Assembly (NCBI GenBank): GCA_002269645.1
Contig: NIVC01001907.1
Location: 1-64,000 of the forward strand
DNA: 64,000 bases
Source: Macrostomum lignano
Taxonomy: Eukaryota
Direction: 5' to 3'
This document shows positions 1 to 64,000 of the stretch, piece by piece. The notes beneath the pieces are model-generated. The model ran no database searches. It was not told where the DNA came from and saw only the letters and a list, made by a program, of their open reading frames with translations. The first letter of the stretch is position 1, and each line of letters starts with the position of its first letter. The translations under genes were made by a program, and so were the position numbers.

Positions 1-140
1 TCACGATGCATCATTTATGGTCATGAGGTATCATTCAAGGTCATAGGTAACATTTAGGGTCACGAGGTATCAGCTTAGCTGGATAAGCATCAGCTTGGTC
101 ATGAGCTATCTGAGCAAGCTCATGCCAGCAGTAAAGCTAC

Positions 141-686
141 CTGTTGAGCACAGGCACGAGGCCAGCCATGGGGCTGTTAGGAGTGTCAGCCGACAGCAGA
201 TGCCGCAGAACTCGAAACGCAGCCAACTCCAGCCGACGCTCAGCAAAAGGCCGCATCAGCAGCACCAGCAGCAGCCGGTGCAACGGGAGCAGCCGGGGGT
301 GTACACCAGACTAGTCACGTGATGCAGAGCCGAAACCTCGGCATTGTCGGCCGCGCTAGCGACTTCCCTGGTGAGCAGGTCGCAGAAGATGCGCAGATGC
401 GGCAGGGCGCCCTTTGGCCCGAGGCTCTCCTGGACTCGGCGAACAGCTGGGCCGCTGGAAGGTCACCGCCACGCTCCCGCAGGCAGCTGAGCGCCACCCA
501 GTACAGGCAGCCAGCTGAGGGGTCGCTTAGCTGGGCCTCATCGCACTGGCCCTCCTGCAGGATGCGCTGGCTCAGGCGGGTGGCCAGCTCGGCTGAGCCG
601 GTCAGCTGATGCGACTGACGCTCAGCTGAGGGCACCGAGATTCTGTCCGGGCTGGCCAACAGGCGCGGCTGCATGGAGATCGGCAC
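141..686 (-). CDS. MED23: MED23 exon 11 (gene continues beyond left edge); two apparent 1-nt deletions
   Basis: Acceptor CCCCAG|GTG at 686, donor AACAG|GTAGCT at 141. Joined frames read ..VQESLGPKGALPHLRIFCDLLTREV..LVY..LLPLHRLLLVLLMRPF.., aligning by eye with human MED23 VLERIGARALVAHVRTFADFLVYEF..VTLDRLILCLAMR. Frame changes at C-runs near 450 and 297. Confidence 0.8.
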
Positions 687-724
687 CTGGGGTGGGTGGA
701 GAATGAGGAATGTGAAGGTTCTGG

Positions 725-1432
725 GATTTGAGACTATGGGATATGGGATTTGAAGCTATGTGATATGGGATTTGAGGCTATGGGATATGGGATTTGAAGC
801 TATGTGATATGGGATTTGGGCTATGGGATATGGGATTTGAGGCTATGGGATATGGGATTTGAGGCTATGGGATATGGGATTTGAGGCTATGGGATATGGG
901 ATTTGAAGCTATGTGATATGGGATTTGAGGCTATGGGATATGGGATTTGAAGCTATGTGATATGGGATTTGGGGCTATGGGATATGGATTTGAGGCTATG
1001 GGATATGGGATTTGAGGCTATGGGATATGGGATTTGAGGCTATGGGATATGGGATTTGAGGCTATGGGATATGGGATTTGAAGCTATGGGATATGGGATT
1101 TGAGGCTATGGGATATGGGATTTGAAGCTATGGGATAGGGGATTTGAGGCTATGTGATATGGGATTTGAGGCTATGGGATATGGGATTGAGGCTATGGGA
1201 TATGGGATTTGAAGCTATGGGATATGGGATTGAGGCTATGGAAAATGGGATTGAGGCTATGGGATATGGGATTTGAGGCTATAGGATATGGGATTAGAGG
1301 CTATAGGATATAATATTTAAGGTTATGGGATATGGGATTAGAGGCTATAGGATATAAGATTTAAGGTTATGGGATATGGGATTTAAAGCTATGTGATATA
1401 TGATTTTAGGTTATGGGATATGGGATTTGAGG
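725..1432. repeat. 22-bp intronic minisatellite (GGCTATGGGATATGGGATTTGA)n
   Basis: Directly visible tandem array in MED23 intron 10. Confidence 0.95.
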
Positions 1433-1685
1433 CATGTGTCCTTGAGCAAGACACTCTTAACTCTGCACTGCTTCAGTTCACCCAGCTGTAGAATGGGTGC
1501 CATGGGTGCCCTAACCCCCCAGTCCTTAGACTGAACAGTCGTATGCAGCCTTCAGTTACGCCGCGCAATCGAAGTAATCAATTATACTGTGAATTATTAC
1601 TGGGATTAAGCACAAAATGATTTACGAGTACTATTTGTTAGCAAGATATGAATACTTAGAGATGCTATAAAAGTTCATCTTGTAC

Positions 1686-1871
1686 CAGGCATGCAGCCGA
1701 GCATTTCTGAAACAGCGGCTGAACAAAGTCGGATAGCAGCAGGCCGTCAGGATCTGCTTGCTGGTGAATCAGCTGGTGATTGATCTGCAGCAGTAGGTAT
1801 TTATTCAGCTCCTCCTGGTCGCTGCCGCAGATCCAAGCCACGTACAGCTTCTTCACGTGGTTGTTGGTGAC
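1686..1871 (-). CDS. MED23: MED23 exon 10
   Basis: CCCCAG|GTC ... CTG|GTACAA, 62 codons, phase 0/0. GSDQEELNKYLLLQI resembles human SAESEELNRALILTL. Confidence 0.85.
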
Positions 1872-1989
1872 CTGGGGGGATTGTACTAATAAGTATAACT
1901 GCATTGTACCCATTGCCTACCTGCCTACTAATGGTATTTACTAGTCTATCTACTACCCATTATACCCCTAATAGAACTATAATTATCCC

Positions 1990-2560
1990 TAATCTACCCA
2001 TGATATCTCTAATCTACCATGATATCTCTAATCTACCCATGATATCTCTAATCTATCCATGATATCTCTAATCTACCCATGATATCTCTAATCTACCCAT
2101 GACATCCCTAATCTACCCATTATATACCTAATCTACCCATTATATACCTAATCTACTCATTATATCCCTAATCTACCCACTATATCCCCAATCTACCTAT
2201 TATATCCCTAAGCTACACACTATATACCAAATCTACTCATTATATCCCTAAGCTACCCACTATATACCAAATCTACCCATTATATACCTAATCTACCCAT
2301 TATATACCTAATCTACCCATTATATACCTAATCTACCCATTATATACCTAATCTTCCCATTATATCCCTAATCTACCCATTATATCCCTAATCTACCCTT
2401 TATATACCTAATCTACCCATCATATCCCTAAGCTACCCATTATATCCCTAAGCTACCCATTATATCCCTAAGCTACCCATTATATCCCTAAGCTACCCAT
2501 TATATACCTAATCTACCCATTATATACCAAATCTACCCATTATATACCTAATCTACCCAG
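1990..2560. repeat. 20-bp intronic minisatellite (ATCTACCCATTATATACCTA)n
   Basis: Tandem array ending about 10 nt from the exon 9 donor. Confidence 0.95.
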
Positions 2561-2572
2561 CCCACAACCAAC

Positions 2573-3019
2573 CTGCAGAGCGGGAGTGAGCAAGGCTTGA
2601 GCCTGCCTATACAAGCACAGCTCAGTGTCCAGCCCCAGCCGGTTAGCCTTGGCCAGAGTGACCAGGTTCTGCAGCAACAGGTGCCTCTGCATGGGTTCAA
2701 CGCTGTTCAAGTGATACGTGGCCAGCTCGAACACAAAGGCCAACACTCTGCTTCCACCAGTGTTGCCAGCCTTAGTGAAGGCCTCCGTGAGTACAGATTT
2801 AGGCTGCAAATTCAAATCGTGATGCATGAGCACAGTGATCCTGGCGTACGTGTCCAGCACCACGGGACTGTCGGCATGGGTTGACAGCAGGTTGTACAGC
2901 AGACTGTTGATAGCCAGCAGTGACATTGTGGCTAACTGGCGTAGGCTGGAGTAAGATGGAGCAATGGCGTCTGATTGTTTGAGCGCTTCTACCAGCTTGG
3001 AGTTGAGCGGGCTGACCAC
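2573..3019 (-). CDS. MED23: MED23 exon 9
   Basis: CCGCAG|GTG ... CAG|GTTGGT, 149 codons. VVLDTYARITVLM..LAFVFELATYHLNSVEPMQRHLLLQNLVTLA resembles human LVETYSRLLVYM..LHTLLEMFSYRMHHIQPHYRVQLLSHLHTLA. Confidence 0.9.
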
Positions 3020-3199
3020 CTGCGGGTCATAGGGTCATGGTCTATGATTGTGCGATCATACACTTTTCGGAACTTTGGATGAATGATTTTGGAATCATGC
3101 GATATTAACATAGGGTCATGGAATAACGGAGATCAGTAAGGGACTTCCAAAAATGCGATTGAGAATGAGAATAGGATCATGTGACCCTGCAGAATATAA

Positions 3200-4420
3200 T
3201 TATGGGATCATAAGAGAATGTGATCATAGTCATAGAGAATGGGATCATAGGGTCATAGAGAATGGAATCATATGGTCATAGAGAATGGAATCATAGGGTC
3301 ACAGAGAATGGAATCATAGGGTCATAGAGAATGGAATCATAGGGTCATAAAGAATGCGATCATAGGGTCATAGAGAATGGGATCATAGGGTCATAGAGAA
3401 GGGGATCATAGGGTCATAGAGAATGGAATCATAGGGTCATAGAGAATGGAATCATAGGGTCATAAAGAATGGGATCATAGGGTCATAGAGAATGGGATCA
3501 TAGAGTCATAGAGAATGGGATCATAGTCATAGAGAATGGGATCATAGTCATAGAGAATGGGATCATAGTCATAGAGAATGGGATCATAGTCATAGAGAAT
3601 GGGATCACATACATAAATATTTAAATCATGGGATCATAGAGAATGGGATCATAGGGTCATAGAAAATGGGATCATAGAGTCATAGAGAACGGGATCAGAG
3701 TCACAGAGAACGGGATCAGAGTCATAGAGAATGGAATCATAGGGTCATAGAGAATGTGATCATAGTCATAGAGAATGGAATCATAGCGTCATAGAGAATG
3801 GGATCATAGGGTCATAGAGAATGGAATCATAGGGTCATAGGGAAGGGGATCAGAGTCATAGAGAATGGAATCATAGGGTCATAGAGAATGTGATCAGAGT
3901 CATAGAGAATGGAATCATAGGGTCATAGAGAATGTGATCAGAGTCATAGAGAATGGAATCATAGGGTCATAGAGAATGTGATCAGAGTCATAGAGAATGG
4001 AATCATAGGGTCATAGAGAATGTGATCAGAGTCATAGAGAATGGAATCATAGGGTCATAGAGAATGTGATCAGAGTCATAGAGAATGGAATCATAGGGTC
4101 ATAGAGAATGTGATCAGAGTCATAGAGAATGGAATCATAGGGTCATAGAGAATGTGATCAGAGTCATAGAGAATGGAATCATAGGGTCATAGAGAATGTG
4201 ATCAGAGTCATAGAGAATGGAATCATAGGGTCATAGGGAAGGGGATCAGAGTCATAGATAATGGAATCATAGGGTCATAGAGAATGTGATCAGAGTCATA
4301 GAGAATGGAATCATAGGGTCATAGGGAAGGGGATCAGAGTCATAGAGAATGGAATCATAGGGTCATAGAGAATGGGATCAAAGTCATAGAGAATGGAATC
4401 ATAGTCATAGGGAATATGAT
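3200..4420. repeat. 21/23-bp intronic minisatellite (CATAGAGAATGGAATCATAGGGT), with a 44-bp dimer in the right half
   Basis: Tandem array; 23- and 21-mers alternate from about 3870. Confidence 0.95.
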
Positions 4421-4482
4421 CATAGTCACACGCACGTAATGGGATTAGGGGATCAATGGGAAAACATCCCAGCGCTACAAAC

Positions 4483-4865
4483 CTGAGGCTGACCCAGAGG
4501 CGCATAAGCATTATAAACGTAGGCGAACCAGCGAAACTCTTCGGGATCCAGCGGGACTTGATAGCTGGGAGACTGCGACATCTGCTGGAACTTCTCCATC
4601 AGCTCTGACATCATTGGCTGCATCGGAGGCGGCAGGGCTCGAGGCAGCCGCTCGTTGGGCGCGCTGGACTTCTGGGTGAGGCTGAACCAAACCAGCAGGG
4701 TGGTGTCAAAGGCTGGCGCCCCGCCTGGAAACAGCGCGTCAAGGATGCGCAGGATGGGAGCAAAATCTACGAGGGGATTTTTGTTTTGAGCGCCCAAGAA
4801 GTTGAACAGCATCCAAGCGATGTGCGGCGCCGAACGGCTGAGCGAATCTCGTCGATCTTGCAGGC
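4483..4865 (-). CDS. MED23: MED23 exon 8 (3' boundary less certain)
   Basis: AACCAG|GC acceptor matches the phase 1 upstream donor; donor CAG|GTTTGT. HIAWMLFNFLGAQNKNPLVDFAPILRILDALFP resembles human HLMWVLLQFISGSIQKNALADFLPVMKLFDLLYP. Confidence 0.85.
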
Positions 4866-5019
4866 CTGGTTTTGGTTGAAGGGAATTGAATATTAGCGAA
4901 ATGTTTGCATTGCTACTCAGTCAGTAGAGTAGTCCAAGTATGTTGCAATATCTATCTGAGCCAGGTGAGTGTCTCAGTTGACGATATGCGAGATTAGGGA
5001 AAAATAGCTGGCATACTAA

Positions 5020-5325
5020 GGGATCTGGGAGGCTGACCCAGCAACTGAGGATCTGGGAGGCTGGTACAGCAACTGAGGATCTGGGAGACTGGTACAGCAA
5101 CTGAGGATCTGGGAGGCTGACCCAGCAACTGAGGATCTGGGAGGCTGGTACAGCAACTGAGGATCTGGGAGGCTGGCCCAGCAACTGAGGATCTGGGAGG
5201 CTGACCCAGCAACTGAGGATCTGGGAGGCTGACCCAGCAACTGAGGATCTGGGAGGCTGGCCCAGCAACTGAGGATCTGGGAGGCTGACCCAGCAACTGA
5301 GGATCTGGGAGGCTGACCCAGAAAC
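5020..5325. repeat. 28-bp intronic minisatellite (GGGAGGCTGACCCAGCAACTGAGGATCT)n
   Basis: Tandem array next to the exon 7 donor; explains ORFs 4921-5352 and 5016-5240. Confidence 0.95.
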
Positions 5326-5337
5326 TGAGCTCAATAC

Positions 5338-5802
5338 CTTCCAAAACTCCAAGGCACATCTCGGGAAAGCGCACGAGATGCAGCCGACAAAGATGGATGC
5401 TGTACAGTCCCAGATGACGCCACATCATGTCTGCCCAAGCCATCTCGCTATCGGATTCGCAGGCCTCGGTCTCGTCGGCAGTCCACAGAATGGTGTCAAT
5501 CAAGCATCGCTCCAGAAACAGGCACCTGGATATCTTGCTAGCCCTTGGTGCCGTGTGCAGTGACAGAAGACTCAACAACAGGTCCATGCTGCCCTGCTGC
5601 GTGAGCACAGCCCTGATGAGGCTGGTATGCGGTCTCTGCAAGCACCTGGCATAGGGCAGGGGGCCCTTCAAATCCAGGGCGCCAGTCGAGGCCAGCAGAT
5701 TCACGGGCACATTGGTGACGCTGCTGGGCTGCGGATGCTGCAGAATGGCCGGCGGCATGCAGTAGTTGCCAACACCGGCTATGGGAACGATTTGACGGAT
5801 CA
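5338..5802 (-). CDS. MED23: MED23 exon 7
   Basis: CCCGCAG|TG ... GAAG|GTATTG, phase 1/1. LDLKGPLPY..MMWRHLG..FPEMCL resembles human FPLKGLLPY..LLWQHLS..FPHMVL. Confidence 0.9.
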
Positions 5803-5873
5803 CTGCGGGGGCGGAGCAGGCGGGTGAGTCATCTGCTACTCTGATCCAGCAGGAATGATTAGCAGCACCTTAC

Positions 5874-5943
5874 CTCTGTGCGAGAACATGTTGGCAACGT
5901 TTTTGAAGCTATTGCGAAATGTTTCCAGTTTGGTCTTTAAAAT
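5874..5943 (-). CDS. MED23: MED23 exon 6
   Basis: CCCTCAG|ATT ... AGAG|GTAAGG. ILKTKLETFRNSFKNVANMFSHR resembles human LLGNLVSDFVDTFRPTARINSIC; phases fit both neighbours. Confidence 0.85.
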
Positions 5944-6102
5944 CTGAGGGAGGAAAGTTATTGAGGATCTGCTGCTGGACTGATTGTGAATTTATCGATC
6001 ATTCTGTATAAAATATAGACACCCGTACGACTCTACTACGACTAGGACTACTACTACAACTTTTCTACTATTAGTCTACTACTGAAATACAGTGCCCAGT
6101 TG

Positions 6103-6375
6103 CCTGTGAACAGGGTCTGAGCAGACAGTAGTCTGTAAACAGGGTCTGAGCAGACAGCAGTCTGTAAACAGGGTCTGAGCAGACAGCAGTCTGTAAACAG
6201 GGTCTGAGCAGACAGCAGTCTGTAAACAGGGTCTGAGCAGACAGCAGTCTGTAAACAGGGTCTGAGCAGACAGCAGTCTGTGAACAGGGTCTGAGCAGAC
6301 AGCAGTCTGTGAACAGGGTCTGAGCAGACAGCAGTCTGTGAACAGGGTCTGAGCAGACAGCAGTCAGTGAACAGA
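6103..6375. repeat. 29-bp minisatellite (CAGGGTCTGAGCAGACAGCAGTCTGTAAA)n, expanded inside a hammerhead-bearing repeat monomer
   Basis: Tandem array; the same motif occurs single-copy near 7060 and 12475. Confidence 0.9.
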
Positions 6376-6821
6376 CGCCGCCAACTGCGACTCGTGACTT
6401 GTCTGGCTACATTAAAACAGTCTACCAGTACGACTCTACTAAGACTACGACTACTACGTCTGTGACCAGATGCCATGAACTGCTACTTGTGGCCGGTCTG
6501 GCCTACTCAAACTAATTTAATCTCGTATGTGCATCAAATTATTTACACTTCGTTAATTAGTCAGAGTTCTCAGTGCTCTATAACAATTATTTATTTTTCT
6601 AAATAACTTATTTGTAGTATTTTTCAAGCTGGTTAGTCACATTTCTAAGCTGTAATGCCTTAACCAGTCAGAGTGCTTTAATTCCCTCTTTGTATTAGCT
6701 ATATGTACGTGCATTTTTACACAACACTGCTCAGTGCACCCAGCCAAAGCTGGTACATAAATAATAATGTTATGAGGAAATAACTTCACTACCAAAATAA
6801 TTGCTACTTTATATACCCTCA

Positions 6822-6869
6822 AAATAAACCCTGACGAAGGCCATGATTTGGCCGAAATATCGGTTATTT
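6822..6869 (+). ncRNA. Type I minimal hammerhead ribozyme, best-preserved copy
   Basis: AACC-CUGACGA-A-GGCCA-UGAUU-UGGCC-GAAA-UA-UC^-GGUU: full catalytic core, helix I AACC/GGUU, 5-bp helix II, palindromic AUAU helix III. Predicted cleavage after C6861. Confidence 0.85.
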
Positions 6870-7251
6870 CAAAGTTTGACACCTGAAAACTTCAATCTTC
6901 CGTGTGCGTGGTTGCGGTTTCAGACTGTCTTATACTCGTAGATATCTCTATTTATCTATTTATCGATCTTTCGATCTATATATCCATCTATCTTTCTATC
7001 TATCTATGGATCAAATATACTTCATTAACTACTAAACGGCAGTGCCCAGTTGTCTGTGTCCAGGGACTGAGCAGACGGTGATCTGTGTCCAGACGCCGCC
7101 CACTGATACTTGTGGCTTGCCAGGATAAACAATTAAATTACTGCATATGCATCAGTATGTAATTATTTACCCTTCTTTAACCAGTTTAAGTAAGGTCGTA
7201 GTGCTCTGTAACAATTTAATTTACTTTAAAAACATTAGACACCAGTGAATG

Positions 7252-7385
7252 CGGCGGAAAGATCCTCCAACGCTGCGCATTGAGGGACAGGAATTAACCT
7301 ACGACCCGACACCCACGTTCCTTGGCCTTCGCCTAGACGACCAACTGACTTTCGCCAACCATATAGAGGCAGTGCGCAAAAGATG
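7252..7385 (+). mobile_element. Non-LTR retrotransposon RT C-terminal fragment
   Basis: LRIEGQELTYDPTPTFLGLRLDDQLTFANHIEAVRKR matches the (Y/F)LG..LD..LT(W/F)..HI motif of LINE RTs. Confidence 0.7.
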
Positions 7386-7466
7386 GCCACCAGGCGGCGT
7401 TGTCTGCAAAGTCTCGTTGGCAAATCCCAGGAAAATACTTCATCTTATTAAAGAGGAACCAATTTT

Positions 7467-8815
7467 TTGAAAGAATCCGGTGATGAAGAAGTCTTGCCTA
7501 CAGAGTTTTTGGTGGTGGCTGACTCAGCCCCTAATGCTGCTGCTTCTGGGCTTCCAGGCGGCCCTGCTTCTGCTGATTCTGGGCTTTCCGGCACTCCCGC
7601 TGCTGCTGCTGCCGAGGGCGCCCCTGCTGGTGTTGCTATTACTGTAAACTCCAGGGGTCCACGTGGAGTCCGTGGCCAAAAATGGCTGATTTGGAGTCCG
7701 CCCTCAATAAGCTAGAGCGCAATCCTCGGTTTGGAACGGACCTTATGTTAAAGGCGAATTTCGTCAACAAGTTTTTAACTTACATCATCAATGACGTCTT
7801 TAACAATTATAAAAGCCGGCAAGATCCGTATCTTTATGGAAAAGAGCTAAATGACATAACCATCTCCATCGTTTCTATGTACCCAGGAATGCGAGACGGG
7901 TCGAGCGATGGACTATTTTTTGGTGGCAGAAAATTCACCGAAGATTCGCTGCTAATTCCAGCAACTCCGGCATTTCCGCGTCGTGCATGGCGGAAAATGA
8001 TGAGGATAGTGACGAAGAAAACGTAGTTTCATTTGCAAGTAAGCGCCGAAAAATTGCTACCATCGTAGATGCGTCCGATGATGACGAAAACGTAGTACAA
8101 GCAAAGCGCCTGCAAGTCAACTGTGAGGATGCTGAGAGTACGACTACATCGACAAGCAAGCTTGTCAAAAGCGTCATTTTTGGAGATGTGGAATGCGTTC
8201 CTGAAAGTCACGAAGTTGACCGAATTAGGTTGAACAAAAATTTCCACACAATGGAAATCGAAGAGGTATTAAGCAATATGAAAAGTCTATTTAGTGTGCG
8301 AGTCGTGCGTTGCCAAGAGAGAACTGTTGAAGAGGAGGCTGAATTGTATAAGCCATTATCACTGCCACGTGTTCAGTTGCAAGAGGCATTTCTTATGATT
8401 CAGTTGTATAACTCTAGACGCAAGGCTGACTATGTGTTTCCTCGAACACCTGAGGATATTGAACAAAATGTATGCGGTGCACTCCGGCATGTGTGGCAAG
8501 AACGAGATGCAATGAAGCGGTACTTGTACTGCTAGCCGTTTCTGAACGCTGAATGTGATAACGACGACACCATTCTAATAAACGGCCTTTGCCTGCACCT
8601 TGATCGATTAAGGATTGACCCTGCGAAACTTTTTTGATACTGAGCTGCCAATTGAAATTCTGAAGGAAGGCGAAAGTAATTGCAATCTGTTCCGTATCGT
8701 TTACCTGCAGCATGTGCCCTATCTGGAAGCCTCCCTCGAGACGTATTAGAAGTATTGTGAAAACTCCCTCGACGTGATGCTGTGTCCTGCGCACCTTCCC
8801 AGTCGCTGATTGCTA
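7467..8815 (+). pseudogene. Frameshifted, stop-interrupted ORF of unknown family, probably TE-borne
   Basis: Successive overlapping + frames (7467-7715, 7682-8026, 7987-8535, then a further shifted frame) with protein-like composition and an acidic/NLS-like segment; no splice sites that rescue it. Confidence 0.45.
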
Positions 8816-9614
8816 TACTTCGTTAATAAAACTTTAACTTAGCATTCGACATTTTATTCGTATAATGAAAGTCTATGTTCCCCCTTAAACACCACCTAAG
8901 CTTAAGGTTTATTAATGTCTCCACTAATAAAAAACCCTTTAAACTTACCTTAATAAGTTTAACCCAATTACCGGCTACCTTAATAAACAAATGACAATTT
9001 TTCTTAATACAGAATTGATACTGCATAGCTATTTTTATACTGTTTATTCTTATATTAAGCTGAAGCTTGTAAATGGTATTGTCTGCAGCACTGGATCACT
9101 CATTTATATATAAAATCATGTATGACATTATAAAATATAAATTTAAAATATAAAATTTTTTTTATAATGTTTGCATCTAATTTTCGTGTAGTTCCATGTA
9201 ATTTTTGCATACTTTTTGACGTTGACGTAATAATTGAAATACTTTCATGCGTGTGTATGTATGTTGTATTAGTATTTCACGTTGCGAAAAAATAATAAAA
9301 CACCAAGTAATGAGTGTATGTCAATATACACTGCATGTGATAATTATAATACGATAGGGAGCATTTATCTGGCAGACAGATATTAGTGTTGTAATTCATG
9401 GTTACAAATTCAAGACTTGCATATCGTATAATTTTCTTCTTGTCAGTGATTTTTTTCGTATTATAATACAAAAATGATGGGTGTTCTCGATTGTGTACAT
9501 TAACTTTTTATTAAAAAGAATTTGCATCAGTTGATCTAACTTCTAAGCGTGCGAAAGCCAATAAATCTGAATTTAGCTAGTCAACCTTGCAAACGAAACT
9601 ACGCTCGTACATGC

Positions 9615-12058
9615 GGACCCTTCTTGCATTCGACCTTTAGGGTCCGTATATAGCGACGCCGCGGACCCTAACATACGGACCCCTGCCGGACCTTTTTTCG
9701 AACCCATACATTCGGACCTTTAGGGTCCGTATATAGCGACGCCGCGGACCTTAACATACGGACCCCTGCCGGACCTTTTTTCGAACCCATACATTCGGAC
9801 CTTTAGGGTCCGTATATAGCGACGCCGCGGACCCTAACATACGGACCCCTACTTGACCTTTTTTCGGATCCATACATTCGGACATTTGGGGTGTAGCGAC
9901 GCCGCGGACCTAACATACCGACCCCTACTTGACCTTTTTTCGGATCCATACATTCGGACATTTAGGGTCCGTATATAGCGACGCCGCGGACCCTAACATA
10001 CGGAACCCTACTGGACCTTTTTCGGATCCATACATTCGGACATTTGGGGTGAGCGACGCCGTGGACCTAACATACCGACCCCTACTTGACCTTTTTTCGG
10101 ATCCATACATTCGGACATTTGGGGTGTAGCGACGCCGCGGACCCTAACATACTGACCCCTACTGGACCTTTTTTCGGATCCATACATTCGGACATTTAGG
10201 GTCCGTATATAGCGACGCCGCGGACCCTAACATACGGACCCCTACTGGACCTTTTTTCGGATCCATACATTCGGACATTTGGGGTGTAGCGACGCCGCGG
10301 ACCTAACATACCGACCCCTACTTGACCTTTTTTCGGATCCATACATTCGGACATTTAGGGTCCGTATATAGCGACGCCGCGGACCCTAACATACGGACCC
10401 CTACTGGACCTTTTTCGGATCCATACATTCGGACATTTGGGGTGAGCGACGCCGCGGACCTAACATACCGACCCCTACTTGACCTTTTTTCGGATCCATA
10501 CATTCGGATATTTGGGGTGAGCGACGCCGCGGACCTAACATACCGACCCCTACTTGACCTTTTTTCGGATCCATACATTCGGACATTTGGGGTGTAGCGA
10601 CGCCGCGGACCCTAACATACCGACCCCTACTGGACCTTTTTTCGGATCCATACATTCGGATATTTAGGGTCCGTATATAGCGACGCCGCGGACCCTAACA
10701 TACGGACCCCTACTGGACCTTTTTCGGATCCATACATTCGGACATTTGGGGTGAGCGACGCCGCGGACCTAACATACCGACCCCTACTTGACCTTTTTTC
10801 GGATCCATACATTCGGACATTTGGGGTGAGCGACGCCGCGGACCTAACATACCGACCCCTACTTGACCTTTTTTCGGATCCATACATTCGGAAATTTGGG
10901 GTGTAGCGACGCCGCGGACCTAACATACCGACCCCTACTTGACCTTTCTTCGGATCCATACATTCGGACATTTGGGGTGTAGCGACGCCGCGGACCCTAA
11001 CATACCGACCCCTACTTGACCTTTTTTCGGACCCATACATTCGGACATTTAGGGTCCGTATATAGCGACGCCGCGGACCCTAACATACGGAACCCTACTG
11101 GACCTTTTTCGGATCCATACATTCGGACATTTGGGGTGTAGCGACGCCGCGGACCTAACATACCGACCCCTACTTGACCTTTTTTCGGATCCATACATTC
11201 GGACATTTAGGGTCCGTATATAGCGACGCCGCGGACCCTAACATACGGACCCCTACTGGACCTTTTTCGGATCCATACATTCGGACATTTGGGGTGAGCG
11301 ACGCCGCGGACCTAACATACCGACCCCTACTTGACCTTTTTTCGGATCCATACATTCGGATATTTGGGGTGAGCGACGCCGCGGACCTAACATACCGACC
11401 CCTACTTGACCTTTTTTCGGATCCATACATTCGGACATTTGGGGTGTAGCGACGCCGCGGACCCTAACATACCGACCCCTACTGGACCTTTTTTCGGATC
11501 CATACATTCGGATATTTAGGGTCCGTATATAGCGACGCCGCGGACCCTAACATACGGACCCCTACTGGACCTTTTTCGGATCCATACATTCGGACATTTG
11601 GGGTGAGCGACGCCGCGGACCTAACATACCGACCCCTACTTGACCTTTTTTCGGATCCATACATTCGGACATTTGGGGTGAGCGACGCCGCGGACCTAAC
11701 ATACCGACCCCTACTTGACCTTTTTTCGGATCCATACATTCGGAAATTTGGGGTGTAGCGACGCCGCGGACCTAACATACCGACCCCTACTTGACCTTTC
11801 TTCGGATCCATACATTCGGACATTTGGGGTGTAGCGACGCCGCGGACCCTAACATACCGACCCCTACTTGACCTTTTTTCGGACCCATACATTCGGACAT
11901 TTAGGGTCCGTATATAGCGACGCCGCGGACCCTAACATACGGACCCCTACTGGACCTTTTTCGGATCCATACATTCAGACATTTAGGGTGTAGCGACGCC
12001 GCGGACCCTAACATACCGACCAATACTTGACCTTTTTGGATCCCTGGGGTTTACAGTG
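9615..12058. mobile_element. Subterminal satellite (70-80-bp units) ending in a CACTG-type transposon terminus
   Basis: Units contain the inverted pair GGGTCCGTAT..ATACGGACCC; an 852-bp block is duplicated exactly (identical ORFs at 10318/11170). The array ends in GGGGTTTACAGTG, the reverse complement of CACTGTAAACCCC, as in animal CMC/EnSpm ends. Partner end not found. Confidence 0.6.
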
Positions 12059-12261
12059 TACAATTGAGCCGGTGGAGCCAATTCCTGATTGAATCAAGGA
12101 GTCTGATCAGACTATCGTGGCGGCAAATATTCTACCCGGCGTGTCGTTTTCCTACCGCCTGTCAGCGGTGCCGGGTATGCAGTGACTTAGAAGAACATAT
12201 ATATTTTATTTCCCACTAACAATATAAATTCGTTGCATTTTGTTATTAATAATTATACTAA

Positions 12262-12302
12262 GAACCCTGACGAAGGCCAATCCACAGCCGAAGTATCGGT
12301 TC
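12262..12302 (+). ncRNA. Hammerhead ribozyme copy 2 (GAAA>GAAG variant)
   Basis: GAACC-CUGACGA-A-GGC..GCC-GAAG-UA-UC-GGUUC; helix I perfect, one core substitution. Confidence 0.7.
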
Positions 12303-12832
12303 ACTAAATTGATTTATATTAGTTATGACCTCTGCGTCTCTCTTTGATATTTCTTGGCTAACTTAGTTAGAGCTGCTAATGTGTGAGTGGTCTTTTTCAA
12401 ACGTCTATTTATCTATCAATGAATCAAATATACTTCATCAACTACTGAACGGCACTGCCCAGTTGTCTGTGTCCAGGGACTGAGCAGAAAGTGGTCTACT
12501 CGTATGTCCAGACGCCGCCAACTGATAGCCTGATAGTTTGATAGCCTAAGTGAGGTCTCAGTGCTCTATAACAATTTAATTTACTTTTTTTAAAACGTAT
12601 TCATTATACCTTTCAAGCTGTTTAGTCACACTTTAATAATCGTTCAATGTGACTTTATATAGCTCCTAATGCCTATAATTTTTTGTGTGAGGCATTAGCC
12701 GCAAAGCTCTAACCAATCAGTGTGCTTTAATACACTTTTTACACAACACTGTTTAGTGCACCCAGACAAAGCTGGTGTATAAATAACCTGGTTATGATGC
12801 AATAACTTCACTGTCAAAATTTTATTTTCTTT

Positions 12833-12871
12833 TAACCTGACGAAGGCCACGATTTTGCCGAAATATTGGTA
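12833..12871 (+). ncRNA. Hammerhead ribozyme copy 3 (degenerate)
   Basis: AAC-CUGACGA-A-GGC-CACGAUUUU-GCC-GAAA-UA-UU-GGU; core intact, helix I and cleavage site decayed. Confidence 0.6.
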
Positions 12872-13680
12872 GTTTTGAAGAAAAGTACGACTTCTGATTT
12901 CTGCTTTATTCATATTTATCGATAGAATAGATATCGATAGCTGGTGAAACCCGCAAATCGCAGCATCAGCAGCAGTCAAACCGTCGGAGACCTGATACCC
13001 AGTACCATCTTCGGAGGGATGGGCGCCGGTCAAGGTCGCAAGACAGAGGCTCTGAGAATGTCACCATCATTGTACTCGTACTCGTAAACGTCGAAGTGCG
13101 AAAGGTGCGATGACAGTAGACAATGCCCGGCTGGTTCGGTTGGTCAAGAAACTCTTCCCGATCTGTTCATCACTATGAAAACTGTCAGACCATCCCAAAA
13201 TAACTGCAAAGCAAAACAGAACAACTCAAGACTTTTATTCGACCGGCCATGCCAACCAAGAGGACTGAGGAGAACGTCCGATTGAACGCAGACACCTGAG
13301 ATGTGAGCACCCAGGACGCAATGCAAAGTCATTGTGAAGAATGAATCTTTTGAACGACTTCCACAATTAAGGGAAGCGTTCAAGGGAGTCGACAGCGAAA
13401 GACGGTTCAACTGTGACTCGACGGTGTTACGGTAAGTTACGAATTGTGTTTGAAAAAAATGGAACTTGGAAATCCTCTATAAAAGACATTCTGTGCCCAT
13501 CCAAACCCCCGTGCACTGACTGCACGTGGTCAAGCCGGGTTAGTTCATCAGTTTATCTCTCATCGCTGCGCTCCCATCACTTCTAACAATTTATTGATTT
13601 TAATGTCCCCAGCAAACTCTTTTTGAGTGCTCATATTTTATAAACCATTGCTTTACTGTTTCTCGCAAAACAAATTTTCG

Positions 13681-13719
13681 GACCCTGACGAAAGCTACGA
13701 TTTGGCCGAAAATTTGGTC
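13681..13719 (+). ncRNA. Hammerhead ribozyme copy 4 (degenerate)
   Basis: GACC-CUGACGA-A-AGCU..GGCC-GAAA-AU-UU-GGUC; helix I GACC/GGUC covaries with the other copies. Confidence 0.6.
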
Positions 13720-13829
13720 TAGTTTATAAACAAATCAAATTGTACCTTCTCTCACTGTGTGTGCGGTTTTTTAATTGATTTCGTCTTTCTATCTATCTAT
13801 CTATCTATAAATCAGCCCAGCAGCCTCAC

Positions 13830-13934
13830 CGGATGCAGATTGGTCTGCTCAGCCGGGGGCAGTTTAGTCACTTCGTGCAGAGCAAAATAGGCGGGCATCA
13901 GGCAAAGCGAGCGATCCATCAGGGTGGTGATGAG
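13830..13934 (-). CDS. MED23: MED23 exon 5
   Basis: CCCGCAG|CTC ... CCG|GTGAGG, 35 codons. LITTLMDRSLCLMPAYFALHEVTKL resembles human VIAYILERNACLLPAYFAVTEIRKL. Missed by the ORF track. Confidence 0.92.
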
Positions 13935-14164
13935 CTGCGGGTTCAGTGGGTGTCACAGACAGTTATAAAGCAATAAATAATTTCGAGTTGTAGCTCGTAA
14001 GTAAGATAAATATTTGATTTAAAAGAAATCGACAGTAAGCAACTTTATTACACACGGGTAAACTTCTAAATCTTACTAAAGCTTCAATAAATTCCATAGA
14101 AATTCTCTACTTATTTCTTGTATTTATTAGCCTCAATTGTCGGATAAAAAAAACAACTTGTACA

Positions 14165-14335
14165 GTTGAAAGCGTCATTTGTAGGATTCCAAAGGCGCCA
14201 TTTGTTGAATTTTAAAAGCGCCATTTGTGAGAATTAAAAAACGAAATTTTTAGGATTTAAAAAGCGCCATTTGTAGGCTTTAAAAAGTGCCATTTGTTGA
14301 ATTTAAAAGGCGCCATTTGTGAGATTTAAAAGCGT
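14165..14335. repeat. Degenerate ~25-bp minisatellite (AAAAGCGCCATTTGT core)
   Basis: About six imperfect copies in MED23 intron 4. Confidence 0.8.
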
Positions 14336-14367
14336 TGTTAAACAAACAAAACAATATTGCAACAAAC

Positions 14368-14566
14368 CTTGAACGCAGGAACAAAGACTTTGTCTTCACC
14401 TTCGCTGAAAGTCTTGTACAAGCCCAACACTTTTCCAAACAGATCCCTGCAGCCTTTGTAGTCCATCTGTCTGACCAGACGATCCATCACTGTCACGGCC
14501 TCTTTAAAGAAGGCCGGATTTCGCATGATATCGTCGTGAGAGACCAACAACTCGTCACAGATGTGC
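14368..14566 (-). CDS. MED23: MED23 exon 4
   Basis: CTACTCAG|G ... AAG|GTTTGT. HICDELLVS..RQMDYKGCRDLFGKVL resembles human LVCESLINS..GGVDYKGVRDLLKVIL. Confidence 0.92.
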
Positions 14567-14767
14567 CTGAGTAGGGGTGATTTTCGTTCGGGGCGACACT
14601 TTGAAACTGAGTTTTATAAACTGGGCAAAACGAACCGAATAACTCAGCCTTAATGAATCCATGAACAGCTAACTCATTCATGATGTGAAAGTGTGAGAGA
14701 GCATCTTAATAATAGATGTTGTACACCATTTATTGTAACCAAGCAAACATTACTGAAAGGCACTAAC

Positions 14768-14943
14768 TTGGCAGACAGTAATCCGCTGTTAATAAGCGGA
14801 TAAAATACTTCCAGACAGCTGACTAACACGCGATCAAGGAACTCCTCCATGACGTGGCTGATGTACAGTTTCACTGCTCGTTTGCGGTCCTCCTGAAAGT
14901 TGAGAATGTACTTTTTTGAAGACGAAAAATCTTTTTTCAGGAC
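14768..14943 (-). CDS. MED23: MED23 exon 3 (acceptor inferred from phase)
   Basis: Donor GCCAA|GTTAGT (phase 2, fits exon 4). CLEVFYPLINSGLLSAK resembles human LYDCLAMAVETGLLPPR. Phase-0 acceptor TTGAAG|GTC has a weak pyrimidine tract. Confidence 0.8.
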
Positions 14944-14962
14944 CTTCAACGGTTTGCTAAAC

Positions 14963-15655
14963 TTTGTCCCTGAACCTTTAGTGGACTGCTCAGCCTTGTC
15001 CCTGAACCTTTAGTGGACTGCTAACCCTTGTTGCTGAACCTTTAGTGGACTGCTAACCCTTGTTGCTGAACCTTTAGTGGACTGCTAATTCTTGTCCCTG
15101 AACCTTCAGTAGCCTATTCAGTCTTGCCCCTGAACCTTCAGTAGCCTACTCAGTCTTGTCCCTGAACCTTCAGCAGCCTACTCAGTCTTGTCCCTGAACC
15201 TTCAGTAGCCTATTCAGTCTTGCCCCTGAACCTTCAGTAGCCTACTCAGTCTTGTCCCTGAACCTTCAGCAGCCTACTCAGTCTTGTCCCTGAACCTTCA
15301 GTAGCCTACTCAGTCTTGCCCCTGAACCTTCAGTAGCCTATTCAGTCTTGCCCCTGAACCTTCAGTAGCCTACTCAGTCTTGTCCTTGAACCTTTAGTAG
15401 CCTACTCAGTCTTGTCCTTGAACCTTCAGTGGCCTATACAGTCTTGTTCCTGAACCTTCAGCGGTCTGTTAACTCTTGTCCCTGAGCTTCCAGTGGTTGC
15501 TAACTCTTGTCCCTGAACCTTCAGTGTCTGTTAACTCTTGTCCCTGAGCTTCCAGTGGTTGCTAACTCTTGTCCCTGAACCTTCAGTGTCTGTTAACTCT
15601 TGTCCCTGAGCTTCCAGTGGTTGCTAACTCTCGTCCCTGAACCTTGTCACTGAAC
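14963..15655. repeat. 31-32-bp intronic minisatellite (CTTGTCCCTGAACCTTCAGTAGCCTACTCAGT variants)
   Basis: Fills nearly all of MED23 intron 2, with a gradient of unit variants. Confidence 0.95.
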
Positions 15656-15706
15656 CTCCCGTGAACTGCTAACCATTTTCCTTGATCCTCCTCAATAAAA
15701 ACTCAC

Positions 15707-15871
15707 CAGATTAAAAGGCCGAAAGGTGTCGATCACATAGCTAGGCAAAAAGCTGTCAGCATCCCCAGCAAGATAGCTGTTCTCGCTGGCAGAATTTGGC
15801 GAAGACTGACTGCCACTTAGTCGCTGGTATGAGCCCAGCCGATACAGAGCAATGTCAGACACATGGTTCTC
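15707..15871 (-). CDS. MED23: Probable MED23 exon 2
   Basis: TTGACAG|GAG ... CTG|GTGAGT, 55 open codons (ENHVSDIALY..DTFRPFNL), phase 0/0. Sequence similarity is weak; support is mainly splice sites, phase and position. Confidence 0.7.
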
Positions 15872-16561
15872 CTGTCAACGATATTTTTTAGATAAATTTT
15901 GACATAAAAATAACATAAATCTAGCTAAGAAAAAAAGGTTTAAAATTCAATTAGTATACATATGGCTTTAATTTCTAATATGGATATAATTGCTGACATC
16001 AGTAGTATATAGTAGAAGAAATTTCCTAGACAATTTTAAAAGAGTACATTTTTTCATGCATTCACACTTTTAAATGAAATGTGTTTTTAACACAATACGG
16101 TTAAGTTTACTTTAGGCACAACTATAGCTTTTTGAATTACTTGCTTTTTGGGAGTATACTTCAAGCAGTGGGTACCCAAATTACCATATTTTAATATTGA
16201 AAAACAACAAGTATCAATAGTTGTAGCTTATAGTACTTTTAGTACTTACATAAAGTTAGTTTATTCCATTTAGTTAATAAAGTTACTCTGAATCAGTCAG
16301 TCTCCATTGATTTAACTTTATGTAAGCTAGGCATCTTAGTACAAAGTAGAAGTAGTAGTTGCACCCAAAAGAGCATTAATTTTAAAGGATACTATTAAAA
16401 GCAATATGCAATTGCAATACTTGGACTTCTTGAACTTTAGGTAGATAAAATAGTTGCAGTTTTGATAGGATCATAATTTTGTCTCTATAGAGGTTTTTGA
16501 TAGTACTGATTTCAAATTTGAGCTTCATTTTTTCATAGCTTAAAGCCAACCACCGGGACAT

Positions 16562-17040
16562 GGGGAATGGGGGGTTTTAGGGTGGGAAGAATCTTCATGG
16601 GGATTGATTTTACCTACTTAAACTTTAATAGAGGCATGGGGGTCTATTGAAGATTAGATAGGTAAATTCTGAACCCAAGGGGGGGGGTCTGATCAGAGGG
16701 GGGGGTGGGGTGGGCCGATAACTACCAACTACTGGGATAGGGAATGGGGGGGTTTAGGGTAAGGAGAATCTTCATGGGGATTGATTTTACCTACTTAAAC
16801 TTTAATAGAGGCATGGGGGTCTATTGAAGATTAGATAGGTAAATTCTGAACCCAAGGGGGGGGGTCTGATCAGAGGGGGGGGTGGGGTGGGCCGATAACT
16901 ACCAACTACTGGGATAGGGAATGGGGGGGTTTAGGGTAAGGAGAATCTTCATGGGGATTGATTTTACCTACCTAAACTTCAATAGAGGCATGGGGGTCTA
17001 TTGTAGATTAGGTAGATAAATTTGGAGACTGAGGGGTCCA
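16562..17040. repeat. About 2.7 tandem copies of a ~178-bp G-rich unit; an inverted relative lies at 20040-20158 plus 25614-25790
   Basis: Near-identical copies start near 16562, 16741 and 16917; reverse-complement matches seen by eye. Confidence 0.8.
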
Positions 17041-18845
17041 GGGTGGAAATGTAATGAAGCTTAAGTAAAACATTCAGCAAGTTATCAAATACCTCCATTA
17101 AGAAAAAATTATAATCTTATCAAACTAATTGATATAAGCAGCTATAGTTACCATTGAGAATAGAGAAAAAAATGCAGATTAGTAGAAATTAAGTATAGGC
17201 AAACAAGTAAAGAATGTACAGTTAGTCACAACCATGAGAGAACAACAGCAAATCAAAAGCAGGAGGTGAAGGTGGTGGTGAACCAGGAGTCAGCATTTTT
17301 TAAAAACACAAATTTGATGTGGCACTCTCCATGCACTATAACAAACTGAGTGAAGAAAAATTAGAATAGACACTCCTTTTATTAGAGTTAAAAATCTAAC
17401 CTCCTAAATGTTTTTTAGAGTGAACTAGCAATCTAGTGTGGCTGTGGCCCCCCTTTGGGGCACCCAATAAGCAAGGAGCAAAAATAGTTCATGGAAAGAA
17501 AAATTAAAAGAGCACATTTTCTTAAACACCAATTCCATCTTCAGTTTAAAAAATCACCTTATTCATGGAAAATTTTCATGGACAATGATGTTTGCTATGA
17601 ATCTCTTTCCCAAAATCAACTAACAGACAACAAAATATAGCTTTCACAAAGATAAAAGACATTCTCCCTAAATAGAAAATATTCCCAAGAAAGCAAGCAT
17701 CCTTCTATATAGCAAGCAACCCCTCCAAAAGTAAGCAATGGCAGATAGCAAGCATCCCCTAATACTCATAGCAAGCATCCACCCAGATAGCAAGCATCCC
17801 CCAGAAATTGCTTGCATCAAATTATCACTAATTATATAGGGGATTACCAAATTGAGCTCCTGTTAACTCTGAAGGTAATTTTTTTGCAGTTTTCTTTGCT
17901 TTATTATCATTTTGGATAGCCTCTAAGACTCTAGTAAAAGTTTTAGAAAAATCAGAAAATTGGACATATTTTATATTCCTAAAGTTCAAGAAGTCCTAAT
18001 ACTTGTTATTGGCTTAAGAAAGGTATGCTAAACATAGATACAGTACACTATAAATAGCACCAAAAATGTCATGCTAAAATAGAATGCAATACCAAAATTA
18101 AATGCAAAATCTATATATAAGAGCAATGTTTTTTTTAATTTTGTCTATGTATAATATAAAATAAATAAAATATCATATTTCCAAAACTTGATACTCCTTG
18201 GTCAAATTTGAATGATAGTTGAATTAGCTACATATAGAATTATAAGGTATAGTACCAAGACCACCACATACCAAGACTGCCACACTTAGGGGAGCTAGGA
18301 GAAATTTGGCTCAATGTGTTAATTAGATGGTGCTAGAGAGATGAGTAGATAGGAGAGCTAGCAGGACAAGGCTGTGAGAAAAGAACCTATGACTTATGAG
18401 AAGAATAGCAATGCTAGAAGATTGGTAGCTCCCCCTCAATACCAGTAATAGCTACGGCGATCTTGGTTTATGATGGTCTTAGTCATGCACCAATTATAAA
18501 GCTAAAAATAAGCTTTCCAAAATAGAATGCAAGTTTGTCAAAATTCAATGGAAAAGGTATTAACATATATACTAGGCCTCCAGTTTTATGGCAAGTTCTT
18601 AGAAAAGTTGAAATTTAAAAAAAATGTATTACTGTTGTTTAACTCTGCGAATATTGAAAATATTTCTTGTATACAAAATATTCCGAATATTCTATACTTT
18701 GTTTTAAATACTAGGCAAATTTTTGCTATAAATAGGAGTCAGTTGGAAGCAGAAATAAATAACCTCGCATCATCTGGTGAACCTTGTGAACCTTTCTAGT
18801 ACCATTGATCAAGCTTTAAATCAGCCTTGGGCTTGTGAGCACTCG

Positions 18846-19347
18846 TGTTACTTATTTCAAGTAGTGGATAGTGACATAAGAGTTGCCCCAAGATTGGGAG
18901 TTTAGTCCGTTCGCAGAGAACGAGAAATCCTAGACTTAGAAGTCTAGTAACCCGCCTTTAGAAAGGCAGAATTCCTACCACAGGGTAGAGAAACCCAGGC
19001 TTAGAGTCTGAGAAACCCGCCTCAGGGCAGAATACCCAGCGAAGTGCGCTGTGACCCTCTGATCCTGGCAACGCCCGGACTGAGAGAAACCCTCCTAGAG
19101 GAGTGAATTGGGGATACATAGAGTTAGAGGATTAGTGCCAAGAGACCGCTCAGGCCAATAAAAGTACATACGCTACCAATAAAAGTACATATGCTACCAA
19201 TAGAAGTACATGCGCTACTAGTAGAAGGCAAGTAATAACCAGCAATATTAACAAGGAATAACCCCTGTAACAACTTGGTAACAGCAGTGGGATATTATTA
19301 AGAAGGAAGCAAAACCTCTAGTACAACTTGGTGTCAGCGGTTGAAAT
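18846..19347 (+). mobile_element. LTR remnant (TGTTAC..GTAACA, 18846-19272) with two degenerate tRNA-Leu-type PBS copies
   Basis: 6-bp terminal inverted repeat; triplicated CCAATA(A/G)AAGTACAT poly(A) module; followed by ACT-TGGTAACAGCAGTGGGAT (19276) and ACT-TGGTGTCAGCGG (19329), versus consensus TGGTGTCAGAAGTGGGAT. No second LTR or pol. Confidence 0.6.
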
Positions 19348-20307
19348 TGTATAGAGAGACGGAGCCCTACGACACATACAATATAATCAAATATATATTT
19401 GGCATATATTGATTATTCTATAGAATGCAAATAATAAATAGCTCAAATAGCCATTCTGCTTTTTATATATAGTGACCATAAAAAGCTTTACTTTATTCCT
19501 TTTACAAGACTTTAACTTTACAAAAATTTTATAGGCTTCTTCAAGTTTATGTTGATAAAATGCTTCCTATTTTTTGATTTTTCTAAAATTTTGACCAGAC
19601 ACTTGGGGTGCTCAAAATGATAAAAAAAAGCAAAATAATCACCAAAAAACTACATTCTATAATGATACAACCTCAGTTTATTAATTGACTATGGTGTCAA
19701 TGAGAATTCGATAAAAATTGCTTCAATGAAATTTTTATTTAAAAAGGAACCATTTTTGAAACAAAAAATAAGTTAACTTATTTTGAAAATTTTGAAAATA
19801 TTTTGAAAAAAAAAATTAAAAAATCACAAGTAATATTAATCATTTTCCAATTATAATGTATAGTGAATACAAATTACTTTATCTAATTTGATATTCAGTT
19901 TTGTTATAATGTCAAATAATTGCCTCATCATGGTTTCCTCTTTTTTAAATTTTATGGTTTTTTATGGTTCCTTTATCCTAAAAAACCCCAAAACATTCCT
20001 CATGGCATATGCCTTAGTATTTGGTCATTGATCTACTAGTAGGGTACCCCTCCACTGAGTCTAGAATTTATCAACACCATCTTGAATAGGTCTCCATGCC
20101 TCTATTTAAGTTTATGTTGAAAAAATCAATCCCTATGAAGAATCTCCCCACTCTAAAAGGTACCCAGTCAATCTGGTGACAAGACGATCTGGCAACAGAC
20201 AATCTGGCGATAGTCAATCTGGCAATAGACGATCTAGCAACAGATATTAAATCAATGTATATCAGCATATATATGGAATAGTTAAGCTATTATTTTTAGC
20301 TTTTTAA

Positions 20308-23300
20308 TCCATATACTAAAAATGAGTTGTTTGTATGTTTGCTTGTGCGCAATTGATTATTTCCCGAATGGCTCAACCAATTTTGTTTAAACTTGCACCA
20401 TTTGATTAGAAATTTTTCCGTGACGGTACATGCATTGTGGCTAAGAAATTGCTAGATGCTAAAGGGATTAAATATTCAAAAAACATGCTTTTTTGCAAAT
20501 CCAATATACTAAAAATCAAAACTATGTACCTACCTATCTATATATCTATAGGAACCTTCGTTTAACTTGACTTTGCGTGGTCCGAATTTTGTGGGGTTTT
20601 CTGCATTTGATGCGTATTGATGGTGCGCTGGTACACAACATTTTGCTAAGAAATTGCTTCATTTTTTCGGGATTAAATATTTGAAAAACTCGATTTTTGC
20701 CCCGTTTTTTAAAGTTCAAACAGTTCTTTCCGATTGAGAAGCATTCTGACTGCCAATGGAATTGTATTGCATCATAACTCAGTGCCAACTATAGCATTGG
20801 TTCTCTACACTGGCGTGGACAGCTACAAGCGTTAAAAGGTTGCGCAACACATTTTAGTTATTGAAATTGAGGGGCGGGAGTTGCTATTCAATTAGTCCTG
20901 GGCATTGGCTTGGTTGTTAATTTTAATGCACCAACTTGCAGGCCTCTCACTGTAGCTGGCGCTGAATGTACACCTTTATGAATTTGACTGCTTTAAAGCA
21001 GGAATATCCAATCGTTGTTTGTGCTTCGAGTTTTTCACTTTCAGAAGAGAGCCTTGTATTGCTGGAAAGAGCTTAAAACGCTGAGTTCGGGAATATAATT
21101 TGTTTGCTGAGATTCGAAAAATTAAAAGCACAGCTTTAAAAAGAGGATTTCTATGCATTTTACTATATATGCTCATTGTACGCTCTCCAATAACGCAAAC
21201 CCCTACTTTATCGCAACTCCACAATTCAAGCCAGCGCCATTGGATTTCAATTTAGATTGCGTAACTACATTGTTGACTTTAATTGTTGACTTCATTAATT
21301 GAAACTGGTATTGACTGCCTGAGAAATTGATTATGTCATTACTTGCTTTGAGTGATTTCTACTCTATGCTGGGAGTTTTCAAAGTGTTGAGTGCTACAAT
21401 TCATGTTATCAAAACGATGAGACCTAGCCTAGAGGTGAACACACTGAACTGCTAATGCAGCAAAGTGGGTTCGAATTTTCAGTGTGTAAATTTTTTTTAT
21501 TAACAATTTTAATTTTAAGACAGGTAAAGGAAACTTTAACAAAAATGTCAGGTAAATCAGGTAAAAGAGAAGAAGCTACGAGCGTTCATGTAGTGTATTA
21601 AATTTTTTTATTAAACTTTAAATTTTGATAAGGATTATTGCACTAGATAAGAAATTATTTATTGTACTAGCTGAGGAAATTGTTTTACTATCTCGCTTGG
21701 GGTACTTTCTATCAGGGGATGCTTGCTATTGGCTGATGCTTGCTCGGGGGAGATTGCTAAGATGTCAAGACTCACTGGGGAATCACTGAGATATAAATGC
21801 TTATAGGGGGAATTACTGAGATGTCAAGGCATAGGGGGAATTGCTGAGATGTCAAGACTTTGACTTACTGGGGAATAATTCAGATATGCAGGCTTACTGG
21901 GGGAATTACTGAGATGTCAAGGCTTAAAAGGGACTTGCTGAGATGCCAAGGCTTAGGAGGAAATCGCTGGGATTTCAAGGCGTGGCGGGAATTTCTGAGA
22001 TGTCAAGTTGTGGGGGGAATCGCTGAGATGTCAGGGCTTTTGACGGGGAGAAATTGCTAAGGTGTGAAGACTTACTAGGGGAATCACTGAGATATAATAA
22101 AGGCTTATAGGGGGAATTGCTAAGATGTCAAGTCTTAAGGGGGAATTTATGAGACGTCAAGTATTGGGTGGGAATTCCTGAAATTTCAACTTTTGAGAGC
22201 AAATTGCTGAGATGTCAAAGCTTAAGAGAGAATTACTGAGGTGTCAAGGCTCATTTGGGATTGGGGATTCTTTACATGAGGGCTGCTTCTAATGGATATC
22301 TTTAGATAGGCGATTCATTGCTAAATTCCTTCGATGGGGGATTCTTTCGATGGAGGGTTCTTTGAATGGGGGATTCTTTAGATGAAGGATTCTTTCGATA
22401 AAGGGATCCTTTGGATATGGGATTATTTGGACGAGGATTCTTTAGATGAGGGGATTCTTTGGCGTAGGATTCTATTGATGGGGGATTATTTGGATGGGAG
22501 ATTCTTTGGATTCTTTTGATGGGGATTCTGTGGATGGGGATTTTTGGATGGGTATTATTTGGAGTCGGATTCTTTGGATTATTTGGACGGGCTTCTTTAG
22601 ATAAGGGGACTCTTTGGCCAATGATTCTTTTGATGGAGGTTTATTTGGATGAGAGAATATTTGCATTATTTTGATCGGGATTCTGTGGATAGGGATTATT
22701 TGGATTGGGATTCCTGAGGGGGGATTTTTTGGATATGGATGGAGGTCGGGGATTCTTTGGATAGGGATGGATGGGGAGATTCTTTGGATAGGGATGTATA
22801 GGCCGGGGGATTCTTTGGATAGGGGATTCTATCGATGGGGGATTCCTTGAATAGGGGATTCATTGGATGGGGAATTCTTTGGATTGGGATTCTATTGGAG
22901 GGGGTTCTTTGAATGGGGGATCATTTAGATGAAGGATTCTTTAGATAAGGGTTATTTTCATGGGGGTTCTTCAGATGAGGGAATTCTTTAGCCAAGAATT
23001 CTATTGATTTGGGGATTATTTGGATGGGAGATTCTTTGGATTCTTTGGATGGGGATTATTTTGACGGGTTTCTGTTGATGAGGGAATTATTTGGCCAATT
23101 TTTTTTATGGGGGATTATTTTGATGGGAGATCTAAGAATTATTTGGATGGGGATGGGGATGGGGATTATGATGTGAATTATTTGGATGGGGATTCTTTGG
23201 CGGGGGATTCATTGGATATGAATGGATGGGGGATTCTTTAGATAGGAATGGATGGGGAAATTTTTTTGATAGGGATAGATGGGGGATTCTTTGGATAGGG

Positions 23301-23603
23301 ATGGATGGAGGATTCTTTGGATGGGGATTCTGTAGATGAGGGATTCTTTGGATGGGGATTCTTCAAATACGGGGCTTCTGTAGACGGGGGATTTCTTGAG
23401 TAAGGGATTCATTGGATGGGGAATTCTTCAGATGAGAGGATTCTTGAATGGGGAATTCTTCGGATCAATGATTCTATCCATGGGGGTTCTTGGGATGGGG
23501 GATTCCTTGCATGTGAGATTCTTTGCATCGGGGATTTTGTGGATGGGGAAAACTGTGGTTGGAGTTTGGACGGAAAGCCCCAACGGGAGTTGGAATTGGC
23601 TAG
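20308..23603 (+). mobile_element. Non-autonomous Helitron (TC..hairpin-CTAG), followed head-to-tail by a second 5' end (23604-~23792)
   Basis: A|TCCATATACTAAAAATGAGTTGTTTGTATG start; CCAAC-GGGA-GTTGG hairpin 6 nt before CTAG|T; internal second TCCAATATACTAAAAA at 20500; internal degenerate GGGGATTCTTTGGAT minisatellites. Confidence 0.7.
21750..23540. repeat. Degenerate G-rich minisatellites inside the Helitron (GGGGAATTGCTGAGATGTCAAGG and GGGGATTCTTTGGAT types)
   Basis: Visible imperfect arrays; account for the K/S/P-rich minus-strand ORFs. Confidence 0.8.
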
Positions 23604-23981
23604 TCCATATACTAAAAATGAGTTGTTTGTATGTTTGCTTGTGCGCAATTGATTATCTCCTGAATGGCTCAACCAATTTTGTTTAAACTTGCACCATTCG
23701 ATTAGAAATTTTTCCATGATGGTACATGCATTGTGGCTAAGAAATTGCTAGATGCTAAAGGGATTAAATATTCAAAAAACATGCTTTTTGCAAAGTATGA
23801 CCTATTAATACTTAAATAATTAAATAAAAATCACATAAAATATAATTCTTGTAGTTATATTTTGATAGCTGTACATATACATAGCTGTTGATTTTCAAAA
23901 TGTTATTTGCAAATACAATCAATCAATTTAATCTGCTTGGAAAGCAAGTTTGTATGACTATGATCAATAATGTTGTATATA

Positions 23982-25300
23982 CGAGGGGTGATCAAAAAGT
24001 TCTGCAACCTTTTGTTATAGCTTTTAGTTATAGAATCGGGAAAAGCCAAAAACTTACACATATGCAGCTGTATCTGTTTGCTATATTTATATGCATTTTT
24101 GGCTTCCAAATGTGCTCCAGTAAAATTTCACAGCCATATATTTTCCATGTGTTTTCAGTAGCTGATGGAAACAACAAAAGACAGTGTTCGCTTCTATATC
24201 TTTATGTGCATGCAACTTGGTTGCAAAGTGACTGAGATTCACACCGATCTGGTGAATGTTTTAGCTGACTCTGCTCCATCATTTGACATGGTTGCCCGCT
24301 GGCTGCGCCATTTCTTGGAAGGCTGGGACAGCTTCAACGATGAACCGAGGTCTGGCTGACCCTGGACATCCGTGACCGAAGATGTTGTGGCCCATGCCGA
24401 TGCAATAATTCGTGAGGATTGGAGCATTATGCTGAGGTTCCTTGCCTATGAGCTTGGTGTCAGCTGTGGAAGTGCTCATAACATCATGCATGAGCAACTA
24501 GGCCGCACAAAGACCTGCGCTCGGTGGGTACCCCATCTTCTCACTCCGGAGCAGCAAGCAGAGAGGGTGCGCATCTGTCGCTTGTGGCTGCAAATTTTTG
24601 AGCCCCACGGCCCACGACGACTGTCGGATGTCATCACAGGAGACGAATGTTGGATCTCCTTCTTTTACCATGAAGGATAAGCAGTCCAACATGGTCTGGC
24701 TGGCAGAAGATGAGCCAAGGCCTGAGGTGCTGAAGACCGGATTCCGCAGTCGGAAGCGGATGTTCACCATTTTTTTCAACTCTCAGGGTGTTGTATCGGT
24801 GAACATCCTTCCAGCGGGTGCCACAGTGACTGCCAGGTACTACACAGACACTGTTCTGCCAGGCGTGCTGCAGGAGCGGCAGGAACGTGCGCGAACCAGG
24901 CATGGACCTCGACTCTTGCTGCACCATGACAATGTGGCACCGCACAGAGCGGCATCAACCATGGCGTGCCTGGAGCAGCAGGGGGTCCGGCTGCTGCCCC
25001 ATCCACCCTACTCTCTAGACCTAGCACCTTGCGACTTTTGGCTGTTCCCGAGGATCAAATCCGTCATTTCTGGGAGGCCGTTTTCACGCATGCAAGACCT
25101 TGCCCAAGCGGTACATTCAGCTCTACAGGGCATACCAACTTCGGAGTACCATGACTGCTTTTAGACATGGTGCACACGGATACGACGGTGCATAGATAGT
25201 GGTGGAAAGTACTTTTAGGGAATGTGACACTGATTAGACGCCTCGGCTGCTGTAGCACAGAGTTGTGAGGTCACTTGCAGAACTTTTTGATCACCCCTCG
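23982..25300 (+). mobile_element. Full-length mariner (DD34D, irritans-like) with a pseudogenised transposase
   Basis: TA TSDs; perfect 26-bp TIRs CGAGGGGTGATCAAAAAGTTCTGCAA. ORF from 24165 with WVPHLL, TGDE, HDN-x34-D (SLDLAPCD) and GGKYF. Stops near 24358 and 25163 and a +1 frameshift near 24665. Confidence 0.97.
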
Positions 25301-26248
25301 TATTAATATTGTATTTGCGTTGACAATATTCGAGAGTTAATCAAACCAAAAAATTGCTATTTGCATTGCAACTTATACATGTTTTTTAACATGTACATGT
25401 AACCCACATTTAATGTAACAAATGCTACATGGATAATAATTATAATATATAATTATAATATATAATAATAGTATTATTCTATTAATAAGTAATAATAAAA
25501 AGCTAAAAATAATAGCTCAACTAATCTATATATATGCTGATATACGTTGATTTAATATCTGTTGCCAGATTGTCTGTTGCCAGATTGTCTTGTTGCTGGA
25601 CTGTCTGGAAGCCCTCTAAAACCCCCTATTCCCCATGTCCAAATGGTTGGTTTTAGATGCCTATGTATAGTTGGGTTCAAGCTACCAAAAAATGAAGCTC
25701 AAATTTGAAATCAGCACTATCAACAACCCCTATAGAGGCAAAATTATGCTCCTATTAAAATTGCAACTAATTTATCCAGATAAACTTAAAGAAGCCGAAT
25801 TTTATACTTAGCTTTAAAACATTAGGGGCTTAACCTAAACCCAGCTCAAGTTTATTGACAAAATGGCTTTCACAATCTTCAAAACAGGGCCTGAGACAGT
25901 TTAAAATAATACTATTTGCCTTGGTTTAGGCCTAGTTAGGCCAAAAGCCTAACTGAAATAAAATATTGCAGTACCTACATCTATTCTATAATATAAACTA
26001 TATGCAGACTTACAATCTATAAGATCCTTTAGAAACTGATCTTGCCTTTTGACAATTTTAAGCCTATCTGGCATAACTAGGACCTACAGATTATTTTAAA
26101 TCTATTTGTCAAAAGGAATAGCAGTAGCCTAGCTGCCCTAGCAGATAGGCCATAATAAGTGTTTTGGCTTTGCATTTTAATAAAAATCAAAGGTAGTAAT
26201 TATACTTGCAAGGAATATAACAATAATATCTGACTATAGATAGCCTAC

Positions 26249-26305
26249 CTTCACAAAAAGAAAAAACTCTTTCATTTCCTCTTCGATGACACGTGGCGTG
26301 ACCAT
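26249..26305 (-). CDS. MED23: Probable MED23 first coding exon (MVTPRVIEEEMKEFFLFVK)
   Basis: ATG-initiated 19 codons ending AAG|GTAGGC (phase 0). Resembles human METQLQSIFEEVVK. Implies a 10.4-kb TE-filled intron 1. Confidence 0.6.
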
Positions 26306-29300
26306 ATTATGATTAGGATAAGAAACTGGCATCGACAGTGGCATACTCATGTTTTTGCTAATTAAACTGAAGCACTAAACTTGAAAATAAAAGAAGTTAG
26401 TGATGACAGGCACAATAAATATTATCATTCGGTAATGAATAGATATACTTTATTTTTAGGTCGAACTTAACATGATAAAACTGTTGCAACAACTACCACC
26501 AGCCAGCCAGGCCCCGCGTGCCTAGCATGCACATGATATCGTAAATTTAAAATGCAAGTTTCTTTGAAAGAATAGTCAAGCGATAAACAAAATGCACGAA
26601 TAAAGCTCATCGGATGAAGAGATAAAATAATGACGATATTATTCACATGATTAAGTTTATTTTAATGCATACCTAAATTAAAAACAACGATAAATTGAGA
26701 AATATTTCAATTTAGATTTTTAATCAAAATTGATCTGTTAAGTGAATGTGAATCTTTCCCTTAGTATATTTATAATATTATTTAACAATATATTGGATAC
26801 TATTTAGGAAATATGAAAATTACGTATTCAATCTCTTCAGATGAATAATCCACTTAGTAACAGCGTTAAAAAGTGTATACATGCAATAATTAAATTTGAT
26901 CACGGCCTTGCATGGGTACTACTACTGCGTACAGAATCTGCAAGGGGCGTGGCTATATGTACATCTTCAAATAGCTGGGTACCCATTTCTCTTCTAGTAT
27001 ACGTCATTTAATTCAAGTTTGGAGAGGTGGTGTGTTGGAGCTGGGGAAAAGCTGCAATCTACTCGATCGGAACATTGTTCTACTGCATGCATCATGGCCA
27101 GATCGCCTTATTTGGGCCACCCTCCGCCATTGGTGGAAATTTCCAACTGAAAAAAGTCTTCTAAAAGGAATAGATTAATTTATTATGCGAACAACCATTG
27201 TATGTACAGCTAATATACTTTGTATTTAATGACTTGCCCGAATTTATGTACGAGCGCGCATCATGCACCATGTACGAGTACATGTACATACTCGTACATG
27301 ACCATAATATGATATCACACGCCATGGCCTTGGCCGGAGAAGAGCTCATACGCAAGAGAGTACATATAATATACGGTGCATATCCCGATCAAAAAGAAGT
27401 TGTCTTAAGACGTCTTAGAATGGTCTTAAGATGGCTAAAGACACCTCAAGACAATTTCAAGATATCTTCCACTTTGCTTCCACAAGCTATCCTGATAAAG
27501 TTGTCTTGAAGATGACTTGAAATTGACTTTTATGAGATGTCTTGTTGAAGACATCTTTAAGACATCACCTTAAAGACTAAAAATTTACATAAACAACTGT
27601 TTCTACACTGTAAGTAGGAAGTTTCAGATACAAATTTATCTAGATCGTTAAAATCAATAAATAATAAAACAAGCAACTATTGTGACATTTATCAAAAAAT
27701 TTTGTTGTATTGTAGTCTGTGGAAGGTGTGCCTATTATTAAAAATCCTTTACGCTTTTGGAGTGCAATTATATGCAATTTTTTGTATTGAGTCGTTACAA
27801 ACTCTGAGACAAAGTTTAACTACAACAGTTTTGATTAGAGTAAATATATTTACAAAATTCTAAACAGCTAAGCATTAAAAAAGACTAAGTTGCAATATAT
27901 ATCGGTGATGCTTTTGTTAAAAACAGCTAAAATCAATATGGCGGAACGACATTTTTAAAAAGGACTAAAAGACAACCTTGTTCACCGTGAAGGCCACTAA
28001 CTACTGAATTCACCGGCACTTGGGTTCACCGGATTTTTAACTTTATTTTTAAGGCTTAAAAATATACATAATCGATAGCGCAAGTAAAACTAGAGATGCG
28101 CCTAGATTTTTGGCTCTGCGCGTTCTCTTAGTGTGAAACTAACTACTGAATTCACCGGCACTTGGGTTCACCGGATTTTTAACTTTATTTTTAAGGCTTA
28201 AAAATATACATAATCGATAGCGCAAGTAAAACTAGAGATGCGCCTAGATTTTTGGCTCTGCGCGTTGCCCCTGGACATCAGGAGGGCGATTTTTGTTATT
28301 TTTTGGGGGGTGAAACCGGCGGTGAACCCAATAAATCCTTCCAGAGAGCTGAAAACCTGTCATGCAATATTTCAAAGCAAAATATAGGCAGATTTCGACG
28401 TGCGCATAAAATTTCAGCGTTGCGCGTTGCTCCTGAACTGCAGGAGAACGTTTTTTTGTTAAATTCCGGTGTTGAATGACTGCCGCTGAACTCCGCGGTG
28501 AACGAAATTAAGTGCGTTTCCCGAGTCAAAAAATAGTAAATTTTCCTATTAAAAAAGTTATCAAATTAAAGTTTTATCACTTTCATCAGCATTTTTGCAC
28601 TCAATTTTGTGTTGACTGTTAAGCTATTTATTTTAATGCAAAGCGAAAACATTAAAAAATATTTCGAACTGCGAGTCTTTATTGCGCAACGTGGCAGCAG
28701 GCAGTTACAGCGCACTTGCGCATAAAAAATACATTATATTTATACGCCGTGTGGTATTTTTGTGGCCATACTTAATAATGAAGCCTTTTATGCTGTTTTA
28801 CTGCCTATATTTTTAGATTTATTTTTCAATTACGTCTTGAAACATGCAGTCAAAGTGTTAATATCAGTATAGGCAATAAAATAAAATTGGCATTTCTTGG
28901 CTTGATGCTTTTTACAACTTGTTAAAACCTCTATTTTAATATTTCTTCTCTTCTAATAAGTCAAATTATAAACATAATATCTATTTAAGATTCCATAGTG
29001 CTTTTCCATTAAGTATAAATTCAATTATATCAGGCAGGCACTTAGTAAACTTTTATAAAATAATAACTATAACATGCAATAAAAATATTGACTATACTAG
29101 CCTATTTAATTACTTGTAATTTTATGTAATATTACTAGCCAATAAATATTTTTATATTTGATTTCATTGTAATTATAAAAAATTTAAAAAATTCTGTATA
29201 TTTATAACATTGTTGACTCATAAAATTCTTTCTTGTTTTTTCTCCTAACCATAATTAATATTTCAAAAAATATACATCAAGAATTATTAATTTTTCTTGA

Positions 29301-29831
29301 TTTGTAAATAAAAATATTACCCTGCAATTTCAATATTTTTCATGTATTTTATATAAAATGCGCAATTTCATGTGTTTTTTGTGTTTCCATCAGTTTAGCT
29401 TGGGCTAACTAGAAACTGCAGACTGACAGAATGCATTTCTTTCTCCGGGATATTGCTTCTTTCTAAGTTAAAGAGACCAATATGCTCATTAGGAGTAGCT
29501 TTATGCCCAGAAGCACAGTACGCACAATAAATTGTGTTTTTTGTGTTTCCATCAGTTTAGCCTGTTATTGGGCTTTCTAGAAACTGCAGACTGACAGAAT
29601 GTATTCCTTTTTCAGGGATACTGTTTCTTTCCAAGTTAAAGAGACGAATCTGCTTCATACCAACGTCTTAATCGCTAAAATCACAGTAACACAATAAATT
29701 CGGAACCCACTTTCCCTTTTTACTTGCGTTTATTAACGATGCGTACACTGTTTTCGAAGCGCAAGGTCCTCTACCTGCGAATGCTGCTTTTTGTCGGCGT
29801 TTGAGTTGAGGCTACTGATGTTCAAGAAGCG

Positions 29832-30090
29832 ACAGCTCTAGGACCAGATGGACAAGATGTCTATGCCACGTTTCCTACTGCGGAAGTGAAAAAGTACGAG
29901 GATTTGATCAAGAAGTTTGATGTCTACTGCCAGCCTCTCTCCAACGAGACATTTGAAAGCTATCAGCTGCGCACCAGAATGCAAGGAGAAGCGGAGGACT
30001 TCGACCAGTTCATGGGTTCTCTACGCCAGCTCGTGAAGCGCTGCAACTACAGCAAACCTGACAACGACGAGATCAAGAACAGCATCTTCG
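29832..30090 (+). mobile_element. Gypsy/Ty3 gag fragment
   Basis: TALGPDGQDVYATF..YCQPLSNETFESYQLRTRMQGEAEDFDQFMGSLRQLVKRCNY; same family as the gag at 54575-55180. Confidence 0.85.
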
Positions 30091-30104
30091 ATATCTTCGA
30101 TAGC

Positions 30105-31310
30105 TTACAGCCTGTCCTTCTGGCTGTTGGGGTGAAGCGCGAGAAGCGCGGGCCCGCTCACGATACGCCCGAAGGTTCTTGGCTTGGTCCAGCGCGCGCT
30201 GGATCAGGCCGGACCTCCGGGTGCTCCTGGCGGGTCTGCGATTGGGATTTCCGGTTCCAGCAGCGCGAACTGCCCTACCAGGCATAGGATCGGCCGTTTG
30301 CCTCGGCTTCTTTGCCGGAGGAGCCTAGGCCCCAGTTCCGGTTTCGGAAGCCTTGGCATTCTTGGCTTCATCAGCTTTCCGCTCCTCGCAACGGAGGATG
30401 GTCAGCTGAGTCAGACCAAGAGCCTCTTCACGGCAATCGATTCTCGAACCAGAATCGGTTCGGATTTCCAAGAAAAAAAGCAGTATAACTATTTAACTTT
30501 GTTGAATGTTTGACTGCCTTAACAGCCTCAATTCGCACTATTTTTCACTTTCTTCTTGGCTATTGCCATTTAATAATCACAATTTTAAAGCACTAATATC
30601 CCTCTAGTTTAGGAGACAAAAAGTTATACTTTACAAATTGGTTCTGGTTCTAGAACCAGAACAAGCAATATGAAGAGCCTTCATATTGCTTGTTCTTGCC
30701 GAGCTTGCCAAGACGAGCTTGCCGAGCTTCTTGGGCCAGTTCAGCTTGGGCAGAAGCTCGCGTAGACTGCGGCTGCTCTCCTCCGAGCTGCACCAGATGA
30801 AGATGCAGCCGTCGGTCTTGGCGGACTTGACCACGCTCACAGGGCGGCCCGCCAGGAGCTGGTCGATGAGCGCAGCATCGATGGTGCGCCAGGCACTGTC
30901 GAGCTCGTCGGCCGTGAGGTCTTGCTCTTCCCCGAAGACGATGACCGCCGGTTGGAGCTTGACCTTTGAGGCGTAATTAGTGCGGCGGTTTCCCAGCTCA
31001 CCAGCGGGGGTTGTATCCTTGGGGGCAGGGGTTGCTGTGGCTCCTTTCGGGCCAACAGCAGCCTCGTCCTCCCTAGGTTCCCCCTCCGCCGGTGGTCGGC
31101 CCGCAGTGGCCGTCGCTGCTCGTTGCGGCGTTGGTTGCGGGCGCGTCGGGCTTCAGCGGAGGGCCCGGTTGCGCGTGCGGGCATGTCACCGGCCGAGCCG
31201 GCGGCAAGCCCATCTGCCCCCAGTGGGGCGGCGCTCGTGCCAGAGTCACCGGCCGGAGTTGCCGGGGCCCCGGCTTCAGCGGGGTTGAAAGAGGCGGATG
31301 ACGCCATAGC
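30105..31310 (-). mobile_element. LINE ORF1-like fragments including a DUF4780-like domain
   Basis: Basic low-complexity segment, then VIVFGEEQDLTADELDSAWRTIDAALIDQLL..GCIFIWCSSEESSRSLRELLPKLNWP, resembling DUF4780 of non-LTR ORF1. Broken by an AT-rich spacer (~30480-30640). Domain call is by eye only. Confidence 0.5.
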
Positions 31311-31314
31311 TGAA

Positions 31315-31940
31315 AGCGGGAAGGATGAGATGAGGCACGGTGCTGATGAGATGAGACGCTTCGCTTCGCTGAAGGCCATCTCGCATTTTGCGTCCCAGTT
31401 CCATGGCGTGTCCTTGCGCAGGAGCGCTGTTAGCGGCTCGGCGACGTGAGACAGGTTCTTGATGTAGAACTGGAAGAACTTTGCAAAGCCAAGGAATGAG
31501 GCTAACTTTGCCGTATTGGTGGGTGCCTTGAGTCCCGATACGGACTCGGTGTGCGACTGGAGAGGTTGAATTCCCGCTGCGCTGACGCGGTGTCCAACGA
31601 ACTCGATCTCCGACGCCTTGAAGGTTGCACTTCTTGAGGTTGACGGTTACTCGATGCTGCAGCAGCTTGTCCAGTACCTGAAGTACGCGACTTTCGTGCT
31701 CAGCTTCAGTACCGGCGTGAACGGCGATGTCGTCTTGATAGTGAACGACGCCTCTGATGCCTTGGAGGATCTTGCCGACGAGCTTCTGGAAGGCCGCCGG
31801 ATCCGAGCTGATGCCGAACGGCATGCGTCTGAAACGGTAGAGGCCGAATTCGGTGTGGAAGCAGGTCAGATTCTTGGCGTCATCGTGCAGAGGCAGCTGT
31901 AGATACGACTGGTTGAGGTTGATTCGTGAGAAAAACTTCG
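31315..31940 (-). mobile_element. Gypsy/Ty3 reverse transcriptase fragment (inactive)
   Basis: KFFSRINLNQSYLQ..RMPFGISSDPAAFQ..YQDD..KCN/frameshift/..FVGH..SFLG..W.WD..CEMAFSEAKRLISSAPCL. The first catalytic Asp reads Asn. Confidence 0.92.
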
Positions 31941-34900
31941 AATTGTAAACCTCAAATATATTACTAATTTAAAATTTTAAAACACGTTTCCATTCTTTTG
32001 AATTAGAATAGCAGGTATGTTCAGAGCTAAAATAATTCTGGTTTAACAATTTTATGCCTTACTTTATTTCATTCACAACTCTCGCTGCACTACTCATAGT
32101 AAAGTAGTACAGATGTATCAATGTTGTTGCAACAACATTGCCAATTTTGACAATGGCACGACAAAAAATCTCTTGTGACAACATTGATGTCAACAATTCA
32201 GCAACACGAGGAATATCCGGAAAAAGGAATACATTCTGTCAGTCTGCAGTTTCTAGATAGCCCAATAACAGGCTAAACTGATGGAAACACAAAAAACACA
32301 ATTTATTGTGCGTACTGTGCTTCTGGGCATAAAGCTACTCCTAATGAGCATATTGGTCTCTTTAACTTAGAAAGAAGCAATATCCCGGAGAAAGAAATGC
32401 ATTCTGTCAGTCTGCAGTTTCTAGTTAGCCCAAGCTAAACTGATGGAAACACAAAAAACACATGAAATTGCGCATTTTATATAAAATACATGAAAAATAT
32501 TGAAATTGCAGGGTAATATTTTTATTTACAAATCAAGAAAAATTAATAATTCTTGATGTATATTTTTTGAAATATTAATTATGGTTAGGAGAAAAAACAA
32601 GAAAGAATTTTATGAGTCAACAATGTTATAAATATACAGAATTTTTTAAATTTTTTATAATTACAATGAAATCAAATATAAAAATATTTATTGGCTAGTA
32701 ATATTACATAAAATTACAAGTAATTAAATAGGCTAGTATAGTCAATATTTTTATTGCATGTTATAGTTATTATTTTATAAAAGTTTACTAAGTGCCTGCC
32801 TGATATAATTGAATTTATACTTAATGGAAAAGCACTATGGAATCTTAAATAGATATTATGTTTATAATTTGACTTATTAGAAGAGAAGAAATATTAAAAT
32901 AGAGGTTTTAACAAGTTGTAAAAAGCATCAAGCCAAGAAATGCCAATTTTATTTTATTGCCTATACTGATATTAACACTTTGACTGCATGTTTCAAGACG
33001 TAATTGAAAAATAAATCTAAAAATATAGGCAGTAAAACAGCATAAAAGGCTTCATTATTAAGTATGGCCACAAAAATACCACACGGCGTATAAATATAAT
33101 GTATTTTTTATGCGCAAGTGCGCTGTAACTGCCTGCTGCCACGTTGCGCAATAAAGACTCGCAGTTCGAAATATTTTTTAATGTTTTCGCTTTGCATTAA
33201 AATAAATAGCTTAACAGTCAACACAAAATTGAGTGCAAAAATGCTGATGAAAGTGATAAAACTTTAATTTGATAACTTTTTTAATAGGAAAATTTACTAT
33301 TTTTTGACTCGGGAAACGCACTTAATTTCGTTCACCGCGGAGTTCAGCGGCAGTCATTCAACACCGGAATTTAACAAAAAAAACGTTCTCCTGCAGTTCA
33401 GGAGCAACGCGCAACGCTGAAATTTTATGCGCACGTCGAAATCTGCCTATATTTTGCTTTGAAATATTGCATGACAGGTTTTCAGCTCTCTGGAAGGATT
33501 TATTGGGTTCACCGCCGGTTTCACCCCCCAAAAAATAACAAAAATCGCCCTCCTGATGTCCAGGGGCAACGCGCAGAGCCAAAAATCTAGGCGCATCTCT
33601 AGTTTTACTTGCGCTATCGATTATGTATATTTTTAAGCCTTAAAAATAAAGTTAAAAATCCGGTGAACCCAAGTGCCGGTGAATTCAGTAGTTAGTGTGA
33701 AGGCCGCCTAATTCTCGAACACTTGCTTCTATCTTTTGTAATAAGTTTCAATTTTTCATTGGCTGCTATAGCCTATATAGATTTCTGGTGTAAGCCCTAC
33801 CCTAGATTTATCTTTACTTAATGCGATAGTGTATTACTATTTGTGATGATACATCTACTATCCTCAAATTAAACCTTCCTAATCCTAGTAGTATTTTTTA
33901 CTAATTCTTCCTTGGATAGCTAATAGCTTCTAGGATTGTATTTCATATTCTAGTGCCAGGTGCCAGCAAAAAACCCAGATTGGCCAGAAATGTTTTTATG
34001 CAATAGGCAATAGGGATGCTATGTAACATCCTGACTTAAAAATTACAATTTTAAATTGGACCTTGGATCATTTGGATGCAATGTTTTTTTAGTTAGGCCT
34101 ACTGCATATCTATTGCTATGCCTAGCACTAGTAAGCACTAGTTAACTAATGCATAGTCATGTGGACATTTTAAGTTAGGCCTTAAAAGATTCCGGCATTA
34201 ACTAGAGGCCCATGTACTAGGCCTAAAACTAAAAATATATGTTTTATTTACTTCTAGCTTTTTAAAGTCAAAGTTTTATAGTTGTTGAATTGGCTTATTA
34301 GGTAGGCACTTCAGTGAGAAAATTAAATTTCAGAAATTGTTATAGGCTGCTATTTCACTAGATAGATCTTACTTTCCCATTTCCAAAATGGCCAAACTTT
34401 AGTGATTTGGTTGAGTAATAAGGAAACTACAGCTATTTTAGTAACCCCGATTTGTGCCTTTAGCCAATGGAATTTTTACATTACGGTTTGTGATCATTTT
34501 TGGCCAAAAAGTTGGCTTTTTGTCTTTGAACACTTGTAATTAATTTTCTAGCCAACCAAAATGACTGTGCTTGGTGTCATTTTGTTCAGTTTTTTAGTGT
34601 TAATTGTATGAATTATATATTTTAATATTATTTTATATGCCCAAGTTGCTAAGCTAATTGAAACAGGATGGGTGTATGAAATTTTGACTATTTTAACCAG
34701 ATACGCAATGATTGCAATTTTAAAAATACAATAGCATCTGTTCTGCTTGCTTAATTTATACAAGGCTAGTGTCATTTTGTTCAGGTTTTTACCTACTATA
34801 ATACTATTCTACTTCTTGCCCTAAATTTTTAATGCATGACAGACACCCCAACTGCAATGTAATGTGCTGTACAGGCTTTGCGCATGGGTTTATTAAAAAA

Positions 34901-37900
34901 CGGTTTTGTCTATCGTGTTCAGCATAGCAGAATTAGTTAAATGACACAGAGAACTAGTTTGCCGGAAGGCAGAGTCTCACAAAAAACACAAAATACACGT
35001 TTCAATGGGTATTTTACATGTAAACGTATCAAAAAAAGAAACCTCCACAAAATTTTTGCGCCTATAGCTATTGGCAAGCGGTTTTTTTTACTGTGCTTGT
35101 ATTGTCAATAGGTAATGAAAAATATAAAGAGAAACAATGCAGGAAAAGGATTTCATGGAAAATTTTGGATTTGAAATTTTGCATAGAGCCATATGGGCAT
35201 TAAAAGAAAAAAAAAATTTTTTTTAACACCAGAAAAATGTTTCTAAATTATCCCTTTACACTATAAAACCTTTGTTTCCATTATAAGAAACACATTGCAG
35301 CTAAGAAAAAGCATTTTCTGAACCACTGTTTTTTTATTCATTTTGGCTTCAATTTTATATTCCTCCTAAAAAATGGTCAACTTTAAAAATAGACAGTGCA
35401 AAAAGTATAACAAAGCTAGACTTGCAGTTGGTGTCATTTGAAAGAGCTCCTTTTTACCTTTTAAATGCATATTTTACTTTCATCCTGGCTTCTATAGTTT
35501 CTTTAAAATCGCCCTTGAAAAATTGGACTTTTTTCTTACTTTTTTGCCATTGGCACGCACTTCTTATAACTCACTGAAGTCCCTATATTAGGCTATTTTG
35601 TTCTGTTGTAGGCCTCTTAGCCTTAGATAGGCCCTAGCTTCTTCCTTAGGCCTAAATAGTTTTTGTTTTGATTTTTATGTCAAAAGTAATAAATAATTTC
35701 CATGAGCCTATAGCTAGGTTTATTTTTTATATGTAAAGTGTATATATGCACTTTTAATTTAAAATTGCACCCAGAAATTGAAAATTGCAATTTAGGGACA
35801 GTCCTATAACCTGATTTTCTGTTAAACTTGAAGCCTCATTTGCATTGCCCTAAAAATAAAATAAGAAAAATAAGAAATTGCACTTTGAGCCTTAAAATTG
35901 CACTATAAAAATGAGTATAGAATGCACTTTTGTACCTTGTCTCTGGCAAAAAAGAAAACCTTGGCCTATAGGCCTTTATATATTGCTTCCTCTTTGCCTT
36001 TATTATTGGCTAATGGCATATATATGATGTTTTCAATATATCAATATTTTGAATATTAGGCCTAGTCATTAGTGCTTTTTTCTTGGCTAGGCCAATGAAA
36101 ATTTAAATAAAAAATAGATATAGCCTTATAATTTATTATTAGGCCTATATCACATTCAAAAATTAGATTAGGCCTAATAGAGAATAAATAGAGTTGGTAT
36201 GCCTAGAAGTTTTATATAAAATTGATATTCTAATCTTTTTATTTTGCTTTGAGATTAGGCCCTAAGCTTTAGCCTATGTATTTAAGCCTAAGGCAAAGTT
36301 ATTGTATAATACACTTGTGTGAATATATAGTAGGGGCCTAGGCAATTTATTTATTAGATTTTTAATGTATATTAGTATAATAATCTATTATTTATTATTT
36401 TTTGTTTTTTTACTTATGAATTTCAAATTATTTCAGCCTAACAACCTATAAACTATAACCTTTATTAAACTTATCCTTTTCAGCCTTATCAACACATGCT
36501 ATCCATCATAGTGGAAGCTAACCTGGATCTTGAATCTTCCTGGATTGAGCTAATTCTAAACTAGTAGTTGGCTAGCAAAGGATCAATTTACAGCAAGTTT
36601 TCCACTAAGCAATGAGCAACTTGGTCATTATTGCATTAACCAAGTATTTCCATGCAATGACTGGGTATGATGCATTATAAAATTATACACTTGCACTTGA
36701 GTATTTTTGCATTTTTATTTAGTGTATTTTAACTTGTTTTTGATTCACCATTTTATTGCTTGTGACTTTTAAACTGTCCCTTTTATAAAATGAAAATATA
36801 AATCATAAATCATAAATTACATTGAACCATGTTTAGAAGCCTACTAAATAGCTTCTCTTTCATATCAATATTGCCTGAAACGAAACAAAAGAGTGCTGTA
36901 ATATTTTTAGTCATTTTTCTTTTAAACAACTGTGATTGCAATGGCAACAGCATTTCTTAAATGATCTTGGGCAAGATGTCTTCTGCAAGTCATCTGGAAG
37001 ATGTCTTTAAGTAGATTTTAAGATGTCTTGAAGATGTCTGAAGACGTCTTTAAGTTATCTCTAAGTTGTCTACAAGTGTTGCAAGGAGCCAATTTTTAGA
37101 CCGAATTAAGTCAATTGTAAGATGTCTTGAAGACATCTTTCTGTCTTATGCAAGACATCTTCAAGACATAATTAAGCCAACTTTTTTTGATCGGGATATG
37201 TATAGTAATTCATTTTGCGGTCCACTTTAAGCTAACATCGTCCCTTCTAGCTCAAGAACCTCTGCAACGGTCGATCATGGTCCCACATCGACCAAAGAAT
37301 GGCTGTAGAAAAGTTCCTATCATAACCGTGAAATTCTAAGCTAAAGTTTACAGTACAGCGCTTTTAAATCAATATAATAAAAACTACATGTAATCGTTTT
37401 CAGTGGACCGTTCCAGAATGGACAGACAGACTAGTGTAACTGTACGCGCCATTCTGTGGAGTGGCACGGGAGGAGTGTGCAGTCAAGAGGATTTGATAAT
37501 CGATTGATTCAACAGGGACTGTGCATAAGCCTCTCTTATATTATGCGAGCTGGGTGCGATCTCGGACCGACTGCTGCTGCAGCACAGCTGTGAGGGACTT
37601 AGCAAGACGCCATGCTGTACAAAAAATGTGACGGACGCATGCACGGTCAATGTAGCTTGTACGTGTAACTCAATATTTTTCTTATAAGTACCTGTAGCTA
37701 TATTGTATATCGCACTGAATCCACCTCATAATTGAAGGAGTCACTGAAATTCAACTTTTATGTGTACATGTACGTGTAAATATATAAATTATACTGTAAA
37801 AACAGCAAAAATTTGCATTCTGTCTACATTATGGCTGATGAAAAATGGTAAGTGTTTGTTGATAATGACTTTGTGTCTTACAAAATTTCCGGGTTCGCGG

Positions 37901-38344
37901 GTAGGTTTCGCGGGTCAAGTCCTAATGTGGGCAAGCACATATCCGTATCGTGTACATGATGGCAGACAATTGACCCCCATATTCACGTGGATGTTTCTAT
38001 CACAACAAATGATGGACAAATGGACACCCCGTCCCCCTACCTTGTGTGATGATGTTCCTGTCCCAATGGTGGACATTAGACTTTGTCTGATGATGCTCCT
38101 GTCCTTATATAGACTGATATCCCTGTGATGATTTTCTCGTCCTAATGATGGATAATCAACACCCATATATCCGCGGAATAATGTTCCTGTCTCAATCAAT
38201 AATGAAAAATGGACACCTGCTTGCATGGTGTGATAAATAAGAAAGATGCTGCTCTCACCTCAATAGTGGTCAACTATTAACAATTTGAGCACGAAGAACT
38301 ACGCACATGAACTAGCCTGATTCTAAGAAATCTCGCGCACGCAG

Positions 38345-38884
38345 GTTCACAGCTCTGAGCCTCGCCGAGACATTCCTACTGGCCAGCACGGGGCTCCTAC
38401 TAGCCGTGATCGCCTGGCGACTCTGGAATTGGTGCGACGCCTGGCTCTCAGAACGACGCAGACGTCAGCAGACCGGCGGTCACCCGGCCACACAGTTGCC
38501 GATGGACCACGCGGCGATGCTGCCGTTGCTTGCGGCATCTCAGACGTCCGATGAGGAACTCGAAGGATTCGATCATGGCAACGCCCGCGCCGATACGGGA
38601 ATCCTTCGACGCTGTCGGTTGGAGGCCACCGAGGAGACGCGCCTGTTGAATGCCTACGCCGAGGTGGCTGAAACGACTGAAGCTTCAAGACGAGGCTACA
38701 GATCGATGTTCAGCGAGGAGCCGGGAAGGCGCGGCCTGGAGAAGGTGCTGAGCAGCTGCGCAAGTCAGCAGCCGCTGCCGGTCAGCCCGACGGCGCGGTG
38801 CAGCCTTTTTAGCGAGGCCATCTTCATGGAGCAGGCAATGGTGCCCGACAGACATGCCGTCACCGCTTTTAGCGAGGACCCACC

Positions 38885-38888
<4 letters not shown>
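38345..38888 (+). CDS. Probable terminal exon of an unidentified membrane protein
   Basis: CGCAG|G acceptor; open frame with hydrophobic [22 protein letters not shown] then ERRRR and a ~140-aa tail; GC-rich. Upstream exons not resolved. Confidence 0.5.
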
Positions 38889-38947
<59 letters not shown>

Positions 38948-38948
38948 C

Positions 38949-39031
<83 letters not shown>

Positions 39032-39034
39032 CTA

Positions 39035-39111
<77 letters not shown>

Positions 39112-39113
39112 GC
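38887..39113. repeat. (GACA)n microsatellite
   Basis: Directly visible; begins at the stop codon of the preceding exon. Confidence 0.99.
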
Positions 39114-39380
39114 TCGACACACGGAGAAACAATCCTTACTTAAACTCTTTTCTATATTACATGTACTTAAAGAAATCTGTTGACTCTGTATCCAGTATTC
39201 TAAACTGAGCACATTATTTTCTCTCGATAGTCACCTTGTGCTGAATTTGTATTTCATAACGACTTGTAAATTTCCCCAGCCGTTTCTGTGCCAATCGTCG
39301 AACCTACTGCAACCTATGAAAACATTATTATAGGAGCTCGAAGAGCCAATAATATTGGCTAAGAAAATACAAAAATACAA

Positions 39381-40934
39381 CTGACTGACTGACTGACTGA
39401 CTGACTGACTGACTGACTGACTGACTGACTGACTGACTGACTGACTGACTGACTTGAGCGAGTGGGTGACTGACTGACTGACTGACTGACTGACTGACTG
39501 ACTGACTGACTGACTGACTGACTGACTGACTGACTGACTGACTTGAGTGAGTGGGTGACTGACTGACTGACTGACTTGAGTGAGTGGATGACTGACTGAC
39601 TGACTGACTGACTGACTGACTGACTGACTGACTGACTTGAGCGAGTGGGTGACTGACTGACTGACTGACTGACTGACTGACTGACTGACTGACTGACTGA
39701 CTTGAGTGAGTGGGTGACTGACTGACTGACTGACTGACTGACTGACTGACTGACTGACTGACTGACTGACTTGAGTGAGTGGGTGACTGACTGACTGACT
39801 GACTGACTGACTGACTGACTGACTGACTGACTTGAGTGAGTGGGTGACTGACTGACTGACTGACTGACTGACTGACTGACTGACTGACTGACTGACTGAC
39901 TGACTGACTGACTGACTGACTGACTGACTGACTGACTGACTGACTGACTGACTGACTGACTGACTGACTGACTGACTGACTGACTGACTGACTGACTGAC
40001 TGACTGACTGACTGACTGACTGACTGACTGACTGACTGACTTGAGTGAGTGGGTGACTGACTGACTGACTGACTGACTGACTGACTGACTGACTGACTGA
40101 CTGACTGACTTGAGTGAGTGGGTGACTGACTGACTGACTGACTGACTGACTTGAGTGAGTGGGTGACTGACTGACTGACTGACTGACTGACTGACTGACT
40201 GACTGACTGACTGTCTGACTGACTGACTGACTTGAGTGAGTGGGTGACTGACTGACTGACTGACTGACTGACTGACTGACTGACTGACTTGAGTGAGTGG
40301 GTGACTGACTGACTGACTGACTGACTGACTGACTGACTGACTGACTGACTTGAGTGAGTGGGTGACTGACTGACTGACTGACTGACTGACTGACTGACTG
40401 ACTGACTGACTTGAGTGAGTGGGTGACTGACTGACTGACTGACTGACTGACTGACTGACTGACTGACTGACTGACTGACTGACTGACTGACTGACTGACT
40501 GACTGACTGACTGACTGACTGACTGACTGACTGACTGACTGACTGACTGACTGACTGACTGACTGACTTGAGTGAGTGGGTGACTGACTGACTGACTGAC
40601 TGACTGACTGACTGACTGACTGACTGACTGACTGACTGACTGACTGACTGACTGACTGACTGACTGACTGACTGACTGACTGACTGACTGACTGACTGAC
40701 TGACTGACTGACTGACTGACTGACTGACTGACTGACTGACTGACTGACTGACTGACTGACTGACTGACTGACTGACTGACTGACTGACTGACTGACTGAC
40801 TGACTGACTGACTGACTGACTGACTGACTGACTGACTGACTGACTGACTGACTGACTGACTGACTGACTGACTGACTGACTGACCGACTGACTGACTGAC
40901 TGACTGACTGACTGACTGAATGACTGACTGGCTG
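39381..40934. repeat. (GACT)n array with a recurrent TGAGTGAGTGGGT interrupter
   Basis: Directly visible. Confidence 0.99.
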
Positions 40935-41590
40935 GCTGTGACTTTTCTTTCCGACTTGAAGTTTGGCTGGTTTTAGTTCAAGCATCTGCAATGTATATTA
41001 TTTTCTTTGCTGCTGCCTGACAGCTAGCGCACACTACTGCAAGTAGTGAGTGGCCGGAATAGTGCGATTTGGGTAATTAACAGTGTGAATTCCTGACACT
41101 GACCCTGGCACTTACGGCTGGATTCTAGACACCCTGTCTCTGACATTCTTGCAACCATTCTCATGAGACAGGTCAAAGTTGAGTATTTAACCGTCTTACA
41201 TTACTGAGTATAAATCTCACATATCTCACATAGTAGTAATCAGTACGTTTTTGCGATTTAAAAGAAAGAAATAACAAAATATGACAGACAAATAAAATTA
41301 TTGAAATGGCAAACTTTAAATAGCTCAAATGAGCTAGTTTAGCTGTGGCTGTTTTTTAAACAGGAATAGACTTCTTGTTGAAAAATGAACAATGAATATA
41401 AACAGTGCTGAGGAAATTTCTGTGATTATAACACTGTTGCACAATTTTTATGACATTTTTACGATAAAATATGTTTAATTACAGGAGATGTTTGGCAGAA
41501 AATTACTCTTAAAAATAACAATGAAATAAATTCGAGTCAACCGAAATTTTTTTTTTTTTGGTTCTAACAGGTGGCATCCAGAGTCATCAA

Positions 41591-41730
41591 TCAGTAGGCT
41601 TTGACTCGGAATGAGCAGCCCTCGGTGAGGCAGACCTTGCCTCCAGTTGGCCGGCACAGCACAGTGCTGCAGCCTGAGCAGATCACCACGGTCTGGGCGT
41701 GTGAGAACACCGTGCTCACCTTCAGACAGC
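41591..41730 (-). CDS. RPS27: RPS27/eS27 exon 2
   Basis: CCCCGCAG|GC; [46 protein letters not shown]. Confidence 0.95.
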
Positions 41731-41751
41731 CTGCGGGGAGGGGTTAGCAGC

Positions 41752-42455
41752 TGACGGATCAGAAATGGCCTCATGACAATGCTTCGGCTCTCCCAGAGTG
41801 ACGGATCAGAAAGGGACTCATGACAATGCTTCGGCTCTCCCAGAGTGACGGATCAGAAAGGGACTCATGACAATGCTTGGGCTCTCCCAGAGTGACGGAT
41901 CAGAAAGGGACTCATGACAATGCTTCGGCTCTCCCAGAGTGACGGATCAGTAAGGGACTCATGACAATGCTTCGGCTCTCCCAGAGTGACGGATCAGAAA
42001 GGGACTCATGACAATGCTTGGGCTCTCCCAGAGTGACGGATCAGAAAGGGACTCATGACAATTCTGCGGCTCTCCCAGAGTGACGGATCAGAAAGGGACT
42101 CATGACAATGCTTCGGCTCTCCCAGAGTGACGGATCAGAAAGGGACTCATGACAATGCTTCGGCTCTCCCAGAGTGACGGATTAGTAAGGGACTCATGAC
42201 AATGCTTCGGCTCTCCCAGAGTGACGGATCAGAAAGGGACTCATGACAATTCTGCGGCTCTCCCAGAGTGACGGATCAGAAAGGGACTCATGACAATTCT
42301 GCGGTTCTCCCAGAGTGACGGATCAGAAAGGGACTCATGACAATGCTTCGGGTCTCCCAGAGTGACGGATCAGAAAGGGACTCATGACAATTCTGCGGTT
42401 CTCCCAGAGTGACGGATCAGAATGGGACTCATGACAATGCTTCGGCTCTCCCAGA
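41752..42455. repeat. 47-bp minisatellite filling the RPS27 intron
   Basis: (GAGTGACGGATCAGAAAGGGACTCATGACAATGCTTCGGCTCTCCCA) about 15 times. Confidence 0.97.
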
Positions 42456-42585
42456 GAAAGAAACGGATTAAGGGCTTCATGTTCTCCTTAACTCCCAAGG
42501 ATTTCCAAGGATTCAAGTATTGCTTCATAGCTTTCATACATTACAGGAAGCAGGGAATGGTTACAGCAAGGTCGGCCAAGCCCAC

Positions 42586-42700
42586 CTGGACACTTGACAT
42601 CGAAGAATTTCGAGTTTGGCGACTGCACCAGCCTCTTCTTCTTATGTCGCCTCTTCTCCTGACTGAGCGACGGGTGCAGGAGGTCCTTGGCCCGGGGCAT
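42586..42700 (-). CDS. RPS27: RPS27/eS27 exon 1
   Basis: [39 protein letters not shown]|GTGGGC; the spliced product is 84 aa with four Zn-finger Cys. Confidence 0.95.
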
Positions 42701-43002
42701 GGCGCTTTGCGACACTAGCGGAGCTTTGCTTGAAAAGAAGTTCACGCAACAATCAATGTTTCAGTCCTGAGCTGCAGTTGGGACAACTACTGTCTGCCAA
42801 TGTGCTCATAAGACTGCACTGTCATTAAATAAAGAAGGAAGAAAGTTCTATTTTGAGCGCATACGCGTACGAGAGTATTCATGCACATTTCCTTGCGCTG
42901 TGTAATGCAACTAGAATGCAGAACTAGACGAAAATTGTGTATATAGTCGGGGTACACTACTGATGCAATATTAAGTAGAAAGTAAGAAACATTAGTATGA
43001 CA

Positions 43003-43717
43003 CTCTGTCTCTGACACTACGTATGACACCCTGTCTCTGACACTACGTATGACACCCTGTCTCTGACACTACGTATGACACCCTGTCTCTGACACTACGT
43101 ATGACACCCTGTATCTGACACTACGTATGACACCCTGTCTCTGACACTACGTATGACACTCTGTCTCTGACACTACGTATGACACTCTGTCTCTGACACT
43201 ACGTATGACACCCTGTCTCTGACACTACGTATGACACCCTGTCTCTGACACTACGTATGACACCCTGTCTCTGACTACGTATGACACCCTGTATCTGACA
43301 CTACGTATGACACCCTGTCTCTGACACTACGTATGACACTCTGTCTCTGACACTACGTATGACACTCTGTCTCTGACACTACGTATGACACCCTGTCTCT
43401 GACACTACGCATGACACTCTGTATCTGACACTACGTATGACACCCTGTCTCTGACACTACGTATGACACCCTGTCTCTGACACAACGTATGACACCCTGT
43501 CTCTGACACTACGTATGACACCCTGTCTCTGACACTACGTATGACACTCTGTCTCTGACACTACGTATGACACTCTGTCTCTGACACTACGTATGACACC
43601 CTGTCTCTGACACTACGTATGACACCCTGTCTCTGACACTACGCATGCCACCCTGTATCTGACACTACGCATGACACTCTGTATCTGACACTACGCATGA
43701 CACTCTGTCTCTGACAC
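43003..43717. repeat. 26-bp minisatellite (CTGTCTCTGACACTACGTATGACACC)n
   Basis: Directly visible tandem array. Confidence 0.97.
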
Positions 43718-44079
43718 CCAGCTGTCCTCAGCCACTTCAACGCTGAGTATTTGCTCAGTTGACTACTCAGTATAAATCCAGATTGTATAAACCTGTATCC
43801 CATGGTGATAGGCGACGCGCATCAAAGAGGAGAACGAGCATGAGACAAGGCTTGTGCTGTGTTTGCTGCAGCCCCATGGGTATAGTGCCTGGAAGTTTTC
43901 CAAGGCCTGACGATCTGGCAAGTTGGAGCGGGATTGCACTGGAGTTCTCTCGTTAGAGCCCAGAATGCGGGGCTGGTTGACGAGTTGGAACCATCGCCTG
44001 CATGTGCGTGACTGTAGTAGTGATGTCCTTTGCGGACGACTGATCGTTGACCTGGATAAAAGGGCTCCGTGTTTGATAC

Positions 44080-44202
44080 TCGTTATGACTGCTTCCGAGG
44101 GTTACCTCGAAGGTGATGTGCCGGGGCTCGAACTATGTGTTTAAATCACCTGAAACCATGCTTCGGCGTTCTCATGGAAGAATGGCGGTAATACCTTGAG
44201 GG
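44080..44202 (-). pseudogene. Decayed LTR-retrotransposon gag N-terminus
   Basis: LKVLPPFFHENAEAWFQVI*/shift/QFEPRHITFE resembles the KLPPFW..EAWF.Q.E.QF..R.IT gag motif. Confidence 0.5.
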
Positions 44203-44500
44203 CTAAGATGAGAGAGCGAAGCAAGGAGATCAGAAGAGAGAGAGCAGGCAGGTAAGCCCTGGGCTAAGTGAGCTAAGTGAGTTAAGAACTCTCTTAATAG
44301 AAGAAGATTTCTGTAGTAGTTTAAACGAGCGTTCTAGATAGTATGCGCACTTTCAACTATGCTTATCTTCTGGCTCTTCGTCATATTTTTACCCTTCATC
44401 ATCTTTTATTAGTTGTAGTCTTTTTAAACTAATTTTTTATAAAAGGTTGCTAACAAAAAAATATCCGTAGCTGAGCACTAAAATCTAGTTTTCGAATTCA

Positions 44501-45223
44501 ATGACGTCTGCTCAGACGCCGGCAGGGGAGTACCGTTGCGACTTCTACGAGGTCGGCTGTCCATTTGTGACCGGAAGCAGGCAGTCAGAGACGCAGCACT
44601 ACGGGTCCTCAGATGTCAGACATGAACACCTGCGTTTGATAAACGATAGACTGCGCAGCCTTCAAGACCGAGTCGCTCACTTGGAGCAGAAGTGCGAGCA
44701 AAACCAACAGGAAATTGATCAAAACCATCGGCAAATCCGTCAATACCGACAAGAAATTCATCATAATCAGCTGGAAATCGAAGGACTCAAGCAGAGGCTG
44801 CATCATCTCGAGCAGACTTACAAATCAGCGGGTGATCTCCGTGTGGGAGCTGAGCATCCCGGACCTGGTGGCTGCGGACCCGCGGCTGGCACAGCTGAGT
44901 CTCCGATTGACGCCGAGTTTCGCTTCCGGCTGCGGCTGCGACCGACGCCGCATGACCGAACTCTGCGGTGGCCGTTCCGGTCGGCTGTCCGAGTCGATGT
45001 TTTTTCTCCTGACAGCCGCTGGCAGCTTCCGGAACGGATCTCAGCGACTCTTATTCCAGACCAACTTCCGGCCGATCAGCTGCGGATGCTGGATAGACCC
45101 TGGCCTGATGGAGATGAGGAACGGGAGTCGCTTGAGTTTGTGGCACCGGCTGAGATCGGCCTGGACCAGCTGCGCGACCTGCCTGATGGGAGCTCGTTCG
45201 CCGCTCGGGTCGTCCTGCTATGA
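44501..45223 (+). CDS. Intronless TRAF-family protein (Zn-finger remnant, coiled coil, MATH/TRAF-C; no RING)
   Basis: CDFYEVGCPF..HEHLRL, a heptad-rich coiled coil, then FRFRLRL..TLRWPF. An alternative frame at ~44838-44905 restores GDLVWEL. Confidence 0.8.
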   Translation: MTSAQTPAGEYRCDFYEVGCPFVTGSRQSETQHYGSSDVRHEHLRLINDRLRSLQDRVAHLEQKCEQNQQEIDQNHRQIRQYRQEIHHNQLEIEGLKQRLHHLEQTYKSAGDLRVGAEHPGPGGCGPAAGTAESPIDAEFRFRLRLRPTPHDRTLRWPFRSAVRVDVFSPDSRWQLPERISATLIPDQLPADQLRMLDRPWPDGDEERESLEFVAPAEIGLDQLRDLPDGSSFAARVVLL

Positions 45224-46844
45224 GATGCACATGCACAGTGAATGTACCAGTATAATACGAGCATATATCCAAACTGCTGATTTCAATTCAAGCTTTTTTA
45301 CCAACGACTAGGCTGATGGTTTTTACGAGCTAAAGTGATTTTTTGCTATCGCAAAAATATCGCAAAATATAAGACAATCATTTTACGCCTCCCATATTTT
45401 TATTCAGCTTAAGATCAGTAGTGATTTTAATTATAGCTTATTCTGTGAATTCGGATTCACAAGCGTCCAGAATGTGTCTGCTGTAAAATAAACAACTAAG
45501 ATTATTTTTGAACACACAGAAATAGTAGTATAAAGTATTGGATTGGTAGACGTCAACGTACATGCAGAACACTGCTTGGCTCGTTTATGCATCTAATTTT
45601 TGTTTTTCCTCGATTCGCATTGAACTCAATTAACTGAGAAAATAATGAATCGTCGAATGGGCCAGTCAAAGCTGCATTGAGGAGCAAATGAAAACAAATA
45701 CCAAAAGTTACCACAATGGCAGATTGTGCCTATGGTTTTGGAGGTCGAATAATGAGCTGACAGTGTGAGACATTGAAAAATAGCCTTGCTGTAATTTAAT
45801 CTGTTTTAAGCAATGGCGTCTATTCTATATCTATATCATCTCCGTTACACACATCGATACACAGTCCGCTAAGAATGACAAAATCGATTCATAAAACCAA
45901 TGAGACATTTTAAAAAAATTTAGATACAGGACATATGCAATTGTACGTAGAATAAAAAATGAACATAGAGTCCTAATTTTATAAACAATACGCACTCATG
46001 TAATAAGCGTTGCTACACTCCCAGCCGTGCTTTAGTGGCTTAGAGATGAATGGACCCCCTATAGTTTTCCTCTTTTTATCCAACTAGCTAATCAACCATT
46101 TTTATGACGCATATAAACCCCAAATTCTCATATCACGTGATGCCAATGTCGTCAGCTCATCAACGCGCTCTCGTGACATTGATTGACGCAGCTCAGCGTC
46201 CATCATCCTTTGAGCACTCTGTTTATCAAACAATTCACGGCGCCTCAAAACTCGGAAGCCAACGCAAAACGCAGTTTCCGGAATTGAATTAGCCGCGGGC
46301 AGTGAGGAAAATTCTCCCCTCGATCCGATATGCAATTAGCCCGCGGAGCTCTTGGTGGTCTCCTTGAGTTTGGTCACTTCAAGGGACAATCAATGACAGA
46401 AAGCTCCCGTAGCAGGGCCTCTTCCCTGCACGTTTTTCCTCTGTTTTTCTCTCGCGGTCCAACGTCCCGGATATTCTTTCCGTTGCAAATAAAATTTACT
46501 CGCAGAAAACGTTCGAGTCAAAGACGTGGCAACGCGGGCAGGAGTAGTGCCGCTTGATTTTATTAGACCAGTTTTGTCTAGAAGAATTAATGCTACACTG
46601 GCTTCCTCTTTTTGCTTTAGTTTTCTTGCTCCTTCGCTTTCCTTGACCTGCCGATTCTGGGGTTCTCTGTGTAATCTGCAGTTTGCTGTGTCGCTTGCGA
46701 GCTGCTCCATATAAGCTCTTAAGCCACTTTATCCATTGTTCACTCTGTCCTTCTTCGTCACTTTATCATCTTTATCTTGTCACTCTTGTCCTGTCTTGCT
46801 GAGCACTCGTGTCCTCTTTATCTGGTCACTCGCGTTCTCTCTAT

Positions 46845-46975
46845 CTGGTCACTTTGCCCTGTTCTATCTGGTCACTCTGTCTTCGTCTATCTGGTCAATC
46901 TGTCTTCGTCTATCTGGTCAATCTGTCTTCGTCTATCTGGTCAATCTGTCTTCGTCTATCTGGTCACTCTGTCCT
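46845..46975. repeat. 23-bp minisatellite (GTCTATCTGGTCAATCTGTCTTC)n
   Basis: About five copies visible. Confidence 0.85.
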
Positions 46976-47444
46976 CTCTCTCTCTAGTCAGAAAGTGATG
47001 TGGCACAAGTTACTTTAAATGTACATCTACATGTATGTATTTACTAACTTACCTATCAGTTCAATATTGCAGCATATTCAATTTATCGATCGCGTATCTT
47101 ACACAACAATATTTAAAAAAAGGTACTTTTATAAAAATCATTCTTGGAACAATAATATCAATTTGCACAGGATCAGGTGCCCCGCATTTTCTATGCGCTT
47201 GGCATAAATTATTTAGCAACATCTTGTCAGTATCATGGGCATGCCTTCAGTAATTCCAATTTTCAGTGGCTCCAACGAGTCAGAATAGGGGTACGATTTT
47301 CTAATAATATTCCTTGCTCTCATGGCTGTCAATCAAGAAGTGGAATTTGTCAAAAAGTTACTCAATGACACCTGCTAAATCAGCTGAAAATAAGTTTTCT
47401 TGCTGGTGAATTTATTTGATTTTTGCATTTTTTCTAGAAGTGTT

Positions 47445-48258
47445 CTCCTCCCCTTCGAGACCCTTCCCTCTCCTCCCTTCCATCTCCTCCCTTCCCTCTC
47501 ATCCCTTCCATCTCCTCTTTTCCATCTCCTTCCTTCCCTCTCCTCCCTTCCCTCTCCTCCCTTCCGTCTCCTCCCTTCCATCTCCTCTTTTCCATCTCCT
47601 TCCTTCCCTCTCCTCCCTTCCCTCTCCTCCCTTCCGTCTCCTCCTTTCCATCTCCTCCCTTCCATCTCCTCCCTTCCGTCTCCTCCCTTCCATCTCCTCC
47701 TTTCCATCTCCTCCCTTCCATCTCCTCCCTTCCATCTCCTCCTTTCCATCTCCCTCCTTTCCTCTCCTCCCTTCCCAGACCCTTCCATCTCCTCTGTTCC
47801 ATCTCCTTCCTTCCCTCTCCTCCCTTCCCAGACCCTTCCCTCTACTCCCTTCCCTCTCCTCCGTTCCATCTCCTCCCTTCCCAGACCCTTCCTATTCCTC
47901 CGTTCCATCTCCTTCCTTCGCTCTCCTCCCTTTCCAGATCCTTGCTTCTCCTCCCTTCTCAGACCCTTCCATCTCCTCCCTTCCCGGACCCTTCCTTATC
48001 CTCCCTTCGCAGACCCTTCGCTCTCCTCCTTTCCATCTCCTCCCTTTCATCTCCTCCCTTCCCAGACCCTTCCTTCTCCTCCCTTCCCAGACCCTTCCTT
48101 CTCCTCCCTTCCCAGACCCTTCCTTATCCTCCCTTCGCAGACCCTTCCCTCTCCTCCTTTCCATCTCCTCCCTTTCATCTCCTCCCTTCCCAGACCCTTC
48201 CTTCTCCTCCCTTCCCAGACCCTTCCTTCTCCTCCCTTCCCAGATCCTTGCCTCTCTC
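47445..48258. repeat. Polypyrimidine low-complexity tract (CTCCTCCCTTCC variants)
   Basis: About 800 bp almost entirely C/T on +; source of several spurious ORFs. Confidence 0.95.
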
Positions 48259-49149
48259 TTCTGAAACCTTTTTCAATCCCTGCACAGACCCGGCCTCACT
48301 TCAGCATCAGAGTACTTTGAATTCCATAACTTGCACAGTTTTCCAATCTCTGATTCCAAACCCAGTTGACTTCAATCTCCTCAACAATAACCTCTGGAAA
48401 ATAATAAAGCTAGTAAAAAAAAGTTTGTCTGACTCGTCTCGAACGGCTGGTCAGATAAGATCAACAAAAGCCCATGGAGTTCAGCAAAGCGAAAGGAAAA
48501 AATGCGATACAAAGGCGAATCGCCCACTATCAATTAAGATTCTTTCTTCATTTCCCTCAAGAATTGGGGGAGTCGGATCGAGGGGGTAGACCGATCTCAA
48601 TTCTGATTGGGTCTGAGCAGTCGTCCACCACCGCATTTTAAATCCCAAAAGCTAGCCTTCTATGGGAAATTTATCCCGCAGTGTGTCTCGTGCTCCCAGA
48701 TCTGTCTCTGGAACCGGTCTAATCCTAGATAGATTACCCCTTAGACCGGCACTTCCTGAAGTCTGAGCGCCTCCCAGCCTCTTTTTGTTGCCTCATCATC
48801 ATGCCTCTGTTGGGGAAGATTATTTAATCTACTTCTCCTACTCTCTTTTCTTGGAAATCCCTTTTCGTCGCCGTCATTAATCTACAGGTCAATAATTATT
48901 AAAGAAGAAATATTGAGCCCATTTAGAAATTAAAAAACAGAAAGACTGACTGTTAGCTGCTGGGACTTTTGCGGTTAAGAGGTGAGTAAATTCTTTTCTC
49001 TTGGGTGACTGCCATTGCTGAGCGGCCTTGAATTCAAGGCACTGTTATCTCTGGGGTGCCGGTCACCCTGTCAGTGACCCTGCTATATCCGTGACCCAAG
49101 CATCCTGTTCACCCCTTCAATTCGCCACACTGTCACCCTTCCCCCTGTC

Positions 49150-49395
49150 ATCCATTCCCTCTGTCACTCTGTCACTCTGTCACTCTGTCACTTTGTCACT
49201 CTATCACTCTGTCACTCTATCACTCTGTCACTCTGTCAATCTGTCACTCTGTCACTCTGTCACTCTGTCACTCTGTCACTCTGTCACCCTGTCAATCTGT
49301 CACTCTGTCACTCTATCGCTCTGTCACTCTGTCACTTTTTCACTCCGTCACTTTGTCACTCTGTCACTATGTCACCCTGTCACTCTGTCACCGAT
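49150..49395. repeat. (CTGTCACT)n 8-bp repeat
   Basis: Directly visible. Confidence 0.92.
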
Positions 49396-50057
49396 GTCAC
49401 GCTGACACCACGTCACCCCGTCAACGTTACCCAGCCCTCCACACTGATTCTACTCTCGACACAAAACGCATAACAACAGAAATAAGGCAGCTCGCATACA
49501 GCGTTCCTCAAAAACCCATGAATCGCCCTTATAGCAGCTCTGCGAAGCAACACCGAATGAGTTGAATTTTATTGATAAGGGAAATAAAAAAACGTGTCCA
49601 AAAATCCGTGCTCCAGATAGCAGCAGCAGAACTCGATAGACAAACACAGCTGATAAAAATTAAGCCTTAGATTTTACGAGTGATGGACTCAATGTCGTAA
49701 TTTTTTGACAACTCGCTTCCATCGAGAAAAGTTCAATTCTCTTTTGACAACAAATTATTGTACTTTAGGCAAGAATGCGCACTGGCCTCAGCTCACTGTA
49801 GCCTTTCATCCAAAAATATGAATGGCGCAAATACTTTGTGTGCCTGGGAGGGTCACTTCACGCCTGCATGAACCGGTTGAGCACAGGTTGCTCAAGCTGG
49901 GGATCCAGTCACCCCTCTGCAAAAGTCGTAGCTATTGAAGAATTGGGTAGGGTAAGAGAGTGATGGAAACTGATCAAAGGAGTCTCATCTCATTTTCATA
50001 TCTTATTGGTCTGCTGAGCGAAAGTACGACTGCATAATATGGTTGGGCAGTAATATG

Positions 50058-50734
50058 GTCAGTCAGTCAGTCAGTCAGTCAGTCAGTCAGTCAGTCAGTC
50101 AGTCAGTCAGTCAGTCAGTCAGTCAGTCAGTCAGTCAGTCAGTCAGTCAGTCAGTCAGTCAGTCAGTCAGTCAGTCAGTCACCCACTCACTCAAGTCAGT
50201 CAGTCAGTCAGTCAGTCAGTCAGTCAGTCAGTCAGTCAGTCAGTCAGTCAGTCAGTCAGTCAGTCAGTCAGTCAGTCAGTCAGTCAGTCAGTCAGTCAGT
50301 CAGTCACCCACTCACTCAAGTCAGTCAGTCAGTCAGTCAGTCAGTCAGTCAGTCAGTCAGTCAGTCAGTCAGTCACCCACTCACTCAAGTCAGTCAGTCA
50401 GTCAGTCAGTCAGTCAGTCAGTCAGTCAGTCAGTCAGTCAGTCAGTCAGTCAGTCAGTCAGTCAGTCAGTCAGTCAGTCAGTCACCCACTCACTCAAGTC
50501 AGTCAGTCAGTCAGTCAGTCAGTCAGTCAGTCAGTCAGTCAGTCAGTCAGTCAGTCAGTCAGTCAGTCAGTCAGTCAGTCAGTCAGTCAGTCAGTCAGTC
50601 AGTCAGTCAGTCAGTCAGTCAGTCAGTCAGTCAGTCAGTCAGTCAGTCAGTCAGTCAGTCAGTCAGTCAGTCAGTCAGTCAGTCAGTCAGTCAGTCAGTC
50701 AGTCAGTCAGTCAGTCAGTCAGTCAGCCAGTCAG
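50058..50734. repeat. (AGTC)n array with four ACCCACTCACTCA interrupters (reverse orientation of the GACT arrays)
   Basis: Directly visible. Confidence 0.99.
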
Positions 50735-51699
50735 TTGAAAGTACACAGCCAATAATTCATGAACTCGCCTGTCCAAAAAAGGTTAGCTCAATCCCTCTAT
50801 CGGATCATCAATAACTTTTCTGAGCACAGCAAACATTGGCTAGAAAAGCTTATCCAGAAAGTTCTGGTTTCCTGTATCTAGCAGACATTTCCAACTGAGG
50901 AAGTCGGTCCCAGTCGGTTCCAAAATCTGGTCCTCCGAGAGTGTTTGCTTATTTAAGCCCGCTAAGCTCAAGCCTAACGCTTGATACTCACTGGAGAGAT
51001 ATAACTCTGTTGAAAGATACATTGTGCATGCTATGCTTCCACATCGAAAAGTACTTGTACATGTATATACCTATACACCTGTATCTCAATCCACATTCGT
51101 GGATAGAGTGCAGAGTGTAGGCTGCTAGCCTTCAAGTGTAAAGTATAATTATTTCAGAAATTCTCTTCTCCAAAGAAAACTGTTGCTGTATCGATATTGG
51201 TCTTCTCTTAACGGATCGCCCGACTCACTTGCATGACCGCATTGCAACCCCACACTGCTGGGTCTCAAGGTCTTGCTTGATTTGACTCCTATGGCAGTAT
51301 TTTTACAACCTCGAATTGAGATCTTTCAGCTAAGCAAAAGCCTCTCAGCACAAGCCTTGGTATTGACTGAGCAAACCTGGAAAGCTAAAAAGTATACTCA
51401 AGTTTTATCGCTAGCGTGTGTTCGACCTCGACAGAATTAGTTAGTCGTCTATAGCTGTAGCAAATATGAACTAGAAATGCTGCAATTCTTAATTTGTCAA
51501 ATTTTAGGTTCGACAGAAGCCATCTGCTACCAAGTGCGTTGCCGATTATTCTTTAGTAGGAAGCTACTTCCGTCTTACAATGAGAAAATAACTACGAGCG
51601 TAAATACACTCATAAAAAGTTTTGTAAATTGAACCTACACAGCTCAAGTTAGTTATAGATTTACAGCAGAAGAACTCAACAAATAAACTAATTTAGACG

Positions 51700-53515
51700 C
51701 ACTTACTGAACCACAACCTAAACACACCAGGACAAATTCTAGGCACTTACTGTACCTACAACCTAAACACACCAGGACAAATTCTAGGCACTTACTGTAC
51801 CTACAACCTAAACACACCAGGACAAATTCTAGGCACTTACTGTACCTACAACCTAAACACACCAGGACAAATTCTAGGCACTTACTGAACCCACAACTAA
51901 ACACACCAGGACAAATTCTAGGCACTTACTGAACCCACAACCTAAACACACCAGGACAAATTCTAGGCACTTACTGTACCTACAACCTAAACACACCAGG
52001 ACAAATTCTAGGCACTTACTGTACCTACAACCTAAACACACCAGGACAAATTCTAGGCACTTACTGAACCCACAACCTAAACACACCAGGACAAATTCTA
52101 GGCACTTACTGTACCTACAACCTAAACACACCAGGACAAATTCTAGGCACTTACTGAACCCACAACTAAACACACCAGGACAAATTCTAGGCACTTACTG
52201 AACCCACAACCTAAACACACCAGGACAAATTCTAGGCACTTACTGTACCTACAACCTAAACACACCAGGACAAATTCTAGGCACTTACTGTACCTACAAC
52301 CTAAACACACCAGGACAAATTCTAGGCACTTACTGAACCCACAACTAAACACACCAGGACAAATTCTAGGCACTTACTGAACCCACAACCTAAACACACC
52401 AGGACAAATTCTAGGCACTTACTGAACCCACAACCTAAACACACCAGGACAAATTCTAGGCACTTACTGAACCCACAACCTAAACACACCAGGACAAATT
52501 CTAGGCACTTACTGTACCTACAACCTAAACACACCAGGACAAATTCTAGGCACTTACTGTACCTACAACCTAAACACACCAGGACAAATTCTAGGCACTT
52601 ACTGTACCTACAACCTAAACACACCAGGACAAATTCTAGGCACTTACTGAACCCACAACCTAAACACACCAGGACAAATTCTAGGCACTTACTGAACCCA
52701 CAACCTAAACACACCAGGACAAATTCTAGGCACTTACTGTACCTACAACCTAAACACACCAGGACAAATTCTAGGCACTTACTGTACCTACAACCTAAAC
52801 ACACCAGGACAAATTCTAGGCACTTACTGTACCTACAACCTAAACACACCAGGACAAATTCTAGGCACTTACTGTACCTACAACCTAAACACACCAGGAC
52901 AAATTCTAGGCACTTACTGTACCTACAACCTAAACACTCCAGGACAAATTCTAGGCACTTACTGTACCCACAACCTAAACACACCAGGACAAATTCTAGG
53001 CACTTGCTGTACCCACAACCTAAACACACCAGGACAAATTCTAGGCACTTACTGTACCCACAACCTAAACACACCAGGACAAATTCTAGGCACTTACTGT
53101 ACCTACAACCTAAACACACCAGGACAAATTCTAGGCACTTGCTGTACCCACAACCTAAACACACCAGGACAAATTCTAGGCACTTACTGTACCTACAACC
53201 TAAACACACCAGGACAAATTCTAGGCACTTACTGTACCTACAACCTAAACACACCAGGACAAATTCTAGGCACTTACTGTACCTACAACCTAAACACACC
53301 AGGACAAATTCTAGGCACTTACTGTACCCACAACCTAAACACACCAGGATAAATTCTAGGCACTTACTGTACCCATAACCTAAACACACCAGGATAAATT
53401 CTAGGCACTTACTGTACCTACAACCTAAACACACCAGGACAAATTCTAGGCACTTACTGTACCCACAACCTAAACACACCAGGACAAATTCTAGGCAATT
53501 ACTGTATCCACAAGC
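51700..53515. repeat. 45-bp satellite (ACAACCTAAACACACCAGGACAAATTCTAGGCACTTACTGTACCT), about 40 copies
   Basis: Directly visible; occasional 44-bp units shift the reading frame. Confidence 0.98.
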
Positions 53516-53765
53516 TAAACATAGCAGGAAAAACCTTTAGTGCTCATTCTTTAGTGTATCTAGAAAGCCTAAAGTCGCTAGGAAAAACTTGCTGATACTT
53601 ATTAATCGACTCTAAACGTCTAGACCTACAACTTGAAACCCCACAGCTTACTCATCATGACGCCAAAATATGATAGGTACTTAAAGTACCTCTCAACTAT
53701 TTAAAATTCTGAAATGCCCAGATGCTCAAGAACTTTCCAGACAGCGTCACTCCATCAGCCGAAGC

Positions 53766-54332
53766 ATGGCGCACTTTTTACACACACCAACGAACTCCGA
53801 GCCCGATCGTCCGATCAGTCGAGGCGCCAGTAGTGAGGAGCGTCTCTCCCTGTCGGCTGGCAAGAAGTTCCACCGACCGTTGTTAATTTCGCGGAAATCT
53901 TCTCCGCAAGCCTCCGCAGCGGCGGCTACAAAGAAGCTGCTGCAGCAACAGTATCAACAGCAGCAGCAGCAGCTTCAGCAACAAGAGTCCTCTTCGTCGC
54001 AGGCATCACCACAGCCGCAGGTTGCTACCAATCCCGGCATTGTGATCGAAGACGACTTTTGCAGCAGTTCAACAGCTGGAGGAGGCGGTGCGCGCGCGGC
54101 GGTGGCACTGGGGAAACTCGAAGCTCCCTAGAGGTGCCCGCCAGCGATGGCAGCGGCGGCGGCGGAGGTGGTGGCGGAGGCAGCATCGGATTTAACCTGG
54201 CACCTCGGCCAAGCATCGGCAACATCTTCCGGGCGCGCAAGAAAAGCGTCAGCGTCCTGTTTGACGGCGACGGAGCGGGCAACGCTTCGGCTAGGAGCAG
54301 CGTGGCTGGGGAGAGCAGCGCTTCTGGTAGAG
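53766..54332 (+). CDS. First coding exon of an unidentified protein (Ser/Gln/Gly-rich N-terminus) with one apparent frameshift
   Basis: CTTTCCAG| acceptor near 53740, ATG at 53766, poly-Q, frame change near 54095 into ..RPSIGNIFRARKKSVSVLF.., donor AGAG|GTAAAA. The rest of the gene is lost at the gap. Confidence 0.6.
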
Positions 54333-54525
54333 GTAAAATGTCGTTCAGTATATTTTTACTACTACTGTTGAGTAGTCAGTTTATGATTTTTGTGGCAGAT
54401 AAATATCTAAAATGCTCGAACAGATCTTTTCGTGCTATCCTTCGCTGGACCATCCGTTTATCTTTGTTGTACATGAACTTCAACCAGGCAGTATAAATAA
54501 AAGTACTTTCAGAACTTCAGGCATC

Positions 54526-54574
54526 NNNNNNNNNNNNNNNNNNNNNNNNNNNNNNNNNNNNNNNNNNNNNNNNN
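54526..54574. other. Assembly gap (49 N)
   Basis: Run of N; adjacency across it is unverified. Confidence 1.
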
Positions 54575-55180
54575 TTGCACTGCATCGACAGACGCTGGCG
54601 CGGCTGCAGGCGCTGCTCGGTGATCTGCGCAGTGGCCAGGGTCCGAGCCTGCCGCTTCAAAGTCTCGGATGCTCGACCCACCTGGATGGCGCGATCCAAA
54701 GTCAGCTTCGTCTCTCGCAGAAATCTTTCCCTCAGAGCTCTCGTTGACTCCGATGACGATCTGGTCTCGAAGGACGCTGTTCTCGATTGTCTCCTCGTTA
54801 GCTGGCTTGCTGTGATTGCAGCGTTTTGATGATCTGACGGAGGGAGCTGACAAACTGGTCAAATTCCTCAGCTTCTCCTTGCACTTTTTGTTCGGAGCTG
54901 GTAGCGCTCAAATGTTTCGTTTGACAGAGGCTCGCAGTAGTCTTTGAATGCCTCGACTACTTCGTCGTACGTAGCTACTTTGTCTGCAGGAAACGTAGAG
55001 TAGATATCTTGACCGTCGGATCCCAGGGCGGTTAGCAGAATGGCGACCTTTACATCGTTGCTTTCTTCAGTTCTCTTCGTAGCTTTCATATAGAAAATCG
55101 AACGCTTTGATCCACTTTCGCCAGTTGTCCGCCCTATTGGTGTTGAAAACCATAGGCCTCTGGCGGCCTCAACCTTCCAT
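54575..55180 (-). mobile_element. Gypsy/Ty3 gag 5' region, frameshifted
   Basis: NWRKW..FDFYMKA..KVAILLTALGSDGQDIYSTF..YCEPLSNETFERYQLR..LRDQIVIG. Confidence 0.88.
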
Positions 55181-55388
55181 GCTTGCCAGACTGGATAGGT
55201 AGTTTAGACTATTTTTGAGAACTTCACTGTCCATAGAAGGGGTGGGGGCCAGTGTACACAGATGTACACTAAATTGCGAGAGTAAATATTAGTGCACACA
55301 AGCCACACACAAAATTTACTATTTACGATTAGGGATTACTTGTAGGCAATCAGTTACCGTCGGCCTGAACTTTCAAGCCAGATCATAA

Positions 55389-56594
55389 ATGACACGCATT
55401 TCTTTTCCAGGCGCGGTTCGAACAGCCCTATTGGTTCTCCTAGTGGTGGTCATCGGATTATTGCAACTACGAAGTCAGACTGAACCAGAAGGTACCGGAC
55501 AGGCGCTGGCAAAGCCGCGACAGAAACTATGTCCCCAGCCTAGTTTTGGTCCGAGAAGAGCTCCCAAGAAGTTCAAAATCGCCATCACGACAGGCCCCCT
55601 TGCGGGATGGGCAGCCGTGCGGCGAGCTGCTGCCTTCCCCGACTCCATTCCGCCTCTGGTGCACTTGACCAGCAAGGATGGTAGAATTGCCACCAAACTC
55701 CTTCCGACTGTGCGCTCCTGGAGACGACTGCTCGATATCGACATCAGCAACAGATCGGCTTCAGGCCAGCTGATCTTCAATAATCGCTGGCACTTCATGC
55801 ACTGGGACGACAGGCAGATCTCGGAGCTGATAGCCAAGCACCACCCGCGCCTGAGCCGCAGCTACGGCAAGCTGGCATCCGGCTTGGAGAGGTCCGACAT
55901 TGGCAGGCTGGCCGTGTTGCACCATGTTGGCGGCCTCTACGTCGACCTGGACGTGGAGCTTCTGCGGGACCCGACGCCACTGCTGAGACCGGCGCAGCTG
56001 CGCGGACCTTCCCGCCTGGCTGAGAATTTCAGCTGCGAATCGGCCGTATGGAGCCAGGAGCCGCCAGCTCATCCGATCTTCGTGTACAACAGGAGCTCAA
56101 TCATCTCCAATGCTGTGATGATGAGCCGAGCGAACCAGACCTTTCTAACCTTCGTTCTCAACAACTGGCCGGATTGGTTTGAGCGCGTCTGGGCCGAGAA
56201 GTCCCGCAGGAAGGACACCCAGGCGGTACAAGTCACGGGACCCGCCATGCTGCAGGAGTTCTACAACAATTACACAGCATTGAAGCCGAGGGAGCCGGCC
56301 CTAGACTGGTGCGCCAACATGCTGGCTGACCCGGACGTCTTTCAGCCAATCAGCGATCACTACTACGGACCGAAGCGGATGAAACACGTGTGCGTTAAGG
56401 ATGCTGCCAGGATGAACGAGCTGCAGCGGCTTCTGTGCCAGCGCATGGCCAGGGAGAAGTTCAAAGAGAAGCAGGTGCCAAAGAGCGCCTACACTGTGCA
56501 CAAGTTCATGCATCTGAGCTATGAGAACCGGTTACGGAGGCTTCAGACTAGTGCAATCTCATCTGTTTTGCCCATTCTCACCTGCGAAATTTGA
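55389..56594 (+). CDS. Intronless type II membrane glycosyltransferase, GT32/DxD sugar-binding family (OCH1/SUR1-like)
   Basis: N-terminal TM helix; IPPLVHLT; W..WDD; ERSDIGRLAVLHHVGGLYVDLD; NAVMMS; VTGPAML. Intact 401 aa; AATAAA near 56966. Confidence 0.92.
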   Translation: MTRISFPGAVRTALLVLLVVVIGLLQLRSQTEPEGTGQALAKPRQKLCPQPSFGPRRAPKKFKIAITTGPLAGWAAVRRAAAFPDSIPPLVHLTSKDGRIATKLLPTVRSWRRLLDIDISNRSASGQLIFNNRWHFMHWDDRQISELIAKHHPRLSRSYGKLASGLERSDIGRLAVLHHVGGLYVDLDVELLRDPTPLLRPAQLRGPSRLAENFSCESAVWSQEPPAHPIFVYNRSSIISNAVMMSRANQTFLTFVLNNWPDWFERVWAEKSRRKDTQAVQVTGPAMLQEFYNNYTALKPREPALDWCANMLADPDVFQPISDHYYGPKRMKHVCVKDAARMNELQRLLCQRMAREKFKEKQVPKSAYTVHKFMHLSYENRLRRLQTSAISSVLPILTCEI

Positions 56595-56982
56595 CTATAG
56601 TAGCTGTACAACTTGCTTTTGCCACAGGGCAACCCGCTGCTGCGTGAGGTCAACATAGTAATACACATGTACTTCAGCAGAATCTGTGGATTTTCTCAGC
56701 ATCACCCCCCATCATCACTCTGTCTCAGCATCATTCCCATCAGCATCACTCAGTCTCAGCATCATTCCCTATCAGCATCACTCAGTCTCAGCATCATTCC
56801 CCTCATCACTCAGTCTCAGCTAGCATCATTCCCATCAGCATCATTCCCATCAGCATCATCATTGATGAAAAATCATTCGCTAATACTCGTATCGACAACG
56901 AAAGCGTTCTTGTGCGCAATAAACGAGCTATATATTAAAAGAACTCTATGAAGCTAGTGAATTTTAATAAAAACAAAAGCAC

Positions 56983-57015
56983 TGACTGACTGACTGACTG
57001 ACTGACTGACTGACT

Positions 57016-57047
<32 letters not shown>

Positions 57048-58358
57048 GACTGACTGACTGACTGACTGACTTGAGTGAGTGGGTGACTGACTGACTGACT
57101 GACTGACTGACTGACTGACTGACTGACTGACTGACTGACTGACTTGAGTGAGTGGGTGACTGACTGACTGACTGACTGACTGACTGACTGACTGACTGAC
57201 TGACTGACTGACTGACTGACTGACTGACTGACTGACTGACTTGAGTGAGTGGGTGACTGACTGACTGACTGACTGACTGACTGACTGACTGACTGACTGA
57301 CTGAGTGAGTGGGTGACTGACTGACTGACTGACTGACTGACTGACTGACTGACTGACTGACTGACTGACTGACTGACTGACTGACTGACTGACTGACTGA
57401 CTGACTGACTGACTGACTGACTTGAGTGAGTGGGTGACTGACTGACTGACTGACTGACTGACTGACTGACTGACTGACTGACTGACTGACTGTGTGACTG
57501 ACTGACTGACTGACTGACTTGAGTGAGTGGGTGACTGACTGACTGACTGACTGACTGACTGACTGACTGACTGACTGACTGACTGACTGACTGACTGTGT
57601 GACTGACTGACTGACTTGAGTGAGTGGGTGACTGACTGACTGACTGACTGACTGACTGACTGACTGACTGACTGACTGACTGACTGACTGACTGACTGAC
57701 TGACTGACTGACTGACTGACTGACTGACTGACTGACTGACTGACTGACTGACTGACTGACTGACTGACTGACTGACTGACTGACTGACTGACTGACTGAC
57801 TGACTGACTGACTTGAGTGAGTGGGTGACTGACTGTGTGACTGACTGACTGACTGACTGACTTGAGTGAGTGGGTCACTGACTGTGTGACTGACTGACTG
57901 ACTGACTGACTTGAGTGAGTGGGTGACTGACTGACTGACTGACTGACTGACTGACTGACTGACTGACTGACTGACTGACTGACTGACTGACTGACTGACT
58001 GACTGACTGACTGACTGACTGACTTGAGTGAGTGGGTGACTGACTGACTGACTGACTGACTGACTGACTGACTGACTGACTGACTGACTGACTGACTGAC
58101 TGACTGTGTGACTGACTGACTGACTTGAGTGAGTGGGTGACTGACTGACTGACTGACTGACTGACTGACTGACTGACTGACTGACTGACTGACTGACTGA
58201 CTGACTGACTGACTGACTGACTGACTGACTGACTGACTGACTGACTGACTGACTGACTGACTGACTGACTGACTGACTGACTGACTGACTGACTGACTGA
58301 CTGACTGACTGACTGACTGACTGACTGACTGACTGACTGACTGACTGACTGACTGACT
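56983..58358. repeat. (GACT)n array with TGAGTGAGTGGGT and CTGTGT interrupters
   Basis: Directly visible. Confidence 0.99.
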
Positions 58359-58929
58359 GCTTGTATTGTGCTTAGGAGTCAGGGGAATGGGCAGAAATGC
58401 GTCAGTGCTGGTTCATGGAGACGATGTCGCCAGGGTGCATGAGTTTTTCCAGTTTTTTTGAAGAGCAAACGAAGAGACGTCTGTGGCTGAACATTTATTT
58501 CATTCAGGAATAAAAATGAGCTGCGAAATTGTATTATCCACACTTCGAAGCCTTTGCCTTGGCCAACTTCCATTCCTATAGACTGCATGCACCCTGTGAC
58601 TGCTTTAGCAACTGGGGCATATTCCGATTTCGCCTTCCAGCTTCGCGGGCATCAGGTGGCAGATGTCGCACGCACTCACCTGTTAGACAGCTGTGTGCAA
58701 AACTGGGCACGAATTGCCCGCCTAGCTTACGGAATCACCAACTGAATTAATGACAGGTGCTTGGCAGGGGGGGGGGGCTGATTCCCTCTCCCTGCCCTGC
58801 ACCGTATGCCATTGTGGCTTTTAATGAAAAGCTTTTTAAAAAAACTTGCATCGCGTATTCAAGGAGACCGCGTTTCCTATAGAATCTGGCGTGGCTATCC
58901 CGCTGATCCCGCGGCGCTATATTTTTACC

Positions 58930-59255
58930 TACATGTTACCTATAGGCTCCCTATATTAACTATGATGTTACCTACTGTATATGTTACCGATATGTTTATC
59001 CCAATATGTTAACTACATGTTACCTATGTTTACCTATATGTTACCGATATGTTACTATTATGTTACCTATATGCTATCTATATGTTACCTATGTGTTACC
59101 TATATGCTACCTATATGTTACCTATACGTTATCTATGTTACCTATATGTTACCTATATGTTAACTATATGCTACCTATATGTTACCTATATGTTAACTAT
59201 ATGCTACCTATATGTTACCTATATGTTAACTATATGCTACCTATATGTTACCCAT
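58930..59255. repeat. Degenerate 11-bp repeat (TATGTTACCTA)n
   Basis: Directly visible. Confidence 0.9.
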
Positions 59256-60008
59256 ATTAGCAAGAGCTCCCATACTCCAGACTCTATTCTGTTCGCGATC
59301 TCCTGGACTCGGGGGGGAACAGAGCTTTTTGGAGGGGGGGGGTAGGAATTTAAAAAAGTGAACGGCGAGGAAAGATATGTAGAGCCAGGCAGTCAGCTTC
59401 CAGCGTAGTAGTCACCTGATGACTGCCGAACAGCCCCAGAAGTCCCTGGGTTTTGTCGGTAAGTGAGGACCTGGGTGGGAGGGGACGCACGCGCAGAAAA
59501 ATAGCTGCAAATGCTGGCTGCGGATCTCCCAGGCAATTCTCCCACGGCTATCGTTGCGAGGCCTGAAGATTTCTCGTGTCCTCACCAACATCCGCAGCAT
59601 TAGGATTTTCTTAACACCCTTTCATGCGCGCTTTTCTTCTTCTGCAGGCTCCCAAGAATTTGCTGTGGTTTGTCTCCTACCTCATTTCCCAAGCAGCTGG
59701 ATTGACAGCGGCAGGTGCCTTTTATGGGAACCCAAAGCGCAGCGGACAAAAGGTGCGAAGCACTGCCGATTTGCGGGCCAGATAAGGTGCTGCTAAACCC
59801 CGATAATCTTTCTCGGGAACTTTGTCTCGAAGCAAATAGCGACACTTTTAAGTGAAAGTTCGATTCGGAAAATGAATAAGGGGTTTGGGACCGGCAGGAT
59901 GCAGAAATTGACAGGAAAAATAGTGGCAGCAACTTCTGCAGCTGATTTGATAATAGCCTTCTCCGCACTTTTTCTCGAAACCGGAACTCAATTAACCCCA
60001 TCACTATC

Positions 60009-60302
60009 TGATCCCCTCAACTCACTCTCTGATATCCTCAACTCACTCTCTGATATCCTCAACTCACTCTCTGATATCCTCAACTCACTCTCTGATATCC
60101 TCAACTCACTCTCTGATATCCTCAACTCACTCTTTGATATCCTCAACTCACTCTCTGATATCCTCAACTCACTCTCTGATATCCTCAACTCACTCTTTGA
60201 TATCCTCAACTCACTCTTTGATATCCTCAACTCACTCTCTGATATCCTCAACTCACTCTCTGATATCCTCAACTCACTCTCTCATATCCTCAACTCACTC
60301 TC
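60009..60302. repeat. 21-bp minisatellite (CTCAACTCACTCTCTGATATC)n
   Basis: About 14 copies. Confidence 0.95.
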
Positions 60303-60876
60303 ATTAATTCAGTGCATAATCCCTCAATGTTCGGATCGCATGCCACCCCCCCCCCCAATTTCCGCATGTACAGTGACAGCGCTACACTTGACATTTTGTT
60401 TATTTGCACAGAATCGACTGAAGGTCTTTGTCGTCTAAAATACGCCGAAAAGCTACACGTTATTCATGAATTGAATCGCTTAGTGCGCCGTGTTCTCCTT
60501 CCCGTTAAAACAAAGACTTCTTAATAGCTTTTCCCCTGCCAGGTGATGTCAATTATAACCGTATCAAATCGAACGTGCCCGAAAAAGGTTTCTGACGAAT
60601 TGCAGCTGCAAGACCGAACATGAACTGACATGGGCCCAGCCCTGCAGCCTCACTCGTGACTTACCCCCTAGCAACAGCAAATCCGCGAAGGACACCCCTG
60701 CTCTGCAAGTGTGTCTGCAGCCAGCCAATAGGTGACTGCGGTAGGGGTAATTCTGGTAATAAAAACACTGTCGGTCCCTTCGTGCAGATCCTTAGTTTGC
60801 GCAAAATTCATTCACTTCCATCTTTGTTTCCTTGATCCCTGCAATACTAATTGCTGTGTTCCCGATTCAGAACTGC

Positions 60877-60956
60877 ATGGGAACAGCCGGCATGCGTCTC
60901 TTAGTGCTCACTGCTGCTCTGCTGCAGCTGGCCTGCGGACAGATTGACTACGCCAA
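60877..60956 (+). CDS. Cys-loop LGIC-like gene exon 1 (signal peptide)
   Basis: MGTAGMRLLVLTAALLQLACGQIDYA-AA|GTGAGT; phase 2 fits exon 2. Confidence 0.75.
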
Positions 60957-60967
60957 GTGAGTTCTGT

Positions 60968-61469
<502 letters not shown>

Positions 61470-62088
61470 GTAAATTTTGACAGTAACATAATCAAACGCG
61501 AATGCAGGTAGGAGTTCAGAGAGTCTTATAGATGACAGAAAAGGTGACACAAGGTATTAGTTGAAATCAAAACAAACAACAAATCATAGTTATGTTGACC
61601 CCGACAAATCTAACAAAAATTTTTAGCCTCCGCAGTCCCAGGATTCGTTCCTGTCGAGTTTTCCCGCGCTTAATTAGCGCGAATGTCTAATCGGGAAGTG
61701 CCGGTGTCGGATAAATTTTGCGGCCTCATCATCGAGGAGAGGCTGGATGGGGTATAAACTATGCGGGTCTGGCCGATCCCCCTCTTCATCACTTTAATTC
61801 TTGCTGCTCCTAGAAGATTCTGCTTATTGGACAAACACAACAATTTCTAGCGCCGCCAGGGAGCGCTGCTGATGGGTCCTTGGTGAACACAGACAGCTGT
61901 AAGGGGGAAGGCGTGGGGCAGGCAACTCTGACTACCAGCGCTAGGACCTGGCAGCTCCGGACCTGATCCTGGTGATCCATCATGCGCCATGCTGAGGCAG
62001 CTGCCATGTTAATCCGCTTGGATGCTGGTTCGTTACCGGCACTTATCGAATAGACACGGAACCAATTATTGCAGCTTTTTACCTGCCT

Positions 62089-62302
<214 letters not shown>

Positions 62303-62306
62303 CCAG

Positions 62307-62448
62307 GGCCGCCAGCACCGAGTCAGTCAAGGAGCACATCAGGGCACTGTACATGAACATGGATGTACCTGAGATCGGTCCTGGAGACGGTGGTGGCGTG
62401 CTGAACGTGTCGCTAAGCATTGGCAGCATTCTGAAGCTGGCTGATCAT
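62307..62448 (+). CDS. Cys-loop LGIC-like gene exon 2
   Basis: CCCAG|G ... CAT|GTGAGG; ..PEIGPGDGGGVLNVSLSIGSILKLADH resembles the P..V.V.L.I..I..L beta-1/2 pattern. Confidence 0.8.
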
Positions 62449-62523
62449 GTGAGGTTTCCTGTTATCTAGTCTCATGCTGCAGCGCATAAACTCTCAATGA
62501 GATTCGCTAAAACAATTCCACAG

Positions 62524-62741
62524 CACCTGGATCTGGCCTTCACGTTGGATCTGCGCTGGCGCCACAAATTCCTGGACGTTCTGGTGGACAGCATGGAGGC
62601 CATCCCGCTGAATCGCCAGAAGCTTTGGACGCCCCAGTTTGTCTTCGTGAATGTTCAATCGGTCACCGAGGATCAGAGCTCCCTGTCGCTCAAGCTGGCC
62701 GGAATGGACCCGTCGAGAAGGGCTGTGGTGTATAAGGTTTG
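62524..62741 (+). CDS. Cys-loop LGIC-like gene exon 3
   Basis: CCACAG|CAC ... TG|GTGAGT; LAFTLDLRW..KLWTPQFVFVN resembles the L.F.L...W and (I/L)W.PD..F.N loop A motifs. Confidence 0.85.
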
Positions 62742-62751
62742 GTGAGTAGCA

Positions 62752-63208
62752 CCCACTCGGACAGACACTCAATAGAACAGATACCCACTCGGATAGACAC
62801 CCCACTCGGACAGACACCCCACTCGGACAGTTACCCCACTCGGACAGACAACCCACTCGGACAGACACCCCACTCGGACAGACAGCCCACTCGGACAGAC
62901 ACCCCACTCGGACAGACACCCCACTCGGACAGACACCCCACTCGGACAGACACCCCACTCGGACAGACACTCCACTCGGACAGACACCCCACTCGGACAG
63001 ACACCCCACTCGGACAGACACCCCACTCGGACAGACACCCCACTCGGACAGACACTCACTCGGACAGACAGCCCACTCGGACAGACACCCCACCCGGACA
63101 GACACCCACTCGGACAGACAGCCCACTCGGACAGACACCCACTCGGACAGACACCCACTCGGACAGACAGCCCACTCGGACAGACACTCCACTCGGACAG
63201 ACACCCAC
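62752..63208. repeat. 17-19-bp minisatellite (CCCACTCGGACAGACAC) filling intron 3
   Basis: Runs almost from donor to acceptor. Confidence 0.97.
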
Positions 63209-63226
63209 TGCCCGGCACTCCCGCAG

Positions 63227-63309
63227 GCACAGAGCCAGGATCCGATGCGATGGTCCCGCAATGCAGCATCCATTTGGCGACATCCTTTGCGTGTTAATCT
63301 TCGAAGAAG
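63227..63309 (+). CDS. Cys-loop LGIC-like gene exon 4 (Cys loop)
   Basis: CCCGCAG|G ... GAAG|GTGAGC; C-DGPAMQHPFGDIL-C is exactly C-x13-C and contains PF. Confidence 0.88.
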
Positions 63310-63389
63310 GTGAGCTCTGACAAGCTTTGAATTTAGAATTTATGATTACTAAATTGAGCAATACATTCGGACTATCGGCTTGATTTTAG

Positions 63390-63515
63390 CAAACCCGGAG
63401 AACCAGCGCTCCATCCACATGAGCCTCGGCAGGCGGCACCAGCTCAACTGCACCCGGGTGGACGATCAAAGATACTCGTTCGTCTATCGGCTGTCCAAGC
63501 CGTTCACCGACAATG
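63390..63515 (+). CDS. Cys-loop LGIC-like gene exon 5; downstream exons unresolved
   Basis: TTTTAG|CA ... AATG|GTAGCT; open and phase-consistent. Confidence 0.7.
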
Positions 63516-64000
63516 GTAGCTAGTTAGGTCATGCATTTCACACAGTTATGCATGCACACAAGGTGGCGCTCTGATGTGCCAGCGGCCCAGGCTCGATTCC
63601 AAGTGCAGTCGCATTAATTTGGGGCTAAATTGGAATCTCAGCTTGGCTCTGCTCGTGCAGTTAACGGCCTTGAGGACCGACCCCCAAGCCACAGTGAAGT
63701 GTACATGCCTGAAGATAAATAAAGTTGGGTCGCTGTACACTCCTGTGTGAGTGCCTGCTCAGGGGAGTCGGCGGAATGGGCAGTAATGCCTCTCGCCAGT
63801 TGTGTGACAATTTCGCTTAAAGTGAGACAGGGTGCACAGCACCCCCTGCCTCTAAAAAATAGCCCTGATTTTTTATTCTGCAGGCATGTACACTGTCTGT
63901 GCCTTGGGGGTTGGCCATCATGGCTGTTTACGCACAACTTACCGGCCAATTTTAACGCTCACATGCTCCAAACGAATGTTGAGTAGTTTATTGAGTAGTT

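What the first reader, a model, noticed from the sequence alone, without database searches (positions are those of the whole stretch)
6070..13810. Tandem hammerhead-ribozyme repeat (retrozyme/Penelope-like) hidden antisense in a MED23 intron
Seen: four copies of CUGACGA-A-[helix II]-GAA(A/G)-[2 nt]-U(C/U), each with a different but self-consistent helix I (AACC/GGUU, GAACC/GGUUC, GACC/GGUC; decayed in copy 3). Copy 1 has a complete core and palindromic AUAU helix III. Each lies in a diverged monomer sharing a CCAAT/TATA-like module, a CAGTGCCCAGTTG module and a CTAT tail. HHR2 to HHR3 is 570 nt; HHR1 to HHR2 is about 620 nt once the intervening ~4.8-kb TE block is removed. Established: minimal type I hammerheads with palindromic helix III occur in Penelope-like elements and non-LTR retrozymes and cleave as dimers, yielding monomer or circular RNAs. 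Inference: a non-coding, self-cleaving retroelement family with larger monomers than typical metazoan retrozymes. All copies are on +, antisense to MED23, so the pre-mRNA would be spared.
Basis: partly seen in the sequence, partly recalled or inferred. Interest (0 to 1): 0.78.

Follow-up and report, generated by a model that had tools for sequence, protein, structure and literature searches.

The report
Penelope-type hammerhead repeats in flatworm intron
An intron of the MED23 gene of the flatworm Macrostomum lignano holds four head-to-tail, mostly decayed copies of a small non-coding mobile element. Each copy carries the minimal self-cutting "hammerhead" RNA motif typical of Penelope-like retrotransposons, so this is a real but ordinary example of a known kind.

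Summary
Four hammerhead-like motifs lie on the + strand at 6831, 12267, 12837 and 13685, against 0 expected by chance. They are antisense to MED23 exons of Macrostomum lignano (contig NIVC01001907.1).

Copy 1 (6827-6865) meets every sequence feature of the Penelope-like-element "minimal hammerhead". It has CUGANGA and GAAA boxes, an extra base between A9 and G10.1, a G10.1-C11.1 pair, palindromic AUAU helix III, C17 and a 4-bp helix I. Copies 2-4 each carry a defect.

The same core, with covarying helix I and a palindromic helix III, recurs in independent animal-derived metagenome contigs.

Three units are one diverged family (75-90% identity). The fourth shares only the hammerhead and the 3' module. 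All end in a (CTAT)n-like tail.

No reverse transcriptase or GIY-YIG endonuclease lies nearby. No other genomic copies could be fetched.

The claimed ~620-nt HHR1-HHR2 monomer is not supported. The 570-nt monomer is within the published range.

Caveats: monomer folding favours a competing hairpin, the AUAU dimer helix is very weak, and cleavage is untested.

Verdict: a new member of a known kind, of modest interest.

The parts
6075..7010 (+). Unit E1, about 940 nt. It is enlarged by an internal 29-nt minisatellite and a 34-nt duplication. It contains the TATA-like module, HHR1, the 3' module and a CTAT-like tail.
   Evidence: BLAST of units against the window; alignment A3; repeat families D5, D6, D9 and D12.
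6104..6374 (+). 29-nt tandem repeat (9.3 copies) expanded from a segment that occurs about 1.4 times in units E2 and E3.
   Evidence: Tandem Repeats Finder; family D5.
6714..6798 (+). Promoter-like module (CATAAATA at about 6756), 85% identical to 12736-12820 in E3. Function is inferred only.
   Evidence: Family D9.
6827..6865 (+). HHR1, the only copy with a complete minimal-hammerhead consensus: AACC / CUGACGA / A / GGCC-AUGAUUU-GGCC / GAA / AUAU / C17 (6861) / GGUU. The predicted cut is 3' of C6861.
   Evidence: Top hit of covariance model R1 in the window (26.9 bits, E 1.3e-5).
6943..7010 (+). Degenerate (CTAT)n-like tail ending unit E1. Unit E2 starts directly after it.
   Evidence: Family D7; sequence.
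7011..7237 (+). Unit E2, 5' part only. It is 85-90% identical to the 5' part of E3, and homology stops at about 7237.
   Evidence: families D6 and D10.
7238..12261 (.). About 5.0 kb of unrelated sequence between E2-left and HHR2. It holds ORFs without family matches (7577-8532) and a 2.4-kb satellite (9568-12037; 75-nt subunits, 309/385-nt higher-order units). It is not part of the hammerhead element.
   Evidence: No homology of 12040-12270 to E1 or E3.
12262..12420 (+). HHR2 unit, a fragment of about 160 nt with no recognisable upstream unit sequence. HHR2 spans 12262-12302: GAACC / CUGACGA / A / GGCC..AGCC / GAA / GUAU / C12297 / GGUUC. Defects are G at 15.1 and a 3-bp helix II. The 3' module and CTAT-like tail follow.
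   Evidence: R1 score 15.4 bits, E 0.037.
12421..12945 (+). Unit E3, about 525 nt and the most compact full unit. HHR3 spans 12832-12872: UUAAC / CUGACGA / A / GGCC..UGCC / GAA / AUAU / U12867 / GGUAG. Helix I has an A.G mismatch, helix II is 3 bp, and position 17 is U.
   Evidence: R1 score 19.6 bits, E 0.002.
12946..13812 (+). Unit E4, a different body (48% GC, no similarity to E1-E3) that shares only the hammerhead and the 3' module. HHR4 spans 13680-13720: GGACC / CUGACGA / A / AGCU..GGCC / GAA / AAUU / U13715 / GGUCU. The 10.1-11.1 position is an A.C mismatch. A (CTAT)n tail at 13785-13812 lies about 20 nt from the MED23 5' splice site.
   Evidence: R1 scores it only 9.1 bits, E 2.9.
13815..13952 (-). 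MED23 exon bounding the intron on the gene's 5' side (reading-frame limits; GTGAGG donor read at about 13832).
   Evidence: Pfam Med23 profile positions 166-199, E 1.7e-5; sequence.
4997..5869 (-). Open frame containing the MED23 exon on the 3' side of the intron. A further small exon at about 5866-5943 was read by eye.
   Evidence: Pfam Med23 profile positions 224-359, E 1.1e-13; sequence.

Best explanation
The locus is an old head-to-tail cluster of short, non-coding, hammerhead-bearing retroelement copies. They lie in a MED23 intron of Macrostomum lignano, antisense to the gene. The likeliest identity is non-autonomous derivatives of Penelope-like elements (PLEs), or units equivalent to their terminal repeats (pLTRs).

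Composition (shown): three units are one diverged family. The fourth is a different unit that shares only the about 130-nt 3' end. That shared end consists of the hammerhead, a GTGTG..GGTTTT stretch and a (CTAT)n tail.

Proposed mechanism (inferred from what is published for this class, not shown here):
1. A unit is transcribed, either from its own TATA-like module 60-75 nt upstream of the ribozyme or by read-through.
2. Two hammerheads on one multimeric RNA pair through their palindromic helix III (AUAU or AAUU) to form the active dimer.
3. Each hammerhead cuts after position 17 (C6861 in copy 1). This releases unit-length RNA with 5'-OH and 2',3'-cyclic phosphate ends.
4. That RNA can be ligated into a circle and copied by a PLE reverse transcriptase supplied in trans.
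5. New copies integrate preferentially at microsatellites, which would build the head-to-tail arrangement.

At this locus only copy 1 still looks competent. Copies 2-4 are probably dead.
For: The motif is real and specific:
- It occurs 4 times, against 0 expected.
- Copy 1 meets all features listed for PLE minimal hammerheads in PMC4209133. [quoted passage not shown]

Structure-preserving variation:
- The helix I pair at columns 7-45 is AU, AU, UA and GC in the four copies.
- Helix III is AUAU in copies 1 and 3 and AAUU in copy 4. Both are palindromes.

Conservation across families: E4 shares nothing with E1-E3 except the hammerhead block and the 3' module. This is what is described for non-autonomous PLE derivatives that share 3' ends with their partners (PMC8557442).

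Independent relatives:
- A metagenome scan used only the core and helix II as the pattern.
- It returned 97 unique hits. 29 of them have a perfect palindromic helix III and a complementary helix I of at least 4 bp, against 6.9 in a swap control.
- These hits span at least 14 different helix I strand pairs and 4 different helix III palindromes.
- A covariance model built from those sequences ranks copies 1, 3 and 2 as the three best hits in the window (E 1.3e-5, 0.002, 0.037).

Element-like context:
- The units are AT-rich (37% GC).
- They have no protein-family match.
- No tRNA-like part or other Rfam family was found.
- E2 and E3 begin at the same position right after the previous unit's tail (family D6).
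Against: - No cleavage, transcript or circular-RNA data could be obtained.
- Rfam hammerhead models give no hit even at E<=10. They also miss the clear control motifs in metagenome loci, so this weighs little.
- As single strands the four copies fold best into a competing hairpin (GGCCGA/UCGGUU). This hairpin sequesters G12 and C17 and is intact in all four copies.
- The AUAU/AUAU helix III duplex is predicted unstable (+1.6 kcal/mol). The values are -1.7 for ACGU and -4.6 for ACAUGU in other families.
- Three of the four copies carry changes expected to impair catalysis: G15.1, an A.C mismatch at 10.1-11.1, and shortened helices.
- No PLE reverse transcriptase or GIY-YIG endonuclease ORF lies in the 64-kb window.
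- No other genomic copies could be retrieved. Dispersal and mobility are therefore untested.
- Four related sequences give weak covariation statistics (16 of 500 shuffles reach the observed score).
Confidence: 0.6

Rival explanations
1. The units are not a separate non-coding family. They are pLTRs or 5'-truncated 3' ends of one or two autonomous Penelope-like elements that inserted repeatedly at the same microsatellite. E4's GC-richer body would then be a decayed 3' part of the coding element.
For: - PLE insertions are typically 5'-truncated, form partial tandems and favour microsatellites (PMC8557442).
- The hammerhead sits in the pLTR of PLEs (PMC4209133).
- The HHR2 unit looks like a 160-nt 5'-truncated copy.
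- E4's body is 48% GC against 37% for the other units.
Against: - E2 and E3 start at the same nucleotide after the preceding tail and share a defined 5' module (family D6). This fits a full-length short unit better than random truncation.
- No RT or GIY-YIG signal was found in E4 or anywhere in the window.
Confidence: 0.2
2. The conserved block acts as a simple hairpin (GGCCGA-loop-UCGGUU), for example as a reverse-transcriptase recognition or 3'-end signal. On this reading the hammerhead resemblance is vestigial or incidental and no self-cleavage occurs.
For: - The hairpin is intact in all four copies (26 of 28 cells paired).
- Its pair at columns 30-45 takes four different standard forms: GU, AU, UA and GC.
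- It is the RNAalifold consensus and part of the minimum-energy fold of copies 1, 3 and 4.
- Column 30 follows column 45 rather than its hammerhead partner, column 22. That partner pair is broken in 2 of 4 copies.
Against: - It leaves the invariant CCUGACGAAG block unexplained.
- The hairpin is not possible in the independent families that share the same core.
- Helix I covaries as well.
- Shuffle support is weaker than for the hammerhead (59 of 500 against 16 of 500).
- The two folds may coexist as a switch.
Confidence: 0.08
3. The array is a local tandem duplication at the DNA level (satellite-like, by unequal crossing-over) of a sequence that happens to contain a fossil hammerhead. There would be no retrotransposition of these units.
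For: - This genome region is full of mini- and microsatellites.
- E1 itself carries an expanded 29-nt repeat.
- The family is seen only at this locus within the window.
Against: - A unit of a different family (E4) with the same 3' module sits in the same orientation at the end of the array.
- Every unit ends in the same kind of tail. This points to repeated insertion rather than duplication.
- Divergence of 10-25% between neighbours argues against recent unequal exchange.
Confidence: 0.07
4. The motifs are chance matches to a short degenerate motif in AT-rich repeats.
For: - The hammerhead core is short.
- The four copies are not independent, because three belong to one repeat family.
Against: - No hits in 100 shuffles, even for one copy under the strict descriptor.
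- The block is the only similarity between two otherwise unrelated units.
- All accessory features of the PLE class that the pattern did not require are present: the extra A, the palindrome and helix I.
Confidence: 0.02

Closest known systems
Minimal hammerheads (min-HHR) in the pLTRs of Penelope-like elements, especially the Cercyon-associated families of the flatworm Schistosoma mansoni (Cervera & de la Pena 2014, PMC4209133)
   Same: - Type I order, CUGANGA and GAAA boxes, and an unpaired nucleotide between A9 and 10.1.
- G10.1-C11.1 pair, a 4-5-bp open helix I and a tiny palindromic helix III that implies dimeric action.
- High sequence heterogeneity between copies.
- The host is a platyhelminth.
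   Different: - Helix II here is 4 bp with a 7-nt loop, against the 7-8 bp reported for S. mansoni.
- No RT-EN ORF lies between or beside the copies in this window.
- Copies are direct repeats 570-850 nt apart. The reported arrangements are about 3 kb apart or inverted pairs.
Non-LTR retrozymes of metazoans (Cervera & de la Pena 2020, PMC7229834; Li et al. 2026 preprint 10.64898/2026.07.22.740005)
   Same: - Non-coding, AT-rich, head-to-tail units with one type I hammerhead each.
- Proposed processing into unit-length or circular RNA and mobilisation by PLE enzymes.
- The 570-nt monomer lies within the reported 51-972 bp range.
   Different: - Retrozymes were defined on canonical hammerheads with a 6-bp helix I and loop1-loop2 contacts. 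These copies are the minimal PLE type.
- Only one clean hammerhead-to-hammerhead monomer exists here.
- The units have a defined microsatellite tail.
- No expression data are available.
Non-autonomous PLE derivatives that share the 3' end of an autonomous family and form multicopy head-to-tail insertions (e.g. MRC1/Chlamys, Craig et al. 2021, PMC8557442)
   Same: - Short non-coding units in head-to-tail arrays.
- Similarity between different units is confined to the 3' end.
- Association with microsatellites.
   Different: - Those elements are from green algae and lack canonical hammerheads.
- The autonomous partner is unknown here.
Sm-alpha SINE of Schistosoma and the hammerhead satellites of newts and cave crickets (from my own knowledge plus the citations in PMC4209133)
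   Same: Repetitive, non-coding, hammerhead-bearing DNA in animals. Short helix III and cleavage as dimers or multimers.
   Different: - Those carry canonical hammerheads.
- Sm-alpha is tRNA-derived with a pol III promoter, whereas no tRNA-like part is found here.
- Satellite arrays there are long and homogeneous.

Membership tests
PLE-type minimal hammerhead (min-HHR) | Catalytic boxes CUGANGA and GAAA in type I order (helix I open) | tested here: met
   CUGACGA is present in 4 of 4 copies. GAAA is present in copies 1, 3 and 4, and GAAG (G at 15.1) in copy 2.
PLE-type minimal hammerhead (min-HHR) | Extra unpaired nucleotide between A9 and 10.1 | tested here: met
   An A is present in all four copies. 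The feature is listed in PMC4209133.
PLE-type minimal hammerhead (min-HHR) | Conserved G10.1-C11.1 pair closing helix II | tested here: met
   G-C in copies 1-3 and A.C in copy 4 (columns 19-33).
PLE-type minimal hammerhead (min-HHR) | Very short palindromic helix III / loop 3 (dimer-forming) | tested here: met
   AUAU in copies 1 and 3, and AAUU in copy 4. GUAU in copy 2 is self-complementary only through G.U pairs. The predicted duplex stability is poor.
PLE-type minimal hammerhead (min-HHR) | Helix I of 4-5 bp with compensatory variation between copies | tested here: met
   90% of cells are paired. Two pairs have changes on both sides. 16 of 500 shuffles reach the covariation score. Only four sequences are available.
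PLE-type minimal hammerhead (min-HHR) | Similarity to independent members, scored with a covariance model built from metagenomic min-HHRs | tested here: met
   Model R1 gives copy 1 E 1.3e-5, copy 3 E 0.002, copy 2 E 0.037 and copy 4 E 2.9. The test is partly circular, because the training set was fished with this core.
PLE-type minimal hammerhead (min-HHR) | Match to the curated Rfam hammerhead families | tested here: inconclusive
   No hit at E<=10. Clear min-HHR controls in loci L012, L091, L074, L043, L006, L023 and L026 are also missed.
PLE-type minimal hammerhead (min-HHR) | Location in the terminal repeat of an element encoding RT plus GIY-YIG endonuclease | tested here: not met
   No RT or GIY-YIG match near the copies or anywhere in the window, apart from one LTR-type RT fragment at 31279-31968. 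The rest of the genome could not be searched.
PLE-type minimal hammerhead (min-HHR) | Self-cleavage 3' of position 17 | not testable with these tools
   Needs in vitro transcription or RNA end mapping.
Non-LTR retrozyme | Head-to-tail tandem repeats with one hammerhead per monomer | tested here: met
   Spacings are 5436, 570 and 848 nt in the same orientation. Only HHR2-HHR3 is an uninterrupted monomer, and the fourth unit is a different family.
Non-LTR retrozyme | Canonical type I hammerhead (6-bp helix I, 4-bp helix II, loop1-loop2 tertiary contacts) | tested here: not met
   Helix I is 4-5 bp and open, and the extra nucleotide at 9/10.1 is present. This is the minimal PLE type (definition in PMC7229834).
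Non-LTR retrozyme | Non-coding, low GC (<50%), no LTR/PBS/PPT | tested here: met
   GC is 33-39%. No protein-family hits. No pseudo-protein relatives. No inverted or long terminal repeats.
Non-LTR retrozyme | Monomer size within the known range | tested here: met
   570 nt lies above the 150-450 bp of the 2020 description but inside the 51-972 bp of the 2026 preprint.
Non-LTR retrozyme | Expression as linear and circular unit-length RNA | not testable with these tools
   No transcript data are accessible.
Sm-alpha-like SINE | tRNA-derived 5' part with pol III boxes | tested here: not met
   ARAGORN finds nothing in 5800-14000. No Rfam family other than chance matches.

The most novel reading that the evidence does not exclude
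This M. lignano family may carry a built-in conformational switch.
- The 3' strand of helix I (column 45) can pair either with the 5' strand of helix I (column 7), giving the active hammerhead, or with the 3' strand of helix II (column 30).
- The second pairing forms a hairpin that buries G12 and C17.
- In all four copies column 45 is complementary to both partners: U with A and G, U with A and A, A with U and U, C with G and G.
- Such a switch could keep ligated circular monomers uncut while allowing cleavage in nascent multimers.
- Combined with a unit-internal TATA-type promoter, this would make the unit a self-transcribing, self-regulating retrozyme.
Probability: 0.15. Interest if true: 0.55.

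Novelty: new member of a known kind. Interest (0 to 1): 0.3.

Why it matters
- It adds the regeneration model Macrostomum lignano to the animals with Penelope-type hammerhead repeats. No paper in the searchable library links this species to hammerhead ribozymes.
- It gives a concrete locus, with one intact and three decayed copies, for testing dimeric cleavage and circular-RNA formation in a transgenic-capable flatworm.
- It shows that standard Rfam annotation misses this ribozyme class entirely, including clear control motifs.
- It does not change what is known about how such elements work.

Tried and rejected
- Rfam at gathering and at E<=10 gave no hammerhead. Controls showed that the models do not cover minimal hammerheads, so the negative result was set aside.
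- I tried to fetch other M. lignano copies by searching the translated unit as a pseudo-protein profile. Nothing was found.
- I tried to fetch homeologous MED23 introns through a MED23 exon. Nothing was found.
- I tried to sample the genome through an RT fragment. Nothing was found at E<=1e-20, a threshold I set too strictly.
- Exact look-ups of three window ORFs were not on record.
- I looked for a PLE ORF by scanning 115 ORFs of the window against Pfam. The hits were Med23, an LTR-type RT fragment, mariner transposase remnants (Transposase_1, HTH_48), a glycosyltransferase and two weak matches (Neur_chan_LBD, Tropomyosin). No PLE-type RT or GIY-YIG endonuclease was found.
- I looked for PLE ORFs next to the metagenomic relatives. 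Pfam and PDB gave nothing diagnostic.
- Supplementary PLE sequences of Craig et al. 2021 are not held.
- I tested whether HHR2's upstream flank is the missing part of unit 2. Alignment scores equalled those of shuffled sequence, so the '620-nt monomer' was rejected.
- An SL-RNA, snRNA or tRNA-SINE identity was considered and dropped.
- The dimeric hammerhead cannot be evaluated with nearest-neighbour cofolding, because the topology crosses.

Full report
**Source and setting**

A 401-aa ORF of the window is on record only in contig NIVC01001907.1 of assembly GCA_002269645.1, at the same coordinates as in the window. Papers tie this accession to the Macrostomum lignano Mlig_3_7 genome. The window is therefore the first 64 kb of a flatworm contig.

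Pfam Med23 matches lie on the minus strand at 2543-3034 and 4997-5869 (profile positions 224-359) and at 13815-13952 (positions 166-199) and 14341-14613. The interval from about 5944 to 13832 is thus a MED23 intron. Everything described below is on the opposite (+) strand.

**The observation**

The degenerate pattern CTGACGAARSY-N5-12-RSCGAAR occurs four times, at 6831, 12267, 12837 and 13685. All four are on +, and none appeared in 100 shuffles.

I wrote a strict minimal-hammerhead descriptor. It requires a helix I of at least 4 bp, CUGANGA, 0-1 extra base, a helix II of at least 3 bp, GAA, an A...U helix III and a non-G at position 17. It finds only copy 1 in the window and nothing in 100 Markov shuffles. 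Allowing one mismatch per helix recovers all four copies plus five background hits, against a shuffle mean of 2.65.

Copy 1 reads AACC / CUGACGA / A / GGCC-AUGAUUU-GGCC / GAA / AUAU / C6861 / GGUU.

The ungapped alignment of the four copies and the pair counts show the following.
- Helix I is 90% paired, and its pair at columns 7-45 is AU, AU, UA and GC.
- Helix II is 81% paired.
- Helix III is AUAU, GUAU, AUAU and AAUU.

Each of the other copies has a defect.
- Copy 2 has G at 15.1 and a 3-bp helix II.
- Copy 3 lost a C in the 5' strand of helix I (an A.G mismatch results), has a 3-bp helix II and has U17.
- Copy 4 has an A.C mismatch at 10.1-11.1 and U17.

**Anatomy of the locus**

BLAST, MAFFT and the repeat finder show three units of one family.

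| Unit | Coordinates | Notes |
|---|---|---|
| E1 | about 6075-7010 | Inflated by a 29-nt minisatellite at 6104-6374 |
| E2 | 7011-7237 | 5' part only |
| E3 | 12421-12945 | Most compact full unit |

They are 75-90% identical where comparable. E2 and E3 begin at the same position, immediately after the previous unit's CTAT-like tail (family D6).

E1 and E3 share an 85-nt module with CATAAATA/TATAAATA 60-75 nt upstream of the hammerhead (family D9). Its promoter function is only inferred.

The module CAGTGCCCAGTTG is in E1, E2 and E3 only.

HHR2 is preceded by about 5.0 kb of unrelated sequence. This holds unclassified ORFs and a 2.4-kb satellite. The 230 nt directly upstream of HHR2 align to E1 and E3 no better than shuffled sequence. 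HHR2 is therefore best seen as a fragment of about 160 nt.

Only HHR2 to HHR3 (570 nt) is a clean monomer.

E4 (12946-13812) has a different, GC-richer body (48% against 37%). It shares with the others only the hammerhead block and the downstream 3' module, GTGTG..GGTTTT plus (CTAT)n.

No inverted repeats, tRNA-like parts or protein-family matches occur in the units. No PLE-type RT or GIY-YIG ORF occurs anywhere in the window.

**Independent relatives**

I scanned JGI metagenome contigs with CTGACGAAGGCC-N5-9-GGCCGAAA, that is, the core plus helix II only. This gave at least 120 loci.

Of 97 unique hits, 29 have a perfectly palindromic helix III and a contiguous helix I of at least 4 bp. Neither feature was in the pattern. 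A control that swaps upstream flanks among hits gives 6.9.

The hits fall into families with different helix I sequences (UCAG/CUGA, CCAG/CUGG, CAAC/GUUG, AAAAAC/GUUUUU, CUCC/GGAG, CGCAU/AUGCG). They also have different palindromes (ACGU, ACAUGU, AUAU, AUAAUUAU).

The contigs are animal DNA; fn3 and Ig domains are present. Several show closely spaced inverted hammerhead pairs, an arrangement reported for PLEs.

A covariance model built from 15 of these sequences ranks copies 1, 3 and 2 as the top three hits in the window (E 1.3e-5, 0.002, 0.037). Copy 4 is not significant.

Rfam detects none of these control motifs. This explains its silence on the window.

**Comparison with the literature**

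Cervera & de la Pena 2014 define PLE minimal hammerheads by exactly the accessory features seen here. [quoted passage not shown] They report such motifs for the flatworm Schistosoma mansoni, with low in vitro activity and only as dimers or trimers.

Non-LTR retrozymes were defined on canonical hammerheads in 150-450-bp tandem repeats. A 2026 preprint reports consensus lengths of 51-972 bp, about 43% of Xenopus copies in introns, and derivation from PLE pLTRs. The monomer size and the intronic site are therefore unremarkable.

Craig et al. 2021 describe 5' truncation, partial tandems, a microsatellite target bias, and non-autonomous derivatives that share 3' ends. These fit the tails and the E4/E1-E3 relationship.

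No paper in the library links Macrostomum to hammerhead ribozymes.

**Caveats on function**

- As single strands, copies 1, 3 and 4 fold best into a hairpin. It pairs the 3' strand of helix II plus G12 and A13 with U16.1, C17 and the 3' strand of helix I.
- This hairpin is intact in all four copies. Its pair at columns 30-45 is GU, AU, UA and GC. It is also the RNAalifold consensus.
- For copy 1 the hammerhead fold is -10.4 kcal/mol against an MFE of -12.9. For copy 2 the MFE is hammerhead-like. For copy 3 the hammerhead fold is not stable.
- The AUAU self-duplex is +1.6 kcal/mol, so dimerisation would need help from stacking or from proteins.
- With four related sequences the covariation statistics are weak for either fold.
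- Column 45 is complementary to both alternative partners in every copy. This is compatible with a cleavage/ligation switch, but it may be coincidence. The hairpin is not possible in the other families.

**Conclusion**

Its class assignment (Penelope-like/retrozyme hammerhead repeats, antisense in a MED23 intron) is supported at the sequence level.

The locus is best described as a decayed cluster of non-autonomous PLE-type units with one intact minimal hammerhead. It is a new member of a known kind.

Three questions remain open: whether the family is dispersed, whether it is separate from an autonomous PLE, and whether any copy cleaves. I could not obtain further M. lignano sequence.

Noticed in passing
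L026 1-6150 and L040 1-6104 (metagenome contigs Ga0209783_1001268 and JGI26670J51741_10000560): The same element of about 6023 nt occurs in two samples with terminal redundancy; the first 100 nt recur at 6023. It carries a minimal-hammerhead-like motif almost identical in core to the window's (CGCAU/CUGACGA/A/GGCC..GGCC/GAA/AUAU/U/AUGCG). It also has two same-strand ORFs of 711 and 624 aa with no Pfam or PDB match and no GDD motif. It could be a circular or tandemly repeated replicon or element with a hammerhead.
   Followed up: partly
window 6849-6866, 12286-12302, 12855-12872, 13704-13720: An alternative hairpin (GGCCGA-tetraloop-UCGGUU) overlaps the hammerhead core and cleavage site. It is intact in all four copies, with four different standard pairs at one position. 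It is the thermodynamic consensus fold.
   Followed up: partly
window 9568-12037: A 2.4-kb satellite of 75-84-nt subunits is organised in 309/385-nt higher-order repeats. It lies between unit E2 and HHR2. Weak chance matches to the Rfam Corona_FSE model fall inside it.
   Followed up: partly
window 7577-8532 (+): Two overlapping open frames (149 and 226 aa stop-to-stop) inside the 5-kb block have no family match. Just upstream, at 7249-7467, is a short frame that by eye resembles the C-terminal RT region of non-LTR retrotransposons. Pfam did not confirm this.
   Followed up: partly
window 722-4428, 5021-5329, 14169-15645, 21746-23548, 41752-43717, 51699-53533 and others: The MED23 introns and the rest of the window are unusually dense in minisatellites (periods of 16-47 nt, up to 1.8 kb). 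They also hold kilobase-scale tetranucleotide arrays: (ACTG)n at 39380-40938 and 56981-58359, (GTCA)n at 50058-50735, (CTGT)n at 60970-61469 and (CTAT)n at 62099-62301.
   Followed up: no
window 24360-25161 (+) and 31279-31968 (-): Mariner-type transposase remnants (HTH_48 and Transposase_1) and an LTR-retrotransposon-type reverse transcriptase fragment. Both appear degraded.
   Followed up: no
window 55389-56594 (+): An intact single-exon 401-aa gene with a DXD glycosyltransferase domain (Gly_transf_sug). It was the only window protein found on record in the public gene collection.
   Followed up: partly
L043 15-117, L093 7138-7229, L073 2627-2728, L008 946-1025, L038 2-81: In one metagenomic hammerhead family, two motifs sit head-to-head on opposite strands about 60 nt apart. 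This is the inverted arrangement described for Penelope-like insertions. It contrasts with the direct repeats in the window.
   Followed up: no
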